A DNA stretch of 64,000 bases, taken from contig PBKS01000009.1 in the NCBI GenBank assembly GCA_002722155.1, positions 2,748-66,747 on the forward strand, written 5' to 3'. Source of the stretch: Chloroflexota bacterium (GTDB taxonomy: Bacteria; Chloroflexota; Dehalococcoidia; Lucifugimonadales; UBA826). The notes under the pieces were generated by a model, which saw only the letters and a list, made by a program, of their open reading frames with translations, did no database searches and was not told the DNA's origin. Position numbers and translations under genes: made by a program. This document shows positions 1-64,000 of the stretch, piece after piece (position 1 is the first letter of the stretch; the number at the start of each line of letters is the position of its first letter).

Positions 1-338
1 CAATATCCAGCCCACTTGAGAGTTTGCCTCGGAAAAATGCGATCCCTAAGATCAAAAAAGTTTGTTGTGTCAGAAATGTAGTTTTGATTCTGGTAGGCAT
101 GCCTTATCTACTTTCTGGTGAATCAGGTACCCAGGCAAATTTAACCAAGCAATTTATTCAAGAACTCAAAATGGCCACCAATATACCGATAGAACCCGTC
201 GATGAAAGAATGTCAACGATAGAGGCAAAAAGCCGCCTTAAAGAAGCAGGCCATAAAAACATAAGCAAAAGCAGACGCCAAGGGATTATTGACTCTGCTT
301 CAGCAGCAGTATTCCTAGACGAATATATACAACCATAA
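1..338 (+). CDS. ruvX: Holliday junction resolvase-like RuvX/YqgF, 5' partial (runs off the window start)
   Basis: Frame is open from base 3. C-terminal part matches YqgF layout (LILVGMPYLLSGESGTQA ... PVDERMSTIEAK ... IIDSASAAVFLDEY). The N-terminal GLDxG part is missing. Confidence 0.75.
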   Translation, partial: ISSPLESLPRKNAIPKIKKVCCVRNVVLILVGMPYLLSGESGTQANLTKQFIQELKMATNIPIEPVDERMSTIEAKSRLKEAGHKNISKSRRQGIIDSASAAVFLDEYIQP

Positions 339-348
339 CTTTCTTAAT

Positions 349-1365
349 TTAGAATCTCACTACCATTTGGACTTGAGTAGATGGTTTTATTAATGATTCA
401 AAAGCATCCTGTATCCCGTCCAAGGCCAGAAAATCAGTACTTAATATCATCGGTTCCAAGTCAATTTTGCCGCTAGATATTAGATCGAGAGCTACTTTCC
501 AATCGTATGGTTCAGCACCGAAAGTGGTATTCAATTGAATTTCTTTACCAGCCCAATCTACAGGAAGCATGGGCACACTTTCCCAAGCTAATGCCACCAA
601 CATGACATTACCTTTTTTTCGCACCATATTTAGAGCGGCATCAAGGGTAGGCGGAGCTGCCGCACATTCAAATACGACATGAGGACCATCCCCTTCAGAC
701 AAATTAATTATTGCCGGAATTGCATCCTCCTTAGAAGGGTCAACCACCGCATCAGCACCTAATTTAATTGCAGTATCCCTTCGGGTAGCAGATGGTTCTG
801 ACACAATTACCTTACGAGCCCCAGCTGCTTTGGCCGCTTGTATAGTTAGCAAACCGATGGGGCCTGCCCCAAGAACTGCCACCACATCACCTAATTTCAT
901 ATTTGATAATCTAACCGCCCTGACAGCCACAGAACAAGGTTCTGTCAGAGAGGCATGCAAATCAGTAACGTTATCAGGAATACCCAGCGGCGCCCAATCA
1001 TTCAACAAAGTATATTCAGCATATCCTCTTTTTCGAGTATCGGTAAAGCCTTCTAATCGATAATTGTATTGCTCTTGCCTTCTCAAAGGAGCTTCCATTC
1101 CAGACGGTGGGGTACCTCCACCTCCTATAACTCTGTCACCTTCTTTCCATGCAGTCACTCCAGGGCCAACAGCAGCCACCCTACCACTAAACTCATGCCC
1201 CATCACCGCACCTGCTGGTGCAATGTCATAAAGAAAAGCATGTACATCGGTACCACAAATAGCACTATGACTGATTTTTACCAAAACCTCACCTGGTCCC
1301 GGTTCAGGGACAGGCAATTCTTCAATTACAAGTTTCTGGTTACCTTGGTAGACAGCTGCTTTCAT
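349..1365 (-). CDS. Zn-dependent alcohol dehydrogenase, MDR family (threonine/sorbitol dehydrogenase-like)
   Basis: MKAAVY..., CGTDVH, GHEFSG, GAGPIGL Rossmann motif. I prefer ATG 1365 over 1380 because GGAGGAG lies 6 nt upstream. Confidence 0.85.
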   Translation of the reverse strand: MKAAVYQGNQKLVIEELPVPEPGPGEVLVKISHSAICGTDVHAFLYDIAPAGAVMGHEFSGRVAAVGPGVTAWKEGDRVIGGGGTPPSGMEAPLRRQEQYNYRLEGFTDTRKRGYAEYTLLNDWAPLGIPDNVTDLHASLTEPCSVAVRAVRLSNMKLGDVVAVLGAGPIGLLTIQAAKAAGARKVIVSEPSATRRDTAIKLGADAVVDPSKEDAIPAIINLSEGDGPHVVFECAAAPPTLDAALNMVRKKGNVMLVALAWESVPMLPVDWAGKEIQLNTTFGAEPYDWKVALDLISSGKIDLEPMILSTDFLALDGIQDAFESLIKPSTQVQMVVRF

Positions 1366-1525
1366 GAAAGACTCCTCCATACAACCTTTATCTTAGGATA
1401 GGAGAGGTATTATAAATACTATGGCCAATACAGCAAAATAGAAATATAAAAAGCCGGCTATAGTCCCAATAAATGTTTTGAGACTCAACCGACTTCGATA
1501 AATTGGGGGAAAAGTCTAGTTTGAC

Positions 1526-1780
1526 CTAGTCTTCAACACCATTGTCGCGTAGATAATCAATTGCTGCCTGGACTGTGGTTATTGATTCGGCGTCCTCATC
1601 AGAGATCTCTATTTCGACTCCGTCAGAACTGAATTCTTCCTCAAAGGCCATTATTAATTCAACCAGATCAAGTGAATCAGCATTTAGATCGTCCGTGAAA
1701 GAGGCTTCTGGAACGACCTCTTCCTCATCCACGCTCAATTTCTCTGCTACCACAGCCTGCACTTTTTCAAGTAGCGACAT
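1526..1780 (-). CDS. acpP: Acyl carrier protein
   Basis: [20 protein letters not shown] phosphopantetheine-Ser motif, 84 aa, GGAGG upstream. Confidence 0.9.
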
Positions 1781-1803
1781 TTCAATGCCTCCATATTATT
1801 TAC

Positions 1804-2247
1804 TTAATTGTATATAGCGGTACCGACTTTGATATGCGATCCCAGTACCCCGTTAACAAAAGTGGGGGAACTTTCCGACCCATACCTTTTCGATAATTCT
1901 ACAGCTTCATTAATGATCACCTTTTCAGGTACTTTTTCACCACACCATCTCAATTCAGCGATTGCCATTCGGAGGACATTTCGATCCACTACTGCTATTT
2001 GCATCAAAGGCCAATCAGGAGCTAGGTCGCCAATTATATTATCTACTGTTGGGAAGTTCTGAAGTACCTGTCCAACAATGTCATGAGCAAACCCTCGTAT
2101 AGCACCCTTAACCTCCCTCTCATTCAATATCCTTTCCAACACTTGCGTTGCATCATGATCCACCGAGTCATATTCACATAATGCTTGCAGCACCAATGAC
2201 CTGATTTCTCTTCTACTGAAAATAAAGGAGGCAGGGTATATAGTCAC
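1804..2247 (-). CDS. nusB: Transcription antitermination factor NusB
   Basis: RREIRSLVLQALCEYD ... DRNVLRMAIAEL ... VIINEAVELSKRYG ... FVNGVLG, a typical NusB pattern. Confidence 0.85.
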   Translation of the reverse strand: MTIYPASFIFSRREIRSLVLQALCEYDSVDHDATQVLERILNEREVKGAIRGFAHDIVGQVLQNFPTVDNIIGDLAPDWPLMQIAVVDRNVLRMAIAELRWCGEKVPEKVIINEAVELSKRYGSESSPTFVNGVLGSHIKVGTAIYN

Positions 2248-2261
2248 ACTTGCAACTCTTA

Positions 2262-3212
2262 TTAATTCCTACTGATGGCCACAATAGATTCTATATCATT
2301 AACACTCGCCACATTAACTCCCCTGTCAATCTTCTTAACCATCCCCCCCAAAGCTCTTCCAGGTCCTATCTCTAGAAAATTGTCTATTCCCGACTTTATC
2401 ATGAAATCAACCGATTTCTTCCATTGCACACAACCTGAAATCTGAGAGATCAATTCCCCTTTGATCTCTTCACCAGTATGCAGTGGGGTTCCTGTACAAT
2501 TCGCTATGATTGGAACTTCAGGATCATTGAATTTCAATCCATCGATAAAATCCACAAGACCAGCCTTCGCCGGCTCCATCAAACCAGAGTGGAAAGCTCC
2601 TCCCACTTTTAAAGGAATTACTTTTTTCGCCCCTCTGGCATCTGACATATCCATAGCTCTAGCCACAGACATTTTTTCACCACTTATCACAATCTGATCC
2701 TGGGTATTGATATTGGATATGAAAACACCGGATTCTCTAGCGACCTCTTGTAACACCATCTCATCGAGACCCAAAATGGCTGCCATCGTACCTGGATTTG
2801 AATCACACGCGTGCTGCATAAGTTCACTACGTTCCTGGACCAACTTGGCAGTGTCCATCACTGACAAAACCCCTGCTGCTGCAAGAGCAGTGTATTCTCC
2901 AAGACTATGACCGGCCATTAAATAAGGAATCGGTATAGCTTCACTAGGAACATTGGACTTCATAACTTCAATACATGCAAGACTCATTGCCATGATTCCT
3001 GGCTGCGCATTTCTAGTTTCTCGCAGCTCATCTTCCGGACCCTCAAACATGATTTTAGAAAGGGATCTACCCAACGCTTCATCCACCATATCAAATACTT
3101 CTTTACCAGAGTCAGACTCTTTATAGAGGTCTAGACCCATACCGACCGCTTGCGCTCCTTGGCCCGGAAATAGAAAGGCCGTTTTAGAGTTTTTTGCAAA
3201 TGTAAGCGTCAT
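2262..3212 (-). CDS. fabD: Malonyl-CoA:ACP transacylase
   Basis: FLFPGQGAQAVGMG and GHSLGEYTALAAAG active-site motifs, 316 aa. Confidence 0.9.
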   Translation of the reverse strand: MTLTFAKNSKTAFLFPGQGAQAVGMGLDLYKESDSGKEVFDMVDEALGRSLSKIMFEGPEDELRETRNAQPGIMAMSLACIEVMKSNVPSEAIPIPYLMAGHSLGEYTALAAAGVLSVMDTAKLVQERSELMQHACDSNPGTMAAILGLDEMVLQEVARESGVFISNINTQDQIVISGEKMSVARAMDMSDARGAKKVIPLKVGGAFHSGLMEPAKAGLVDFIDGLKFNDPEVPIIANCTGTPLHTGEEIKGELISQISGCVQWKKSVDFMIKSGIDNFLEIGPGRALGGMVKKIDRGVNVASVNDIESIVAISRN

Positions 3213-3245
3213 TATGTTGTCCTTTACCTATTTGAGGAGCAAACT

Positions 3246-3437
3246 CTATATTACAGGTTGATCTGATTTAGTTACATCCCTTCCATTATAGGTACCACAA
3301 CTTGAGCAGGCCCTATGGGGCATACGTGGAGAATGGCATTGTGGACAGGTGGAAAGCGAGGACGGCTTTATAGAATTATGGGCATTGCGTCCACCCTTTC
3401 TTTTACTTGAGTGTTTCTTTTTTGGTAGTGGTGGCAT
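3246..3437 (-). CDS. rpmF: 50S ribosomal protein L32
   Basis: PKKKHSSKRKGGRNAH ... CPQCHSPRMPHRACSSCGTY zinc-ribbon L32 pattern. Confidence 0.9.
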   Translation of the reverse strand: MPPLPKKKHSSKRKGGRNAHNSIKPSSLSTCPQCHSPRMPHRACSSCGTYNGRDVTKSDQPVI

Positions 3438-3455
3438 TATTGCCTCCTTTATGTA

Positions 3456-3980
3456 TTAATCCCTTACTGTATAGTTCTCTAAAAGGGTCATTAATTTTGT
3501 GTCTTTTTTTTTGTTTCTGCAATCACAATCTACATGGTTAAGATTAATCCCACATTCTGTGCATAGGCCCCTACAGTTTTCCATACATTTAAAGTTCAAT
3601 GGAGACTGGAGTGATATGTATTGACCTATTGCGTCAGACAAATCAAGTATATTGTCCTCTCGGATATAAAAATTGTTCTCATCAACTCTTTCGAATCTGT
3701 TCTTTTCTCCTGTTATCAGGTTAATTGTAGGAAAATATTCTTCTTCAATTTGCAAATTTACGGAGTCTTTATATTCCTCTAGGCAGCTACCACATTCTGT
3801 TCTCATTGTGACTATTAAGTGAGCACTCACCCATATACCAACATCAGTTTTCATCAATAAAACCGAACCATCAACACCACATTCATCTGTAATCCAATCG
3901 ACCTCAATACTCCCGCTTAAATTTTCCATTATTTTATTGCCGCTGCTCAGCTTAAGCAAAGTAGCTACTTTAAAATCCAT
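3456..3980 (-). CDS. yceD: DUF177 / YceD-family protein
   Basis: Sits immediately upstream of rpmF as in many bacteria. C-terminal CxxxCxGLCxxCGxNLN motif. ATG 3980 preferred (GAGG 7 nt upstream); the ORF extends to 4022. Confidence 0.75.
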   Translation of the reverse strand: MDFKVATLLKLSSGNKIMENLSGSIEVDWITDECGVDGSVLLMKTDVGIWVSAHLIVTMRTECGSCLEEYKDSVNLQIEEEYFPTINLITGEKNRFERVDENNFYIREDNILDLSDAIGQYISLQSPLNFKCMENCRGLCTECGINLNHVDCDCRNKKKDTKLMTLLENYTVRD

Positions 3981-4211
3981 AATATGCCTCAAATTCCCAG
4001 TACAAAGAGACAATACAAACATCCACTATATCCTTGCTAAAGGAACCTGGTCAACTGAAAAATAGGCTATTTTGAATTAATTTTCCAAGACTAATATACC
4101 TAGAAAATATAAGCATTTGAAAATACTTTACTGTTCGATTACATTGGCTGTATAAACAAAACCATTCTGGTCATAAAATTAATTATAATTTATCGATTAA
4201 AAGGCAGAATC

Positions 4212-5702
4212 ATGACATCTATAGCAAAAAAATACGACGTAGTTGTTGTAGGAGCAGGAAACGCTGCCCTAACAGCCGCATTAGCCGCCGCATCCGAAGG
4301 AGCGAAAGTTGCCATTTTGGAGAAAGCTCCTGAACATCTCAGGGGAGGCAATTCCTACTTTACGGGCGGTCTTTTCCGCTTCGCATACCAAGGGATCGAG
4401 GACATATCAGAGCTGTTACCAGACATGACGGCAAAGGAAAAAGAAAACATAGACGTCGGTTCTTACAAAGAGTCTGAATTTTACTCTGATGTTATGAGAG
4501 TGACTGAAGGTTTATCGGACCCTTCTTTACTTCAAATTTTAACCTCCCAATCATTCCCAACCATGCTCTGGATGAGAGACAAAGGCGTGCCCTGGATACT
4601 TGCCTACGGAAGGCAAGCTTTTAAGCATCAAGGAAAACAAAGATTTTGGGGAGGGCTGATAATCGAAGCTGTCGGCGGAGGGAAGGGATTGTCCGATCGA
4701 CTTTTCGAATTGGTGGAAAGAAATGAAATCGAGGTTTTTTATCAGACAAGCGGAACAAAATTGTCAGTAGATCAACATGGCAGTATAGATGGCATTACGA
4801 TTAAATCGGAATCGGGATTTGAAAAAATCTCCTGCAAATCGGTGGTACTTGCCTGCGGGGGATTCGAAGCGAACTCCGAAATGCGGACGCGATATCTTGG
4901 CCCAGGTTGGGAACTAGCAAAAGTTAGGGGAACCCAATATAACACCGGCGATGGTATAAATATGGCCCTGAACATTGGGGCTCAATCCCATGGACATTGG
5001 AGTGGATGCCATGCTGTCGCGTGGGATTTGAATGCTCCTCCTCACGGCGACAGAAATGTCACTGATTTGTTCCAGAAGCATTCTTATCCATTTGGTCTTA
5101 TAGTAAACGTAGAAGGAGAAAGATTCGTCGACGAAGGGGCCGATCTAAGGAATTACACCTACGCTAAATACGGACGAGAAATATTGAAACAACCTCAAAG
5201 GGTTGCATTTCAACTTTTTGACCAAAAAACTAAGCATCTGCTTAGAGACGAATATTTTATACCTCAGATAACTATGGCAGAAGCGAATACCATAAAGGAA
5301 TTGGCTGAAGGGCTAGATGTTAATCCGACAAAACTAGAAAAAACTATCCACCAATATAACGATGCTGTTCAGGACGGTGACTTTAACCCTACTGCCCTTG
5401 ACGGCAAACACACCGAGGGCATACATCCACCGAAATCCAATTGGGCTCAAAGATTAGATAGCCCTCCCTATTTAGGATACGCGGTGACTTGCGGTATAAC
5501 CTTCACATTCGGCGGGCTTAAAATAGACACAAATACTCAGGTCCAGGACAATTCAGATATGCCCATACCAGGCCTTTTTGCTGCAGGAGAATTGACCGGA
5601 GGTCTCTTCTACAACAACTACCCTGGGGGATCGGGGCTAATGTCAGGTGCGGTATTCGGAAAGATTGCCGGTGAAAATGCCGCCAAGACCGCATTGAATT
5701 AG
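4212..5702 (+). CDS. FAD-dependent dehydrogenase, TcuA / fumarate-reductase flavoprotein family
   Basis: N-terminal VVVVGAGNAALTAALAAASEGAKVAILEKAPEHLRGGNS dinucleotide fold resembles tricarballylate dehydrogenase TcuA. C-terminal GLFAAGELTGG. No tcuB nearby. Confidence 0.75.
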   Translation: MTSIAKKYDVVVVGAGNAALTAALAAASEGAKVAILEKAPEHLRGGNSYFTGGLFRFAYQGIEDISELLPDMTAKEKENIDVGSYKESEFYSDVMRVTEGLSDPSLLQILTSQSFPTMLWMRDKGVPWILAYGRQAFKHQGKQRFWGGLIIEAVGGGKGLSDRLFELVERNEIEVFYQTSGTKLSVDQHGSIDGITIKSESGFEKISCKSVVLACGGFEANSEMRTRYLGPGWELAKVRGTQYNTGDGINMALNIGAQSHGHWSGCHAVAWDLNAPPHGDRNVTDLFQKHSYPFGLIVNVEGERFVDEGADLRNYTYAKYGREILKQPQRVAFQLFDQKTKHLLRDEYFIPQITMAEANTIKELAEGLDVNPTKLEKTIHQYNDAVQDGDFNPTALDGKHTEGIHPPKSNWAQRLDSPPYLGYAVTCGITFTFGGLKIDTNTQVQDNSDMPIPGLFAAGELTGGLFYNNYPGGSGLMSGAVFGKIAGENAAKTALN

Positions 5703-5832
5703 ACTGCTATTTTCTTGACCAATACTCTTTATAAACCTAAAGTAGGTGATCCTATCATCAAGGTAACGATTTAAAAATATATTAAAGATGACCGACTAGC
5801 CAAAACAACTTAAAGAAAAGGGGGATCGAACG

Positions 5833-6720
5833 ATGCAGTATGGTGGCGGCGAATATATATACGAAATTGACCGAGACTGGGGAAAATTACCTGAAGGATA
5901 TGAATTTAACCAAGTAGCTGGGGTCGCAGTAGATAAACAAGATAATGTTTATCTTTTCAACAGAAGTGATCATCAGGTCATGGTATTCAATAAAACTGGG
6001 GAGTTTCTTCAAGCTTGGGATGTCAAATTTTCAAATCCCCATGGGTTACACATCGCACCTGACGGTAGTTTATATTTCGCAGACAGAGATGCGCACGTAA
6101 TTTTGAAATACAGCCCAGACCAAACTCTTTTGCTCACTTTGGGTACCTACAATGTACCATCTAACACAGGCTACGTTGGTGATTCTATGGTCGTCCCTAA
6201 TCCCGCTGGACCCTTTAACCTACCTACCGGGGTTGTCGTGTCTGACGATGGGAATATTTTTGTTTCGGACGGGTACGGTAACTGTAGATTTCATAAATTC
6301 TCCCCGGATGGAGCATTGCTAGACACTTGGGGTGAAGCCGGAAAAGATAATCCAATGGACTTTCATCTACCTCACGGTATTGGCATCAATAGAGAGGGAT
6401 TGTTGGCAATTTGTGATCGTGAAAATGGCAGAATACAGTTTACTGACCAAGACGGAGAATTCATGTTTATATGGGATGGATTCCACCAACCCACCGACAT
6501 AGCATTCGGACCAGACGGCGAAGCATATGTGTCAGAACTTCAACACAGAATTTCTATACTAGATAGCAATGGAAATCTAATATGTAGGTGGGCTGATGTC
6601 AGTAGCTCTTCGCCCGGTGACTTCATAGCCCCTCATGGAATCGCCATAGATTCTTCGACTGATATCTATGTAGGAGAAGTTTTAGAAGGCAGGCGAATAC
6701 AAAAATTTGTAAGGCAGTGA
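5833..6720 (+). CDS. NHL-repeat six-bladed beta-propeller protein (peptidyl-alpha-hydroxyglycine lyase-like)
   Basis: Repeated D..G.(I/L)YV.D motifs (VDKQDNVYLFNR, PDGSLYFADR, DDGNIFVSDGYGN, IAICDRENGRIQ). Paralog of 24057..25007. Confidence 0.7.
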   Translation: MQYGGGEYIYEIDRDWGKLPEGYEFNQVAGVAVDKQDNVYLFNRSDHQVMVFNKTGEFLQAWDVKFSNPHGLHIAPDGSLYFADRDAHVILKYSPDQTLLLTLGTYNVPSNTGYVGDSMVVPNPAGPFNLPTGVVVSDDGNIFVSDGYGNCRFHKFSPDGALLDTWGEAGKDNPMDFHLPHGIGINREGLLAICDRENGRIQFTDQDGEFMFIWDGFHQPTDIAFGPDGEAYVSELQHRISILDSNGNLICRWADVSSSSPGDFIAPHGIAIDSSTDIYVGEVLEGRRIQKFVRQ

Positions 6721-6753
6721 CCAAAAAAGTTATAACGATTTAGGAGACATAAA

Positions 6754-8397
6754 ATGAACGGTGACCAATTAATGGCCAAACTTTTGAAAAAAGAGGGTAC
6801 TGAATGGATTTCTTGCTTTCCCGCACAAACCCTGATTGAGGCCTGTTCACAGGAAGGAATAAGGCCGATTTTGTGTCGACAAGAGCGGGCAGGAGTAAAC
6901 ATGGCGGATGCGTACAGCCGGATTAATAATGGTAATAAAATCGGTGTGTTTACCATGCAACATGGTCCCGGAGCAGAAAATGCTTTTGGGGGAGTAGCGC
7001 AAGCATATGCTGATAATGTTCCAATGCTACTCATACCCGGAGGGTCCACCGAAAGGAGAGTGGGAGTACACCCAGGATTCGACGCCATACCAAATTACCA
7101 ACATATAACCAAATGGGCAGGGCGAATCAACTCAGTTGAACGCATTCCAGAAATGGTAAGTCGAGCATTTACACATATCCGAAACGGTCGCCCGGGCCCA
7201 GTATTACTCGAATTACCTGGGGATGTTGGTCACGCAGAAGTACCTTCCGATATAGAAGAATATCAACCAAGTAGATCATACAAATCGTATGCATCTGATG
7301 AGGATGTGAGAGATATAGTTACTGCGTTATTGAAAGCGGATACTCCGCTGATAAATGCCGGTCAAGGGGCACTATATGCCGAGGCCACCGAGGAATTAGT
7401 AGAATTCGCAGAATTGGTCAATGTCCCTGTCATGACAACCTTGGCAGGTAAAAGTGCCTTTCCGGAAGACCATTCTCTAGCACTCGGAACTGGCGGAAAT
7501 ACAGGAACTTTGATGGTTGATAGATTCTTGCAAACCACAGATTTCGTGTTAGGCATAGGCACAAGTTTTGCAATATCGAGTTTCACTGCTCCTATGCCCA
7601 TAAATGTGACCAAGGCGCAAATTACCAATACAGCGGAAGATATTAATAGGGATTATCGAGTCGAATACGGAGCTGTCGGGGATGCTAAATTAGTATTACA
7701 ACAGCTAATTGAGGAGGCAAAATCTCAGCTAGGGGAACATGGAAGAGGTGATGTACACGGGGTAAAAGAAAAAATTTCTGAGATAAAAGCTGAATTCATG
7801 AAAGAGTGGGGACCTCGGCTGAATTCGGATGAAACTCCTATGAGCCCATATCGGGTATTTAACGAAATGATGCATGCCATTGATCCGAGAGGTGCTATAG
7901 TCACACATGACTCTGGATACCCGAGAAACCAAATTGTTCCATTTTGGCCCGCTCTCACTCCCCGATCCTACATAGGTTGGGGTAAGTCAACACAATTAGG
8001 TTACGGTCTGGGTCTGGCCTTGGGTGCAAAAGTTGCCGCTCCAGATAAATTGGTCATAAATGTCATGGGGGATGCAGCATTTGGAATGTCAGGCTTAGAT
8101 CTAGAAACGGCTAGCAGATCTGAACTTGGAACAATAACAATTGTATTAAACAACGGTGTTATGACTCATTATTATGACCATTTCCCTCATGCTACAGAGA
8201 ATTGGAAAAGTAATGAATTAGGGGGAATATATGCGGATACTGCAAAAAGCTTGGGGGCCCACGGGGAACGAATACATAACCCAGACGAAATAGGTCCTGC
8301 AATGAAGAGGGCTGTTGAGGTGGCCAATGGCGGCCAACCTGTTCTTCTCGAAATGATCACGAAAGAAGAAGAGAATATATCCACATACGGTCGTTAA
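6754..8397 (+). CDS. Thiamine-pyrophosphate-dependent enzyme (acetolactate synthase / sulfoacetaldehyde acetyltransferase-like)
   Basis: Three-domain TPP enzyme layout. GDAAFGMSGLDLETA ... NNG TPP-binding motif. AGGAG upstream of the ATG. Confidence 0.8.
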   Translation: MNGDQLMAKLLKKEGTEWISCFPAQTLIEACSQEGIRPILCRQERAGVNMADAYSRINNGNKIGVFTMQHGPGAENAFGGVAQAYADNVPMLLIPGGSTERRVGVHPGFDAIPNYQHITKWAGRINSVERIPEMVSRAFTHIRNGRPGPVLLELPGDVGHAEVPSDIEEYQPSRSYKSYASDEDVRDIVTALLKADTPLINAGQGALYAEATEELVEFAELVNVPVMTTLAGKSAFPEDHSLALGTGGNTGTLMVDRFLQTTDFVLGIGTSFAISSFTAPMPINVTKAQITNTAEDINRDYRVEYGAVGDAKLVLQQLIEEAKSQLGEHGRGDVHGVKEKISEIKAEFMKEWGPRLNSDETPMSPYRVFNEMMHAIDPRGAIVTHDSGYPRNQIVPFWPALTPRSYIGWGKSTQLGYGLGLALGAKVAAPDKLVINVMGDAAFGMSGLDLETASRSELGTITIVLNNGVMTHYYDHFPHATENWKSNELGGIYADTAKSLGAHGERIHNPDEIGPAMKRAVEVANGGQPVLLEMITKEEENISTYGR

Positions 8398-8407
8398 CTT
8401 GAATTAT

Positions 8408-8460
8408 AAACCGGTATACACAGCGGGCGCCGTCTAGATGGTCGCTGTGTATACCGGTTT
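8408..8460. terminator. 18-bp perfect inverted repeat between convergent genes (candidate bidirectional terminator)
   Basis: AAACCGGTATACACAGCG (8408..8425) pairs with CGCTGTGTATACCGGTTT (8443..8460), with a 17-nt loop. The right arm encodes the last codons of the minus-strand gene. Confidence 0.55.
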
Positions 8461-9351
8461 CAACCCACAGGGTCTAAATTTCAATTTGTGTTGCCTTAAA
8501 CCTGCGATTCCCAAATCGCTGGCATCATTTACCAAGTTATAATCCCGTAACATTCCAAATGTCCTCCATCTAAGATATTCAGACACTCCTGTAATTCCTA
8601 TCGATGTTTTGGCGACAAAAAAACATGCAGTATTTCGATTTATAGGTCCTGCCATAGAGAAACCAACCAATTTCTTATCTAACTCTAATCCCCATGCGCT
8701 CATATCACGAGCATTAAATACCTCAACCGAATGGATCGCCGCCCTGGTATACCCCCAATCAAATAAAAATCTATTTTTCTTCCCTTGAGTGGACCTCCAC
8801 TTACTCAGCAATTCTTCAGCCACAGGAAGATCATTTTTCTCCAATGGAAAAAATACAGGGTTTTGTGCTGCTATTCTGTTAATTCTTTTCCTAACATCTT
8901 TAAATTCTTTGCCTTCCAATCCAAATACGATTTTAGGATCGTACATGTATTCTTTTTCTTTCTCTCTGATATCAATATCTTTGCCAAAAATTTTTTTGAG
9001 ACCATCAACATCATAAGAATCGACCCATAAAATACGAATGTCTGGCTGATCCAAATATTCTTTCATTTGTAAAAGATCTGATTTTATTACAGAGGTCAAA
9101 ATAGCTGGTGGAAGGATAAGATCAACTCTGTTGGAATGCTCTCTAGACAAATATTGCAATATGTAAAAATTATTTCCTTTTTTTAACAAGTAAAGAGGCC
9201 TGCTAGGTGGTAAGCTGTAACATGCAAGGTAAGGAGCAAAATAGGCCCATGAGTGCCTCTCAACCTTGTTGAAAATTTCTCTTAATAGAGGAACATCTGA
9301 GACAGATATCAAATCACACCTATCCGAAAATTTCCTGATTAAATCTTGCAA
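8434..9351 (-). CDS. DUF2156 domain protein (MprF C-terminal / aminoacyl-tRNA-dependent transferase fold), standalone
   Basis: Family-typical blocks KEYMYDPKIVFGLEGKEFKDVRKRINRI and VNDASDLGIAGLRQHKLKFRPCGLKPVY. TTG start lies 2 nt after the upstream stop codon. Confidence 0.7.
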   Translation of the reverse strand: MQDLIRKFSDRCDLISVSDVPLLREIFNKVERHSWAYFAPYLACYSLPPSRPLYLLKKGNNFYILQYLSREHSNRVDLILPPAILTSVIKSDLLQMKEYLDQPDIRILWVDSYDVDGLKKIFGKDIDIREKEKEYMYDPKIVFGLEGKEFKDVRKRINRIAAQNPVFFPLEKNDLPVAEELLSKWRSTQGKKNRFLFDWGYTRAAIHSVEVFNARDMSAWGLELDKKLVGFSMAGPINRNTACFFVAKTSIGITGVSEYLRWRTFGMLRDYNLVNDASDLGIAGLRQHKLKFRPCGLKPVYTATI

Positions 9352-9353
9352 AT

Positions 9354-10373
9354 TTAAGTATTCCTTGATTTCGTGTAAATACGATCGCTAAATATTTTTC
9401 CAAAATCTTTTATTCCACCTGGGACAAAAAATCTTCCCATGTTGCTCCGACTTGCATGAATTTGGGATCCAACATACTCGTTAAAGCCAGGAATCAGCTC
9501 TTGGGGTGACAAGCCCATACTCGAGATATTTTCAAAAAAAACGGAATTATCCGTAGGCCTCAGGTTCGGATATGATACAAATCCTATGCCTCCAGTATTT
9601 TCCCTAATCATCTCACCACCAACATTAACGAATCTAGTCAACCCTTGCACAGTATAAGGCGGGTCTGTGATAAATATGTCATGCATATTTTTATGCTGTT
9701 TCGGAATCTCCTCAATCAAATTTATTTCATTCAAATTGATATTTAGACCAAATTGTTTACATTTCGAATCAATAAAATCCAACACTCTCTGGTCAATATC
9801 GAAAACAGTCAAACTATTTATTTCCAATTGAAATCGATTGGAAAACATTGCTATAGCCAAGGAACTGAGATCATCGTCTCCCAGTATCGCTATATCTCTG
9901 CCTTCGAGGCCGTCATTTTCATGAAAGTACATGACTCTTTTAAAACAAGTATCGGAAAGCACATGAGACTGGTCCAAACTGTAGTCAGGGGAGGGTCTTT
10001 CCGATACTAGTTTCTCAAATTCCAAAATTAACTTTTTGACTGAGTCCGAAATTACGTATCTATCACTCGAAGCTGGACGGAGGGTGTCGAGCACGCCAAG
10101 AGTTGTTAATATTTTCACGCCGTACTCGGTCAAAATTGCGCCACTCCTCCTTGAAAGAAGTCCCCTCCTCTCTAATTCTCTACGAGCGGCTGATACAGCT
10201 GGTACAGGTATACCCGTCGCTCTTGAAATATCATGTAACGGGACATTTTTGCCTCTCAATATTTCCCGCATGATCAGCCTCACCCCTTGATACCCTTCTT
10301 GAAGTCGTGAATCAAGAGAGACCCGAACTAAAATGTCTTCCGCCTGAATTCTATTCATAAACCACCGAAACAC
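9354..10373 (-). CDS. BpsA/DUF43-family aminopropyltransferase-like protein with N-terminal winged-HTH
   Basis: ILGDDDLSSLAIAM and IFITDPPYTVQG motifs of the branched-chain polyamine synthase (DUF43) fold. N-terminal HDISRATGIPVPAVSAARRELERRGLL HTH. Start is GTG 10373 or ATG 10358. Confidence 0.7.
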   Translation of the reverse strand: MFRWFMNRIQAEDILVRVSLDSRLQEGYQGVRLIMREILRGKNVPLHDISRATGIPVPAVSAARRELERRGLLSRRSGAILTEYGVKILTTLGVLDTLRPASSDRYVISDSVKKLILEFEKLVSERPSPDYSLDQSHVLSDTCFKRVMYFHENDGLEGRDIAILGDDDLSSLAIAMFSNRFQLEINSLTVFDIDQRVLDFIDSKCKQFGLNINLNEINLIEEIPKQHKNMHDIFITDPPYTVQGLTRFVNVGGEMIRENTGGIGFVSYPNLRPTDNSVFFENISSMGLSPQELIPGFNEYVGSQIHASRSNMGRFFVPGGIKDFGKIFSDRIYTKSRNT

Positions 10374-10624
10374 TCTATTAAATTAATTTCATGATGCCTA
10401 ATAACAAACCTATAGCGCAAAATCGTTATAAGGAATCGTATACCAATTTTTACGGTGGCAGCGCGTTATTTGGCCATGACCGTAAAGCCTTAAAGGAGGC
10501 GGCATTTCACGAACTTTGAAAACAATAGGAGGTTAGCTGAAAACTACACCTAAAAGCTGTAGAGATGGACACAACATGCAATCCGTTATACCGAAAAACA
10601 CGCCACACCCATGACCTCAGGGGT

Positions 10625-10673
10625 AGCTGGTACCATACCAGCTTAATGCCAAAGCAGAATTTATCATTCTGCT
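10625..10673 (-). terminator. Two adjacent 8-bp stem-loops about 100 nt downstream of the ABC ATPase gene (weak terminator candidate)
   Basis: AGCTGGTA-CCA-TACCAGCT (10625..10643) and AGCAGAAT-TTATC-ATTCTGCT (10653..10673). On the minus strand the latter is followed by TTTGG. Confidence 0.3.
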
Positions 10674-10763
10674 GAGATTTGAGCTAAAGCAATCATTCCA
10701 ATTTTTTGTATCTAATGCCTCAAATCCAAAGGTTTGCTAGTAGCAATTTTTTTTATAGCACCA

Positions 10764-11819
10764 CTATCCTTCCCTTGGAAACCAGTAGCAACCGTGTTCG
10801 TCAACGCAATGAGCACAGTGTGCAACTAAATGTCCAGGGCTAATCTCTCTCATCACCAGTTCGTTATCGTCGCAGGCTGGATCTGGAGTAGGGCACAGAG
10901 GATCGTAGCTACATGCAGAAGGGGGTGACATAGGACTTGGTACTCCTCCCCTTAGGATTATTCTTTCTCTTTCAGCTTCCATCAACGGATCTGGTATCGG
11001 AACAGCAGATAGGAGAGCTTTTGTGTACGGGTGCACAGGATTTTCATACAGCTCATTTCTTTCAGCTATTTCCACTATATGCCCTAAATACATGACTGCT
11101 ATACGATCACTTATATGCTTCACAACTGATAAATCATGGGCAATAAATAGATATGTTAGACCTAGGTCCTCTTGAAGATCTTCGAGCAAATTAATTATTT
11201 GAGCCTGTATTGAAACATCCAGCGCTGATACTGGCTCATCACAAACTATAAAACTTGGGTTTACTGCAAGGGCTCTTGCAATACCTATTCTCTGTCTTTG
11301 ACCTCCACTAAATTCATGTGGGTAGCGATCTGCCATATATGGGCTAAGACCGCAAGTAGTTAGCAATTCGGAAACTCTATCCCTATATTCCCCTTTGCTT
11401 TCAGTCAATTTGTGGACCTTTAGAGGTTCCCCCACTATATCCCCACAAGTCATACGGGGATTAAGAGATCCATAGGGATCCTGGAAGATCACCTGCATCT
11501 CTCGTCGCATTGAACGCAATTCACCTGTGTTCAGAGAAGTTATATCTGTTCCATCAAAAATAACCTCACCTGCGGTAGGCTCATACAGCTGAAGAATACA
11601 TCTACCAGTTGTGGTTTTACCGCATCCGCTTTCACCTACGAGGCCAAGTGCCTCACCTTTTCGAATCGTAAAGGTTACATCGTCCACAGCCTTTACGTCG
11701 GCAACTTTTCTTTGGAAAATAATTCCTTCAGTCACGGGAAAGTACATTTTAAGGTTATTCACCTCAACCAATGTATCTCCTACCTTAGCTCCGGATTTTG
11801 CCTCTATTGATGTAGTCAT
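10764..11819 (-). CDS. Oligopeptide/dipeptide ABC transporter ATP-binding protein (OppF/DppF type)
   Basis: GESGCGKTT Walker A, FSGGQRQR signature, [11 protein letters not shown] Walker B. Oligopeptide C-terminal domain plus a Cys-rich tail. Confidence 0.85.
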
Positions 11820-11874
11820 TTCATATCCACCTAACGTGATTAACTATTCAAAATAAAATCTTGCTATTATCAAA

Positions 11875-12888
11875 TTACGAGTCCCTAGGAAACCATTTGC
11901 ATCCATATTCTTCTTCACAATGAGCACAATACGCGACCCAATGGTTAGGTTCTTCTTCCCTCAAGACAGGCTCTCCAGTAAGACATTCTTCAACAGGCTC
12001 AGAACAGTTAGATTGGAACCCACAACCTGCAGGTCTATTGCCAAGGTTGGGTGGCATGCCTTCGATCGCCTCCAGCCTTTCTCTTGTGTCATCATCGGCA
12101 TCTAATCGGGGCACCGAATTGAGTAGTCCCCTCGTATAAGGGTGCAAAGGATTTTTATAGATCTCAACCGCAGTTGATGTTTCCACAATTTTACCAGCAT
12201 ACATAACAATTACCCGATCAGCATATCTGGCTACTACACCTAGATTGTGGGTAATTATAATCAAGGCCGTTCCTAAATCCCTGGCCAAATCCTGCATCAA
12301 TTCCAATATCTGTGCCTGTATGGTGACGTCCAGCGCAGTTGTTGGCTCGTCAGCAATGATTAACTTCGGGTCACAACTTAGAGCCATTGCAATCATCACC
12401 CTTTGCCGCATTCCTCCACTGAATTGATGCGGGTAATCGTCTAGACGAGTATCCGCATCAGGAATTCCAACCATTGTGAGCAACTCTGAGGCCCGTGCTC
12501 TCGATTCCGACTTGTTCATATTTTGGTGTAATTCCAAGGTCTCCGTTAATTGGCGACCGACAGTGAGAACTGGGTTCAGCGAGGTCATCGGTTCCTGGAA
12601 AACCATAGAAATGTTGTTCCCTCGAATATTCCTCATTTCTTTTTCATCCATTTGGACGAGATCTTCACCACCAAACAACACCTCTCCATCGACTATTCTT
12701 CCGGGAGGGCTCGCGACCAAACGCATTATAGACATAGCACCCACACTTTTGCCGCAACCACTCTCTCCAACTATCCCTACTACTTCTCCTTCAGCGACCT
12801 CATATGAAATCCCATCAACGGCTTTAACAACACCGTCAGCAGTGAAAAAATGGGTTTTTAAATTTTTAACTTCCAGCAACGGAGCCAT
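11875..12888 (-). CDS. Oligopeptide/dipeptide ABC transporter ATP-binding protein (OppD/DppD type)
   Basis: GESGCGKSV, FSGGMRQRV, IIADEPTTALD. C-terminal oligopeptide domain plus a Cys-rich tail. Confidence 0.85.
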   Translation of the reverse strand: MAPLLEVKNLKTHFFTADGVVKAVDGISYEVAEGEVVGIVGESGCGKSVGAMSIMRLVASPPGRIVDGEVLFGGEDLVQMDEKEMRNIRGNNISMVFQEPMTSLNPVLTVGRQLTETLELHQNMNKSESRARASELLTMVGIPDADTRLDDYPHQFSGGMRQRVMIAMALSCDPKLIIADEPTTALDVTIQAQILELMQDLARDLGTALIIITHNLGVVARYADRVIVMYAGKIVETSTAVEIYKNPLHPYTRGLLNSVPRLDADDDTRERLEAIEGMPPNLGNRPAGCGFQSNCSEPVEECLTGEPVLREEEPNHWVAYCAHCEEEYGCKWFPRDS

Positions 12889-13015
12889 AGATCATCCTCC
12901 TTGTTGCCATTTCAAGTATTATATTTTTATCGTACCAATTTGATATTGTGTAGCACATTCTAATGAACAGATTGAATACTAACAACTCATACTCGCAATA
13001 TTTGCGGTCAAATTA

Positions 13016-13732
13016 TCAAGATAACCGACCTTCAGTTAGTGAATTTAGATTATCAACCACCATTTCTACTGCGTGATCAATACTCATTTCACTAGTGTTA
13101 ACGGTAAAATGAAAAAGCTCGGGCGCATCAGGTTCATCCAGTTCAAAAAACTTTTTGAAATAATGGCTCCTAGCTGCATCTCGTTGTTTCAGAGTAGCAA
13201 TAGCATCTTCCCGACCAATGGATTCTCTATTCATTAGAGTGTGAATTCTCTGTTCAAGCGAAGCAACAACCCCTATTCTCAAGACATTTGGCATGTCCTT
13301 GAGTATGACATGACCACCCCTCCCAACAAATACTACGTCTCCGTCATCTGCCATTTCTTTCATAGTAGCTTCTATTGCTTCTATGTAAACCTCATCCTGA
13401 ACCTCATGGCCATGAGTCATTATTGGAGCAGGCATGTCCTCATATTCCGCGGTAAGCAACCCAGTAATACCAGGACCAAAGTACGGATCGCCAGCTGATC
13501 CTGTTACCGCGGACCTCTCTAAAAGCCTTTGCACAACCTGTATCCACTTCTCTACCCGCGTTGGAAGTTTCTCTTCTCTTTGGTGCAAAGCCTCCACCGT
13601 CACTCCTAATTCCTTTGCCACAGAAGAGAGAAAAATCCTATCCACATAGTCTGCCTTCAATTTCGCAGCAACCAGTGGCCCAATATCCCTTGCTCCGCCC
13701 CCAGCCATACCGCCAAGCGTAATCGCGTACAT
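13016..13732 (-). CDS. Cytidylate kinase-like family protein
   Basis: N-terminal ITLGGMAGGGARDIGPLVAAKL P-loop-like segment; size and layout of the Cytidylate_kin2 family. Confidence 0.6.
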   Translation of the reverse strand: MYAITLGGMAGGGARDIGPLVAAKLKADYVDRIFLSSVAKELGVTVEALHQREEKLPTRVEKWIQVVQRLLERSAVTGSAGDPYFGPGITGLLTAEYEDMPAPIMTHGHEVQDEVYIEAIEATMKEMADDGDVVFVGRGGHVILKDMPNVLRIGVVASLEQRIHTLMNRESIGREDAIATLKQRDAARSHYFKKFFELDEPDAPELFHFTVNTSEMSIDHAVEMVVDNLNSLTEGRLS

Positions 13733-13838
13733 TTATCACCTCCGCCAAATAAGATTTGTTGTTTTCACAACGGTGCGTGAATCCCTGTACAACACAACCT
13801 ACTGAATGCTTTCAAACATCACAACATCTGTCAAATAT

Positions 13839-14351
13839 CTAATATTCAACCAAGTAAAATAGATTTTCCTCTTCTAAAATTTCGGTGTTACATAATTCCT
13901 TCAATAAAATCACCGCATTTACTCCTGATACAGTTCCGCCCATTTTTTCTATTAAGTTTTGGGAAGCTCGTATAGTTCCACCAGTTGCAATCAAATCATC
14001 AACCAATAGCACCCTCTGACCAGGGCGTATAGCATCTGCATGAATTTGCAAAATATCAGAACCATATTCAAGTTCATACTTAACTTCTTCTGTGTGATAA
14101 GGCAATTTACCTGACTTTCGAATCGGTACGAATGGCAAATTCATCTTGTATGCAAGCGTGGGACCAAAAATAAATCCTCTGGATTCTATAGCTACAATAA
14201 GATCAGGAGCAATTGCCCTAGATCTTGTTACAAAAGTCTCAACACAATAACTAAAAACTTCTGGACGCAGCAAAATCGGCGTTATATCCCGAAACAATAC
14301 ACCAGGCTTGGGGAAGTCAGGAATATTCCTTACATAAGGTTTCAAATCCAT
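13839..14351 (-). CDS. apt: Adenine phosphoribosyltransferase
   Basis: VLLVDDLIATGGT PRPP-binding motif, 170 aa, FRDITP. Confidence 0.9.
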   Translation of the reverse strand: MDLKPYVRNIPDFPKPGVLFRDITPILLRPEVFSYCVETFVTRSRAIAPDLIVAIESRGFIFGPTLAYKMNLPFVPIRKSGKLPYHTEEVKYELEYGSDILQIHADAIRPGQRVLLVDDLIATGGTIRASQNLIEKMGGTVSGVNAVILLKELCNTEILEEENLFYLVEY

Positions 14352-14799
14352 AGGAAAACTCTCTTGAGAAATGATTTACATACAGAAAACATTCAAATGC
14401 TTGTTGTTGAAAGGAATCATAAACGGTTGTACCAGAAAGAGAAACTATCGATAATCATCATTTGGAAAAGAATATTTATTCCAATGTATAGACCTTGCTT
14501 GAAGCTCAAGAGGCCAACCTTGCCTCAGCTATTCCCTCTTAATCTCAATAGGCTTCAATCGCAACATATTCCTCTGTAAACACAATCAAAAATAATAAGT
14601 CAGACACTATCAATCAGGTATGATACCGTCGCACGCTCACCGTATAGGAATCGATAAAAATAGCTCTGAGAAATTATACAAATAGGGATAGTCTTATTTC
14701 CTCAAGGATTAAAATTAACAAACCTACCAATTTCACCCTCTCGGTATATCGAAATCAACTTTTTTATTGCGCACCGGATTAAAACAAGGAGAATATAGA

Positions 14800-15084
14800 A
14801 TGATAGGAGTTTTGACTCACCACTGGGCCAAGGAAAAACGATTTGAAAAGGCCAGACATATTTTGGACAGAAATGGAGCAGCACAAAGTAGAGCTCCAGG
14901 ATTTATTAACCGCACTACTTTACTATCCAAAAATAACCCCTCCCAAATAAGTTCTTTGGTAATTTGGGAAAACGATGAGATTTATGACCAATGGAAGGCA
15001 AGCCCCGAAAGAGCTAAAGCAATGAAAAACGCAGACTCCATGTGGAGCCAACCTCCTATATCAGAGAGGTTCGATATACCCTAG
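14800..15084 (+). CDS. Small ABM (antibiotic biosynthesis monooxygenase)-like domain protein
   Basis: About 94 aa ferredoxin-like pattern (MIGVLTHHW ... SSLVIWENDEIYDQWKASPE). ATG 14800 is preceded by AAGGAG; the tracked ORF start 14767 is less likely. Confidence 0.55.
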   Translation: MIGVLTHHWAKEKRFEKARHILDRNGAAQSRAPGFINRTTLLSKNNPSQISSLVIWENDEIYDQWKASPERAKAMKNADSMWSQPPISERFDIP

Positions 15085-15103
15085 TGTGACAGACGCAACA
15101 TTA

Positions 15104-16351
15104 TCATTCTGAATACGAACTAAATATGACGCAGGCATTCTGGCCGCCGAAACCAAAATTATTGGAAAGCACAGTGTCGACCTCAGATTTTCTCGCGACA
15201 TTGGGAACATAATCTAAATCACATTTTGGATCGGGAATTTCATAGTTGATGGTAGGTGGAATCAAATTCGCTTGAATCGTTTTTAAAGAGGCCACTGCTT
15301 CAATAGCACCTGCTCCACCCAAAGCATGGCCTATCATCGATTTATTTGAACTAATAGGTATTTTGTATGCAAGATCACCAAATGCAAGTTTGATCGCTTT
15401 AGTTTCTGAAGCGTCGTTTAAGGGAGTCGAAGTTCCATGGGCATTGATATAATCAATATCTGAAAATCGCTTCCCTGCATTTTTAATAGCCCATTTTATA
15501 GCCCTGGCTGCTCCTTCACCATTTTCATCAGGTTGAACAGCATGATAGGCATCGGAAGACACAGCATACCCTATAATTTCCCCTTTGATTTCGGCTCCTC
15601 TCGCTATAGCATGTTCCAAACTTTCAATTACCAAAACTCCAGCACCTTCAGCCGGAACAAACCCGTCTCGATTGCTATCAAAAGGTTTACTAGCACTTTT
15701 AGGGTCTCCCTCATAACGACTCAAGGCACGTATAACATGAAATCCACCAAGACCTATCCTACTTATGCCAGCTTCACAACCTCCGGCAACTATTACATCC
15801 GCAGCACCTCTTCTTATAGCCTCATAAGCCTCCCCTATAGCCTGATTACCCGCAGCACATGCCGTAATTACAGTAGAGGTGTATCCCGTTAAATTGAATA
15901 TCCGACTTACCTGGGCCGCCGCCATATTTGGAAGTATCATTGGAATGAAAAAAGGGCTTACTCGCATTCCTCCTTTTTCAAATAGTATCTTGGCATTATC
16001 TTCCGTAGTAGGAAATCCTCCGTTTCCGTTACCCATTACTACCCCGATCCTCTCATTGTTATGAGAAACATCAATGCCGGAATCTTCAATGGCAGTAGAC
16101 GCCGCCGCAACAGCGAACTGTGAGAATCGGGCCATCCTTCGGGTCTCTTTCGGATTAGCGTATTGGCCAGCATCAAATCCAGTGACCTCTCCAGCTATAT
16201 CTCCTGGAAATCCATCTGTATCGCATTGAGTAATCTTACCTATGCCTGAGCGCCCACTGGACAATCCATCCCAAAACTCATCTACAGTTTCCCCTAATGG
16301 AGACATCACTCCTAAACCGGTAACTACTACTCTTGTGCCTTCTTTAGCCAT
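15104..16351 (-). CDS. fabF: 3-oxoacyl-ACP synthase II
   Basis: ITACAAGNQAIGEA active-site Cys, HGTSTPLND, GHALGGAGA. Confidence 0.9.
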   Translation of the reverse strand: MAKEGTRVVVTGLGVMSPLGETVDEFWDGLSSGRSGIGKITQCDTDGFPGDIAGEVTGFDAGQYANPKETRRMARFSQFAVAAASTAIEDSGIDVSHNNERIGVVMGNGNGGFPTTEDNAKILFEKGGMRVSPFFIPMILPNMAAAQVSRIFNLTGYTSTVITACAAGNQAIGEAYEAIRRGAADVIVAGGCEAGISRIGLGGFHVIRALSRYEGDPKSASKPFDSNRDGFVPAEGAGVLVIESLEHAIARGAEIKGEIIGYAVSSDAYHAVQPDENGEGAARAIKWAIKNAGKRFSDIDYINAHGTSTPLNDASETKAIKLAFGDLAYKIPISSNKSMIGHALGGAGAIEAVASLKTIQANLIPPTINYEIPDPKCDLDYVPNVARKSEVDTVLSNNFGFGGQNACVIFSSYSE

Positions 16352-16410
16352 TACTCTTTAAACCCTCTAGTCTATCCTTACAATTTATCTAATTATCTAT
16401 CGCCATTATT

Positions 16411-17769
16411 TTAAGGTAAATTGGGATATATCTCAGGTGCAATGTGATTTAACACCTCCGATACCTCCCCCACAACCGACAAAGATCCTGTCGCCAATAT
16501 TAAATCTCTACCAGAGCAGATCTCTAAGGAATATTTTAATCCCTCATCAACTGTTTCAAAATCTTGAGTTGTTACTATATTAGAACTTATCGCAGCCAAC
16601 TTTATGATATTACTGTCAATTGCCTTAGGGTGCCGTGATGATACGGGAATGAGGATTACATCGAGTGAACTCAACGGTTCAAGAGATCTCTCTAAATCAT
16701 GACCGCTAATTGCCCCAAAAATAACAATTACCTTAGGTTTATTAAAAACACTATTCAATGTGTTTACCAAGGTTTTCATTGAATAGGGATTATGGGCCCC
16801 ATCCACGATCACAACTGGATTTGCATCCCTCAATATTTCAAACCTACCTGGCCAGTAAAGATTTGAAAATCCTAACTCAACAGCATTTTCTTTAATCAGA
16901 TAACCCAATTCTTCAAGAGTCTCAATAACACCTATCGCGGTAATAGCATTTTCAGTTTGGTGAATCCCTAGCATTGGGAGTGTAAATTCATAGTTCCTTC
17001 TACTAGAAATAACCTCTATAGATTGCCCAGACAGATCCTGATTTTTAACAACTACCTTGTATTCATCAGAAACTTTTTTAATCGGTGCATTAAGTTTATT
17101 TGCCGCCGCTACAATCACCTCCATTGGTTCTAAATTTTGAGGTGAAACAATTACCGGTGTTCTATCTTTTATTATTCCTGCCTTTTCCATCGCTATTTTT
17201 GCCAAGGTATCGCCTAAAATTCTGGTATGGTCAAGACTTATAGAAGTAATAGCTGAAACAACAGGTGAAATTATATTAGTAGCATCTAATCTACCTCCAA
17301 GACCTGTCTCCACCACCTGGAAATCGGCCTTAGACTGAGTGAAATAGTAAAATCCAGCGGCCACCATGAATTCAAACCAAGTAATCTCACCAAACTGGCC
17401 ATTTTCTCCAACATCCAATACCGAAGGCCACATCTGCTGAACCAAGTCTACAAAATGCTGTTCTGATATCGGATCAAATCCGATTCGAATTCTTTCAGTC
17501 AATTTATGTAAGTGCGGTGAGGTTATCAAACCTACTTTATAGCCAGAAAAACCTAGCACCGAAGCAATCATGGCGGAAGTAGTGCCTTTCCCCTTAGTAC
17601 CCGCTATATGAACCGATGGCACATTTAATTGTGGGTCACCCAGACCTTTACATAGTAGGCGCATTCTTTCTAAATGGAAAAACGAATGGTCCGGACTATT
17701 TTTACCTCTTTCAAAGTCAGCAAGACTCAGGGTCAGTTCAACTGCATCTTGATAAACAGAATTTTCCAA
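16411..17769 (-). CDS. folC: Bifunctional folylpolyglutamate synthase / dihydrofolate synthase
   Basis: HIAGTKGKGTT P-loop, Mur-ligase layout, 452 aa. TTG start lies 6 nt after the upstream stop. Confidence 0.85.
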   Translation of the reverse strand: MENSVYQDAVELTLSLADFERGKNSPDHSFFHLERMRLLCKGLGDPQLNVPSVHIAGTKGKGTTSAMIASVLGFSGYKVGLITSPHLHKLTERIRIGFDPISEQHFVDLVQQMWPSVLDVGENGQFGEITWFEFMVAAGFYYFTQSKADFQVVETGLGGRLDATNIISPVVSAITSISLDHTRILGDTLAKIAMEKAGIIKDRTPVIVSPQNLEPMEVIVAAANKLNAPIKKVSDEYKVVVKNQDLSGQSIEVISSRRNYEFTLPMLGIHQTENAITAIGVIETLEELGYLIKENAVELGFSNLYWPGRFEILRDANPVVIVDGAHNPYSMKTLVNTLNSVFNKPKVIVIFGAISGHDLERSLEPLSSLDVILIPVSSRHPKAIDSNIIKLAAISSNIVTTQDFETVDEGLKYSLEICSGRDLILATGSLSVVGEVSEVLNHIAPEIYPNLP

Positions 17770-17775
17770 AATAGT

Positions 17776-19791
17776 TTAAAACTGTGTTTGAACCGGTAGG
17801 GATCCTACTACTGCAGATGACTGTATCGAATCTATATTGACTGCACCTGGGCCAGTCACTCTTGCTTTTCTCGGAACACCACTGATTCCACTAGAATTAC
17901 CTTTTCTTGAGACTCGTGGAATTTCATAAGAATCTGTATCTGCTATTAAGGAATTAATCCTTTCAACAAGAGCCTGGATTTTTTCCAAGGTGTCTTCTGT
18001 AAAATTACCTTTGAAATTATCAAGATTTTCCAGAAGGTATGAGGCTGGAACGTATCGATCGAAGACCCCACCAGCTAACCCTGTCCTACGGAAATATGCC
18101 TTCAATCTCTCCACAATTCGTGGATTACTATCTGTGATGGTCCTCATAGTAAGAGGTTCTTCCAAGTATGTCGCGTATGACAAGTTAACTAATTCTAGGT
18201 AAACTTTAGGATCAAACAAATCTTCTATATCCGCATCTCTCACTCGGGTGACTTGGACCCACTTAACGGGGTTTTCACCTTCCATTTCGTTCTTCTTATT
18301 TATAGCCTCTATTTTCTCTCGGTTTGTCGGGGTCAAGTCCATCATAACGGCTACACTAACGTAATTCTCCCCTAAAAGACTGACAAAAGTGGATAGATTA
18401 TCCGTACTACCGACAGGGATAATTACCCATCTCGGATCTATTCTAGCTCCTGATATTTCTGTCACCATATCTCCAAGGACTTGCAAATATATGAGATCGG
18501 ACGGGGAGTTAACCATGAGACAATGCGGAGCCAGAAAAAGGGTTTGAGCCATTTGATAACCCAAAGCCATTTGTAACGGAAACACCGTTTCTCTGTCATT
18601 ATTTACAGCATCGTCGGTTATTACAGTACCAACACCATCCATATCCTGGACCAATCTAATCCTATGTAGCTTATCAAGATCAATCATAAATGGGGAATGA
18701 GTTGAATATAGTACCTGGCACCTCGGAGAAAGCCTCTCATCCATAAACCTCAAAAAATCTTTTTGGGCCATAGCGTGAAGAGCAGTACCAGGTTCATCAA
18801 GAAGAATTATCAAATCACCACTTTCTGTTTCTTCAAGGTGCGAAAAATACGACAGAAACGAGAAAAACCAAACAAATCCCTTTGACCTCTCATCAAACGA
18901 AACAGTGACCCGATGTCTTGCATTTTCGATTCGTACATGTAGGATTTTTCCCTCATTAAGGGGCGGAGGATCTCTTGGATCTGCCTGAGACACATCAAAT
19001 TCAACTTTTAATTGGCGATTTTGCTGCCAATATTCAAAGATTTCATCTGTAATCGTTATAGAAGCAGATTCCAGCTCTACTTTGATGTCTTCATATCCGA
19101 GGTCTTTCTCCAGATCTCCCAAGGAAACCCCAGATAGAGTCAAAAGGGATAAAAAAGTCCTATCCGCATCATCTAAGGGTCCTCCACTCTCAGACCTTTG
19201 TCTAAGTTCATTTATAGATATTTTTCCGCGCATCAGGCTGTAGTTGTCAAAATAAACAAATTTAGGCAACCATCTCTCTAAAAATTGTTCGGCAATTCTT
19301 TCAGAGACACTAATATTGGATTCCACATTTTGAACTGCGTTTTGAAAGGAGGTCGGAGTAGGGTTTGAAGGGTTCGTAAAGCTACTAATGCTAGAAGGCT
19401 GGGAAACCGATTCAGATAGATCTATTTTCCAAGCACGTTCATTTTTATAATTCTTGGTGACAATAACTTTGTCTGAAGCTAATATTCCATTACCGAAGTT
19501 AGCTTCAATTTCAGATAATTCTTCCGGACTTAATTCAAACTCAGCCTGCGCCACTTCGCACGGATTTTGTTCATGGATTTTCTTATATTTTATATAGCCT
19601 TTCCTAGGATAATCTCTGATCGTGAAGGCATCCTCTTCCCCAGATATTGAATTTATCTTCCTTATAGCTTGAAGAAATGCTGTTTTACCAGATTCATTTT
19701 TGCCAACCAAGGCGGTAACATCATCAACTTTGACCCATGATGAATCATCAATACTTCTATAATTTACTACCCTAGCCTGAGTGAGTTTCAT
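17776..19791 (-). CDS. OLD/ABC-type (AAA_15/21-like) ATPase with Toprim-like C-terminal region
   Basis: N-terminal VVNYRSIDD ... LVGKNESGKTAFLQAI (Walker A), SKGFVWFFSFLSYF, LIILLDEPGTALH (Walker B), LYSTHSPFMID. C-terminal LMVNSPSDLIYL ... IIPVGSTDNL ... DADIEDLF resembles OLD/DUF4435 Toprim blocks. Confidence 0.65.
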   Translation of the reverse strand: MKLTQARVVNYRSIDDSSWVKVDDVTALVGKNESGKTAFLQAIRKINSISGEEDAFTIRDYPRKGYIKYKKIHEQNPCEVAQAEFELSPEELSEIEANFGNGILASDKVIVTKNYKNERAWKIDLSESVSQPSSISSFTNPSNPTPTSFQNAVQNVESNISVSERIAEQFLERWLPKFVYFDNYSLMRGKISINELRQRSESGGPLDDADRTFLSLLTLSGVSLGDLEKDLGYEDIKVELESASITITDEIFEYWQQNRQLKVEFDVSQADPRDPPPLNEGKILHVRIENARHRVTVSFDERSKGFVWFFSFLSYFSHLEETESGDLIILLDEPGTALHAMAQKDFLRFMDERLSPRCQVLYSTHSPFMIDLDKLHRIRLVQDMDGVGTVITDDAVNNDRETVFPLQMALGYQMAQTLFLAPHCLMVNSPSDLIYLQVLGDMVTEISGARIDPRWVIIPVGSTDNLSTFVSLLGENYVSVAVMMDLTPTNREKIEAINKKNEMEGENPVKWVQVTRVRDADIEDLFDPKVYLELVNLSYATYLEEPLTMRTITDSNPRIVERLKAYFRRTGLAGGVFDRYVPASYLLENLDNFKGNFTEDTLEKIQALVERINSLIADTDSYEIPRVSRKGNSSGISGVPRKARVTGPGAVNIDSIQSSAVVGSLPVQTQF

Positions 19792-19925
19792 AGGATTTCC
19801 ACCTCTGCAATTGACACCTTAAAATACTATACGAATCCGTTATATATTCCCTACGGATGCAATAATTATTAATTGATTCAAACTAACCACAGAGTGCCTT
19901 CAAAGGCAAGCCGTTTACATACAAT

Positions 19926-19970
19926 GTTTATCTGGGTTGATTTGTATTTATCAAATCAACCCAGATAAAC
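19926..19970 (-). terminator. 19-bp perfect inverted repeat directly after the SDR stop codon
   Basis: GTTTATCTGGGTTGATTTG (19926..19944) pairs with CAAATCAACCCAGATAAAC (19952..19970), with a 7-nt loop. No clear U-tract. Confidence 0.5.
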
Positions 19971-19972
19971 AA

Positions 19973-20827
19973 TTATACTTGGCTATAACCACTACCAATT
20001 CTATCGTTGTCGACACCGGTGCCTTTCCCTTCGTCAATCCATCCAAATTCTTTTAAAATTTGCTGACTATATGTGACTCGTCCAGACACTTTCTCTACCG
20101 GTTCAGTTGCTAGAAGCAAAGCCGCTTTGGCCATCAACTCAGGATGCTCACCCCTTGGATCATCCATCCCAGTCACAAGATTATGGAAAACAGTACCTGG
20201 AGTTGGTACCACTTGAGAGGGGGAAACACATGTAACAGAGATCCTGTCACTATAAACTTCCTGTGCCAAACCTTGAGTAAACCTTTCTAAAGCCGCTTTT
20301 TCAGCACCGTAGCAAGTACCTCCAGAATTCGCAGGAACGTCGGCATAGGGTCCACGACCCGGTCCAATAGCAGCCCCGGATGAAATATTTACAATACTTC
20401 CCGAGCCATTTGGAATCATATCCTCTAAAGCTAACTGACTCAAAATAAATGGCGCGTGAAAATTAACGGCCCAAGACCTCATCCATCTGTTTATAGGATA
20501 GTCCCTGACAGGTAAAAAATAGGTTAGAGCCGCATTATTGACAAGTACATCAACATTTCCGTAGAGTTCATGAGTTTCCGTGAAAAGACGCTCGCAATCT
20601 TCCTGCAAGGATATGTTGACAGTAACTGGTTTAGCATCTCCTCCTGCCTCATTGATATCATTAACCGTCTTCTCAAGTGATCCTTCCAGCGGATGATCTC
20701 CCTCTTTTAATGTCCTCGCAGCACAAACCACTTTTCCGCCTTCTTGGGCAAAAACTCTAGCAATTTCCGCTCCTATACCGCGGCTAGCGCCCGTAACAAC
20801 AACAACCTTTCCTTCCAATATACCCAT
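19973..20827 (-). CDS. SDR family oxidoreductase
   Basis: TGASRGIGAEIA cofactor motif, NNAA, YGAEK catalytic motif. Confidence 0.85.
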   Translation of the reverse strand: MGILEGKVVVVTGASRGIGAEIARVFAQEGGKVVCAARTLKEGDHPLEGSLEKTVNDINEAGGDAKPVTVNISLQEDCERLFTETHELYGNVDVLVNNAALTYFLPVRDYPINRWMRSWAVNFHAPFILSQLALEDMIPNGSGSIVNISSGAAIGPGRGPYADVPANSGGTCYGAEKAALERFTQGLAQEVYSDRISVTCVSPSQVVPTPGTVFHNLVTGMDDPRGEHPELMAKAALLLATEPVEKVSGRVTYSQQILKEFGWIDEGKGTGVDNDRIGSGYSQV

Positions 20828-20940
20828 AGAATTTCTCCTTCTACATTTCAGTTAAAGATCTCACTCTAAAACAACATGATTTAGCCTTCATATGGATTCT
20901 ATTTTAGATGGGTCCGGATAGACAAGATATGTACACGATT

Positions 20941-20956
20941 AATTGACCGGTCAATT
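20941..20956. promoter_or_regulatory. 16-bp perfect palindrome in a divergent promoter region (candidate operator)
   Basis: AATTGACCGGTCAATT lies between the SDR (minus) and manC (plus) genes. Confidence 0.35.
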
Positions 20957-21024
20957 GATTCAAACCTATAATCCTTAGCAATTTATCTTTACTCTTACTT
21001 CGTCCCTGAGAGGTACTACTGGCT

Positions 21025-22461
21025 GTGAATTTACGACCGGTTATATTAGCGGGTGGTTCAGGCAAAAGATTATGGCCATTGTCTAGAAACCAATATCCCA
21101 AACCCTTCCTAGTAACCAACAATCAGATGTCATTAGTTCAAAATACAGTACAGCGTACCCTAAACCTAGGCTTAGCATCTCCCGTTATAGTTTGTAATGA
21201 GCAAAATCAATACTTGCTTACGAATCAGTTGGATTCTATGGCGATCCGTCCCGAAAAAATCCTCTTAGAGCCTGTCTCTAAAAATACAGCTCCAGCACTT
21301 ACCCTCGCAGCTATTTTTCTATTAAATAATTTTGGCGATGAAGTATTGTTCTCAATGCCATCGGATCATTTAATAGAAGAGGATAAAAATTTCTTTCAAG
21401 CAGTAGAGATTGCCCATGGTTTGGCCACGAAGGGTGGAATTGTAACCTTGGGAATAGAGATTGGAAAACCCGATGTTAACTTCGGCTACATAAAAAAAGG
21501 GCAAATACAGAAAAATAAGTATTTTGAGCTCAGTGAATTTTATGAGAAACCAGATAATACAACAGCTCAATGCATGTATGAATCTAAAGATTTCTTGTGG
21601 AATAGTGGGATGTTTTTTATGACGGCTAGTTTATGGCTTGAAAAATTAAAAATGCATGCCCCTGACATTCTAACCGCCTGTGAAACGGCCGTACTAAATG
21701 GTAACGATGACGGCATATTTTTCCGTCCAGATCAGAAATCCTTTGAGCTATGCCAAAGTAAATCCATTGACCTCGCGGTAATGGAGAATCTGAGATTCCC
21801 TGGGACTTCTGGTAAGAATTGGGTAATTCCCCTAGATTCAAAGTGGTCTGATTTGGGATCATGGAGCTCTTTTATGAGTTCGCAAATCCCTGACAGCTCA
21901 AACAACCTCGTAAAAGGGAACGTATTTGTCGATTCCGTCCAAAATTCGGTATTACTTAGCGACCATCGCACCCTAGCAGTCTCCAATGTTGACAATGTCA
22001 TTATTGTTGAAACTTCGGACGCCATTTTAGTAGCAAACAAAAATCAAGAACACAAGATTAAGGAATTGATAGAAAAACTCCCTACTAAGAGCACATCCAA
22101 TTTTGAAACCCATAAAAAAATATTCCGCCCATGGGGACATTTTGAAATTTTGGACAGCTCTGAAGAATTTCAAGTGAAAAAGTTGACTGTTTTACCCGGG
22201 GAAGCTCTTTCATTACAGGCTCACAAACACAGAACCGAACATTGGGTAGTTGTAAGTGGAGTCGCGAGCGTTATAAAAGACGATCAAAAAATGACTCTGA
22301 AAAAGGATGAATCAACCTATATACCTGCGGGGACACGTCACAGGTTAGAGAATAACCAGAAAGACAAACTAGAAATAATAGAAGTACAATCCGGATCATA
22401 CTTAGGTGAGGACGATATAGTTAGGTTCGAAGATAAATATCAAAGAGAATCAAGGCCATGA
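21025..22461 (+). CDS. manC: Mannose-1-phosphate guanylyltransferase / mannose-6-phosphate isomerase (type II PMI-GMP)
   Basis: ILAGGSGKRLWPLSR N-terminal nucleotidyltransferase motif. C-terminal cupin (RPWGHFE ... HKHRTEHWVVVSG). GTG start. Confidence 0.85.
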   Translation: MNLRPVILAGGSGKRLWPLSRNQYPKPFLVTNNQMSLVQNTVQRTLNLGLASPVIVCNEQNQYLLTNQLDSMAIRPEKILLEPVSKNTAPALTLAAIFLLNNFGDEVLFSMPSDHLIEEDKNFFQAVEIAHGLATKGGIVTLGIEIGKPDVNFGYIKKGQIQKNKYFELSEFYEKPDNTTAQCMYESKDFLWNSGMFFMTASLWLEKLKMHAPDILTACETAVLNGNDDGIFFRPDQKSFELCQSKSIDLAVMENLRFPGTSGKNWVIPLDSKWSDLGSWSSFMSSQIPDSSNNLVKGNVFVDSVQNSVLLSDHRTLAVSNVDNVIIVETSDAILVANKNQEHKIKELIEKLPTKSTSNFETHKKIFRPWGHFEILDSSEEFQVKKLTVLPGEALSLQAHKHRTEHWVVVSGVASVIKDDQKMTLKKDESTYIPAGTRHRLENNQKDKLEIIEVQSGSYLGEDDIVRFEDKYQRESRP

Positions 22462-22492
22462 AACAAAAATTAGAATTTAAGAATAACCTGTC

Positions 22493-22663
22493 ATGAAAGA
22501 CATACCCCTGATATTCCCATTGGCTTTACTAATAATAATAGGGACTTTAGTGTTTTCAACGGCCTATGGATTAGCCGACAGCACCATTAGAGAAAAAGGC
22601 GATTCGCAGGCCCAATATGAATGGGATGAAAAAGCCGCTCTTTGGGTTTGCCCATTTCATTAA
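22493..22663 (+). CDS. Possible 56-aa small membrane protein (below the ORF-track cutoff)
   Basis: ATG 22493 to TAA 22661..22663 gives MKDIPLIFPLALLIIIGTLVFSTAYGLADSTIREKGDSQAQYEWDEKAALWVCPFH. One clear TM helix, no convincing SD. Confidence 0.3.
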   Translation: MKDIPLIFPLALLIIIGTLVFSTAYGLADSTIREKGDSQAQYEWDEKAALWVCPFH

Positions 22664-22690
22664 TTATCGATTTTAAATTAGGAGACTCTT

Positions 22691-23440
22691 ATGAATAGAT
22701 TCGAAGGTAAAGTTGCTATTGTTACCGGCTCTGCTACAGGAATCGGATACGGAATATCGAAACGCCTTGCAAAAGATGGGGCGAACCTAGTTATGGTCGA
22801 CATGGACGCCAATATGATTGAGCAATCCGCGAGTGAAATCGCTGTGAGAACCAAAGAAGTAGAAATTTTAATCGGAGATGTCTCCGAAACTCAGACAGCT
22901 CAAGAAGCGGTTAATAAGGCCATCAATAAATGGGGTCAAATAGATATCTTAATAAATAATGCGGGCATAGGCGGTATTAATGGAAATATTTGGGAATTAG
23001 ATGTAGCCGAAATGGATAGAGTATATCGAACCAATCTTCGAGGAGTTTTCTCTTTTTGCCATGAAGTAATCCCACATATGCTAGAAAAAGATTACGGAAG
23101 AATTGTCAATATTGCCTCAATTGCTGGTAAGGAAGGCAACCCTCGTATGGTTCCGTATTCATCTACCAAGGCAGCAGTCATTGGCCTTACCAAATCTATA
23201 GGCAAGGAACTAGCAGGAACAGGAATTTTGGCAAATTGTATTACTCCCGCAGTCGTACAGACGCGAATATTGGAACAATTTACTCCTGAACAGGTCCAAT
23301 ATATGGTAGATAGGATTCCTGTGGGCAGAACCGGCGAAATTGCAGAGATAGCTGCTCTCGTTGCTTGGCTTGCCTCGGATGAATGTTCTTTCAGTACCGG
23401 AGCGGTTTTTGACATAAGCGGAGGACGAGCAACCTACTAA
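22691..23440 (+). CDS. SDR family oxidoreductase (FabG-like 3-oxoacyl reductase)
   Basis: TGSATGIGYGIS, NNAGI, YSSTKAA. GGAG upstream. Confidence 0.85.
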   Translation: MNRFEGKVAIVTGSATGIGYGISKRLAKDGANLVMVDMDANMIEQSASEIAVRTKEVEILIGDVSETQTAQEAVNKAINKWGQIDILINNAGIGGINGNIWELDVAEMDRVYRTNLRGVFSFCHEVIPHMLEKDYGRIVNIASIAGKEGNPRMVPYSSTKAAVIGLTKSIGKELAGTGILANCITPAVVQTRILEQFTPEQVQYMVDRIPVGRTGEIAEIAALVAWLASDECSFSTGAVFDISGGRATY

Positions 23441-23492
23441 CCAAATTTGACCCGTAACTATCAGAACACATCAAATTTACCAATTACTCCCT

Positions 23493-23963
23493 TTATGCCT
23501 TGAGAGCGTCCACTCCGACTTCAGCTCCAACTGCAACGGTGCCGCCCTTTTCAACAAAGGCAAGAAGGCCTCGTTTCCCATCCAGGTCATCTTTTAAACC
23601 AGGTCTTATTTCATCCATACGAGCACAAGGTTCACAATCCCCTGTGATCTCCAAAATCACCTCACCACCCAACAAAACCTTATCTCCAGCTGATATGGAG
23701 GAGAAATCCAATCCTTTTATCGTAATATTTTCACGTACTTGGCCTGGTAAAAGATCGAAATGATTCAATGTTTCTGAATCCATAATCAAAACTTGTCTAT
23801 TTGATCTTCGCCCATCAGAACGCAGATGCCTATCTCCTTCCATACCTTGTCCTGTGATAAAGCTAGCCTCGCGGATCTCTTTCATGGGATCTCTACTCCC
23901 TAAACACAGGCGCATCGAGATTATTGAACCGGACATATCTACAGCCTCCAGAAACAAGTTCAC
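23493..23963 (-). CDS. MOSC domain-containing protein
   Basis: ITGQGMEGDRH ... QVLIMD ... ENITIKGLD ... GDCEPCARM (conserved MOSC Cys). The true start may be the internal MSGSII Met. Confidence 0.75.
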   Translation of the reverse strand: MNLFLEAVDMSGSIISMRLCLGSRDPMKEIREASFITGQGMEGDRHLRSDGRRSNRQVLIMDSETLNHFDLLPGQVRENITIKGLDFSSISAGDKVLLGGEVILEITGDCEPCARMDEIRPGLKDDLDGKRGLLAFVEKGGTVAVGAEVGVDALKA

Positions 23964-24056
23964 GCTTAGGACTTCATTCTACACCTTATTAAAAGTTGTT
24001 GGCCTTGTATAATCGCTACAGTTCTAGATAAAGACCACTCAGGAAAGGATTATTCT

Positions 24057-25007
24057 ATGGATTCGCAAGTAACAATCGGTGATGGTGATTTCAAGTATAT
24101 GGTGTTAGAGAATTGGGAACGAATGCCAGACGGCTACTCTTGGCGTGAGACCGCTGGTGTAGCAACTGATGAGAAAGATAACGTATACGTTTTTAACCGT
24201 GGAGAACACCCCATGATGGTTTTTGATAGAAGCGGAAATTTTCTAAAATCATGGGGGGAAGGTATATTTACTAGGGCACATGGAGTTAGCCGTGGCCCTG
24301 ACAACACTCTATATTGCACCGATGATGGGGACCATACGGTCAGGCAATGTGATCTGGACGGCAATGTATTAATGACTATAGGGAACCCTGGTGAGGCATC
24401 AGGTTTATTTAGCGGGCGACCATTCAATCGATGTACCCATACCGCGACAGACCCAGACAACGGGGACATTTACGTAACAGATGGCTACGGTAACTCTCGA
24501 ATACATAAATATTCTCCTGATGGAAATCTTATTGAATCTTGGGGAGCACCAGGTACAGGTGAAGGAGAATTCAACATTATTCACAATATATGCACGGATA
24601 GTAATGGCTATATTTACGTATGTGATAGAGAAAATCACCGTGTGCAAGTTTTCAATAAAAATGGGATTTTCGAAGCAGCTTGGTCAAATGTCCACCGCCC
24701 ATGTGCAATTTACATAGATGCGGAACAGAAAGTGTATGTTGCCGAACTCGGCTATGGCAATAATGTCAGCAAGGATGTCCCAAACATTGGGCCGAGGATC
24801 AGCGTATTAGACCAAACCGGAAAGGTGTTAGAAAGAATAGGAAATATGGGGTATGGCTTTGATACAGGTCAATTTGCCGCTCCTCATGGACTATGCCTTG
24901 ACTCTAATTTAAGTATATATGTCGCAGAAGTAGCAAGGACCAATATGAGTCATTACACTACCCCTCCGGATACTCTTAGAAGTTTTCAAAAATTAGTCAA
25001 ACTCTAA
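24057..25007 (+). CDS. NHL-repeat six-bladed beta-propeller protein (paralog of 5833..6720)
   Basis: Shares the N-terminal block (W..(L/M)P(E/D)GY ... AGVA.D..DNVY(L/V)FNR) and DGYGN.R.HK(F/Y)SPDG, CDREN with the first copy. Confidence 0.7.
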   Translation: MDSQVTIGDGDFKYMVLENWERMPDGYSWRETAGVATDEKDNVYVFNRGEHPMMVFDRSGNFLKSWGEGIFTRAHGVSRGPDNTLYCTDDGDHTVRQCDLDGNVLMTIGNPGEASGLFSGRPFNRCTHTATDPDNGDIYVTDGYGNSRIHKYSPDGNLIESWGAPGTGEGEFNIIHNICTDSNGYIYVCDRENHRVQVFNKNGIFEAAWSNVHRPCAIYIDAEQKVYVAELGYGNNVSKDVPNIGPRISVLDQTGKVLERIGNMGYGFDTGQFAAPHGLCLDSNLSIYVAEVARTNMSHYTTPPDTLRSFQKLVKL

Positions 25008-25066
25008 CAGTAGATGCTAATCTACGCCGAACAGATTAATAAAAAGAATTATTTGCTCAAAGGAGG

Positions 25067-26059
25067 ATGGAAGTGGCAGCGTCCAAAGCACACAGTAAAT
25101 TGGCTCAGCAGATGAGTGAGTCCGGAACTAAATTCCTGGACAGCCTTTCTCAAGATCAAAAAAGAAAAGCCTGCTTTGAATATCTCGACGGTGAAAGGTT
25201 ATTCTGGTACTACCCACCAATGAACCGACACGGATTGGCACTACGGGACATGGAACCTAGTCAAAGAGAATTGGCTTTCAAACTGATGTCGACAGGACTA
25301 ACCGACAGATCCTACGATCAGGCAAGACAAATTATCGCTTTAGAAGATGTATTGGGACCTCTCGAAAAAGAACGTGGGGTGAAATCGTTTAAGAGGGATC
25401 CAGAATTATATTATTTCACTATATTTGGAACTCCTGGGGGGGATGACCCTTGGGCTTGGCGAGCAGAAGGTCACCACGTCTCACTACATTTCAGTATTTG
25501 GAAAGATGAAATCATATCTATGACGCCATTTTTCTTTGGAGCCAACCCCGCTGAAGTTAGGAAAGGACCTAAAAATGGCTTGCGAATATTAAGTCACAGA
25601 GAAGACATCGCCTTTGATCTAATGGATAGTTTTGACGAAGGTCAGAAAAAGAAGGCAATTATTTACGGAACTGCACCATATGACATTATTACCTACAATA
25701 GCTCAAAGGTGTCATTACCCGCAGAAGAAGGATTATCAATTTCTAAAATGTCAGGAACACAACGAGAAATTATTGAGTCACTTATATCAGAGTATATAAA
25801 TCAAGTACCTGAAGAATTAGCCCAAAAAAAATATAGTGAACTTGATAAATATGGATTAGAAAATATCCACTTTGCCTGGGGTGGGGCCACTGATCCTAGT
25901 GGAGAACATTACTATAGGCTTCACGGTGGAAACTTCGTAGTAGAATTCGACAACAGACAAAACGGGGCCAACCACATACATTCAGTCTGGAGAGATGTTG
26001 ATAACGACTTCGCCGAAGATGTTATGAGGCAACACTTATTGGCTTATCACGTTCTCTAA
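25067..26059 (+). CDS. DUF3500 domain-containing protein
   Basis: EGHHVSLHFS and NHIHSVWRD blocks typical of DUF3500. The start may be GTG 25073 (AGGAGG 6 nt upstream). Confidence 0.7.
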   Translation: MEVAASKAHSKLAQQMSESGTKFLDSLSQDQKRKACFEYLDGERLFWYYPPMNRHGLALRDMEPSQRELAFKLMSTGLTDRSYDQARQIIALEDVLGPLEKERGVKSFKRDPELYYFTIFGTPGGDDPWAWRAEGHHVSLHFSIWKDEIISMTPFFFGANPAEVRKGPKNGLRILSHREDIAFDLMDSFDEGQKKKAIIYGTAPYDIITYNSSKVSLPAEEGLSISKMSGTQREIIESLISEYINQVPEELAQKKYSELDKYGLENIHFAWGGATDPSGEHYYRLHGGNFVVEFDNRQNGANHIHSVWRDVDNDFAEDVMRQHLLAYHVL

Positions 26060-26074
26060 ATCTCCTATTTTTGA

Positions 26075-26096
26075 GGGGAGGGGCCATTTCCTCCCC
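26075..26096. terminator. GC-rich hairpin between convergent DUF3500 and dnaK
   Basis: GGGGAGG (26075..26081) pairs with CCTCCCC (26090..26096), with an 8-nt loop. No canonical U-tract on either strand. Confidence 0.35.
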
Positions 26097-26106
26097 GCTA
26101 TATAAA

Positions 26107-28005
26107 TTAAACTTCTCGAAATTCCCCCTCGACTGTGTTGTCAGGATCATCTGACGTAGTATTACCCTCTTCGTTTGGACTCTCCGGTGTCTCACCGGTT
26201 TTACTATAAACTTCTTGTCCTATTCTTTGCAGAGATTCCTGAAGCTGTTGCAGTGAAGATTCAATTAAGGAATTATCTTCACCTTCGAGAGCAGTTTTTA
26301 AGGCGGATATATTCTGCTCGACCTCATCTTTCATTGAAACATCAATATGTTCTTCATTTTCTTTTAGTAGGGTTTCTGCCGAGAATACAGCAGTTTGGGC
26401 AGTATTACGTACTTCAACAAATTCACGTTTTTGCTTGTCTTCTTCTGCATGCTGTTCAGCCTCATCAATCATTTGATCGATTTCATCCTGGGATAGACCC
26501 GAACTAGCGGTTATGGTGATACTTTGCTCTTTGCCTGTACCTTTATCCGTAGCAGATACATTAAGAATTCCATTTGCATCGATATCAAACGTAACTTCCA
26601 CCTGTGGCACGCCACGAGGTGCCGGCAGAATGCCATCAAGATTAAATCTCCCAATCGTCTTATTCTCGGTCGCCATAGACCTTTCCCCTTGCAACACATG
26701 GACTTCAACAGAAGGCTGGTTGTCAGAAGCAGTGGTGAAAGTTTCACTTTTGGAAGTTGGAATGGTGGTATTCCTCTGTATCAATGGTGTCGTGACACCC
26801 CCCAGAGTTTCAATTCCCAATGTCAAGGGAGTTACATCCAGAAGCAATATATCTTGTACATCTCCTTGAAGAACTCCTGCCTGAACGGCTGCACCGACTG
26901 CTACTACTTCATCCGGATTCACCCCTTGGTGTACTTCTTTACCAAAGAATTCCTCGACCGCTTTTTGTACAGCTGGCATTCTCGTCATGCCACCAACTAG
27001 AATAATTTCATCTATTTCGGATGTAGCTACTTCGGCATCTGAAATAGCCTTTTTACAAGGCTCTATGGTTTGTTGAACTAAACTATTCACTAGTTGTTCC
27101 AAGGTCGATCTTTCCATAGTTTCAACTAAGTGCTTTGGACCAGATGCATCAGCGGTTATAAAAGGCAGATTAATTTCTGTCTGCATCAATGTAGACAATT
27201 CTATCTTGGCCCTTTCAGCCGACTCTCTAAGCCGTTGAAGAGCCATTCGATCACTTTTTAAGTCTATACCCTGATCTTGTTTGAACTTCTCACAAATCCA
27301 ATCAATAATAAGTTGATCAAAATCGTCTCCGCCTAAATGAGTATCCCCATTAGTTGCTTTGACCTCAAAGACCCCCTCTCCCATTTGAAGAACCGTAATA
27401 TCAAAAGTCCCTCCACCCAAATCATAAACAGCTATAGTCTGATCTTTTTCGTTATCTAAACCGTATGCCAAAGCAGCCGCCGTTGGCTCATTTATGATTC
27501 TCATCACTTCAAGCCCTGCGATCTTGCCCGCATCTCTCGTAGCATTTCTTTGACTATCGTCAAAATATGCAGGGACAGTTATAACAGCCTGGGTAATTTC
27601 TTCGCCTAATTTAGATTCCGCATCCTGCTTTAATTTCTGAAGAACCATAGCCGCCACTTCAGGCGGGGCATAATTTTTGTCTCCCATTGCAACGTGCGCA
27701 TCTCCGTTGGTATGTGCAACCACTGAATAAGGAACTAATTCCTTATTCCTTGATACCGAACCATGATCAAATTTCATACCCATAAATCGCTTCACTGAAA
27801 ACACAGTGTTGTCAGGATTTGTAACCGCTTGTCTTTTTGCAGTAGTCCCCACATAACGTTCATTGGATCTAGGATTTATTCCCACAACTGATGGAGTGGT
27901 TCTATTTCCTTCAGCATTCTCAATTACACGAGGTTCTCCACCCTCTATAATCGACATGCAAGAGTTTGTTGTACCTAAATCAATACCGAGAATTTTCGGC
28001 ATCAC
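26107..28005 (-). CDS. dnaK: Molecular chaperone DnaK (Hsp70)
   Basis: [25 protein letters not shown], 632 aa. Confidence 0.95.
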
Positions 28006-28601
28006 TTATCCTCCTGTTTTCTTAAATCATCTTCTTGACTTTCTTTTTCAATAAATTTTGAAACAGTTACCCTAGCAGGACGTATGATTCTTTCATTTAA
28101 TCGGTACCCCTGCTGTATAACACTGACTATTTGTCCGTCTTCAATTTCAGTATTTTCTTCATACAAAAGTGCTTCATGTTCTTTCGGGTCAAAGGGCTTT
28201 CCCAAAGATTCGATTTGAACTACCCCTTCTAACTCCAATATTTTTTCTAAATTCCGTAAAACTAGTGCGATCCCTTCTGACCATTCATTTTGAGATTCCT
28301 CAGGAAGGTTTTCCATAGCTCTTTCCAAGTCATCCACTACTGAAATAAATCTTGATAGTAGACCAAATTGCACAGTCCTTTTTGATTCTTCAAGCTCTTG
28401 TATGGCTCTATTTCTATAGTTGACCAAATCAGCCTGTGCCCGTTGCGCTATAGATTTGTAGTGATCTATTTCTTGAGACAGATCAACTGTGTCCTCTATT
28501 GATTCGTCTTTATCAACACCGTCATTCGAATCCTGCCCGTCTGCTCCCACAGCCGTATCTTCAGGGGTTTCTTTTTTTTTCAAAGTTGGTCTCCGTTCCA
28601 T
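28002..28601 (-). CDS. grpE: Nucleotide exchange factor GrpE
   Basis: [12 protein letters not shown] ... [12 protein letters not shown] ... [14 protein letters not shown]. 4-nt overlap with dnaK. Confidence 0.9.
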
Positions 28602-28613
28602 TACTTCAAGATT

Positions 28614-29093
28614 TCAAGAGGGTCTCGTTTTCAATATCTTAAACATCTCATTCAAACAATTTTCAAGATACTTCTTTAAATCACCATTTTCAGCCTGATC
28701 TAACCCTGACTTCATTTTCAACATTTGATTAAACATTCCCAGCGATAGTTCCACTCCCGCCAAATTTAAACCTAAATCACCGACCAAATGCTTAATGAGC
28801 CTCAACCTAACAATATCTTCTTCCGAATATAATCTGAGCATACCTACTGTCCGAGAAGGTCTAACTAATCCAGACCTCTCGTATTTACGTAATGTCTGTG
28901 GATGCATCTCTAAAAGCCGGGCCGCTACACTAATTACATAGAGTCCGTCTGGCGAAGAATAGGCCCTTGCACCGTCTCTAGTTTGTGGCCTACCCCTATT
29001 TGCTCTCGATTGACTTTGATTAACAGAAACACCTAAACGGATAACTCTCTGACCCGAAGATGCTCTTTGCTCTTGACGATCTTCAAATGGCAT
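28614..29093 (-). CDS. hspR: MerR-family heat-shock regulator, HspR-like
   Basis: YVISVAARLLEMHPQTLRKYERSGLVRPSRT ... RLYSEEDIVRLRLIKHL MerR HTH, located upstream of grpE-dnaK. Internal ATG 29093 is preferred over the 29180 ORF start. Confidence 0.7.
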   Translation of the reverse strand: MPFEDRQEQRASSGQRVIRLGVSVNQSQSRANRGRPQTRDGARAYSSPDGLYVISVAARLLEMHPQTLRKYERSGLVRPSRTVGMLRLYSEEDIVRLRLIKHLVGDLGLNLAGVELSLGMFNQMLKMKSGLDQAENGDLKKYLENCLNEMFKILKTRPS

Positions 29094-29152
29094 AAAATGC
29101 TTACCGAATCCCTTTAGATGTATACTTAGAAACGTATTGGTACAAAGATAAA

Positions 29153-29183
29153 TGTTATAAGTTGATGCGTGCCGTGTCAACTT
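29153..29183 (-). promoter_or_regulatory. Candidate sigma70-like promoter overlapped by an inverted repeat (candidate HspR operator)
   Basis: Minus strand reads TTGACA (29174..29179), 15 nt, TATAAC (29153..29158). Inverted repeat TAAGTTGA-N11-TCAACTTA spans 29157..29183. Confidence 0.4.
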
Positions 29184-29252
29184 ACATTACACTATTTATT
29201 AATATAGTCGAAATTTAGTAACACATAGCAAAAACAATAATGAAAAATAGCC

Positions 29253-29894
29253 ATGACACCTGATTTAGTTATCTTTGACTGTGACGGGGTGTTGGTTGAT
29301 AGCGAAATAATTTCGAATACTGTCTTATCGGAAGTTCTAAAATCCATCGGTCTCTACATAAAACCGAGCGATTGTATTGATTTATTTTTGGGGAAATCCT
29401 GGGACTACTGTATTGATATCGTAGAAAAGAGGCTTGAGAAACCAGCCCCCAATAACTTGTACGAAACATATATGCTAAAAATGTTCACCAAATTCGAGGA
29501 AGAATTAAAACCAATTGAATCAATTGAATATGCCTTAGACAATCTTCCGTACCCAAAATGTGTCGCCTCGAGCGGTCCACACATAAAGATAAACAAAACC
29601 TTATCAATAACAGGTTTACTAAATAGGTTTGGGGAAAATGTATACAGTGCCAATGACGTGAAACAGGGCAAGCCAGCCCCTGACCTCTTCCTTCATGCAG
29701 CTATTAAGATGGGTGCTGACCCTATAAATACCATTGTTATTGAAGATTCCATTGCTGGGATCCAAGCCGCACTTGAAGCGAAAATGACACCGTTGGCATT
29801 TTGTCCTATCGAACCAAATTCAGCAATCACAAAAACTAAAAGTATTGTGTTTAATAACATGACAGACTTGCCAGATTTGATACGCAAATTATAG
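29253..29894 (+). CDS. HAD-superfamily hydrolase (beta-phosphoglucomutase-like subfamily IA)
   Basis: FDCDGVLVDSE motif I, SSG motif II, KPAPD ... VIEDSIAGIQAA motif III/IV. Confidence 0.8.
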   Translation: MTPDLVIFDCDGVLVDSEIISNTVLSEVLKSIGLYIKPSDCIDLFLGKSWDYCIDIVEKRLEKPAPNNLYETYMLKMFTKFEEELKPIESIEYALDNLPYPKCVASSGPHIKINKTLSITGLLNRFGENVYSANDVKQGKPAPDLFLHAAIKMGADPINTIVIEDSIAGIQAALEAKMTPLAFCPIEPNSAITKTKSIVFNNMTDLPDLIRKL

Positions 29895-29899
29895 CGTTA

Positions 29900-30733
29900 A
29901 TGGAGATAAGCATGAACAATGAAATAGAATCTCTACTGAGGGGATCCATAGACCTTCATGTCCATTCAGGTCCTGACACCAATAAGATGCGCTTGAATGC
30001 CATGGAGACCGCCAGATATGCCTATGAAGCAGGAATGGCTGGTTTCGCACTAAAATCAAATGAATACTTAACTACGCCACTAACATACACTCTTTCTCAA
30101 ATCTATCCTGGTTTATCTATGTATGGATCAATTTCATTAAATTCGTCAGCGGGAGGCATAAATCCCGCAGCAGTCTCGAAAGCAGCCGAACTCGGAACAA
30201 CTTTTGTTTGGATGCCTACGGTCTCAGCCAATTTCCAGATCTCTGAAACACAACCAAACGAAGGAATAAAAATTTTAAACTCCAATGGCAAGCTTACTGA
30301 TAGCACTATTGAGATAATAGACATAGTTCTATCAAACAACATGACCTTAATGTCGGGAGGCCTATCGCCTGTTGAAGCAATTGAATTATTCAAGTTCGCC
30401 AAAGCACGTGGGTTAGAAAAAATAGTTGCCAACCACCCAGAAAATTTTTCAGACAAGCAATTAGAAAACCTGCTTAATCTTGGGGTCTATTTGGAATTTA
30501 GTTTCCTATCCTGTATGCCATTCATATCAAAAATAAGCCCTCAGGAATTAGTAAAAAAACTATACCGCGCTGGACCACAAAGATGCATATTAACTACAGC
30601 TTTTGGGCAGTATTTAAATCCACCACCTTCCGAAGGCATGAGGATGGCTATAGCTACCCTGATGGAAGCAGGGATGCCTGCAGAAAATATTTCAACTCTT
30701 ATAAAAGATAACCCTATTAGGTTAGCGAACTAA
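29900..30733 (+). CDS. Metal-dependent hydrolase-fold (TIM barrel) protein, DUF6282-like
   Basis: N-terminal IDLHVHSGPD metal-binding-like motif, 277 aa. Family assignment is from memory only. Confidence 0.45.
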   Translation: MEISMNNEIESLLRGSIDLHVHSGPDTNKMRLNAMETARYAYEAGMAGFALKSNEYLTTPLTYTLSQIYPGLSMYGSISLNSSAGGINPAAVSKAAELGTTFVWMPTVSANFQISETQPNEGIKILNSNGKLTDSTIEIIDIVLSNNMTLMSGGLSPVEAIELFKFAKARGLEKIVANHPENFSDKQLENLLNLGVYLEFSFLSCMPFISKISPQELVKKLYRAGPQRCILTTAFGQYLNPPPSEGMRMAIATLMEAGMPAENISTLIKDNPIRLAN

Positions 30734-30780
30734 CAAAACTTTTTCTCAACAACAAGTCTCCTTACTATCATATTGAGAAA

Positions 30781-31188
30781 TCATTCTGCACCACTTCCAC
30801 GGCCTTGATCTATAAAAGCAGAAAGTCCCACAGTCAACCAACCAACCATTAAAAAAACAGCTCCCACTGGTGCTATAGCCCCAAACCATTTCAAAGAAGT
30901 TAAACTGATGATGTACAAACTGCCACAGAATATGATCGTGCCTATCAAAATCAAAATAGGGGAATAATAAAAAAACCTACTTGGGGCTGATTTTAAATTT
31001 AAGATCAGTGCGATGATGATCAAACTAAGTGAGTGAAACATTTGGAACCTAAGGGCTGTTTCATATGTGTTCTTCGAATCCACATCTTCAAGAGCTTCTA
31101 GCCAATGAGCTCCGGCTGCGCCAGCCAAAACAGATAGAAATGCCAGCATCGCTCCTGCAGATATCCAATAACTAGTAATTCCTCTCAA
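30781..31188 (-). CDS. DUF423 (YgdD/TMEM256) membrane protein
   Basis: Four TM helices, GAAGAHWLE motif, about 135 aa. Confidence 0.7.
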   Translation of the reverse strand: MRGITSYWISAGAMLAFLSVLAGAAGAHWLEALEDVDSKNTYETALRFQMFHSLSLIIIALILNLKSAPSRFFYYSPILILIGTIIFCGSLYIISLTSLKWFGAIAPVGAVFLMVGWLTVGLSAFIDQGRGSGAE

Positions 31189-31297
31189 ATCTTTCCTCTA
31201 TATGGAAGGGAGTCCAAATAAATTGGTTTTGTATTATGAGGATACACGAGAGTACAATTCCGCACATCTAGGAAACAAATATAACACGGGGTGATGA

Positions 31298-32278
31298 ATG
31301 AACGAGATGCCCGCTGCATTATCAACTGGTTTGGGAGAATGGAGATGCGACACTATAGATATACCACAAATGGAACCAGGAAAGGTTTTAATAAAAACAA
31401 ATCTTGCTTCGATCTGCGGTAGTGATCTACATATAACCTATATGGGGTGGAACGTACACGAATTTCCTCTTCCCCATGGTTACCCTGGCCACGAAGGTAT
31501 CGGACAAGTGATAGATCCAGGTGAGACAAGTTTTAAAGAGGGAGAATTAGTGCTCACTGTGCCAAACATATGGCAATCAAAATGCTTTGCTGGTTACCAA
31601 TTAATTGATCCCAGTTTCTTATTACGGGTCCCACAAGGAGTTCCAGAATCTCATCTTTTGATGGCACAGCAACTGGGCACAGTTGTATTTGGCACAAGAA
31701 AGTTGCCAACATTAGTTGGTAAAACCGTAGCAGTTTTGGGCCAAGGTTCTGTAGGTTTGTTTCATGATTTTATGTTGAGAAAACTCGGCGCCCATAAAAT
31801 TATAGGCATTGAACCAGTGAGAGAGCGACTACAGGCTGGACGCAATATGGGTATCGACGAAGCAATTGACGTAACCGGGGACAAGGCTACTGAGGCAGTT
31901 ATGGATCTAACATCAGGAGAAGGGGCTGACCTAGTAATAGAAGCTGTTGGCAGTGTAGATACTTTAAATCAATCATTAAAACTCGTTAAACCATTCGGGA
32001 AATTAGCAGTGTTTGGCCTGCCACCCACAATGGAAAAGATTCCTTTCGATTGGGATACTTTTTTTCGAAAATGCATCGACATGCATTCAGTGTTTGGAGC
32101 CCAAGATGAGCCAGGTTTACCTGCATTTCAATTAGCTGTGGACTATATAGAGGGCAATGAAATAGATATGACCCCCTTCGTCACTCACCAATTCCCCATA
32201 TCTGAAGTTCAAAGCGCTTTTGATTTAGCTGACTCTCGGGAAGATGGAGCCCTAAAAGTATCTCTAACTTTCGAATAA
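31298..32278 (+). CDS. Zn-dependent alcohol dehydrogenase, MDR family
   Basis: CGSDLH, GHEGIGQV, GQGSVGL Rossmann motif. Confidence 0.8.
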   Translation: MNEMPAALSTGLGEWRCDTIDIPQMEPGKVLIKTNLASICGSDLHITYMGWNVHEFPLPHGYPGHEGIGQVIDPGETSFKEGELVLTVPNIWQSKCFAGYQLIDPSFLLRVPQGVPESHLLMAQQLGTVVFGTRKLPTLVGKTVAVLGQGSVGLFHDFMLRKLGAHKIIGIEPVRERLQAGRNMGIDEAIDVTGDKATEAVMDLTSGEGADLVIEAVGSVDTLNQSLKLVKPFGKLAVFGLPPTMEKIPFDWDTFFRKCIDMHSVFGAQDEPGLPAFQLAVDYIEGNEIDMTPFVTHQFPISEVQSAFDLADSREDGALKVSLTFE

Positions 32279-32303
32279 AAAACAGGACTGAAAAAGATTT
32301 GTT

Positions 32304-33641
32304 ATGGAAAAACCACTGGAATACTCTACGATTGAGGAATTATCAGGATTATTAAGTTCTTCCAAACTTTCACCAAAGGAATTGGTCCTTCATTTACTAG
32401 AAAGATCTGAACGGCTTGATTCTCTGTTGAATGTTTGGGTAACTATCAATCCAGATTTGGAAAGTACGAACTCAATTCACGATAATACAAGTTTGCTAGA
32501 TGGTATACCCATGGGAATTAAGGACATTTATTGCACCAAGGACATGAAGACCACGTGTTGTTCCCCCATATACAAAACTTATAACCCCGGCTACGATGCT
32601 CAAACTGTAAAACTTCTCAGGGAAGCTAATACTGTAATTATGGGAAAAACCGTAACGACGCAATTTGCCTGCGGAGATCCTCCTCCTACCAAAAATCCAT
32701 GGAATTTCTCCAGAACGCCGGGTGGGTCCAGCAGTGGTTCAGCAGTTGGAGTGGCCTCAGGGATATTTCCAGCCGCGTTAGGTTCTCAAACTGCTGGTTC
32801 AGTCCTAAGACCGGCTTCTTACAATGGAATTGTAGGATTTAAACCAACTTATGGACTTGTTAGTAGACAAGGAGTTTTCCCGGTAGCATTGTCCCTAGAC
32901 ACAATGGGGTGGTTCACTCGTTCAGTAAGGGATGCAACTATTTTATTGAGGTATTTAGCAGGTTATGATCCCGCGGACAAAGATTCCAAAAATATCGACC
33001 TAGATTTCACAAACACAGTACCGACAATACTACCAACGCCACCTTCCATCGGGATAGTAGAGAATTTTTATTATGAAAATTCTGATCACAGTACCATCGA
33101 CAATTTCAAAATTTTACTAGAAACCCTTTCTGAAGCAGGCGCTATGATAGAAGTTACTGGACAAAAATTTAACTTTGATCAAATTATAAAATCACACAAA
33201 ACCATCATGAATTGTGAAGCATCACATACTCACAAAAATAATCATGACTTAAGACCTGATGATTTTGCGCCGAAGGTGAGAGAAATAATAGAAGATGGTT
33301 TGAGAACCCCAACATACGAATATATCGAAGCAAAGCGATTTCAACAGGAATACACCTGCCAAGTATCTGAGCAGTTAGAAAAATACGATGTTTTGATAAT
33401 GCCTACAGCTATGTCTGGAGCACCAACCGCTGAAACTACTGGCCAACCTGTTTTTCAGGCACCTTGGACGATGGCCGGAGTTCCTGCAATTTCATTGCCA
33501 TATGAACTGGATGATGATGGAATGCCTCTTGGAGTGCAAATAATATCCAACCATTTCACCGATTTGAAATTACTCTCGGATGCAATGTGGATTGAAGAAG
33601 TGGTGAATTTCACTCACAAACCGTCCATACCAGATGACTAG
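32304..33641 (+). CDS. Amidase (amidase-signature family, GatA-like)
   Basis: GIKDIY ... GGSSSGSAVGVASG ... GSQTAGSVLRPASYNG AS signature. Confidence 0.85.
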   Translation: MEKPLEYSTIEELSGLLSSSKLSPKELVLHLLERSERLDSLLNVWVTINPDLESTNSIHDNTSLLDGIPMGIKDIYCTKDMKTTCCSPIYKTYNPGYDAQTVKLLREANTVIMGKTVTTQFACGDPPPTKNPWNFSRTPGGSSSGSAVGVASGIFPAALGSQTAGSVLRPASYNGIVGFKPTYGLVSRQGVFPVALSLDTMGWFTRSVRDATILLRYLAGYDPADKDSKNIDLDFTNTVPTILPTPPSIGIVENFYYENSDHSTIDNFKILLETLSEAGAMIEVTGQKFNFDQIIKSHKTIMNCEASHTHKNNHDLRPDDFAPKVREIIEDGLRTPTYEYIEAKRFQQEYTCQVSEQLEKYDVLIMPTAMSGAPTAETTGQPVFQAPWTMAGVPAISLPYELDDDGMPLGVQIISNHFTDLKLLSDAMWIEEVVNFTHKPSIPDD

Positions 33642-33676
33642 GGTTTTCGGTATAGACTTGAGGTTTCTCTAATAAA

Positions 33677-34981
33677 ATGTACAGGGTTGACACATGGTTG
33701 GAGAAACTGGGTAACCGCTGGTTCTTTTACGGATGGTTAATAGTATTCTCATCATTCACCTCAAGTATGATCAATGCAGGAACAGGTAGCTATGCCCTAG
33801 GATTTTTCATTATCCCAATGGGGGAGGATATAGGAATAACCAGAACCCAATTTTCAGTCATTCCTTTATTCAAGTTAGCCACCATACCAATACTCCCATT
33901 ATTAGGTCTCCTTGTAGACAGAAGACATGGTGGCAGGATTATAGTTTCTATTGGCAGCCTAATTGGGGGAGCTGCTCTCGCATTAACGTCCCAAGTAGAT
34001 AAAGTATGGCACTTTTATATGCTATACGGAGTTATATACGGCTTTGGAACTGCAGCTATGGGTAGCCAACTAGTCGGCCCTTCATTAATGGCTAAATGGT
34101 TTGTAAAAATGCGAGGCCGAGCCATGGCTATCGGAACAATGGGAATATCAGCGGGGGGCGTTATTGTGGCTCCAGTTGCGGGTTTGACAATTTCAACCCT
34201 CGGCTGGAGATCCTCATGGATAGCCCTTGGTATGATGGCAATAATTGCGATTGTTCCAATATCATCGCTATTTCTTAGAAGAAGGCCAGAAGATATAGGA
34301 CTTCTCCCCGACGGAGATACAGCTAAATCAGATGTAAACAGCACCAATGAAAATGAAGTTAAATCATGGACCCTTAAACAGGCCATAGTGAATTCTCAAT
34401 TTTGGATACTTTTGTTAATTCAATGTCTAGGCCTATCTGGATTGGTAGTTGTCTTATTTCACGAGGTTGCCTATATTCAGGACAAAGGTCTAAATATAGA
34501 GTCAGCCACGCTCATAGCAACATCTCTGGCTACCTCCGCGATGATTAGTAAGATCCCTTTCGGTTACCTAGCGGAGAAAATGGATATACGACGAATTCTA
34601 GGTATATGCCTGATACCTGCTGGATTATCAACATACATGATTATTCCAATTGATTCTGTCTGGATTTTAGTAATTTGGGGAGTCATACATGGATTCTTTA
34701 TGGGAGGATTTCCTACGCTGACCAATGTTGCGTTGCCTGAATATTTCGGGCGCCAATATTTGGGGAGCATTCGTGGAGTTATTGCACCAATCACAATGGT
34801 GGTTTCAGCATTGAGTCCATTAATTGCAGGTATTCTATGGGAAGAAAGTTACAGCTATTCAGTTGCTTTCTTCTTATTCGGTTCCGCTTGGATAACTGGT
34901 GGTTTGCTAACGTTCATCCTTAGAAAACCCAAAGATCCCCCAGTTCTGGAAAATAACTTGGAACATAAAGGGCAAAATTAA
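33677..34981 (+). CDS. MFS transporter (12 TM)
   Basis: Hydrophobic 12-helix profile, LLVDRRHGGR loop 2-3 motif, central hydrophilic loop. Confidence 0.8.
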   Translation: MYRVDTWLEKLGNRWFFYGWLIVFSSFTSSMINAGTGSYALGFFIIPMGEDIGITRTQFSVIPLFKLATIPILPLLGLLVDRRHGGRIIVSIGSLIGGAALALTSQVDKVWHFYMLYGVIYGFGTAAMGSQLVGPSLMAKWFVKMRGRAMAIGTMGISAGGVIVAPVAGLTISTLGWRSSWIALGMMAIIAIVPISSLFLRRRPEDIGLLPDGDTAKSDVNSTNENEVKSWTLKQAIVNSQFWILLLIQCLGLSGLVVVLFHEVAYIQDKGLNIESATLIATSLATSAMISKIPFGYLAEKMDIRRILGICLIPAGLSTYMIIPIDSVWILVIWGVIHGFFMGGFPTLTNVALPEYFGRQYLGSIRGVIAPITMVVSALSPLIAGILWEESYSYSVAFFLFGSAWITGGLLTFILRKPKDPPVLENNLEHKGQN

Positions 34982-35036
34982 CGTGTAATTTAACCCACCG
35001 GTGATAACATTACATCTATTGTTATGGAGGATAAAA

Positions 35037-37052
35037 ATGGCCCCGCCTAGTGAATTTCTTGGTTTAATACCATCCTGGATATTAGTGTATGTTGCAACTT
35101 TTGGGTGCTTCGGAGCGGCAGCTTCCTTTTTGTACATCCGAATGTTCAAACCAATACTTCAAGGGAAGCCTTCACAAAGGACAGACCAACTCGCAAAAAG
35201 AATCACAGGAGCGATTCCATATATCTTGGGGCAGAAAAAAGTTCTTCAAAGCACAGATATAGCTAGGGACAGAGCCGGCATGGCCCATGCAGTCATATTC
35301 TGGGGGTTTTTATCATTTTCAATAAGTTACCTGATATTTATATATGGAGATTCAATTAACCCCAATTTTTCAAAAACATTGCTTACTGAAACTGGTTTGA
35401 AAATTTTTGGGACATATCTGGATATTTTGGCGATAGCACTGCTATCAGTAATATTTTTAGCTGTATTAAGAAGATGGGTATTTACTGCAAACCGTTTGAG
35501 GTTCGACCTGACTCAAAAAAGGGAAGCAGCGATAATCCTTGCCTTGATAGCACTGCTCATGATCAGCACAATAGTCGGAGAAGCTTTCTACGTCGCTTCC
35601 AAAAATGTCCACTCACATTCACCAATAGGCAATTTTCTCGGAGATGCTCTGAGCGAGGGAGGTTTCAATCAAAACGTCTCATCATTCATTTATCAAACGA
35701 GTTGGTGGGTACACCTAGCTATAATTTTGGGTTTTTCAGTATACATCCCAATATCTAAGCATGTACATCTGGTTGGAGCTCCAATTGGTTTTGTGACCCG
35801 ACAGTTAGGAGCAAAGGGAACTTTAACAACCATAACGGATTTTGAAACTGCTGAGTCTTTCGGCGCATCAAAAATGAAAGACTTTAACCAGAAACAGCTA
35901 TTAGATGCTTTCGCTTGCGCAGTTTGTGGAAGGTGTACGGACGTATGCCCTGCAAACCTCACCGGAAAAATATTATCCCCTATGCATGTTGTACAAGGAC
36001 TTCGATACCACATTGCAGATGCTACGTCTGTTGAAAAGGAAGAAGATATCCCAAATATCATTGGGTCTCGTATTGAAAAACAAGCAGTATGGGATTGTTT
36101 AACATGTGGTGCATGTACCGAAGTATGCCCAGTAGGTAACGAACCGTTCCATCCTCTCGTAGATATTCGAAGATACATGGTAATGGAGGAGCCTGATATA
36201 CCAGAAGGTGCAGAAGGAGCTCTAAGAAATTTGGAACAGAGAGGTCACCCATGGAGTGGGACAACATTTACAAGAGAAAGTTGGTATGAAGGACTTGAAG
36301 TAAAAACATTCATCGAAAACCCTGAAGCAGAATATCTTTTGTGGGTTGGCTGTACTAGTGCATTGGAACAAAGGAGTCAGAGTATTCCGAGAGCTATGGT
36401 TTCCATTCTAAATCGTGCAGAGGTAAATTTTGCGATTCTGGGTCCTGAAGAAACCTGTACTGGTGACCCTGCCAGAAGAATGGGTAACGAATACTTGTAC
36501 CAAATGCTGGCCATGCAAAATATTGAAACTTTCAACCGCTACAGCATAAAGAAAATACTAACAAGTTGCCCCCACTGTTTTAACAATATCAAAAATGAAT
36601 ATCCTCACCTTGGGGGCAACTACGAAGTCATTCATTACAGTGAATTAATCTCCGATCTTATTGAGAAAGAGAAAATAAAACCTGTTGTGCCTATAGAAAC
36701 AACTTTGGCCTACCATGACTCCTGTTATCTAGGCAGGCACAATGGTATTTACGAAGCACCCAGACAGGTGGCTAGGTCAATACCAGGACTAGAATTGGTG
36801 GAAATGAAGAAATGCCGAGGAAATGGTTTTTGCTGTGGAGCTGGCGGTGGTCATATGTGGTACGAAGAAGAGGGGAACCAGAGAGTAAATCATTCTCGGA
36901 CAGATCAATTTTTGGAAACTGGAGCAGACACGGTTGGAGTATCATGCCCATTTTGCATGCAGATGATGGAAGAGGGTGTTCAATCAAAAGGTGAAAATGA
37001 ATCCAAAAATGTAAGGGACTTAGTCGAATTAGTAGAAGAAAGCCTAGGCTAA
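35037..37052 (+). CDS. Membrane-anchored (Fe-S)-binding oxidoreductase with CCG domains (HdrD/DsrK/GlpC-like)
   Basis: N-terminal multi-TM domain, CAVCGRCTDVCP and CLTCGACTEVCP 4Fe-4S motifs, two CCG-type Cys-rich domains (CPHCF ..., CCGAGGG). ATG 35037 follows GGAGG. Confidence 0.75.
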   Translation: MAPPSEFLGLIPSWILVYVATFGCFGAAASFLYIRMFKPILQGKPSQRTDQLAKRITGAIPYILGQKKVLQSTDIARDRAGMAHAVIFWGFLSFSISYLIFIYGDSINPNFSKTLLTETGLKIFGTYLDILAIALLSVIFLAVLRRWVFTANRLRFDLTQKREAAIILALIALLMISTIVGEAFYVASKNVHSHSPIGNFLGDALSEGGFNQNVSSFIYQTSWWVHLAIILGFSVYIPISKHVHLVGAPIGFVTRQLGAKGTLTTITDFETAESFGASKMKDFNQKQLLDAFACAVCGRCTDVCPANLTGKILSPMHVVQGLRYHIADATSVEKEEDIPNIIGSRIEKQAVWDCLTCGACTEVCPVGNEPFHPLVDIRRYMVMEEPDIPEGAEGALRNLEQRGHPWSGTTFTRESWYEGLEVKTFIENPEAEYLLWVGCTSALEQRSQSIPRAMVSILNRAEVNFAILGPEETCTGDPARRMGNEYLYQMLAMQNIETFNRYSIKKILTSCPHCFNNIKNEYPHLGGNYEVIHYSELISDLIEKEKIKPVVPIETTLAYHDSCYLGRHNGIYEAPRQVARSIPGLELVEMKKCRGNGFCCGAGGGHMWYEEEGNQRVNHSRTDQFLETGADTVGVSCPFCMQMMEEGVQSKGENESKNVRDLVELVEESLG

Positions 37053-37507
37053 CCTCCTTCTTTACCAGAATCCTCCACTGCAACATATTTTGACGGGCAT
37101 TTGACTATTACATTTTGGCTATCAAATTCTTTACCGGGACTGTGGGTGCCTTCAAGAATGATTTCTGAATGCTCGTTAAAAAAAAGATCAGGTAAAACCC
37201 CGTCGTGGACTGCCTCCATTTCAGTTATATCATCCGTCAATGAAAAGTGAGCCAAGGTTGAACCTTCTACCCTATAAAAAGATCCAGGTTTTAATTTTCC
37301 ACTAACCCTAACCATTCTACCTTCAATAGTGGCCGGTTGGACTGATATTTCAGTCACAGTGTAATAATAAACAGTAGCGCCTTGGAAAGCCATGTATGCA
37401 AAATATCCAAGGGCTGCAAATAGGATTGTGGCCGCGAAAAGGAATTTCCCTCTATTAGCAATAATTTTTGACTCGGAATTGTAGGGATACTTTCCTTCAT
37501 CATTCAT
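37049..37507 (-). CDS. ccmE: Cytochrome c maturation heme chaperone CcmE, CxxxY variant
   Basis: TM anchor plus OB fold (VRVSGKLKPGS ... FSLTD ... GVLPDLFNEHSEIILEG). CPSKY (37085..37099) aligns with the canonical HDENY. Confidence 0.8.
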   Translation of the reverse strand: MNDEGKYPYNSESKIIANRGKFLFAATILFAALGYFAYMAFQGATVYYYTVTEISVQPATIEGRMVRVSGKLKPGSFYRVEGSTLAHFSLTDDITEMEAVHDGVLPDLFFNEHSEIILEGTHSPGKEFDSQNVIVKCPSKYVAVEDSGKEGG

Positions 37508-37514
37508 AAAAATA

Positions 37515-37823
37515 TTATTCCTTTTCAGAAATTATCTTTTTCAATATCGCGACTTCATTTTTCATTTCTTTTAATCTTCGAGAAAGAAAAAAAATGTACC
37601 CGAAGAAAAAAGCCCACACTAAGATAAAAACCGCAAATAAGTATTTTAAATTCGCTTCAGGTCCATTTTGCTGGGTTTCAGGCACAGTACCGGATTCCGC
37701 ATAAACACCAACACTGTTAAAAGCCGCAGTAACCACAACTACGCCGACCAGCAAAATAAATAATCTGAAAGTCCTATTAAGTGAGCGAAACATATTGATG
37801 AACCTCATCCAAATCATCTTCAA
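37515..37823 (-). CDS. Small membrane protein, CcmD-like C-terminal half
   Basis: Lies between ccmC and ccmE. C-terminal TM plus basic stretch (LFAVFILVWAFFFGYIFFLSRRLKEM). Start is uncertain and the ORF overlaps the ccmC 3' end. Confidence 0.4.
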   Translation of the reverse strand: MKMIWMRFINMFRSLNRTFRLFILLVGVVVVTAAFNSVGVYAESGTVPETQQNGPEANLKYLFAVFILVWAFFFGYIFFLSRRLKEMKNEVAILKKIISEKE

Positions 37824-38484
37824 TTTTTCTCATTTGAATTCTTTCTAACATCAGGTAAACATAAAAAACAGTGAAGGTTACCAATGAAACAAAAAATGTT
37901 ATATACATCTTCCCATCTAAATCGGAATCAGCCTCTGCAAGAGGTCCGATATTCAAATTCGGATGTGCAGTTCTCCACCAAATGGAAGCCATATAGATGA
38001 TAGGGGCGTCTATAGCCCCAAGCAGAGCAACTACTGAGGCATATCTACGACCCTGGGAACCAGGTATAGAAAAAGAACGTACCATCAAATAGCCAACATA
38101 TATAAACCAAAGAATCAGAGTGGTAGTCAACTTGGGATCCCAAGACCACCATACTCCCCAAACTGGTTTTGCCCACACTGCCCCTGTTATCAATATTAAA
38201 GTTGCGAATATGACTCCCAATTCGGCTGCAGAATACGCTACAGCATCCCAGGTGTTATTTCTCGTACAAAGATGACCAACACTGGCTATTCCAACTACTA
38301 AAATAGATACCATACCTATCCAGCCGAGAGGAACATGTACATAAAATATCCGTTGAGATATACCGAGATTTTGTTCAGTTGGCACCCACATGAATATTAA
38401 ATAGACAGTAATCAGCATCAAAATACAGGTACCGCCAAAAAATATCGTCTTCATTCCCGACAAATAATCCTCTATGAGTTTCAA
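37777..38484 (-). CDS. ccmC: Heme exporter / cytochrome c assembly protein CcmC
   Basis: WAKPVWGVWWSWDPKLTT WWD motif, six TM helices. Confidence 0.85.
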   Translation of the reverse strand: MKLIEDYLSGMKTIFFGGTCILMLITVYLIFMWVPTEQNLGISQRIFYVHVPLGWIGMVSILVVGIASVGHLCTRNNTWDAVAYSAAELGVIFATLILITGAVWAKPVWGVWWSWDPKLTTTLILWFIYVGYLMVRSFSIPGSQGRRYASVVALLGAIDAPIIYMASIWWRTAHPNLNIGPLAEADSDLDGKMYITFFVSLVTFTVFYVYLMLERIQMRKIEDDLDEVHQYVSLT

Positions 38485-38557
38485 TGAAAGTTCTAACTAT
38501 TTAGATGGTCTCGACACTAGTGAATTGTATCACTAAGCGCTCGAAATTATTAAATAA

Positions 38558-40249
38558 TCAGCTGGTCACTGCTCCCTCAGAAGCCGATGAAACTAACTTA
38601 GCATATTTAGCCAAAACACCTCTTTCGTAGTTCGGGGCAGGCGGAGACCACTCTGATCTTCTTTTATCAAGCTCTTGATCAGTTAATTTAACACTTAAAT
38701 CACGAGCTTCAATATCCAATGTGATGATGTCTCCATCTTTTATTAACCCGATTGGTCCACCCACAGCTGCCTCAGGTGCGACGTGCCCTATAGAGCCTCC
38801 TCTAGTTGCACCTGAGAATCTTCCATCAGTAATAAGTACGGTTGTTTCACCAAGACCTGCTCCCATGATCGCACCTGTCACGGCTAACATTTCTTGCATG
38901 CCTGGGCCACCTTTCGGACCTTCATATCTGATCACTACTACATCACCATCTTTTATAGAGCCATCGGTAACCGCTTCAAAGGCACTACGCTCCCCATCAA
39001 ATACCCTAGATGGACCTTCATGTTTTTCGATCTTGGTTCCAGCAACCTTAATAACCGCCCCTTCAGGAGCCAAATTACCCTTCAGAATAGCTAAGCCTCC
39101 TGTTGAGCTTTTAGCATTTGGAACAGAAAAGATAACTCTTTCATCTGGTCGTGTCTCAACACCTGACAGGTTCTCTTCAAGTGTTTTACCGTTTATTGAT
39201 TTAGCATCGCCATGCAATAACCCAGCCTCCAACAACTCTTTCAAAACAACTTGGACTCCGCCAGACTGATCCACATCAGACATCACATAATTTCCTCCAG
39301 GCCGAAGATCCGTTAAATATGGCGTTTCTCTTGAAAGGATATCAAAATCATCTATTGTCAATTCAACTTCCGCCTCCCTTGCAATAGCCAGTAGATGTAA
39401 AACTGCGTTTGTCGAGCCACCCATCGAAAGTACCAATCTAATCGCGTTCTCAAATGCTTTGCGGGTCATAATATCTCTCGGTTTTATACCATTCTCTAGC
39501 ATGTAATAAAGGTGTTTCCCGGCTTCATGAGCCACATCCAGGTTCCTTGGATCAACTGCAGGTATGGAAGCCGCACCGGGTATCGACATGCCCATGGCTT
39601 CAATAGCAGAAGCCATGGTATTCGCTGTGAACATACCAGAGCAAGCACCTTCCCCTGGACAAGCCACCCGCTCCATAGCTATCAATTCTTCTAAGGAAAT
39701 TTGTCGGGTGGAAAATGCACCAACTGCTTCATACATATCTTGTACATTTATGTCTTTACCCGCATAGTTACCAGGAAGAATTGCACCTCCATAAACAAAG
39801 ACAGATGGTATGTTTAGACGTGCCATTGACATCATGGCACCCGGCATATTTTTGTCGCAGGCAGCTACTACTGACAGCCCATCCATTCCTTCTGTGAAAC
39901 ATACTGTTTCAATCGAATCAGCGATCACCTCTCGGCTCACTAGTGATCCTTTCATACCCTCCGTTCCCATTGATATACCATCGCTGATAGTAATCGTTCC
40001 AAACATAAACGGAACGCCTTGTGCGTCCTTTATACCCTCTTTCACCTTTTCCGCAATTCTCGTCAAGTGCACATTACATGGGGTGACATCACTTGCTAAA
40101 TTAGCTACAGCTATAAATGGCTTTTCCATGTCTTCGTCATCTAAGCCAACAGCCCGTAACATAGATCTTGCTGGGGCACGGTCAGGACCTAGACTAACTT
40201 CAGCAGATTTATGTTTCAATAATTCTAAATTTTTTGTGTTAGTAGCCAT
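38558..40249 (-). CDS. ilvD: Dihydroxy-acid dehydratase
   Basis: CDKNMPG, TDGRFSG, full-length 563-aa IlvD/Edd pattern. Confidence 0.95.
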
Positions 40250-40350
40250 CTTTAATTCCTTAATTTAGATATCAAAAGTTAATGGAGACATTTTTGAAAG
40301 CAACTTAATAGTCACCTGTACGCGTAGAGCTTCGGTATTATATATGAGAA

Positions 40351-40391
40351 ACCCTCGCCAATCTATTTAGGAAAAACAGATTCAAGAGGGT
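40351..40391 (-). terminator. Long imperfect hairpin downstream of the rdhA-like operon
   Basis: Minus strand: ACCCTC ... AATCTGTTT-TTCC-AAATAGATT ... GAGGGT, followed by TTCTC. Confidence 0.4.
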
Positions 40392-40409
40392 CTATATTAC
40401 AGGACTGGA

Positions 40410-40619
40410 CTAGGAATTTTTTGGTCCATGTTTGGATATCAATTCAATTACCCTGGGGTCAATTGATTCTGGTATTGGTCTACCAGAATCAAAGTAGGCA
40501 ATGGCCAAGTGAGCATCCCTGTGCAATTGTTCACTATCAGGCATACCCTTATAGTCCGAATTTAGTTCACCAAACAATCCATCTATGTTTTCTTTCTCAA
40601 AAGTACGCCTGCTAGTCAT
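40410..40619 (-). CDS. Hypothetical 69-aa soluble protein
   Basis: Starts 28 nt downstream of the rdhA-like gene on the same strand. No TM helix, no recognisable family. Confidence 0.4.
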   Translation of the reverse strand: MTSRRTFEKENIDGLFGELNSDYKGMPDSEQLHRDAHLAIAYFDSGRPIPESIDPRVIELISKHGPKNS

Positions 40620-40647
40620 TCAGATACTACCTTTTCTAGCGAGCGAA

Positions 40648-41901
40648 TTACAGGCCGGCATCAAAAACAGAATCTTCCGCCAGTATATCGCCAAGTTTGT
40701 CTACAAATTCCTGTTTCTCTTCTTCCGAGACCTTACCTTTTTCCTCAATTTTTTGTTTGAATTGGGTAAACAGCCATTCATCTTTGGTACCATGGGGAAT
40801 TTCAAAAAATTCCCTCTCAAAAGATGGGAGTTTACCAGGTCCGTAGTAGCCTTTACCTCGAATTTCGTAACCTTCAAGATTATCAGTGCCCTTCCCCAAA
40901 ACCTCTCCGGTTTCAACAAAATGTTCCATAACTGGAGCCATGCCATACCGTTGAACAGGACACACCAGCATACAAACCCCACAACCTTCATAAGTTGCCA
41001 TTACAGGCCTACATCGGTCATACACTAATTTATGCTTTTCAACTCCTCTCCAGAACACTTTCTCTTTGACCAAAGCTCTTCCTGGACACCGGTTTACGCA
41101 AACTTGACACATTTCACAAAATTTATGAATTCCATAATCAACCGGCTCGTCGTATGTAACAATCGCATCAGTACTTATTATCATCAGTCTGGATCGGTTG
41201 CCAAAGTGAGGTGACAAAAGTTGCCCGTTCGCACCCAGTTGGCCTAACCCTGCCTCAACGAACATCGGAATATAGGCCGCGCTGTTATCATTGGGGCTGT
41301 GTACTTGTGCTCTATAGCCAAGTTCTCTAATAAAATCGGCTAAATCCAGGGCTAGAGCCCCTTCTTGTTCATATGTTCCAAAGTGTGCAAATTCCGCCTC
41401 CATACTCGGTATGGTTTGGGTTTGCCAGTAGTCCTGTTCTAGGGCCAAACATATAGCATGTTCGTACTTTACCCACGCTTTTTTACTTTTGTATGCATAT
41501 TTCCGATCATATTTTGTAAAACCAACCTCGCCGAACCCTAGCTCTCTTGCCTTTTCTCTTATCGCTTCCGTAACATCCGTACCGGCCTTGGGTTCACTGG
41601 TAGGCAACTTATCTCCTGACACATAAGCTGCTTCCACCAAAGGCTTATTTGCCTCATCATGGTGTTTACGATATTCATACATTTCACCCGTGTAGACAGT
41701 CCAAGTCCATTCTCTGTCAGCTGCCTTTTCTATGTTCTGGCTTATGATCGGGTAATTACGAGAATACCAAGCTACGTCATTATCTTTTTTGACAATACCT
41801 GGTACAGTAGCCAACTCCTCGGCGACCGGGATCTCCACAGACTCATGATCTTTTGTCCGGCCTGGACGTCTAACTGTATGATGTATCTCTTTTAACGTCA
41901 T
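40648..41901 (-). CDS. Reductive dehalogenase / QueG superfamily protein (cobalamin plus 2x[4Fe-4S] type), no Tat signal
   Basis: ARELGFGEVGFTKYD ... FIRELGYRAQ ... FVEAGLGQLGANGQLLSPHFGNRSRLMIISTD ... FCEMCQVCVNRCP ... CRPVMATYEGCGVCMLVCP (CX9CX2CX3CP). Confidence 0.65.
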   Translation of the reverse strand: MTLKEIHHTVRRPGRTKDHESVEIPVAEELATVPGIVKKDNDVAWYSRNYPIISQNIEKAADREWTWTVYTGEMYEYRKHHDEANKPLVEAAYVSGDKLPTSEPKAGTDVTEAIREKARELGFGEVGFTKYDRKYAYKSKKAWVKYEHAICLALEQDYWQTQTIPSMEAEFAHFGTYEQEGALALDLADFIRELGYRAQVHSPNDNSAAYIPMFVEAGLGQLGANGQLLSPHFGNRSRLMIISTDAIVTYDEPVDYGIHKFCEMCQVCVNRCPGRALVKEKVFWRGVEKHKLVYDRCRPVMATYEGCGVCMLVCPVQRYGMAPVMEHFVETGEVLGKGTDNLEGYEIRGKGYYGPGKLPSFEREFFEIPHGTKDEWLFTQFKQKIEEKGKVSEEEKQEFVDKLGDILAEDSVFDAGL

Positions 41902-42212
41902 TTCAAATTCCCTCCAAAATCACATAAACACCTAGTTAATCATGATAAGCAATGATAATTATTAGCTTTCTTTTGGTGGAAGTCTATTCAGGTTGAAGGT
42001 ACAAGTCAATAAAACGCCATTTTATTATCAGTACAATTTTCCTATGTAGCACCATTTTCATCTGCCATTATATGAAGCTCAATAGCAATAGGATGAAGGA
42101 GATAGAGCTTAATCTTGCCAAAGATATATATCTCCATATGAACGTTATACCTAATCAAATTGAGAACAGAATGAATCTCCCGACTCTGCGACTAATAGCT
42201 TATTGAAAAACC

Positions 42213-43004
42213 TTAATAGAGTGGTCTCTTTTGGGGAATACCAGCTTTTCTAGGAAACATTTCTGGTGTTTCCGATACCTTCCTGACAAGCACAAGTTGT
42301 CCCGATGAAAACGGTAGCTTACGCTTTACATCAACTACTTCTTCTATTTCTCCCCCCAATAATTCTAAGGCCTTCTCGGAATCGTTAACTTCAGACAGTG
42401 CGCGGCGGCCTTTCATAGCCACGACAACACCGCCAAGGCGGCAAAATGGCAAAGTAAGTTCAAGCAGGACGGGGAGAGCAGCCACGGCCCGGGAAAGCAC
42501 TACAGAATATGTTTGCCTATGCTCTTTTTTCTTCGCCAACTCCTCGGCTCTGCCTAACGCTGTCTCAGCATTTGCTAAGCCCATTGTGTCAACAATTGAC
42601 TTAATGAAATTAATCTTTTTTCCCACGGAATCTAACATAACCATCTTGTTTCCAGGGAAAATCAAAGTTAGAGGTATACCAGGTACACCAAAGCCCGAAC
42701 CTATATCTATGATGTCTTCTTTTTCATCCATAACAGACGGAACAGACAAAACAATACTTAATGAATCCAAGTAGTGTCTAGTCACCACGTCTGCCCACGA
42801 TATTATTTTCGTTAAATTCATTTGAGAATTAGCCTTATCTAATAAGGCATGAAAGGTGATCAGATCAGATATGGCTGTTTCTTCAAGTTTAATTCCCAAA
42901 GCCTTGCAACCAGCCTTCAAAGCTTTCAAATCTCTGGGTGTTTTATGATTTGCCGGAATAAATGACAAGTGCCGTAACCTAATTAATTTATACAATACAT
43001 ACAA
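42213..43004 (-). CDS. rsmG: 16S rRNA (guanine527-N7)-methyltransferase RsmG
   Basis: MNLTKI ... RHYLDS ... IIDIGSGFGVPGIPLTLIFP SAM motif. N-terminal extent is uncertain. Confidence 0.8.
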   Translation of the reverse strand: MYVLYKLIRLRHLSFIPANHKTPRDLKALKAGCKALGIKLEETAISDLITFHALLDKANSQMNLTKIISWADVVTRHYLDSLSIVLSVPSVMDEKEDIIDIGSGFGVPGIPLTLIFPGNKMVMLDSVGKKINFIKSIVDTMGLANAETALGRAEELAKKKEHRQTYSVVLSRAVAALPVLLELTLPFCRLGGVVVAMKGRRALSEVNDSEKALELLGGEIEEVVDVKRKLPFSSGQLVLVRKVSETPEMFPRKAGIPQKRPLY

Positions 43005-43257
43005 TCGCCTAGTGCGATAGGTACCTTAAAAATATACCCTGATGGGTGGAAAAATAAATCCTTAAAATCTATTGTATGACGCGCATATGGTGCGTAGAAA
43101 CCGGCTTTGCCAATATTTCGGTCGCAATTTCGTTGGAATCTTTATCCCCTAAGTGCTACTATGCGAGTCGTGTTTGTGGTAGTGTTATACCCACGCATAA
43201 CTATATAAACAAGACTGATTCAGTCAAATCATTGGTCAAGGAGGCAGCGGAAAAGCT

Positions 43258-44358
43258 ATGTTCAGGACCAAGACATTAATAACTATAATTGCATTGATGG
43301 TGTCGGTGTTAGTACCGTCTATTGTCTTTGCTGAATCTGAGACTGTTACCTACGGTACAGCCTTAGTGCAGGACGACCAGGCGACCAACGATTCCATCGT
43401 TATCAACCTGGCTGGAATTACACCGCCTGCCGAAGGTAGCCAATACAACGCTGTATTGGTCTCATCGGATGGCACTAACTCCCTCGATCTAGGACCTATG
43501 CCTTATGTGCAACCGGTTATTCAGGGCGTAGTACAAGGGACAGGTGAAATTGATTTTACATTCGATAGCGAATCCGATGGGTACGCTGGAAAAAATTTGT
43601 TAGGAAACTACAGTCGTATAAAACTAGTGAGCGGAGCTGACGGTTCTACTGTTTACAGTGATAATGTTCCAGCGAATGCGGCAGCATATATCAACGCCAT
43701 CATCGCAGATCTTGACACGATTGATGAACATTTGGCATCCGCAATATCAAACGCAGCCACTGGTCAAACATCATCTGACATTGACGAAATAAAAAGCAGC
43801 ATTGCAGCAGCAGTATCAGATGCATCCGCTATTGCAGAGGTAGCTGATGGGTTAGCGGCCCACGCGACCGCTGCCGCTACGGAAGATATTGAAGATACCA
43901 CCCTAGCAGAGGGGGCAGCCGGAGTATCCGCTTCAGCCGCCAACATTTCTGCATGGGTCAACGCCGCAAAAGGGACTGCAGATGCGGATGTAGCATCCCA
44001 GACTAGCGCCTCAGTAGCCAACATATATGCCGGAAAGGTGTTCAACGAACTATCCGCTGCCCTGCATGGTTGGGATGGGAACACAGATGGAAAGATATCT
44101 GCTTCAGCAGGTGAAGGTGGTTCCGCACAGGCAAGACTAAGTGCACAGAAAATGGCCACTATGACACTCGAAGCTAAAGACCTTCCTGGATCAGAATCAG
44201 TAACAGCTCTCGGAGGTGGAACGACTGGCAGTGTATTAGGACTCGGTCTTCCGAGCGTAGGAGAGAAAATCCTAATGAACATAATGGTAATGGGGACTGT
44301 ATTAGGCCTTACTATGCTGGGAGCAGGTTCCATTATCTTAAGAAGGAACAGATCCTAA
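43258..44358 (+). CDS. Secreted Ala-rich protein with C-terminal sorting-signal-like anchor
   Basis: Signal peptide (LVPSIVFA/ESE), long Ala/Ser/Asp-rich helical region. C-terminus LGLPSVGE + hydrophobic helix + RRNRS. Confidence 0.65.
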   Translation: MFRTKTLITIIALMVSVLVPSIVFAESETVTYGTALVQDDQATNDSIVINLAGITPPAEGSQYNAVLVSSDGTNSLDLGPMPYVQPVIQGVVQGTGEIDFTFDSESDGYAGKNLLGNYSRIKLVSGADGSTVYSDNVPANAAAYINAIIADLDTIDEHLASAISNAATGQTSSDIDEIKSSIAAAVSDASAIAEVADGLAAHATAAATEDIEDTTLAEGAAGVSASAANISAWVNAAKGTADADVASQTSASVANIYAGKVFNELSAALHGWDGNTDGKISASAGEGGSAQARLSAQKMATMTLEAKDLPGSESVTALGGGTTGSVLGLGLPSVGEKILMNIMVMGTVLGLTMLGAGSIILRRNRS

Positions 44359-44381
44359 ACTAGACACATATAGTGCTTCCC

Positions 44382-44416
44382 AAAAGCCCCGTTCTTTAGG
44401 AACGGGGCTTTTTTTA
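44382..44416 (+). terminator. Rho-independent terminator
   Basis: AAAAGCCCCGTTC-TTTAG-GAACGGGGCTTTT followed by a T-run, 24 nt after the stop codon. Confidence 0.85.
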
Positions 44417-44435
44417 TCTTAAGGTGAATTCATAT

Positions 44436-45149
44436 ATGATAAGAAATAGTATTTACCTTATTTTGCTAGCAGTTTTCTTGAGTAGTGTCGCAAGCATTGC
44501 ATGCAAGTCTAAAATTTCAACCTCAGATACATCTGACATAAAAACAGCGGCGGAAATACTGAACTCAACCGGAATCGCTATGCAATCAATTTCCTCATTC
44601 AAATTTAAATTGACTCACGAGAACCTCCAAGGAACTAGGATTGGGGACCTAATTTTATCTGAGGCCAATGGAACAATATCAAGTGATAATTCTATGTTGT
44701 TAGAAGGAAAGTTTATTTTCGGTAATTTGACCCTTTCCAGCGGATTTTCCACTGTTGGCGGAAATTCTTTCTTTTTAAACCCGCTTACTCAAAATTGGGA
44801 GATGAGTGAAATATCAACATCTCCTCTTGCTTTTTTCGATGCCCAAAAGGGTATTCAAAATATATTGTCTACTATTAAGTATCCTGAATTCGCATCTGAT
44901 AGTAAAAAATATTGGAATATAGAGGGATTTATGCCTTCTTCAGCCCTTTCACCACTTATCGGAGATACCATAAATAACGACGTTAAGGTAATAGTGTGGA
45001 TAGACAAGAAATCTTTTTACCTGACAAGAGCAGTGATATCGGGCAAGCTAAACAAATATGACGATAGCAAGGATGAAAGCATTATTCAAAGAATAATCAG
45101 TCTTTCAAGATTTGACGAAAAAGTAATTATAGAAAATCCCTTGAAATGA
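44436..45149 (+). CDS. Lipoprotein, LppX/LprAFG (DUF1396)-like
   Basis: Lipobox SIAC at the end of the signal peptide. About 235 aa with family-like blocks (SFKFKL, GGNSFFLNPLTQNW, FFD ... GI.N.L, VIVWIDKKSFYLTR, SRFDEKV). AAGG SD before ATG 44436. Confidence 0.55.
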   Translation: MIRNSIYLILLAVFLSSVASIACKSKISTSDTSDIKTAAEILNSTGIAMQSISSFKFKLTHENLQGTRIGDLILSEANGTISSDNSMLLEGKFIFGNLTLSSGFSTVGGNSFFLNPLTQNWEMSEISTSPLAFFDAQKGIQNILSTIKYPEFASDSKKYWNIEGFMPSSALSPLIGDTINNDVKVIVWIDKKSFYLTRAVISGKLNKYDDSKDESIIQRIISLSRFDEKVIIENPLK

Positions 45150-45167
45150 TCCGGTTTTGTTTGCCAT

Positions 45168-46730
45168 ATGAATAATGGTCTCCATAAAAAAATTGCATTA
45201 ATTCCGGTTTTTGCCGGAATATTTTTTGCAGCAGATGATCAGACTGTTATCGTAACCATATTACCTCAAATAATGTCCGATCTACAGATAAACGTCATAG
45301 ATCTGGATAAAGCCATGTGGACGGTTACAGGGTATTTATTAGGATACGTATCTGTTATGCCGATCATGGGTAGAGTTTCTGATATCTATGGTCGCAAAGT
45401 TATTTATATAGCAGCCATGTCAGTTTTTATATTGGGTTCGATCGGAACAGGTTTAACAAATTCTATGACTTTCCTGGAAGGGTATTCGTATCATGACAGC
45501 TCTCTCGTTAGCCACACAGCAACCAATATTATAGAAGCTACAACTTCAATAAATTGGGTGATCGGAACTCGAATCTTCCAGGCTCTTGGAGGTGGGGCCC
45601 TAATTCCAATAAGTATTGCTATTATCACCGACCTTTATTCAGGTAGAGAAAGAATTGTCCCGCTCGGATTAACCGGTGCTTCTGCCGAAGCTGGAGCAGT
45701 GATAGGTCCTCTATCAGGAGGAATAATAACCCAATATTTTTCATGGCAATCAGTATTCTGGCTAAACGTACCAATTGGGTTATTTGTAATAATAGGGGTG
45801 GTATTTTTGATACCCAACTTGAAAAGAACTAACTATAAAATGGATTACGTTGGTTCATTTCTAATAGTTACCGCCATTTGCCTAATCACATTGGGATGCT
45901 CTCAGTCTGGAAATAACACGCTTTATTTGATGATTTTTATAGCTACAGGGTTGTTATTATTTTTTGTATATTACTTAATTTCAACAAAAATTGATAAATT
46001 AATTTTACCAATTGAAATGTTTAAGAATATTTATTTCCTAGCAGCAAATATTTTGCATTTATTATATGGTGCGGCACTCATAATCGCTCTAATTACTATA
46101 CCTTTGATGGTGAATACTGTATTAGGCGGAACATCATTGGAAGGCGGCTTAATTTTAATGCGTATGACAATCGCAATTCCCATAGGAGCGATAGTAGGAG
46201 CATGGGCAAGCAAGCATTATGATTTCAGAATACCTGGTCTTAGTGGTCTTATTTTTTGTTTCGTAGGTCTACTATTTATGAGCGGTTGGAATGATTCGAT
46301 TGCTGACCCCATTATGTCACTTCAATTGCTGATAGCCGGGTTTGGATTCGGACTGCTAATAGCCCCGATCACAGCTGCAGCTATCAACAATTCAATGCTG
46401 GAATATAGGGGAGCGGCGGCGGGAATCATTAGTTCCTCAAGATTCCTAGGAATGACATTTGGCATTGCCGCAATATCTGCTTGGGGATCTAGGAGGTTCC
46501 AAGATTTACTTTTAGGAGTTGATTCAACTGTTAAAGAGATCGGGGGTATTGAAAATGCCACCGGGATTTTTGAGAGTCAATTACTCGAAGCAGGTATAAC
46601 TTTGTTTCATAATTTCTTTTTTATTGGCGCACTATTATGTCTAGTCGGCGTATTACCATGCCTTTTATTAGTCAAAAGTATCGAAAAAACCAATCTAATT
46701 GGTAAATCTACCACCATCCACATTGATTGA
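45168..46730 (+). CDS. MFS transporter, 14-TM DHA2 (EmrB/P55-like) drug:H+ antiporter family
   Basis: GRVSDIYGRK motif A, 520 aa, about 14 hydrophobic segments. Confidence 0.8.
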   Translation: MNNGLHKKIALIPVFAGIFFAADDQTVIVTILPQIMSDLQINVIDLDKAMWTVTGYLLGYVSVMPIMGRVSDIYGRKVIYIAAMSVFILGSIGTGLTNSMTFLEGYSYHDSSLVSHTATNIIEATTSINWVIGTRIFQALGGGALIPISIAIITDLYSGRERIVPLGLTGASAEAGAVIGPLSGGIITQYFSWQSVFWLNVPIGLFVIIGVVFLIPNLKRTNYKMDYVGSFLIVTAICLITLGCSQSGNNTLYLMIFIATGLLLFFVYYLISTKIDKLILPIEMFKNIYFLAANILHLLYGAALIIALITIPLMVNTVLGGTSLEGGLILMRMTIAIPIGAIVGAWASKHYDFRIPGLSGLIFCFVGLLFMSGWNDSIADPIMSLQLLIAGFGFGLLIAPITAAAINNSMLEYRGAAAGIISSSRFLGMTFGIAAISAWGSRRFQDLLLGVDSTVKEIGGIENATGIFESQLLEAGITLFHNFFFIGALLCLVGVLPCLLLVKSIEKTNLIGKSTTIHID

Positions 46731-47501
46731 TTGCCCAGTAATGTTTTGGGCTATATCGGAGGCCAAAAAAGCCACCGCATTACCAATATCTTCGGGGGTT
46801 TGTTCTCTCTGGAGGGGAATCCATGATTTAACAGTTTGATCAAAAAGTTTTTTTCCTTCAAGACCTGTAGTATCTAGATTCCCTCCAAATTGAGACCTCT
46901 TTTTTGCAATGGACTCCCATATGGGAGTCCATATCAAACCCGGGCAAACAGCGTTGACATTCACATTGTATGGGGCCATTTGTAATGCATGAGATTGTGT
47001 CCAACTCACAACTGCCGCCTTTGATGTACTGTAATGAGGTGAATCAGGACTTCCTTGTCGAGCTGCTATGGAGGCAATGTTAACTATCTTGCCTTGATTT
47101 TGACTCTTTAATTCTATGCTGACTCTTTCAGAAACCTTTACAACCCCTCTGACATTAACCTCATAAACTTCTGCCCAATCCTGACTATTTGGGATTTCCC
47201 TATTCGACCAACCTTCGGATCCAATTATGCCGGCATTGTTAACCAATATATCAATTTTCTTTCTTTCTTTAATATGCTCTGAAATGATTTTATCGATGGA
47301 ATGTTCATTAGTAACATCCAATTCTTTTGCTGTGATATCGCCACCATAACTGCAATATCTCATCGTCTCTTCAGCGCTTCCACGAGAAATATCTGTCACC
47401 AACACATTGGCCCCCGCCAAGGCTAATACGGAGCATATACCCCTACCTATACCGCTACCCCCACCCGTGACTATAGCCTCTTTTCCAGATAAATCGATCA
47501 T
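46695..47501 (-). CDS. SDR family oxidoreductase
   Basis: TGGGSGIGRGIC, NNAGI, YSTSKAA, INVDGG. Confidence 0.85.
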   Translation of the reverse strand: MIDLSGKEAIVTGGGSGIGRGICSVLALAGANVLVTDISRGSAEETMRYCSYGGDITAKELDVTNEHSIDKIISEHIKERKKIDILVNNAGIIGSEGWSNREIPNSQDWAEVYEVNVRGVVKVSERVSIELKSQNQGKIVNIASIAARQGSPDSPHYSTSKAAVVSWTQSHALQMAPYNVNVNAVCPGLIWTPIWESIAKKRSQFGGNLDTTGLEGKKLFDQTVKSWIPLQREQTPEDIGNAVAFLASDIAQNITGQSINVDGGRFTN

Positions 47502-47504
47502 TTT

Positions 47505-47849
47505 TTAACCCAAACTCAAAATCTTTTTCCATTCTGAAGTTACAAATCTTTGGCCCTGGTACAGGATAATAGGTCTTTTGATTAGCCTCGGTTCTTCCAT
47601 CATTAAACTTAATAATTTAGGACCGGTAATATCTGACTTTTCCAAACCCAGCTTTTTAAAAGAGGGGCTTCTCCAAGAAAACAACTCCGATGGATCGTCT
47701 CCCAACAAAATATCCTCAAGTTCCGGTAGAGAAAAAGGATTTTTGAAAAAATCCCTTATATCAAAGTTAAATCCAGCTTGCGAAAGCTCCGCTTGCGCTT
47801 TGGTACAGCTACTTCAACCCTTCCAACCATAAAACATTAAATGCTGCAT
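47505..47849 (-). CDS. ArsC/Spx/YffB-family thioredoxin-fold protein with in-frame TGA (putative selenocysteine, U-S-S-C)
   Basis: ATG 47847..47849 with GGGAG 6 nt upstream. Single in-frame TGA at 47814..47816. Joined product MQHLMFYGWKG-U-SSCTKAQAELSQAGFNFDIRDFFKNP ... RLIKRPIILYQGQ is 114 aa. Confidence 0.6.
47775..47810 (-). other. Candidate SECIS-like stem-loop 3' of the in-frame TGA
   Basis: Outer AGCU/AGCU (47807..47810 with 47775..47778), inner AAAGC/GCUUU (47797..47801 with 47783..47787), and a 9-nt G-containing loop. Folded by eye only. Confidence 0.3.
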
Positions 47850-47874
47850 GACATACTCCCATGATCCACATCGA

Positions 47875-49167
47875 TTATTCAACCACCCTGATAACATTGC
47901 CTATCATTTTAACGACATCCAGTTTCCTTAACCTGGATACGGCTTCTGTAACAGAACTCTCGTTGGCCTTATGCGTCATAATAACCAATTCAGCATCTGT
48001 AGATTTATCTCCCAATCCTTTTTGTATAAAAGAGGAAATACTTATCCCACAATCACCAAACACTGTAGCAATTCTGGCTAGTACTCCCGGCTGATCTACA
48101 GCTTCGAGTCTGAAATAATACTTAGTCGACAATGTATCGATTGATACGACTTCTACCGTTTCAGTTAGCCGCACAGGATCTAATAAATCAGTTCCGCCCG
48201 CTATAGTTCTAGCAATGTTCACAATGTCTGCTACAACAGCGCTACTGGTTGGCAGGGAACCAGCTCCAGGCCCGTGAAATAACACTTTATCTACCAAATC
48301 AGTCTCTATTTCAACTGCATTCAACACATCATCTACCTTAGCCAGCATTTGACCACTTGGTATCATGGCGGGATGAACTCGACCAAGCACACGGGATTCC
48401 ATTCTGGTAGCTATCGCTAGTAATTTTATCGAATATCCCAATTCTTCAGCGTATTGAAAATCTTTATCTGTGAGATTAGTAATGCCTTCAGTAAATATGT
48501 CTGTATTTTTTATACTGGACCGAAAGGCCAAAGTGGATAATATTGACAATTTATATGCCGCATCTATACCTTCCACATCATTGGTCGGATCTGATTCAGC
48601 ATATCCCAATGTCTGAGCCTCAGATAGAACTGACTCATAGTTGACCTGCTCATTAGCCATACGAGTCAATATGTAGTTTGTCGTCCCATTAATGATCGCC
48701 TTTATAGATTTGACATCATTCGCAACAAGGTCACGCATCAATGGGGAAATTATCGGTACACCTCCGCCGACACTAGCCTCAAAAAGAACCCTAACATTAT
48801 TCTCTCTAGCTAATGAAAATATTTCAGCCCCATGCTTTGATATTACTTCCTTATTTGCGGTAACCACGTGCTTACCATTTTTTACCGCCCCTAGAATAAA
48901 TTCCAATGCAGGATGTTCGCCACCCATTAATTCCACAATGATTTGTACTGAATCATCCTTTATTAATTTCTCAGGTTCCTCTCCCAAAATGTTTTTACCA
49001 ATTGGGAAAGATCTTTGTTTGCGGCTATCACGCACCGCCACTTTATTTAAATTTAAGGGTAGCCCAACTTGATTTCTTAAGGTGGAAGAACCTTCAATTA
49101 TTAACCTCGCGACACCAGACCCTACAACTCCCATTCCTATAAGGCCAACTCCAATAGAAGTCCTCAT
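47875..49167 (-). CDS. hom: Homoserine dehydrogenase
   Basis: GLIGMGVVGSG NAD motif, central catalytic domain, C-terminal ACT domain (YYFRLEAVDQPGVLARI). Confidence 0.9.
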   Translation of the reverse strand: MRTSIGVGLIGMGVVGSGVARLIIEGSSTLRNQVGLPLNLNKVAVRDSRKQRSFPIGKNILGEEPEKLIKDDSVQIIVELMGGEHPALEFILGAVKNGKHVVTANKEVISKHGAEIFSLARENNVRVLFEASVGGGVPIISPLMRDLVANDVKSIKAIINGTTNYILTRMANEQVNYESVLSEAQTLGYAESDPTNDVEGIDAAYKLSILSTLAFRSSIKNTDIFTEGITNLTDKDFQYAEELGYSIKLLAIATRMESRVLGRVHPAMIPSGQMLAKVDDVLNAVEIETDLVDKVLFHGPGAGSLPTSSAVVADIVNIARTIAGGTDLLDPVRLTETVEVVSIDTLSTKYYFRLEAVDQPGVLARIATVFGDCGISISSFIQKGLGDKSTDAELVIMTHKANESSVTEAVSRLRKLDVVKMIGNVIRVVE

Positions 49168-49176
49168 TGTCCGTCC

Positions 49177-50286
49177 TTATCTAGAATTTAAAATTGATTG
49201 AAATGGGTCAGGTGTCGGCTCAGGCGCACGAGACGATAAACGCAACTGTTGAAATACCCAATTGTAAATATCGGAATTAAATATCGCATAAACATCATGA
49301 TTGATTCTTTCATCATTAACCCAATCTTGAAGGGCCTTTGACTTTAATTCATCACGGACTTCCGAGGTCAATTCCCTGGCCGTTTGACGCTCAGATACCA
49401 TAAAGAAAAAGGTCTGAGTTACATCTTCTTTATTCTGAACTGGATCACTTAATTCGCCTGGTTCGAGCAGAAAAAAATCTCGCTCATACTCAGGTATAGT
49501 CCCCTCCGCGACCCACCCCATATCTCCACCCATCCTAACCATTTCTGGTAAGTCTATTGAAAATTCTCTTGTAATTTCAATAAAAGCCAACTGCAGCTCA
49601 TTTGGGTCGATGATATCTTTTACGGCATCCTTAAATTTAACTCGCATTATATCCATTTCGCCGGTTTGGGGCATGACAATCCTAAAAAGATGAACCTGTT
49701 CTGCGACAAAAGGAACTGATTCTCCCACTTGCTGGCGAAATTTTTCCCTGAGTATGGCCTTATGCACCAAGGCTCTATGAGTTAATTCATCGATTTCAAT
49801 GGTGTTTAAATATGCTAAATATCTCTCAGCAGTCTCTCTAGCAATTTGGTCATCTGATTTGCCTGAAGCCATCCTATTATCTGGGCGCATCGTCAAGTAT
49901 ATTTGTTTATCTATTTCATCATCGGAGACAAAAACACCTTGAGATGGAGCCATTTGAACCAGTATTTCATTTTCTACCATCATTTGAAGAGACTCAAATA
50001 TGTCATTACTGGCATCAAATGTCCCTCCCATAAATTCAGCACTTTTTTGTCTAATCCTAACGACCTCTACCAAATCTCCCCTTGTGTATTCCACACCATC
50101 AACCCTAACTACTAATTCTCGATGTGGCATTACGAAAACGACAATATACCCGGCTATAAAAATTGAAAGTACAACCAAAAATGCGAGAGCTAGAAATCCG
50201 ATTGTTAATTTCTGGCGACGTCTTAAAATAGGTTGCTGCATAGCAACTCTTCTTCTATCTAAGCGTAAATGACGACCAGAACTCAC
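49177..50286 (-). CDS. Membrane-anchored parvulin-type peptidyl-prolyl isomerase (SurA/PrsA-like)
   Basis: N-terminal TM helix, SurA-N-like region, PpiC block (GGDMGWVAEGTIPEYERDFFLLEPGELSDPV). Confidence 0.7.
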   Translation of the reverse strand: MSSGRHLRLDRRRVAMQQPILRRRQKLTIGFLALAFLVVLSIFIAGYIVVFVMPHRELVVRVDGVEYTRGDLVEVVRIRQKSAEFMGGTFDASNDIFESLQMMVENEILVQMAPSQGVFVSDDEIDKQIYLTMRPDNRMASGKSDDQIARETAERYLAYLNTIEIDELTHRALVHKAILREKFRQQVGESVPFVAEQVHLFRIVMPQTGEMDIMRVKFKDAVKDIIDPNELQLAFIEITREFSIDLPEMVRMGGDMGWVAEGTIPEYERDFFLLEPGELSDPVQNKEDVTQTFFFMVSERQTARELTSEVRDELKSKALQDWVNDERINHDVYAIFNSDIYNWVFQQLRLSSRAPEPTPDPFQSILNSR

Positions 50287-50346
50287 TTGATAAAGACTTT
50301 CCCAAATAATTAGTGAAATAGGCTGTGGGAGGACATTCGGGCTCCC

Positions 50347-50652
50347 CTAGGAATTCCTTGGCCTATAATGCACAGGGAAAGTACCTTTCTGGGCTGGAGA
50401 AAAAGGCAGTAGAGCCAAATGACGGGCCTTTTTAACTGCCTTCGCCAACGACCTTTGACATTTGGCGCACATACCACTTTTCCTACGAGCCTCAATCATA
50501 TACCTTTCTGAAAGAAACTTTTTTAGGTATTCAACGTCCTTATAATCCAGTTCCTTCTTATCTACACAAGGTTGGCATACTTTCCTACGTGAATAAAAGC
50601 GCGGCCTAGATGTAGGTCTCCTTTGTTGGCTAGCTTCATTTTCTGTTGTCAT
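50347..50652 (-). CDS. rpsR: 30S ribosomal protein S18
   Basis: [49 protein letters not shown]. Confidence 0.9.
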
Positions 50653-50706
50653 TCATAGACTCCGCTTTCATTTATTGTACTTAGAAAAAACCTGCAATAG
50701 CGTTCA

Positions 50707-51144
50707 TCACCAAGGTAAATCATCCTCAATTTCGCTCCCTTCTTCAATTGGCGAACCTCCCGATTCCTGTGAGGATCTTTCTTCAGTAAATCCACCAGTG
50801 GGTCCTCCAGTGCCACCTCGGCTGTCAATAAACCTAACTTCTGACGCATTTACATCTAGAGACACTCTAGTCTCTCCATCATTGGCCACATAAGTTCGAC
50901 TGCTCAACCTACCTTCCAAATATACCTTACTTCCTCGCTGCAAATATTGGTTGCATGTCTCGGCCAACCTATTCCAAGCACTAATCCTAAACCATTCCGT
51001 TTCCTCTCTATTTTCTCCATCAGAAGTTCTGTACCTACGGTTGGTGGCAACGGTGAATGATGTAACAGGGTTACCGTTGGGCGTGTACCTCATTTCCGGA
51101 TCCGAGCCCAAATTCCCTATTATTAATATTTTGTTCATAGTCAT
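50707..51144 (-). CDS. ssb: Single-stranded DNA-binding protein
   Basis: MNKILIIGNLGSDPEMRYTPNG OB fold, Gly-rich linker, acidic tip EDDLPW. Confidence 0.9.
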   Translation of the reverse strand: MTMNKILIIGNLGSDPEMRYTPNGNPVTSFTVATNRRYRTSDGENREETEWFRISAWNRLAETCNQYLQRGSKVYLEGRLSSRTYVANDGETRVSLDVNASEVRFIDSRGGTGGPTGGFTEERSSQESGGSPIEEGSEIEDDLPW

Positions 51145-51171
51145 TTTGAACCCCCGCGTCCCTTTTAAAAT

Positions 51172-51471
51172 TTAAACTTTGGATATCAAATGCACCAAAA
51201 CTTCCTGGTTAGCATTCAATGTTCTTTCCAGTTCCTTGACACTGGATGACTCCATTGTTACATCGGCTTTGTAGTAACTACCCTCCTGATAATTTCTGAC
51301 CAAGTAGGAAAGTCTTTTTACTCCCCACTCTTCACGGGCATTCACTTCCCCACCCGACGATGTGATAAATTCACTGATATTATCTACAATCTCTGAGGCT
51401 TCAGTCTCAGTCGCTACAGGAGAGAGAGCAACTACTAGTTCATAATTACGTTTTCTTTCAGCCAAGTCCAA
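51172..51471 (-). CDS. rpsF: 30S ribosomal protein S6
   Basis: RNYELVVALSP ... EEWGVKRLSY. rpsF-ssb-rpsR order. Confidence 0.9.
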   Translation of the reverse strand: MDLAERKRNYELVVALSPVATETEASEIVDNISEFITSSGGEVNAREEWGVKRLSYLVRNYQEGSYYKADVTMESSSVKELERTLNANQEVLVHLISKV

Positions 51472-51615
51472 AGTACTCCCACGATTATTTTTTTACCAAC
51501 CTTCAGTATAGCATGCTATAGCTGGTCTCAACAATTTTCGGCACCTTAATTTTCCCCACCTATAACTTAATTATGAAATGTAAAATCCCAATGTAAGTGT
51601 TAAGATTCTTCAATA

Positions 51616-52437
51616 TTGATACCCCTGGAGAAACTAATGGTATTCAAAGAAAATCCTAGCGTATATCTTGTCACTAAACCAGCCATCAATTGGTCACAAA
51701 TTGCTAATTTTTTTATAGACGAGAACGTACCTCCCATACCTGACTCAGTAAGAGCCGGTAATGACGAATCAGCAGCAGTAATAGAGATCTCAGCCAGAAT
51801 GTGCTACATGAGCTACGGAAGAGGCCGCCGAGATATAACCGATTTTATTAACAATCTTCTAAGTTCTAAAGACGGAAGTGTGTTCGAACATGTAAATTAT
51901 GGGTTTATAATCACGGGAGTATCGAGAAGCCTGACTCACGAGCTTGTTCGTCACAGAGCAGGATTCGCCTACAGCCAAAGGTCACAAAGGTATGTAGATG
52001 AAACGGAAGGGACGTTTGTTATCCCACCAGCATTATCAACTACAAGAGATGCCACTGAGGCGGCTCGGAAAGTCTTAGACGACGCATTGATACATGCTTC
52101 TGAAAGCTATGTTGAGTTGGTAAATGCTCTTGAAAAATCACTACCAAAATCAATTTTTGAAACTAATACCGATAGACGGAAAGCCATAAGGCAAGCCGCT
52201 AGGTCAGTCCTGCCAAATGCTACTGAAACGAAGATTTTCGTTACGGCAAATGTTAGAGCACTAAGACACTTCATTGAAATGAGAGGAGCGATATTTGCTG
52301 ACTGGGAAATAAGGTTCCTGGCAATAGAAATATTAAAACTCTTGCAAGAGGAAGCCCCCCTCCTATTTGGCGATTTTGTGGTCGAGGATTTAGGAGATGG
52401 CACACAAATAACATACCCTAAATACTCTAAGGTATGA
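51616..52437 (+). CDS. thyX: FAD-dependent thymidylate synthase
   Basis: ThyX signature LVRHRAGFAYSQRSQRY (RHRxxSxxxxSxR). Confidence 0.9.
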   Translation: MIPLEKLMVFKENPSVYLVTKPAINWSQIANFFIDENVPPIPDSVRAGNDESAAVIEISARMCYMSYGRGRRDITDFINNLLSSKDGSVFEHVNYGFIITGVSRSLTHELVRHRAGFAYSQRSQRYVDETEGTFVIPPALSTTRDATEAARKVLDDALIHASESYVELVNALEKSLPKSIFETNTDRRKAIRQAARSVLPNATETKIFVTANVRALRHFIEMRGAIFADWEIRFLAIEILKLLQEEAPLLFGDFVVEDLGDGTQITYPKYSKV

Positions 52438-52578
52438 ATGGTGGGACCTTGCGCTTTATTTTCCTATATATGATTGCGGCAGTGTAATTTCTAGCATTTC
52501 AACAATTTTAAAAGATGTAACAATATTATTCCTACTATTACCTACCTGAATTGAAAGGGTACAGGAGAAGCCAAACTT

Positions 52579-53361
52579 ATGAAGTGGGTACGGTACCAAT
52601 TAAAAGATGAGACATCTTACGGGTTACTGGATAATAATATTGTTACAAAAATAGATGGATCTCCATTTTCTGAATACCAAACCACGGATCAAAATATAAC
52701 TCTGGATAGAGTGAAAATATTGCCCCCAGTCATACCAAAAACATTTTATGCTGCGGGTATAAATTACAAGAAACATGTTTCAGAAGCAGCAGCTCTCCTA
52801 AATAGAGCGCCGAATCTACCTGAAAAGGCTGATATTGGCTACAGGGCAAACAATGCAATAATAGGCCATGAAGATCCTATCGTTATACCCAGAGACGCCA
52901 CCAACAAAATCCATTATGAAGCTGAACTAGTAGTTGTTATTGGAAAAACCGCCAAAAACGTACGTATGCAAAACGCATTGCACTATGTACTAGGCTATAC
53001 AATTGGCAACGACGTCAGTGAGCGAACTTGGCAAGCTTCGGACAGAACTTTATGGAGAGCCAAGAATACCGACACATTTAAACCTATGGGGCCTTGGATT
53101 GAAACTGAAGCAAACCTTGATGAAATGATTACCACAGTAAGACTCAATGGAAGAGAAACTATTTCTTTTCAAACCAACGACATGATTTTTGGAGTTGAAA
53201 AATATATATCAGAAATTAGCAAATATATTACCCTACAGCCTAGAGATGTAATTTGGATGGGAACGGACGGAACATCTGAAGACATGAAAGATGGTGACAC
53301 CTGTGAAATCGAAATATCTGGTGTCGGAAGACTCAGCAACCCTGTCACTAGAGCTACTTAG
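52579..53361 (+). CDS. Fumarylacetoacetate hydrolase (FAH) family protein
   Basis: YEAELVVVIGK ... GYTIGNDVSER ... KNTDTFKPMGPW. Confidence 0.85.
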   Translation: MKWVRYQLKDETSYGLLDNNIVTKIDGSPFSEYQTTDQNITLDRVKILPPVIPKTFYAAGINYKKHVSEAAALLNRAPNLPEKADIGYRANNAIIGHEDPIVIPRDATNKIHYEAELVVVIGKTAKNVRMQNALHYVLGYTIGNDVSERTWQASDRTLWRAKNTDTFKPMGPWIETEANLDEMITTVRLNGRETISFQTNDMIFGVEKYISEISKYITLQPRDVIWMGTDGTSEDMKDGDTCEIEISGVGRLSNPVTRAT

Positions 53362-53389
53362 GCACCTCTAGCCTATTAATTAAGGAGGT

Positions 53390-54340
53390 ATGATGAGCAC
53401 AATAGAATCAGTTCTCGGCCCATTAGAGACATCCAAACTGGGATTCACCTTGTCTCATGAGCACATCGTTGTGAGTTCCGCCGGAATCCCTCAAATATAT
53501 CCAGAATTTATCCAAAGAGATGAGTCTATAGCTGAGGCTATAAAGGTATTAACTCATGCGAAAACAGAGGGTTTGGACTCGATAATCGATGTAACCACCC
53601 TGGATTTAGGCAGAGATATTCACATGCTGGAGCAAGTCTCGAAAGAGTCGGGAGTTAACATAATTTGCGCTACGGGGACATGGAGAGATATACCTAGGGC
53701 ATTTTGGAATGCTCCCATTGGAAAAGTAGCTGATTTATATAAAAGGGAGATAAGTACGGGTATAGAAGACACCAATATAAAGGCGGGAATAATTAAAGTA
53801 GCCAATGACACTGGAGGTGTCACCAGGGAAGGTGAAATAATACTCAGAGCCGCAGCGAGAGCGCAAAAAGAAACAGGAGTACCCATTTCCACCCATACTT
53901 GGGCCCCAGATCGGGTAGGTGAACAGCAGGTCAGAATATTTGAGGATGAAAATGTCGATTTAAACAAAGTCTATATTGGACACAGTAATGACACAACGGA
54001 CATTCACTATCTGGAAACCCTGCTAGACAAAGGAGTTTGGATTGGTCTGGACAGATACCCTGGCGGCCGAACGATGGGAACCCCTAACTGGGAGCAGAGA
54101 ACTGAGACTGCTATGAAGCTAATAGCAGATGGTTACGGGGGTAAAATTATGCTTGGCCATGATTGGTCGGTTACTTTGAGCATAGACTCGAAAGAAGGGC
54201 AAGCCAGTCGATCCAAATATAATCCAGATGGGTACTTGTTCATAACTAGGCAAGTACTTCCAAGACTCAAAGAGTTAGGTGCCTCAGAACAAGATATACA
54301 AAATATTATGGTTGATAATCCGAGAAGGTTTTTTGAATGA
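53390..54340 (+). CDS. Phosphotriesterase-related (PTE/Php) family metal hydrolase
   Basis: TLSHEHI, TGTW, IKVA, STHT, IGHSND, LGHDW metal-ligand pattern. Confidence 0.85.
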   Translation: MMSTIESVLGPLETSKLGFTLSHEHIVVSSAGIPQIYPEFIQRDESIAEAIKVLTHAKTEGLDSIIDVTTLDLGRDIHMLEQVSKESGVNIICATGTWRDIPRAFWNAPIGKVADLYKREISTGIEDTNIKAGIIKVANDTGGVTREGEIILRAAARAQKETGVPISTHTWAPDRVGEQQVRIFEDENVDLNKVYIGHSNDTTDIHYLETLLDKGVWIGLDRYPGGRTMGTPNWEQRTETAMKLIADGYGGKIMLGHDWSVTLSIDSKEGQASRSKYNPDGYLFITRQVLPRLKELGASEQDIQNIMVDNPRRFFE

Positions 54341-54348
54341 CGAAACTA

Positions 54349-54382
54349 AAAGTGCCCGTGGCAAATTTGCCACGAGCACTTT
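54349..54382 (+). terminator. 17-bp near-perfect palindromic hairpin after the PTE gene
   Basis: AAAGTGCCCGTGGCAAA / TTTGCCACGAGCACTTT with one mismatch. Ends in TTT only. Confidence 0.4.
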
Positions 54383-54580
54383 ACATGTGGAGGCGTTCCA
54401 GAGAACACCTACCTGGTCGACCTCCTACTACTACTATCCAACGCGACTTACCTCCTTTTAAAAGACCCTCTATAAGCTTTCATCCACCCATGCGTTTCTG
54501 TCTTCCAAACATATTATATATGGAGGCATAATAAAAAGTGGATACTAATTATCGAACAAAATTCATTTAGGACAATTACT

Positions 54581-54940
54581 TTGGTCAAATTCTCTGGAGC
54601 GATCATATGGACTAACGATTTGGTTCGCATGCAACTTTTTTATGAAAATATGCTAAATCTCAAACCTCATTCAGTCAGAGACAATTTCATTGCATATCGA
54701 TGGCACGATTTAAGATTTAGCATTGGATTACATTCAGATGTACACGGAAGTTCAAAAGAACCGTTCCGTATTATGCTAAATTTTGACGTGCCTGACATAC
54801 AAGAAGTCACAGATCTATTAAAAAACAACGGGGTTACTTTCCTTAGGAATCCTGAGAAAGAACATTGGGGCGGTTGGGTATCCACATTCTTAGACCCAGA
54901 TGGAAATACAATCCAATTACTTCAACAACCAGATCTCTAA
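54581..54940 (+). CDS. VOC (glyoxalase/bleomycin-resistance) family protein
   Basis: 119-aa paired beta-alpha-beta-beta-beta pattern (... FLDPDGNTIQL). TTG start. Confidence 0.7.
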   Translation: MVKFSGAIIWTNDLVRMQLFYENMLNLKPHSVRDNFIAYRWHDLRFSIGLHSDVHGSSKEPFRIMLNFDVPDIQEVTDLLKNNGVTFLRNPEKEHWGGWVSTFLDPDGNTIQLLQQPDL

Positions 54941-55308
54941 TCGTCTTCAAAACCCGGCTTCCTTAAATTGACAGCTCCTCTCAGATATACATTTACGATA
55001 TCAGCAGAAGATTTATCAGTATTCACATGAACCATAACTCGAATACATTTCCCTAGTGCTCCAGGAACTTGCATCTCATGGGCGCACATCAGAGCTACAT
55101 CCACCCATCCCATTTTCCGAGCAGCAACCGGCGGAAATACTGCATTCAAATCTTGGGTAGTTGTAAAGAAAGCACTGATTATATCGTCCAACTCAAGAGA
55201 ATTTTGTTTTGTTAATTCCTCCAACATTTCTGTTGTAGCAGCAAGAATCTCTTCGGAACTGTTTATAGGAGCTGTAATAGCACCTCTTATAGCCCTTACT
55301 TGGGACAT
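54937..55308 (-). CDS. aroH: Chorismate mutase, AroH class
   Basis: VRAIRGAITAP ... IISAFFTTTQDLNAVFP ... ALMCAHEMQVPGALGKCIRVMVHV. Confidence 0.85.
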   Translation of the reverse strand: MSQVRAIRGAITAPINSSEEILAATTEMLEELTKQNSLELDDIISAFFTTTQDLNAVFPPVAARKMGWVDVALMCAHEMQVPGALGKCIRVMVHVNTDKSSADIVNVYLRGAVNLRKPGFEDD

Positions 55309-55324
55309 TTCAACCTCTTTTAAT

Positions 55325-56116
55325 TTATCTGACGATTATGTTCTTTATGAATTCAGCAGCAGCTTCAATCTCATCACCCTGTTCTGCCCCTGAAATATGG
55401 TCCAGAAAAGCACTTCCTACAACTGCACCTTCTGCAAATTCCGATATTTTCTCAACATCCTTTTTCTGCGATACTCCAAACCCTACCAGCACCGGAAGAC
55501 TGGTATGAGATCTTATTCTTTTAACTAAACCTTCCACTCCTGTAGAAATACCATCACGAGCCCCTGTGACTCCCGTCAGACTCACACAATATATAAATCC
55601 TCCAGCGTCCTTACACGATTGTTTTATCCTCTCTTCTGTGCTGGTCGGTGCCAACAAAGGAATATGGTGTATCCCGTTTTCCACGCAGAGCCTAGATATT
55701 GCCTCAGACTCTTCCATTGGTAAATCAGGAATTATCACACCGTCCAATCCACGTTTAGATGCCTCCGATAAAAAAGACTCTAACCCATACTGGAGAAAAG
55801 GGTTGAAATAACCCATAAAAATAATTGGTGAAGTATCATCATTTTCTCTTATAGTAGTTAAGACATCCATACAAACAGCAAGGCTGACCCCATTTTCGAG
55901 AGCTTTAAAACTGGTTTTTTGAATGGTCGGACCATCTGCTATAGGATCACTAAACGGGATGCCTAGCTCCAACATATCTGCTCCAGATTCTAAAACTTTC
56001 AGAGCTATATCCGCCGATTCTTGTATATTTGGATATCCGACGGTCAGATACGGAACAAGAGTAGGCCGGTTATCTGATCTAGTACTGAGAATTTTTGCGT
56101 CAATTCTATTTTTCAC
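55325..56116 (-). CDS. trpA: Tryptophan synthase alpha chain
   Basis: LVPYLTVGYP ... LELGIPFSDPIADGPTIQ ... GVTGAR. Confidence 0.9.
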   Translation of the reverse strand: MKNRIDAKILSTRSDNRPTLVPYLTVGYPNIQESADIALKVLESGADMLELGIPFSDPIADGPTIQKTSFKALENGVSLAVCMDVLTTIRENDDTSPIIFMGYFNPFLQYGLESFLSEASKRGLDGVIIPDLPMEESEAISRLCVENGIHHIPLLAPTSTEERIKQSCKDAGGFIYCVSLTGVTGARDGISTGVEGLVKRIRSHTSLPVLVGFGVSQKKDVEKISEFAEGAVVGSAFLDHISGAEQGDEIEAAAEFIKNIIVR

Positions 56117-56168
56117 TTATACAAACACCCAAAGAATATGTAGTTTCCTGTTGACCATTCTGCCTAAT

Positions 56169-56876
56169 TCAAGCTGAAGCCGCAACTACCGCCACTAGTA
56201 AATTTTGAGCGGAATGCGAAAGAAAAGGCGCCCAAATTGTCCCAGTTTTGATAAAAAGGGCAGATATTAACACAGAACTAATGAACACCGGAACGTACAG
56301 GCCAGGATGAGAATGAACAAGCATGAAAATTAGAGATGCCAAAAGTATTGATTTAATTTCCCCATAATAAGTCACCCAAACGCTGAGCAATAATCCTCTG
56401 AAAAACAGTTCTTCCATCAAAGGTACCCATATAGCTATAGCAAACAAATTTACTATTACGAAACTTCCTTCTCCCAAGATACCTTTGGTGATTTGTGGGG
56501 GCATTAAGTAGGTAACATCCATTTTGTAAACTACAAGTGAGTAAATAAAAATTGCTCCCACGCTGAGTACAACAGTCAATAGGGAAGCAGAAACCCACCT
56601 TTGATTATTCGGCATAGTAAAGAAAGATTTCATTCCCTTGTAACCGAGCCCAGAAAATGAAAGAACCAGCCCTAAAAGCAATAATTGTGGAACGGCCAAA
56701 ATCCATGGGTAATACCAAGGAACAGGTGAACATTGAACATCTGAACATAGAGTGACTTTAAGAAAAATTGTAATAAAGAAAGTAGTAAATAAAATCCCTA
56801 TCGACAATAAATTAAAATTACCTAGAGAAACGGGCCGACCCCAAACAAACAGGTCAGAGTCTAACTCTTTAGCCAT
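56169..56876 (-). CDS. CPBP-family intramembrane glutamic endopeptidase (CAAX protease-like)
   Basis: EELFFRGLL motif 1, FMLVH motif 2, multi-TM. Confidence 0.75.
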   Translation of the reverse strand: MAKELDSDLFVWGRPVSLGNFNLLSIGILFTTFFITIFLKVTLCSDVQCSPVPWYYPWILAVPQLLLLGLVLSFSGLGYKGMKSFFTMPNNQRWVSASLLTVVLSVGAIFIYSLVVYKMDVTYLMPPQITKGILGEGSFVIVNLFAIAIWVPLMEELFFRGLLLSVWVTYYGEIKSILLASLIFMLVHSHPGLYVPVFISSVLISALFIKTGTIWAPFLSHSAQNLLVAVVAASA

Positions 56877-57502
56877 TCGACATCTCCGAAGAGATCATCT
56901 GGATGGTTCTTTGAGGAATATACTTCGTATTCTTTTTTTGATTCACCTAGTATCCCATCATCACCATGACCAGGATAGAAGCAAACTTCGTCGTCAAACA
57001 CAAATAATTTCTGACTAATACTTTCAATTATCTCTTTCAAATGAGCTGGTGATTTTGTTTTACCTGGACCACCAGGAAATAAGGTGTCTCCTGTAAAGAG
57101 ATGCCCATCTATATAAAGACAAGTAGAACCGTCAGTATGACCTGGGGTATGAATTGACTGTATCAATAAGTCACCTATTTGTATATCTTTACCATCACTT
57201 AAAGAAAGATCAGGGGACACAGGGAGCAGGCTAGCATCAGCCTCTCCGATAGCCACCTTAGCGGGAATATCGTTAGTGACCTCCTCAAAGCCAAGTAAAT
57301 GATCCATATGATTATGTGTAATTGCTATGTATTCGACTTGGGTCGTAGAAGCTACAGCTAATAATACAGCTGGCTCCGCGGGAGTATCGATCAAAAGACT
57401 TTGATTTGTTTTATTACATACCAATATGTAGGCATTGTTACCATACGGGCCAGAAGTAATCTTATGGATTGTAAGGCGCTCATTAATATAATGTGGTTTC
57501 AT
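56861..57502 (-). CDS. MBL-fold metallo-hydrolase (glyoxalase II-like)
   Basis: ITHNHMDHLLG, HTPGHTDGS, GDTLF ... PGHG. Confidence 0.8.
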   Translation of the reverse strand: MKPHYINERLTIHKITSGPYGNNAYILVCNKTNQSLLIDTPAEPAVLLAVASTTQVEYIAITHNHMDHLLGFEEVTNDIPAKVAIGEADASLLPVSPDLSLSDGKDIQIGDLLIQSIHTPGHTDGSTCLYIDGHLFTGDTLFPGGPGKTKSPAHLKEIIESISQKLFVFDDEVCFYPGHGDDGILGESKKEYEVYSSKNHPDDLFGDVEWLKS

Positions 57503-57626
57503 GGTTTAATCCTAGATTTCCTCATACTAAAATTTAATATAACTAATACAACGATCCGATTATATCAGTCAGGTTTTACAATTTAATAAAACACGCGTAC
57601 AAAAAACATTTCAAAAAGGAATAATA

Positions 57627-57863
57627 ATGACTCCACATGGAATATCCATAAAAAACGCCTCGGAAGGGAAAAGAATCAATGTCACCTGTGAACACGTTGC
57701 GGGAGTTATTTACATAGTCCCGAGTAAGTCCAGCTGGGTCTGTACCAAGGAAAACATAGGAGCTCATGCAATTGCTGGATTTTTTCGAGAACTCTCAGAT
57801 CTCGAAAACTCTCAAATAGAACAAATTATGCAAAAATGGGGGATTTACTATCGAACCATGTAG
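57627..57863 (+). CDS. Hypothetical 78-aa protein
   Basis: AAAGGA 5 nt upstream of the ATG and a balanced composition. The overlapping antisense ORF 57576..57767 looks worse. No family recognised. Confidence 0.35.
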   Translation: MTPHGISIKNASEGKRINVTCEHVAGVIYIVPSKSSWVCTKENIGAHAIAGFFRELSDLENSQIEQIMQKWGIYYRTM

Positions 57864-57889
57864 TCTAGCCATAAAAAGGCCGAGTAATA

Positions 57890-58966
57890 TTAATCCATCA
57901 TCCTGTCATCATCCAATTGAGCGTCACCGGATAATATTCTCGGAATCATCGGCGAAAAAACATCCTCATCTCCCGATTCTGTATCATCATCCGACCAATC
58001 TTTCAGATCCGATAACTTACCTACGTCATTGAAGCCATAGCCTAACGCAGCGGTAGGTATGTCTGACATCAGTCCAAACTTAGCAGGAAATGAGGTTTTA
58101 TTAGATTGTGAAGGATGCCTATAAGTTTCCCTGATTATAACGGTCACACCTTCCTCTCCTGCGCTCGTTATGTTCGCCGAATAGGTGTTCCCTCCTTCAA
58201 CCAATTTTTTCAACCTTACTCCAAGTTTCGGTTCTATACTACCTATTTCTATTCCCTTGTCATCTAATATTCTAATCCCTCTATCTACAGTGATTATGTC
58301 CACACTATGCCCTGCAACCAAGTTTGTTACATCAAAGTTTCTAGGTATATTAACCAGCTTTGTTACTCCAGTACGTCCTGTCTCCTCAATAAATGATTTA
58401 CCGGACATAGAAATAGAATCAGCCACAGCTGCTTTAAATACGGTACCTTTTTCCAATCGTTTCATATTCTTTTTTGCAATGGGACTGTTAGGAGAAATCA
58501 CAAGAGCACATTCAAAAGCTTGAATTGCTTTCTTGTTTTGTCCTTTTTCACTCAAGGCCTTCCCAAGCCGATTATAAGATTCAAGATCCCATGGAAATTT
58601 TTCAATTATTTCCGTATTGGTTTCCATAGCTCTGGACCAATCATTCGCCATGGCTCTTTCTACTGCTATTTTAGTATTTTCTTTTCTAATTCTTTCTAAT
58701 GACATTGAAGCCTGATAGGCAGCATGGGCTTCAGCACTTTTCTCCAACTTTAAAAGAGCATCTCCAAGTCTCGAGTATGCTTCATGATCCCCTGCATTGA
58801 CATCAATCATACCCAAATTGGCATCAGCTGCTTCCTGAAAAAGACCATAATGCATCAATTGTTCAGCTTCTTTAGCTTTTTCTTTTCGGAAACCCAAAAC
58901 AGAAGTTAATTCTTTTGAATTCACTACAATCACCCTTTTATCGCAACTTTTATTTGCATGAGGCAT
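57890..58966 (-). CDS. TPR-repeat protein with uncharacterised C-terminal domain and acidic tail
   Basis: Several TPR-like units (AYSRLGDALLKLEKSAEA ..., SYNRLGKALSEKGQNKKAIQAFECALVISPN). Confidence 0.6.
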   Translation of the reverse strand: MPHANKSCDKRVIVVNSKELTSVLGFRKEKAKEAEQLMHYGLFQEAADANLGMIDVNAGDHEAYSRLGDALLKLEKSAEAHAAYQASMSLERIRKENTKIAVERAMANDWSRAMETNTEIIEKFPWDLESYNRLGKALSEKGQNKKAIQAFECALVISPNSPIAKKNMKRLEKGTVFKAAVADSISMSGKSFIEETGRTGVTKLVNIPRNFDVTNLVAGHSVDIITVDRGIRILDDKGIEIGSIEPKLGVRLKKLVEGGNTYSANITSAGEEGVTVIIRETYRHPSQSNKTSFPAKFGLMSDIPTAALGYGFNDVGKLSDLKDWSDDDTESGDEDVFSPMIPRILSGDAQLDDDRMMD

Positions 58967-59029
58967 TCTAATCAGGAGTTTTTTCTAAGTGCAATATGTT
59001 TTTCCCCTATAATCATGGCAACCTCTGAT

Positions 59030-59806
59030 CTAGTCCCTCGACCTAGTCAGAATCTTAAGTATCCCCATTAATCCAAAAAAATGTAGGCGCTTCAATGTGA
59101 CTTTTATCATTGCCTCAATTATTATTGACATTGACAGCTTCGAGTAACCAGACATCCGATCATTGAAAATGATCGGATATTCTTTGACTATAAAACTACT
59201 GTTTTGACACTCCATAGCAACTTCTACTTGAAAACCAAACCCCACACAGCGAATATCCTCCCAAACAATATTTTTTAAAACCGTGGATCTAAAAATTTTA
59301 AATCCTGATGTGCAGTCACACACCGCCAATCCAGAAATAAACCGAATCAACCAGTTACCTCCAATACTTAGTATTTTTCTACATAAACTCCATTCCTTAA
59401 CTGAACCTCCACCCTCATAGTATCGGGACCCAACAACCACGTCGCTCTCATCAAGCATGCTAATCATTTCTGGCAAATAGACAGGGCTGTGAGACAAGTC
59501 TGCATCCATTTGAACCACAACAACCTCCTCCCCTGAGATTTGCCTTAAAACCTCACGAAATCCATCCCTGTATGCTGTTCCTAGCCCCTCTTTCCCATTC
59601 CGTCTCAATAATGAAACGGAATATTCGTTAGTTTCTGCAAAGGCTTTAGCGATTTCAAAAGTGCCGTCCGGGGAGTCATCATCAACAATCAAAACGTGGG
59701 TATTTGGCAACCCTAGATCAAAAATCCCCTCGAGAAGCATCGTGATATTCTCTACCTCATTGTAAGTAGGAATTACGATGTGAATAGGAACTTGATTACT
59801 GCTCAT
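59030..59806 (-). CDS. GT2 glycosyltransferase, polyprenol-phosphate mannose synthase (Dpm1/Ppm1)-like
   Basis: VIPTYNE, VDDDSPDGT, MDADLSH. Confidence 0.8.
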   Translation of the reverse strand: MSSNQVPIHIVIPTYNEVENITMLLEGIFDLGLPNTHVLIVDDDSPDGTFEIAKAFAETNEYSVSLLRRNGKEGLGTAYRDGFREVLRQISGEEVVVVQMDADLSHSPVYLPEMISMLDESDVVVGSRYYEGGGSVKEWSLCRKILSIGGNWLIRFISGLAVCDCTSGFKIFRSTVLKNIVWEDIRCVGFGFQVEVAMECQNSSFIVKEYPIIFNDRMSGYSKLSMSIIIEAMIKVTLKRLHFFGLMGILKILTRSRD

Positions 59807-59840
59807 TTCCCGATTTCAGCTTTGTTGTTTAAGATAAAAT

Positions 59841-60563
59841 TCAATTGCCAGTTGAAAAAAACAATCTGATTCTCATAAACAATATGTCTTTAGCCATTTG
59901 AAAAACAGCAGACCTAAATTTAACTTTGCTTTCCTCACCGTGGTACCAATTAATTGGAATTTCAGATACTAAAAATCTGTGTCGTTCAGCTAACAGTAAA
60001 GCTTCAACATCAAATGCCCAACCTTTGGTTTTCAAAACCGGAAAAATCTTTTCTGCTGCTTCCGAAGAAAAACATTTAAATCCACATTGAGTATCACTAT
60101 ATTTTCGTAAAGCAACCACCTTTACAAATAAATTAAATATTCTCCCTGATAAATAGCGGAATTTAGGTTCTTCATACCGGTTAGAACCAATCAATTCCCT
60201 TGATCCTATGGCTATGTCACAACCGTTCTTTAATTCCGTGAGAAACAGTTTGATTTGTTCCAATGGCATAGCCAAATCAGCATCGCACATAAACCTATAC
60301 TTACCACGAGCCGCAATCATTCCGGCCTTCACCGCCGAACCTTTACCCTTATGAGGCAAGCTTAGTATGTGAAAATTGGATTTCCCTTGGGAAAAATCTC
60401 TCGCTATGCGCAAGGTTGAGTCATAACTTCCATCGTCACACAGGATTACTTCATAACTATACTTTTGGTTGCTGAGGTATTCGTATATGGTCACCAGACT
60501 CATCTTTATTCGGCGCGACTCATTATACGAGGGAATTATTAGTGAAAGATCAATATCAGTCAC
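59841..60563 (-). CDS. GT2 glycosyltransferase (dolichyl-phosphate glucosyltransferase-like)
   Basis: IIPSYNES, CDDGSYDST, CDADLAMP. Confidence 0.8.
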   Translation of the reverse strand: MTDIDLSLIIPSYNESRRIKMSLVTIYEYLSNQKYSYEVILCDDGSYDSTLRIARDFSQGKSNFHILSLPHKGKGSAVKAGMIAARGKYRFMCDADLAMPLEQIKLFLTELKNGCDIAIGSRELIGSNRYEEPKFRYLSGRIFNLFVKVVALRKYSDTQCGFKCFSSEAAEKIFPVLKTKGWAFDVEALLLAERHRFLVSEIPINWYHGEESKVKFRSAVFQMAKDILFMRIRLFFSTGN

Positions 60564-60587
60564 TTTAGTAACGAATATACCTTTTTA

Positions 60588-61820
60588 TTAATCAGATCGC
60601 TCCAATTCAAATGCTGCATGAAGTACCTCCGCTGCTTCCCCAACCATTTCCGCCCCAATTATGCAGGTAATCCTAATTTCAGAAGTCGTAATCATCTCTA
60701 TGTTGATGTTAGCTTCAGAAAGTGCCCGAAACATCGTCGAGGCATATCCTGGAGAGTCTTGCATACCGGTGCCTACTATACTAATTTTGGCCAAATTCTC
60801 CGTTTTCCCGACGTTGGTAGTACCAAGGTTGTTTGCAACTTCTTCAACCACTTTCATAGCTCTGTTAACGTCTGATTGTTTAACTGTAAACGTCAGATCA
60901 GTGGTACCTGATACGCTAGCATTTTGAACGATAATGTCTACACTTATATCGGATTCAGCAAGTGGGTCAAATAAATCAGCCGCTATTCCTGGCCTATCAA
61001 CTACTGAAAAAACCGTGATTTTGGCCACATCCTTGTCAGTTGCTATACCCCTCACTCTATTACGTATCTCACCAACCGTTGAGTCCATATTACCTCCATC
61101 ATAAATTAAAGTCCCCGGTTCATCGTTAAAACTTGAAGCTACCAAAATAGGAACCTGATATGCCATACCCAATTCTATTGACCGAGGGTTCATTTTGGCT
61201 CCGTAACTTGCTAATTCCAACATTTCTTCAAAGCCTATCTGCGTCATTTTTTGAGCCTCCGGAACTAACCGAGGATCTGCCGTATATATTCCTTCCACAT
61301 CTGTATAAATTTCACAACGATCAGCATTCAATCCGGCTGCCAAAGCTACTGCGGTCAAATCAGAAGCACCTCTTCCTAAAGTTGTAATATCACTATCACT
61401 GGTTACTCCTTGAAATCCCGCCACAATTACTATATTTTGAGCCTCTAATTCTACGAGTATTCTGCTAGTATCGATATCTGCAATTTTGGCTTTTCCATGT
61501 GAAGAATCCGTTCGTATCCCTGCTTGAGCTCCACTTAAACTAACCGCTTTTTTTCCCATATCTTTAAGCGCCATAGTAAGTAGTGCACATGATTGCAGTT
61601 CACCAGTTGACAGCAATACATCTAATTCCCTTAAGTCAGGCATTACCGAAACTTGAGAAGCAATAGAAAGCAAATTATCTGTGGAATCACCCATCGCTGA
61701 AACTGTAGCCACTACGCTATTTCCTGAATCGTGAGTCGCACATATTTTCGCGGCAACGCTCTTTATCAAGTCCGGGGTTGCCAAGGATGATCCACCATAT
61801 TTTTGTATTATGACCGGCAA
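60588..61820 (-). CDS. lysC: Aspartate kinase
   Basis: VIIQKYGGSSL, kinase domain plus two C-terminal ACT domains. Confidence 0.9.
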   Translation of the reverse strand: MPVIIQKYGGSSLATPDLIKSVAAKICATHDSGNSVVATVSAMGDSTDNLLSIASQVSVMPDLRELDVLLSTGELQSCALLTMALKDMGKKAVSLSGAQAGIRTDSSHGKAKIADIDTSRILVELEAQNIVIVAGFQGVTSDSDITTLGRGASDLTAVALAAGLNADRCEIYTDVEGIYTADPRLVPEAQKMTQIGFEEMLELASYGAKMNPRSIELGMAYQVPILVASSFNDEPGTLIYDGGNMDSTVGEIRNRVRGIATDKDVAKITVFSVVDRPGIAADLFDPLAESDISVDIIVQNASVSGTTDLTFTVKQSDVNRAMKVVEEVANNLGTTNVGKTENLAKISIVGTGMQDSPGYASTMFRALSEANINIEMITTSEIRITCIIGAEMVGEAAEVLHAAFELERSD

Positions 61821-61830
61821 ATTTAATCCT

Positions 61831-62730
61831 TTAGTTCTCTAAGTAGGCCCCTTTTGAGGTTGGACAGGTAAAAATAATATCCCCATCTAGACCAGATTTC
61901 ATTGCTGCATCAGCCATCTCATACCCGATTGTATATTCTCTATCTTTTGTGAAAGCCAATATAGAACTACCAGCTCCAGACAAGAAAGCTCCCAATGCCC
62001 CTGCCTCCATAGCAGCTCGTATTATGTTTTTCATCGGGAAAAATTGCCTTTGCCTCTGTGGTTGATGCAACATATCCTGGGTAGCATATTTGAGATTGTG
62101 CAAATCACCGGAAATCAGGGATTGAACGAGCAGAGCTGCTCTTCCGATGTTATATACCGCCTCCTTTCTTGCAACTTTTGGACCGAGTATATTTCTAGCT
62201 TGGTCAGTTGGCATAATTTGATTCGGTACATATAAAACAACTTTTAAATCTTCTGGAAAAGTAACACTTGCCGTAATCAATTCGTCCTGATCGTAAATAC
62301 CAATCTGTACTCCACCCAAAAGAGCTGGAGCGACATTATCTGGATGGTTTTCGATTTTAGCCCCGATGTTCAATATCTCAGGTATGGAAAGAGGGAATCC
62401 TGCTAAAGCATTGCCACTCATCAAGCCACCTAGCAAGGCCGCCGAACTACTGCCCATACCCCGTGTTAATGGAATTTGGTTGACACATTCAAACGCGACT
62501 TCTGGGATGGGTTCTCCGATCTTTTCAAACACCTGGCAAAAACTTTTATAAACCAAGTTGTCAGCATCAGTTGGCAATTCATTTTCACCTTTCCCTGACA
62601 CTTTTATAGAAAAAGTTCCTTTGGAGATTCTCACTTCATTCCATATATCAAGAGCGATGCCTAAGCTATCAAAGCCTGGTCCCATATTGGCCGAAGTGGC
62701 GGGGATTTTTACTACTATATCATCAATCAT
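61831..62730 (-). CDS. thrB: Homoserine kinase
   Basis: PATSANMGPGFD, GMGSSSA GHMP motif. Confidence 0.9.
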   Translation of the reverse strand: MIDDIVVKIPATSANMGPGFDSLGIALDIWNEVRISKGTFSIKVSGKGENELPTDADNLVYKSFCQVFEKIGEPIPEVAFECVNQIPLTRGMGSSSAALLGGLMSGNALAGFPLSIPEILNIGAKIENHPDNVAPALLGGVQIGIYDQDELITASVTFPEDLKVVLYVPNQIMPTDQARNILGPKVARKEAVYNIGRAALLVQSLISGDLHNLKYATQDMLHQPQRQRQFFPMKNIIRAAMEAGALGAFLSGAGSSILAFTKDREYTIGYEMADAAMKSGLDGDIIFTCPTSKGAYLEN

Positions 62731-62842
62731 TTTGATCTAAGGATTATATCATTCCTAGCTAATAATATTGGTACTGATAGAATATCGACGCATAGTGTGA
62801 AACGTCCATTAAAGCAAAAAATTATCCGAAAGAAGATTCTAA

Positions 62843-64000
62843 GTGACCGGTCAGTCCTACAGAAGACAACAAATTTTATCCAGAAGTCTAGGATTAATTG
62901 ATTACGATTACATCAAGAGACAAGTCGCCACTTTTTGCACCTTCCCGGGATCGAAGAATATAGCCATGAAAATGCTTCCATCGTATATCCAGGAAGAAGT
63001 ATATCAACTACAATCTGAAACCACCGAAGGTGTAAATCTAATTTCAAACATTGGTTCTTTTTCTCTTGGCGGAATCAAAAATCATGGTGAAAGTATAAAA
63101 ATAGCTAAGCTTGGAGGAGTACTAACAGGGCAAGAACTTCTAGTAATAGCTAACAGTATAGAAGCTCTATTAAATGCCAGAAAATCTGTATTAGATCACG
63201 AAGAAGAATTGCCTGTGTTACTAGAACTAGCAAGGAAAATTCCTGACCTGTCCTATCTCGCCTATTCGATCACTTCAAAAATTGCCAATAATGGAATGGT
63301 AAAAGACGAAGCAAGCCCAAGCCTTGGAAATACTCGGAAACAAGTTCGAGAGTCATATTCCAGAGTCACAAATGCGCTTGAATCTATTATTTTTGAATCA
63401 GAAATGTCGGGTACAATCCAAGACGATGTGATTTCTGTACGTGGAGACCGATTGGTAATCCAAGTAAAAGCGAATATGAGAAGTCGAGTACCTGGAATAG
63501 TGCATGATGCTTCAAACACAGGTATGACTTTGTTCATAGAACCATTCAAAACAGTAAGCTTGTGTAATTCCTGGAGAGAATTTTCACTGGAAGAAGAACG
63601 TGCAGTCCTGAGAGTACTGCAAGATTTGTCTGCTCAAGTCGGATCTCTATCCGAAGAAATAGATACTGGAATTCAGAACGCCGCAAATCTGGATTTTATT
63701 ATGGCCAAGGCAAAGTACAGCGTTTCTCTAAATGGTCTAGATACTATCTATGAAGCTCCAACACCTGCACATGATAAAAAAATAATAAAACTCGTTCACG
63801 CAAAGCATCCAATGTTGGGAGAACAAGCAGTACCTTTAAGCATTCAAATGGGGCCAAATTGGAACGTGCTCGTAATAACTGGCCCTAACACCGGAGGAAA
63901 AACTGTGGCGATAAAGACAGTAGGACTCCTAGTTGCGATGAGCCAGTCTGGAATCCAAATTCCCGCTGCTGCTGGTAGCCAACTCCCATTTTTTAACGGT
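62843..64000 (+). CDS. mutS2: Endonuclease MutS2, 3' partial (runs off the window end; absent from the ORF track because it has no stop)
   Basis: The frame is open from GTG 62843 (preceded by TAA) to base 64000. It ends in VLVITGPNTGGKTVAIKTVGLL (MutS Walker A). The start codon is uncertain. Confidence 0.85.
   Translation, partial: MTGQSYRRQQILSRSLGLIDYDYIKRQVATFCTFPGSKNIAMKMLPSYIQEEVYQLQSETTEGVNLISNIGSFSLGGIKNHGESIKIAKLGGVLTGQELLVIANSIEALLNARKSVLDHEEELPVLLELARKIPDLSYLAYSITSKIANNGMVKDEASPSLGNTRKQVRESYSRVTNALESIIFESEMSGTIQDDVISVRGDRLVIQVKANMRSRVPGIVHDASNTGMTLFIEPFKTVSLCNSWREFSLEEERAVLRVLQDLSAQVGSLSEEIDTGIQNAANLDFIMAKAKYSVSLNGLDTIYEAPTPAHDKKIIKLVHAKHPMLGEQAVPLSIQMGPNWNVLVITGPNTGGKTVAIKTVGLLVAMSQSGIQIPAAAGSQLPFFNG

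What the first reader, a model, noticed from the sequence alone, without database searches (positions are those of the whole stretch)
8434..10373. Two-gene operon: wHTH-fused BpsA/DUF43-like aminopropyltransferase plus standalone DUF2156 (aminoacyl-tRNA transferase fold)
Gene 9354..10373 carries the GDDDL(S/T)S and DPPYT motifs of the DUF43 / N4-bis(aminopropyl)spermidine synthase (BpsA) fold. To my knowledge that family is characterised mainly in (hyper)thermophiles that make branched polyamines. Here it sits behind a MarR-like winged HTH in what looks like a mesophilic marine genome. Its stop codon is 2 nt from the TTG start of 8434..9351. That second gene matches DUF2156, the C-terminal catalytic domain of MprF lysyl-phosphatidylglycerol synthase (a GNAT-like aminoacyl-tRNA-dependent transferase), but has no membrane flippase domain. 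Coupling a polyamine-type alkyl/aminopropyl transferase with a soluble aa-tRNA transferase-fold enzyme suggests an uncharacterised small-molecule or polyamine aminoacylation pathway. I do not know of a described function for this pairing.
Basis: partly seen in the sequence, partly recalled or inferred. Interest (0 to 1): 0.6.

Follow-up and report, generated by a model that had tools for sequence, protein, structure and literature searches.

The report
Aminopropyltransferase paired with tRNA-type transferase
A deep-ocean SAR202 bacterium carries two tightly coupled genes, kept together (sometimes fused) in at least five phyla: a relative of branched-polyamine synthase and a soluble relative of the enzymes that move amino acids from tRNA onto lipids, which points to an undescribed route to an amino-acid-capped polyamine.

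Summary
Gene 9354..10358/10373(-) is a full-length BpsA-family protein (PF01861, 117 bits; GDDD, DPPYT and FNEY present). Gene 8434..9351(-) is a soluble, stand-alone DUF2156/LPG_synthase_C tandem-GNAT protein (52 bits; AF2 pLDDT 92). They lie 2 nt apart and end at a strong hairpin.

The pairing is not chance. It is adjacent in 22-23 of 24 genomes of the window's SAR202 family and in 61 of the 80 best BpsA-like loci (Chloroflexota, Latescibacterota, Gemmatimonadota, Armatimonadota). A Planctomycetota contig also carries it. Two proteins fuse both domains. In two phyla an AdoMet decarboxylase sits between the genes.

Two corrections. The "wHTH fusion" is the normal BpsA N-terminal domain. The likely start is the ATG at 10358.

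The DUF2156-linked proteins form their own subfamily. It lacks Tk-BpsA's Glu259 and acidic C-tail, so it is not a proven N4-bis(aminopropyl)spermidine synthase.

Best reading (about 0.5): dcSAM-dependent aminopropylation plus aa-tRNA-dependent aminoacylation of an amine, giving a modified polyamine. The chemistry is inferred, not shown. I found no paper describing the pair.

This scan has already met the same pairing on other DNA (e1-4651185, e1-1152968, e1-356789, e1-3624735).

The parts
9354..10358 (-). BpsA-family aminopropyltransferase-like gene. Probable ATG start at 10358 (334 aa); the longest ORF runs from the GTG at 10373 (339 aa, P0001).
   Evidence: ORF list. PF01861 at 117.4 bits. 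PDB 2qm3 at 9.6e-25 and 5xnc at 1.9e-23. Homologues of 334-337 aa start at the Met6 position.
10098..10352 (-). N-terminal winged-helix domain (residues about 8-92 of P0001). This is the canonical BpsA N-terminal domain, not an added regulator.
   Evidence: The family profile aligns to Tk-BpsA chain residues 21-311 and to 2qm3 residues 24-314. The AF2 model has helices 8-69 and a beta hairpin 73-81. MarR_2 and HTH_24 hits are below cut-off. L24, E26 and G27 are invariant in the subfamily.
9450..10025 (-). Rossmann-type catalytic domain (PF01861 match, residues 117-308).
   Evidence: The best non-BpsA fold match is the amino-methyltransferase METTL5.
9870..9881 (-). GDDD motif (G165-D168). It corresponds to Tk-BpsA G157-D160, which positions the aminopropyl group of dcSAM.
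   Evidence: Read from the sequence. Invariant in 19 of 19 subfamily members. Its role is taken from PMC12979288.
9651..9665 (-). DPPYT motif (D237-T241). D237 corresponds to Tk-BpsA Asp225. Tyr replaces the Glu of Tk DPPET.
   Evidence: (invariant).
9474..9485 (-). FNEY motif (F297-Y300). Y300 corresponds to Tk-BpsA Tyr290.
9349..9356 (-). Intercistronic junction: TAA stop, 2 nt, weak TTG start. This suggests translational coupling.
   Evidence: In 62 of 66 loci the DUF2156 frame starts within 30 nt of the BpsA-like stop, median 2 nt. Some relatives have a CTG start overlapping a TGA stop.
8434..9351 (-). Stand-alone soluble DUF2156 / LPG_synthase_C tandem-GNAT transferase (P0002, 305 aa).
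   Evidence: PF09924 at 52.3 bits. PDB 2hqy at 1.6e-10 for the single sequence and 6.3e-18 for the profile. AF2 pLDDT 92. Foldseek: 2hqy TM 0.8, MprF C-domains 0.62-0.67, FemX 0.63, Sba18/Sbb17 0.56-0.58.
8869..8910 (-). Basic helix between the two GNAT halves (residues 148-161, KEFKDVRKRINRIA). It is the counterpart of the alpha(+) helix that binds the tRNA acceptor stem in aa-tRNA transferases.
   Evidence: Helix 148-161 in the model. R154 and K155 are invariant in 32 of 32 sequences. The role of the helix is taken from PMC7334510 and PMC6103681.
8400..8467 (.). Long hairpin that spans the last codons and stop of the DUF2156 gene. It is a likely bidirectional terminator against the convergent TPP-enzyme gene, which ends at 8397.
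   Evidence: RNA fold dG -36.4 kcal/mol, z -5.7, matched by 0 of 200 shuffles.
10359..10763 (-). Upstream non-coding spacer. It presumably holds the promoter and 5' leader, but no element was identified.
   Evidence: No Rfam match at E <= 1. No promoter-like site on the minus strand in this stretch. No similarity to relatives' loci.

Best explanation
The two genes form one functional unit, probably one complex, that builds a modified polyamine-type amine in two group-transfer steps.

Step A (inferred from homology and context): the BpsA-family enzyme binds decarboxylated SAM through its GDDD loop. It transfers the aminopropyl group to an amine nitrogen held at the DPPY/FNEY pocket. The genome makes dcSAM with its own SpeD, which sits next to SpeE on another contig.

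Step B (inferred from fold and one conserved helix): the soluble DUF2156 tandem-GNAT enzyme takes an amino acid from an aminoacyl-tRNA, docked on its conserved basic helix. It puts the amino acid on a free amine (or hydroxyl) of the same molecule, giving an aminoacyl-aminopropyl-amine.

The order of the steps, the amino acid and the exact acceptor are unknown.

Shown: the domains, the motifs, the operon, and conservation, co-inheritance and fusion of the pair. Inferred: the dcSAM and aa-tRNA donors, the soluble polyamine acceptor, and the product.
For: Functional coupling:
- The pair is adjacent and co-directional in 22-23 of 24 genomes of the SAR202 family.
- It is adjacent in 61 of the 80 best BpsA-like loci, from four named phyla, and on a Planctomycetota contig.
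- The gap is 30 nt or less in 62 of 66 loci.
- Pairwise distances of the two proteins correlate at r = 0.96.
- P0099 and P0108 carry BpsA_C, a Zn ribbon and LPG_synthase_C in one chain, in the same order as the genes, with GDDD and DPPYT intact.

dcSAM use:
- GDDD, the motif-II Asp194, Asp237 and Tyr300 are invariant.
- An AdoMet_dc gene sits between the two genes in Armatimonadota L088 and Planctomycetota L100. It lies directly downstream of the sister BpsA-likes of Bathyarchaeota.
- AdoMet_dc-BpsA_C fusions exist.
- The window's genome has SpeD and SpeE. Pair-bearing Latescibacterota, Gemmatimonadota and Armatimonadota genomes also have AdoMetDC.

aa-tRNA use:
- After 2hqy, whose function is unknown, the closest solved folds are all aa-tRNA transferases: MprF, FemX and Sba18/Sbb17.
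- The basic helix with invariant R154 and K155 is kept.

Acylation of an amine as the partner step:
- In other branches of the same BpsA family the partner is an ordinary GNAT acetyltransferase, fused (L086, L094, P0054-P0061) or nearby with an ACP (L102).

Soluble rather than membrane-bound:
- P0002 has no membrane domain.
- No homologue of the Latescibacterota membrane partner was found in this genome.
- The genome has no MprF.
Against: - There is no biochemical or expression evidence.
- Every characterised PF09924 enzyme named in the papers I read acylates a lipid. I recall VlmA as a PF09924-type exception with a small-molecule acceptor, but the 2026 review groups it with FemABX enzymes.
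- P0002's best structural match is a protein of unknown function (2hqy). MprF domains match only at TM 0.62-0.67 and 13-17% identity, and not at all by sequence profile.
- The subfamily lacks Tk-BpsA Glu259. In P0001 that position is R272, in a variable column. It also lacks the acidic C-terminal aminopropyl-carrier cluster, and its tail is basic. So neither a spermidine acceptor nor the ping-pong mechanism can be assumed.
- In 41 Latescibacterota and Gemmatimonadota loci a polytopic membrane protein precedes the pair, which hints at an envelope role.
- P0071, which the tree places with the linked clade, has no DUF2156 neighbour.
Confidence: 0.5

Rival explanations
1. Envelope or lipid modification. 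The DUF2156 enzyme aminoacylates a membrane lipid head group, as the MprF and ErdS synthase domains do. The BpsA-like enzyme then extends an amine of that head group, or of the attached amino acid, with aminopropyl units, giving a polycationic lipid.
For: All DUF2156 enzymes whose acceptor is stated in the papers I read act on lipids, including the soluble fungal ErdS. MprF C-domains are among the top fold matches. In 41 Latescibacterota and Gemmatimonadota loci a roughly 390-aa polytopic membrane protein lies directly upstream, and a small putative lipoprotein often lies downstream. An ABC_membrane gene follows the triad in Planctomycetota.
Against: SAR202 has neither the membrane protein in the operon nor a detectable homologue in the genome, which is 86% complete. 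Across phyla only the two soluble enzymes, with or without AdoMetDC, are conserved. Sister branches of the BpsA family pair with ordinary GNATs and with ACP cassettes typical of small-molecule work. No aminopropylated lipid turned up in my literature searches.
Confidence: 0.2
2. Acyl-CoA-dependent N-acylation. The DUF2156 protein is a tandem GNAT that uses acetyl- or acyl-CoA, not aa-tRNA. The pair would then make an N-acetyl or N-acyl aminopropyl-polyamine, the same job done by the BpsA_C-GNAT fusions elsewhere.
For: BpsA_C-Acetyltransf_1 fusions occupy the equivalent position in Bathyarchaeota and actinomycetes. Lower-ranked fold matches include CoA-dependent tandem GNATs such as 2wpw, VipF and glucosamine N-acetyltransferase. 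The nearest solved structure, 2hqy, has no known donor.
Against: CoA-dependent tandem GNATs match much worse (TM 0.4-0.5) than aa-tRNA transferases (0.56-0.67). The basic inter-domain helix typical of aa-tRNA transferases is invariant. The protein matches PF09924 above its cut-off, and no acetyltransferase family appears at E <= 1.
Confidence: 0.15
3. Macromolecule modification. The winged helix, the basic C-tail and the DPPY motif, which is the signature of N6-adenine, N2-guanine and Gln-N5 amino-methyltransferases, mean the target amine sits on a nucleic acid, a tRNA-bound amino acid or a protein. The DUF2156 enzyme adds an amino acid to the same site.
For: DPPYT is invariant here, whereas Tk-BpsA has DPPET and Tt-BpsA has DPVEG. 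The best non-BpsA fold match is the rRNA m6A methyltransferase METTL5. The tails after the conserved YT are basic. tRNA-dependent hypermodification of DNA adenine by a GNAT-type enzyme has been reported (PMC13219725, title and abstract only).
Against: Validated BpsAs share the same winged-helix N-domain and act on free polyamines. No nucleic-acid or translation-factor gene is conserved next to the pair across phyla. The recurrent partner is AdoMetDC, a polyamine-pathway gene.
Confidence: 0.08
4. An ordinary branched-chain polyamine synthase that merely lies next to an unrelated DUF2156 gene.
For: The protein has the full-length BpsA architecture and GDDD motif. SpeD and SpeE supply its substrates.
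Against: Adjacency persists at 35-40% identity across phyla, fusions exist, and the two proteins diverge in step. The DUF2156-linked proteins group apart from the validated BpsAs. Glu259 and the acidic tail are missing.
Confidence: 0.03

Closest known systems
BpsA, N4-bis(aminopropyl)spermidine synthase (EC 2.5.1.128; Thermococcus kodakarensis 5xnc/5xnf/5xnh, Thermus thermophilus 6j27; Pyrococcus 2qm3)
   Same: It has the same two-domain architecture: a winged-helix N-domain and a Rossmann C-domain. The PF01861 match is strong. The GDDD loop, Asp225 (D237 here) and Tyr290 (Y300 here) are kept. The family is linked to AdoMet decarboxylase in related lineages.
   Different: It falls in a separate clade from the three solved BpsA-family proteins, two of them validated BpsAs. 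The motif is DPPYT, not DPPET or DPVEG. Glu259 is not conserved. There is no acidic C-terminal carrier cluster, and the tail is basic and short. The host is a cold or mesophilic marine bacterium, not a thermophile. The gene is always coupled to a DUF2156 gene, which no validated BpsA is known to be.
Synthase domain of MprF / aminoacyl-phosphatidylglycerol synthases (PF09924; 4v34-4v36, 5vrv, 6lv0, 7duw)
   Same: Pfam family membership above cut-off, the tandem-GNAT fold, and a basic helix between the two GNAT halves.
   Different: There is no flippase or membrane domain. Identity is only 13-17% and TM 0.62-0.67. A sequence profile finds no MprF chain at E <= 0.1. The partner is an aminopropyltransferase, so a lipid acceptor is not indicated in SAR202.
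BT 2hqy, stand-alone DUF2156 protein of Bacteroides thetaiotaomicron (structural genomics, function unknown)
   Same: The same size (305 aa), soluble, and the best match both by sequence (6.3e-18 with the profile) and by fold (TM 0.79-0.84).
   Different: Identity is 18-19%. The function of 2hqy is unknown, so the match names no activity. I did not check whether 2hqy has a BpsA-like neighbour.
aa-tRNA-dependent transferases acting on small molecules or peptidoglycan precursors: FemX (1ne9, 4ii9), Orf11/Sba18/Sbb17 (9wqy, 9wqx; glycyl transfer to streptothrisamine), VlmA
   Same: They share the tandem-GNAT fold. They are a precedent for transfer of an amino acid from tRNA to an amine of a soluble small molecule.
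   Different: TM is 0.56-0.63 and identity 10-12%. Those enzymes sit in antibiotic or cell-wall pathways, and none is paired with an aminopropyltransferase.
Polyamine N-acetyltransferases (SpeG/SSAT type GNATs), a functional analogue recalled from general knowledge
   Same: They cap a polyamine primary amine with an acyl group. Ordinary GNAT domains are fused to sister BpsA-like proteins.
   Different: They have a single GNAT domain and use acetyl-CoA. There is no sequence relationship beyond the superfamily.

Membership tests
BpsA (N4-bis(aminopropyl)spermidine synthase, EC 2.5.1.128) | PF01861 BpsA_C domain above Pfam's gathering score | tested here: met
   117.4 bits against a cut-off of 27.
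BpsA (N4-bis(aminopropyl)spermidine synthase, EC 2.5.1.128) | Full-length two-domain architecture of the solved enzymes (N-terminal winged-helix domain plus Rossmann domain) | tested here: met
   The profile aligns to 5xnc chain residues 21-311 and 2qm3 residues 24-314. Foldseek's top 9 hits are all BpsA-family chains (5xnc, 5xnf, 5xnh, 2qm3, 6j27, 6j28) over 341-365 alignment columns.
BpsA (N4-bis(aminopropyl)spermidine synthase, EC 2.5.1.128) | GDDD motif (Tk G157-D160) that positions the dcSAM aminopropyl group | tested here: met
   G165-D168, invariant in the subfamily. Role taken from PMC12979288.
BpsA (N4-bis(aminopropyl)spermidine synthase, EC 2.5.1.128) | Acceptor-activating residues Asp225, Glu259, Tyr290 and Tyr316 of Tk-BpsA | tested here: not met
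   Asp225 corresponds to D237 and Tyr290 to Y300, both kept. Glu259 aligns to R272 in a variable column. Tyr316 lies beyond the alignment; an invariant Y333 may correspond, but this is unproven.
BpsA (N4-bis(aminopropyl)spermidine synthase, EC 2.5.1.128) | Acidic C-terminal cluster (Tk E339, D342-E345) that carries the aminopropyl group in the ping-pong mechanism | tested here: not met
   The C-terminus is ...IYTKSRNT. Relatives end in basic tails such as ADRKRSRKRH.
BpsA (N4-bis(aminopropyl)spermidine synthase, EC 2.5.1.128) | Groups with experimentally validated BpsAs in a family tree | tested here: not met
   Tk-BpsA, Tt-BpsA and the Pyrococcus homologue 2qm3 form a starred clade that joins the Bathyarchaeota proteins. 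All 62 DUF2156-linked proteins lie in another group (SH-aLRT 92). This is a quick tree, the root is unknown, and the PDB rows are partial sequences.
BpsA (N4-bis(aminopropyl)spermidine synthase, EC 2.5.1.128) | Makes N4-bis(aminopropyl)spermidine from spermidine and dcSAM | not testable with these tools
   Needs an enzyme assay or polyamine profiling.
MprF / aminoacyl-phosphatidylglycerol synthase | PF09924 synthase domain with tandem-GNAT fold | tested here: met
   52.3 bits against a cut-off of 27.5. Foldseek probability 1.0 to 4v34-36, 5vrv, 6lv0 and 7duw.
MprF / aminoacyl-phosphatidylglycerol synthase | Basic helix between the GNAT halves that binds the tRNA acceptor stem | tested here: met
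   Helix 148-161, KEFKDVRKRINRIA, with R154 and K155 invariant. Its function is inferred from PMC7334510 and PMC6103681.
MprF / aminoacyl-phosphatidylglycerol synthase | N-terminal integral-membrane flippase domain in the same protein | tested here: not met
   The protein is 305 aa and covered entirely by the tandem-GNAT model. The upstream gene is the soluble BpsA-like protein.
MprF / aminoacyl-phosphatidylglycerol synthase | aa-tRNA donor and phosphatidylglycerol (lipid) acceptor | not testable with these tools
   Needs an RNase-sensitive in vitro transfer assay and lipid analysis.
Stand-alone DUF2156 proteins of the 2hqy type | Soluble tandem-GNAT protein of about 300 aa, closest to 2hqy by sequence and fold | tested here: met
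   E 6.3e-18; TM 0.79-0.84. The family has no assigned function.
FemABX-type aa-tRNA transferases | Sequence membership (FemAB Pfam family) | tested here: not met
   PF09924 was the only Pfam family reported for P0002 at E <= 1. Only fold-level similarity was found, TM 0.56-0.63.

The most novel reading that the evidence does not exclude
The two enzymes work on the charged tRNA itself. The BpsA-like protein would dock on aminoacyl-tRNA through its winged helix and basic tail, and aminopropylate the amine of the tRNA-bound amino acid at its DPPY pocket. The DUF2156 partner would then transfer this N-aminopropyl-aminoacyl unit to an acceptor. That would be a tRNA-templated route to polyamine-amino-acid hybrids with no precedent that I know of. 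A milder version, the first tRNA-dependent aminoacylation of a free polyamine, is already my best explanation.
Probability: 0.07. Interest if true: 0.85.

Novelty: new variant of a known kind. Interest (0 to 1): 0.66.

Why it matters
Polyamine biology and tRNA-dependent, non-ribosomal amino-acid transfer are both well studied, but I found no report that links them. This module is a single-copy, vertically kept feature of a whole SAR202 family. SAR202 is one of the most abundant bacterial groups of the dark ocean. Close homologues of the DUF2156 partner were found in 52 of 121 sampled genomes of the Latescibacterota phylum. The pair also occurs in Gemmatimonadota, Armatimonadota and Planctomycetota.

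If the reading is right, several consequences follow:
- A new class of metabolite, aminoacyl-aminopropyl amines, would be defined.
- The BpsA family would extend beyond thermophile branched polyamines.
- DUF2156 enzymes would gain a non-lipid acceptor.
- aa-tRNA would gain another use outside translation.

The reading is directly testable with two small soluble proteins in E. coli.

Tried and rejected
- Rfam scan of 8000..11200 at E <= 1 found nothing, so no riboswitch or leader was identified in the 390-nt spacer.
- The promoter and terminator consensus scan gave counts at chance level and no promoter in the spacer.
- The spacer shows no protein or DNA similarity to the gene that sits there in relatives, so a remnant-gene idea gained no support.
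- NCBIfam gave no family for either protein.
- A sequence profile of the DUF2156 clade against PDB reaches only 2hqy and no MprF chain. Residue-level mapping onto MprF catalytic residues was therefore not possible.
- The Latescibacterota polytopic membrane partner has no detectable homologue in this genome. I rejected it as part of the core.
- The tree predicted that Omnitrophica P0071 should have a DUF2156 neighbour. It does not. P0071 is a long branch and may be misplaced.
- The third homology search, aimed at more BpsA-DUF2156 fusions, listed none within its 8000-candidate limit. The two fusions come and were confirmed.
- No locus with the pair comes from a cultured organism. A cultured organism with a BpsA-like gene that I checked, Aureimonas, carries the ACP/GNAT cassette instead.
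- Seven literature searches found no paper on the pairing or on polyamines in the aa-tRNA transferase reviews.
Full report
**What is in the window**

Two minus-strand ORFs occupy 8434..10373. The upstream one is P0001. It matches Pfam PF01861 (BpsA_C) at E 8e-34 and 117 bits, over residues 117-308. Winged-helix families (MarR_2, HTH_24 and others) match residues 32-91 only below their cut-offs. The downstream one is P0002. It matches PF09924 (LPG_synthase_C, formerly DUF2156) at E 5.8e-14 and 52 bits. NCBIfam names neither protein.

The TAA stop of the first gene is followed by two bases and then the TTG start of the second. Homologues of P0001 are 334-337 aa and begin at the position of its Met6. 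The true start is therefore most likely the ATG at 10358.

The operon ends in a 68-nt hairpin at 8400..8467 (dG -36.4 kcal/mol, z -5.7). The hairpin faces the convergent TPP-enzyme gene. Upstream lies a 390-nt spacer with no Rfam match and no consensus promoter.

The neighbours are unrelated in function. Upstream are two Opp/Dpp-type ABC ATPases. Downstream lie the convergent TPP enzyme, then an NHL-repeat protein and a flavoprotein.

**Organism**

Record titles of the closest loci read SAR202 cluster or Dehalococcoidia, phylum Chloroflexota. The assembly is a 1.65-Mb, 86%-complete MAG.

**The 'wHTH fusion' is the normal BpsA architecture**

P0001 aligns to the Pyrococcus protein 2qm3 from residue 12. 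The subfamily profile aligns to 2qm3 and to T. kodakarensis BpsA (5xnc) from profile position 5-6 to 297, N-terminal domain included. The AF2 model has pLDDT 87.5. Its top nine Foldseek hits are BpsA-family chains over their full length. The next hits are amino-methyltransferases such as METTL5.

**Is the adjacency more than chance?**

Yes, on several lines of evidence.
- In the window's own GTDB family, P0001 homologues occur in 22 of 24 genomes and P0002 homologues in 23 of 24. They are side by side on the same strand in every genome where both were found on one contig, at identities down to about 38-45%. Neither was found in 16 other families of the order.
- No close P0002 homologue (E <= 1e-20) was found in 250 other Chloroflexota genomes.
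- A scan of species-representative genomes found 409 BpsA-like relatives, of which the best 80 loci were kept.
- My own HMMs place a DUF2156 gene directly downstream in 61 of those 80 loci. These are 18 Chloroflexota (all SAR202-like), about 35 Latescibacterota, 5 bins labelled Gemmatimonadota, 1 Armatimonadota and 2 unlabelled.
- A Planctomycetota contig also carries the pair.
- In 62 of 66 loci the DUF2156 frame starts within 30 nt of the BpsA-like stop, median 2 nt. Some SAR202 relatives appear to use a CTG start overlapping the TGA stop.
- The two proteins diverge in step. Pairwise distances correlate at r = 0.96, and both are 37% identical between Chloroflexota and the other phyla. Relatedness inflates this figure, but it fits inheritance as one unit.
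- Two database proteins, P0099 (702 aa) and P0108 (713 aa), carry BpsA_C, a zinc ribbon and LPG_synthase_C in one chain, in the same order as the genes. GDDD, DPPYT and FNxY are intact in both.
- About 43% (52 of 121) of sampled genomes in the Latescibacterota phylum carry one copy of the DUF2156 partner.

**What the first enzyme probably does**

The 2026 review of BpsA (PMC12979288) names these parts of the T. kodakarensis enzyme:
- GDDD (157-160) positions the dcSAM aminopropyl group.
- Asp225, Glu259, Tyr290 and Tyr316 activate the acceptor amine.
- An acidic C-terminal cluster (E339, D342-E345) covalently carries the aminopropyl group in a ping-pong reaction.

In P0001 and 18 relatives, GDDD, the Asp of DPP and the Tyr of FNEY are invariant. 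Glu259 aligns to a variable column (R272 here). The C-terminal tail is short and basic. DPPET has become an invariant DPPYT.

In a 109-row tree, Tk-BpsA, Tt-BpsA and the Pyrococcus homologue 2qm3 group with the Bathyarchaeota proteins. All 62 DUF2156-linked proteins fall in a separate group (SH-aLRT 92). This was a quick search, the root is unknown, and the PDB rows are partial sequences copied. One further member of that group, P0071, has no DUF2156 neighbour.

So this is a distinct BpsA subfamily, not an orthologue of EC 2.5.1.128.

Gene context supports dcSAM as the donor.
- A small pyruvoyl AdoMet decarboxylase lies between the two genes in Armatimonadota (L088) and Planctomycetota (L100).
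- It lies directly after the BpsA-like gene in the Bathyarchaeota loci.
- AdoMet_dc-BpsA_C fusions exist.
- The window's genome encodes SpeD next to SpeE on contig 15.
- AdoMetDC is found in 37 of 41 relatives and in three pair-bearing genomes of other phyla.

**What the second enzyme probably does**

The AF2 model of P0002 (pLDDT 92) is a tandem GNAT. Its Foldseek matches rank as follows:
- 2hqy, a 305-aa Bacteroides protein of unknown function: TM about 0.8.
- MprF synthase domains: TM 0.62-0.67.
- FemX: TM 0.63.
- Sba18/Sbb17, aa-tRNA-dependent amide synthases solved with the small amine streptothrisamine: TM 0.56-0.58.
- CoA-dependent tandem GNATs: TM 0.4-0.5.

The helix between the two halves (residues 148-161, KEFKDVRKRINRIA) keeps invariant R154 and K155 across 32 sequences from several phyla. 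In DUF2156, Fem and L/F transferases this basic helix binds the tRNA acceptor stem (PMC7334510, PMC6103681).

P0002 has no membrane domain, and the genome has no other PF09924 protein, hence no MprF. aa-tRNA use is therefore the best-supported donor, but it is inferred.

**Why an acylated aminopropyl-amine**

Other branches of the same BpsA family carry an acyl-transfer partner in the equivalent place.
- Ordinary GNAT acetyltransferases are fused to the C-terminus in Bathyarchaeota and actinomycetes (L086, L094, P0054-P0061).
- A GNAT, an ACP and AdoMetDC form a cassette in Aureimonas.

The recurring logic is aminopropyl transfer plus N-acyl transfer. In the present branch the acyl donor would be an aminoacyl-tRNA.

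Close relatives of P0002 are also fused to RimK-type ATP-grasp ligases, a Mur ligase and RsgA. The ligase fusions place this clade among amide-bond-forming enzymes that act on soluble substrates.

**What argues for caution**

- Every characterised DUF2156 enzyme whose acceptor is stated in the papers I read acylates a lipid.
- In 41 Latescibacterota and Gemmatimonadota loci a polytopic membrane protein with an acidic tail precedes the pair, and a small putative lipoprotein often follows. An ABC exporter-type gene follows the Planctomycetota triad.
- SAR202 has no detectable homologue of that membrane protein. I therefore treat it as lineage-specific, but an envelope role (about 0.2) is not excluded.
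- The loss of Glu259 and of the acidic tail means the acceptor may not be spermidine, and the mechanism may be a direct displacement.

**Literature and earlier notes**

Searches for DUF2156, DUF43/PF01861, BpsA, aa-tRNA with polyamine, and aa-tRNA transferases found no description of the pair.

Earlier notes of this scan report the same pairing on other genomes:
- Latescibacterota four-gene operons.
- A triad with AdoMetDC.
- A SAR202 cluster with a cytidylate-kinase-like gene and an SDR.

I reached my reading before seeing these notes. I re-derived their main claims (conservation, fusions, AdoMetDC linkage) independently here.

**Verdict**

The module is real, widely conserved and undescribed. 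Its chemistry is inferred. Novelty: a new variant (a new combination and a new subfamily) of two known enzyme kinds.

Noticed in passing
window 10764..12888 (minus strand); L049:9006-12924: The two Opp/Dpp-type ABC ATPases directly upstream of the pair are the best matches in this genome (59%, against 51% for the next paralogue) to the Opp ATPase that lies next to the same pair in many Latescibacterota loci. There it comes with OppB/OppC permeases and a PhyH dioxygenase. A specific peptide-type ABC transporter may travel with the module in two phyla, or this may be coincidence. The window's ATPases also carry a Cys-rich tail (CAHC...GC.WFPR) that the Latescibacterota ones lack.
   Followed up: partly
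L093:4794-5984 and 40 other loci (cluster 2): A polytopic membrane protein of about 390 aa, with no Pfam match and a very acidic C-terminal tail, lies immediately upstream of (and often overlaps) the BpsA-like gene in Latescibacterota and Gemmatimonadota. A lipoprotein-like gene of about 108 aa often follows the DUF2156 gene. Neither was found in the SAR202 genome.
   Followed up: partly
L017:7005-7020 (and L018-L020, L022): In several SAR202 relatives the DUF2156 frame has no ATG, GTG or TTG near the BpsA-like stop. The only plausible start is a CTG that overlaps the TGA stop (CTGA), which suggests termination-reinitiation coupling with a non-canonical start.
   Followed up: partly
P0089, P0092, P0100, P0101, P0105, P0115, P0129: Close relatives of the DUF2156 protein occur in large multidomain proteins. 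P0089 shows three DUF2156-like stretches and has a RimK-type ATP-grasp domain. P0100 has two such stretches plus the same ATP-grasp domain. P0115 is fused to a Mur ligase. P0129 is fused to the ribosome-assembly GTPase RsgA. P0092, P0101 and P0105 have two or three stretches but were not scanned with Pfam. None of these architectures is described in the papers I searched.
   Followed up: partly
L086:5971-7632, L094:5974-7653, P0054-P0061, P0305-P0307, L102: Other BpsA-family architectures turned up. There are wHTH-BpsA_C-GNAT fusions in Bathyarchaeota and actinomycetes. There are AdoMet_dc-BpsA_C fusions in Thorarchaeota and in cultured Xenorhabdus. There is a BpsA_C / ACP / unknown / AdoMet_dc / GNAT cassette in cultured Aureimonas leprariae. 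These cultured hosts could serve as entry points for biochemistry of the wider family.
   Followed up: partly
window 13016..13732 (minus strand); L032:4326-5997, L092: A Cytidylate_kin2-type P-loop gene is syntenic upstream of the pair throughout the SAR202 family (45-76% identity). In two genera it and an SDR epimerase-like gene sit directly in front of the pair as a four-gene same-strand cluster. In some Latescibacterota an APS-kinase-like P-loop gene follows the pair instead.
   Followed up: partly
window 10374..10763: The 390-nt spacer upstream of the operon has no Rfam match, no consensus promoter and no similarity to relatives. In most relatives of the same genus a TPP-enzyme gene occupies this position.
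   Followed up: partly
G000 contig 15, 43568..44652: SpeD (pyruvoyl AdoMet decarboxylase) and SpeE lie side by side. This is the probable source of dcSAM and spermidine for the module.
   Followed up: no

Follow-up and report, generated by a model that had tools for sequence, protein, structure and literature searches.

The gene described here lies on the minus strand of the window, by which we mean the whole 64-kb stretch of DNA that was analysed; its host is a marine SAR202-type member of the Dehalococcoidia (Chloroflexota). At this place the ORF listing holds only a 67-aa TTG-initiated fragment (47505..47708), as the initial annotation had pointed out. Read from 47849 to 47505, the minus strand gives MQHLMFYGWKG, a stop, SSCTKAQAELSQAGFNFDIRDFFKNPFSLPELEDILLGDDPSELFSWRSPSFKKLGLEKSDITGPKLLSLMMEEPRLIKRPIILYQGQRFVTSEWKKILSLG and a final stop, and the only internal stop is the TGA at 47816..47814. 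Translation bore out the proposal that the frame stays open as far as the ATG at 47847..47849 with this TGA as its sole interruption, yielding a joined product of 114 aa. The product reads MQHLMFYGWKG-U-SSCTKAQAEL...KKILSLG, where U stands for the predicted selenocysteine (Sec) in a U12-x-x-C15 motif. The GGGAG reported 6 nt ahead of the ATG, and an upstream stop 25 nt away, were both found in the sequence; the stop is the TAA of a putative hom ORF (47877..47875), followed by 25 nt and then the ATG of the ArsC-like gene. This ATG is shared in position with the nearest orthologs (L001 to L009), and a start 11 codons ahead of the U is the commonest layout in the family. On the other side, a short-chain dehydrogenase gene starts 4 nt past the ArsC-like stop codon, a position kept in about 20 loci.

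Table 1. Features of the ArsC-like locus (window coordinates)
Feature	Position	Strand	Basis or remark
Predicted selenoprotein CDS	47505..47849	minus	114 codons plus TAA stop; translation, Pfam, orthologs
Shine-Dalgarno-like GGGAG	47856..47860	minus	6-nt spacer to ATG; presumed role
ATG start codon	47847..47849	minus	11 codons before Sec; read from sequence
In-frame TGA, predicted Sec codon (U12)	47814..47816	minus	column conservation, Cys homologs, alignment with Spx Cys10
TGT codon, Cys15, presumed resolving cysteine of UxxC	47805..47807	minus	Cys at +3 in 81/81
Candidate SECIS hairpin core	47780..47798	minus	RNAalifold and covariation; begins 15 nt past UGA
Hairpin 5' arm GCGCAAGC	47798..47791	minus	
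Hairpin tip GGA	47790..47788	minus	
Hairpin 3' arm GCUUUCGC	47787..47780	minus	
TAA terminator of ArsC-like gene	47505..47507	minus	frame open up to there
67-aa TTG-initiated ORF	47505..47708	minus	ORF lister call; artefactual truncation of the gene
430-aa ORF, putative hom (label of the initial annotation)	47875..49167	minus	upstream neighbour; position kept in about 26 related loci
Short-chain dehydrogenase, 268 aa	46695..47501	minus	downstream neighbour; Pfam adh_short on the identical L081 arrangement

With Cys in place of U, the product matches the Pfam family ArsC (PF03960, E=1.9e-14, 54.2 bits against a cutoff of 24) over residues 7-100, and the match therefore runs across the TGA. The suggested kinship with ArsC, Spx and YffB was upheld by this match and by a structure model of an ortholog (TM about 0.85). 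We conclude that the locus is a real gene for a 114-residue redox protein, in which the in-frame TGA very probably encodes Sec.

Conservation of the in-frame TGA codon

When GTDB was scanned with one genome for each species, relatives of the gene turned up in at least 343 species, and the best 80 were analysed together with the window sequence. These best 80 of 343 come mostly from SAR202 and other Dehalococcoidia (Chloroflexota), with some from Syntrophales, Smithellaceae and Desulfobacteraceae. All 81 sequences carry TGA at the Sec column and none carries TAA, TAG, TGC or TGT, which answers the question, raised in the initial annotation, of whether orthologs keep the codon or replace it with TGC or TGT. 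Protein identity among the TGA-bearing orthologs drops to about 40%. The residues that flank the TGA are conserved on both sides (Y-5 and W-3 in 79/81 each, C+3 and L+10 in 81/81 each), giving a family motif of [FY]Y.W.[RK]-U-x-x-C. Complete orthologs of 111-125 aa are encoded at 79 of the 80 loci; the remaining one, L009, ends at a contig edge after 104 residues. The true terminators of the family genes are mixed, with TAA in 35, TAG in 25 and TGA in 20.

These data bear directly on the possibility that the gene is a decaying pseudogene in which the TGA is a nonsense mutation of a former CxxC gene. A single mutation suffices to turn the Cys codons TGT or TGC into a stop, and the window copy of the hairpin described below is imperfect. 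Against this, the same TGA is found without any other disruption in 81/81 orthologs from two phyla, and the sequence is conserved as protein on both sides of the stop. No further disruption of the gene occurs among the 80 relatives, and for this reason we set aside the pseudogene that the initial annotation had named as an alternative. Codons with synonymous differences from the nearest relatives are about as many as those with non-synonymous differences, which fits purifying selection. In addition, L081, an independent metagenome contig from the same lineage, keeps this TGA within an intact frame and differs at a few other sites. A pseudogene is accordingly extremely improbable.

Reassignment of TGA to Trp or Gly (genetic code 4 or 25) would also keep the frame open, and three database entries (P0040, P0107 and P0142) do show W at this column. 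However, the DNA of the P0040 locus has TGA under the W, and translation with table 11 does not yield the deposited protein. The "W" is thus an artefact of gene calling, and the idea that it marks a TGG variant was rejected on the same DNA. TGA also terminates 13 of the 52 ORFs in the window that reach 150 aa or more, where it is thus an ordinary stop, and it ends 20 of the 80 complete family members. In the window, no housekeeping gene showed conserved in-frame TGAs in place of Trp or Gly, and a reassigned codon would make a UGA-specific hairpin unnecessary. The probability that we give to reassignment is negligible. Together, the conserved TGA, its conserved flanking residues and the mixed terminators leave no room for a pseudogene, for a sequencing error or for a reassigned codon.

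Among 5.8 billion predicted proteins, a homolog search picked out 105 relatives, of which 104 are N-terminally truncated entries of 67-102 aa, in agreement with the expectation that standard annotation would truncate the gene. Their starts are scattered just past the U-x-x-C site, at whichever ATG, GTG or TTG comes next, and no start is conserved. One of these entries, P0003, is the same fragment as the 67-aa ORF at 47505..47708, and the sole full-length entry of the 105 is P0040, with Trp written at the Sec column. That such fragments are what ORF callers and public databases list, and that a GAGGA lies upstream of the window TTG, might be taken to mean that the real product is short: either 67 aa from the TTG at 47708, or an 11-residue leader that ends at the stop, in both cases made with no Sec. 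This alternative, the first form of which had also been raised in the initial annotation, appears highly improbable, in that the database starts are scattered, the fragment would be devoid of the redox motif and of the two elements beside it, strand beta1 and helix alpha1, and protein-level conservation extends upstream of the TGA.

We then compared the Sec column with more distant homologs. An exhaustive HMMER search with P0040 identified full-length homologs of 36-47% identity, among them P0108, P0111, P0122, P0124 and P0128, which have Cys at this column and hence a CxxC motif; examples are FYTWKKCSTCRDA and LYWWKKCSSCRKV, and the Cys codons are TGT or TGC. In a sequence search of the PDB the best matches were Spx proteins (E=5.5e-11), with U12 and C15 aligned with Spx Cys10 and Cys13. 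Both comparisons support the proposal that the TGA occupies the position of the family's N-terminal redox Cys.

A covarying hairpin downstream of the UGA

Gapless alignment of 51 nt round the TGA gave a stack of 77 distinct sequences, numbered from the U of the UGA as position 0. RNAalifold independently found a hairpin in this stack, with changes on both sides at 4/7 of its pairs. Its 8-bp helix (+18..+25 with +29..+36) has standard pairs in 96.9% of cells across the 77 sequences. Column shuffles gave 86.7 ± 0.8%, with 0/500 reaching the observed value, and sliding the partners by 1-3 columns reduced pairing to 34-65%. Double-sided changes numbered 81, compared to 30.6 expected (0/500), as measured within a coding region and on a structure derived from those same sequences. 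They are carried by four helix pairs and include C-G to U-A, G-C to A-U and, at the closing pair, C-G to A-U.

The first base of the tip, the G at +26, is invariant in the stack and lies about 23-24 nt past the UGA, where the bSECISearch model expects 16-37 nt from the UGA to the apical loop. A conserved guanosine in the apical loop is a published feature of bacterial SECIS elements (PMC2398784, Fig. 7 legend; PMC1794560). As a control, we examined the same positions in seven Cys-form homologs, which pair in 29/56 cells (52%) and have no common hairpin. The hairpin is missing in Cys forms and is therefore tied to the UGA and not to the peptide sequence of helix alpha1. With covariation in 77 sequences and absence from the Cys forms, the proposal of a SECIS at the expected distance gains support, and on comparative sequence evidence the conserved hairpin shows the behaviour expected of a bacterial SECIS.

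The window copy of the hairpin has one C.U mismatch, at its fourth pair (47795/47783), which is unique among the 77 sequences and arises because a Gln codon (CAA) replaces the Lys or Arg of the relatives. The L081 contig carries the hairpin with the same mismatch, and its presence in an independent contig indicates that the mismatch is genuine variation of this lineage, not an error. In isolation, the window hairpin has a folding energy of -7.1 kcal/mol, compared to -9.8 to -11.8 kcal/mol in relatives, and within a 48-nt context the minimum free energy (MFE) structure of the window differs from the conserved hairpin. The initial annotation had placed a stem-loop at 47775..47810. This range does hold the conserved hairpin (47798..47780), but, folded as a single sequence, the window region is no more stable than its shuffled versions (z=-0.2, and z=+1.0 over 48 nt), and comparative analysis alone reveals the hairpin. 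Because the MFE structure is not the conserved hairpin and the z values are non-significant, single-sequence folding lends no support to a SECIS. The mismatch and the weaker fold suggest that Sec insertion may be less efficient here. Rfam returned nothing on the window at gathering thresholds, and scanning the locus permissively brought up nothing beyond chance hits.

We also looked for the machinery of Sec insertion. No tRNA gene, and hence no tRNA-Sec, is present in the 64-kb window, and no ORFs resembling selA, selB or selD were found in it by size and by Pfam on ten candidate ORFs. A tblastn search of the window and the 80 loci (about 1.3 Mb of flanks) found nothing, the queries being approximate E. 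coli SelA, SelB and SelD sequences, which makes this a weak search. A tRNA-Sec is present in one family-bearing locus, L050, about 9 kb from the ArsC-like gene, where its neighbours are HAD, MtnA-like, GatB and GatA genes, with no sel genes. Indirect support comes from this tRNA-Sec and from BSepDB, in which Dehalococcoidia MAGs rank among the bacteria richest in selenoproteins (PMC13326102). Among ORFs of at least 90 aa, the window yielded no further candidate for recoding: other TGA-xx-C contexts proved to be junk antisense frames, and in-frame continuations through other TGAs are just ordinary adjacent genes.

Fold, gene neighbourhood and probable function

In the mechanism that we propose, translation would begin at the ATG at 47849, and the hairpin at 47798..47780 would recruit SelB with Sec-tRNA(Sec) to the UGA at 47816..47814, so that selenocysteine would be inserted there in place of termination. 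The product would be a small cytoplasmic protein of the ArsC/Spx/YffB fold, thioredoxin-like and bearing the motif Sec12-Ser-Ser-Cys15, and its redox chemistry would presumably run through a selenenylsulfide between Sec12 and Cys15, at the N-terminal end of helix alpha1.

An AlphaFold2 model of the ortholog P0040, made with W in place of U, has a pLDDT of 77.7 and shows the order beta1, loop, alpha1, beta2, helical insert, beta3, beta4 and final helix. The Sec position falls in the beta1-alpha1 loop, immediately ahead of alpha1. Foldseek matched the model to Spx (TM 0.85), YffB (TM 0.85) and ArsC (TM 0.77-0.85). In NCBIfam, every model matching the window protein stays below its cutoff. About 26 loci, including the window, have rpsF-ssb-rpsR-SurA-like-hom upstream and the short-chain dehydrogenase gene downstream. 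In another clade the ArsC-like gene sits between mutS and mutL, and synteny is thus clade-specific. Among the clustered loci, the gene neighbourhood gave no functional clue, with no ars genes among the conserved neighbours.

Spx of Bacillus subtilis (PDB 1z3e, 3gfk, 7f75) uses its CxxC as a redox switch and binds the alpha-CTD of RNA polymerase (RNAP). It is the best PDB match of our protein by sequence (E=5.5e-11) and, through the ortholog model, by structure (TM 0.85), its CxxC switch aligns with UxxC, and the Spx/MgsR model TIGR01617 is the best NCBIfam match. One could therefore imagine a genuine selenoprotein that acts, not as an enzyme, but as an Spx-like, RNAP-binding, redox-sensing regulator. 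We regard this as unlikely. The TIGR01617 score is 56 bits against a cutoff of 75.05, and the window protein falls far below the cutoffs of the Spx-specific models NF002459, NF009210 and NF009885. Spx has Cys and is 131 aa long, whereas the window protein has Sec and 114 aa, without the Spx C-terminal tail. Gly52 of Spx, the alpha-CTD contact, is not conserved and aligns with Asp52 of the window protein, in a variable segment, a difference that is suggestive only. Characterised Spx proteins are known from Firmicutes, whereas the hosts of the UxxC family are Chloroflexota and Desulfobacterota. Structures of YffB and of ArsC are just as good a match as Spx (TM 0.85).

YffB (PA3664, PDB 1rw1) and uncharacterised CxxC proteins of the ArsC family share with the window protein a size of 114 aa, an N-terminal CxxC-type motif and a TM of 0.85; YffB has Cys instead of Sec, and its sequence similarity is low (E=2.4e-5). 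The window protein scores 26 bits on NF008107 ("ArsC family reductase"), for which the cutoff is 121. With NF041106 ("ArsC family (seleno)protein", ArsC_rel_Se_1), a curated model of ArsC-fold selenoproteins, it reaches 14.8 bits against a cutoff of 85 and therefore belongs to a different subfamily.

The E. coli R773 ArsC (PDB 1i9d), a glutaredoxin-dependent enzyme, is in the same Pfam family (TM 0.77), and the column of its catalytic Cys12 corresponds to U12. Pfam membership and the published family name, "Arsenate reductase 2", would suit a selenoprotein that is a true, glutaredoxin-coupled arsenate reductase. This reading seems very unlikely to us. On TIGR00014 (arsC) the window protein scores 42.4 bits against a cutoff of 106.05, and true ArsC, R773 ArsC included, has the motif CxxS and not CxxC; the Sec form of CxxS constitutes a separate family, "Arsenate reductase 1, UxxS" (PMC2398784). 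The conserved neighbours are ribosomal protein genes, hom and the short-chain dehydrogenase gene, or mutS and mutL, and include no ars genes.

The protein is most likely a selenol/thiol-disulfide oxidoreductase or redox sensor, as suggested by its fold and motif. We favor this reading because UxxC resembles the CxxC of Spx and YffB, because the scores on curated models are below their cutoffs, and because the Spx tail is absent and Gly52 is replaced by a variable Asp.

Relation to published selenoprotein families

The expectation that ArsC-like Sec proteins had been predicted in marine metagenomes proved correct. ArsC-like selenoproteins were reported in 2006 in deltaproteobacterial genomes (PMC1794560), and the study of the GOS marine metagenome by Zhang and Gladyshev in 2008 lists "Arsenate reductase 2, cd03032, UxxC" as a predicted selenoprotein family, with 42 Sec sequences from 21 samples and 238 Cys homologs, filed among previously described families (PLoS Genet, PMC2398784). 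A 2022 review by Zhang lists an "Arsenate reductase-like protein, COG1393, UxxC" (PMC9312934). The GOS family has the same fold family, UxxC motif and marine origin as the window protein, and one of its reads, JCVI_READ_1318105 (MIYYTWNKUSTCKK...EPRLIRRPL; Dataset S1), is 36% identical to it over 108 ungapped residues (E=3e-28). The published heading is heterogeneous, and other reads in it, such as JCVI_READ_17177, share just the UxxC motif with the window protein and represent a different subfamily. Judged by these alignments, the window gene is a new member of an already predicted selenoprotein family, and its publication in 2008 makes our finding less novel.

The 2008 paper gives the family neither a taxonomic assignment nor a family-specific SECIS model (PMC2398784). 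The present analysis adds the placement of the family mainly in SAR202/Dehalococcoidia, an explicit, covarying SECIS candidate with a Cys-form control, and the observation that nearly all entries for the family in public protein collections are truncated or mistranslated. The redox motif is absent or miswritten in nearly every public record of the family, and this practical point for annotation outweighs the conceptual one. The covarying hairpin could be used for automatic annotation of the family and for selenoprotein counts in these genomes.

Also of interest is what a Sec-based, Spx-like redox sensor or regulator, as opposed to a housekeeping oxidoreductase, would mean, a reading to which we give only a slim chance. 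If it were true, a regulatory thiol switch of SAR202/Dehalococcoidia and some Syntrophales, and with it part of their physiology, would depend on the selenium supply of the deep ocean, and a transcription factor that is a selenoprotein would be the first known of its kind. SAR202/Dehalococcoidia, home of most of the closest relatives, are an abundant deep-ocean group. In the closest 80 species, the family occurs with Sec in all and with Cys in none.

Tryptophan and cysteine at the Sec column

Some public entries of the ArsC-like family (P0040, P0107 and P0142) carry Trp at the Sec column. We found that the DNA underlying the Trp of P0040 is TGA, and this residue therefore reflects alternative-code translation by a gene caller; the Trp residues of P0107 and P0142 probably arose in the same way. 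A Cys variant, P0168 (63 aa; FYCWVRCNTCRKAKEFLSQKNVEIDERDFFK), lies very near the Sec forms of Dehalococcoidales, and its reading frame is broken past about 40 residues. P0194 (78 aa) looks like a frameshifted version of the L028-type gene, a relative from another genome. Each of these two entries could represent either an assembly error or a true Sec-to-Cys switch.

The heading "Arsenate reductase 2 UxxC" in the marine metagenome selenoproteome (PMC2398784 Dataset S1) covers a mixture of at least two unrelated subfamilies. The first is the family of the window's ArsC-like gene, whereas the second (MVKKVDWYYMRGGUTTCTKASKF...) has the motif alone in common with it, and may correspond to NCBIfam NF041106.

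Loci of related genes

In the Deltaproteobacteria MAG locus L050, the ArsC-like Sec gene and a tRNA-Sec with anticodon tca lie approximately 9 kb apart. The neighbours of this tRNA are HAD, MtnA-like (IF-2B), GatB and GatA genes, and no sel genes are among those flanking it. One Cys-form homolog, at L089, is placed directly 3' of a molybdopterin oxidoreductase gene, which it overlaps by 4 nt. The oxidoreductase (718 aa) contains Molybdop_Fe4S4, Molybdopterin and Molydop_binding domains, and the arrangement hints that it is a functional partner of the Cys-form relatives.

Coordinates of features in the window and at related loci
Feature	Location	Strand	Length
AAA_15/AAA_21 ATPase	window 17776..19791	-	671 aa
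HdrD/GlpC-like protein	window 35001..37052	+	683 aa
ORF	window 40648..41901	-	417 aa
Antisense ORF	window 47578..47832	+	84 aa
tRNA-Sec	L050:1120-1217	-	
P0040 coding locus	L082:233-583		
Cys-form ArsC-like gene	L089:1-304		

Other features of the window

On the strand opposite the ArsC-like gene, the window has an antisense ORF that recurs at the corresponding place in 27 related loci, where it spans about 113 aa. This ORF is most likely not a gene, and would instead arise as a by-product of conservation in the ArsC-like coding sequence. The 64-kb window as a whole has a GC content of 41.2%, and across positions 1..64000 there are no tRNA genes and nothing that matches an Rfam family at its gathering threshold. 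The 417-aa ORF matched no Pfam family at E<=1e-5.

GlpC-like proteins elsewhere are a known selenoprotein family. The HdrD/GlpC-like protein of the window combines a 4Fe-4S dicluster domain with two cysteine-rich CCG domains, and its gene has no in-frame TGA. The ATPase, which belongs to the AbiEii/OLD-like ATPase family, could be part of a defence system.
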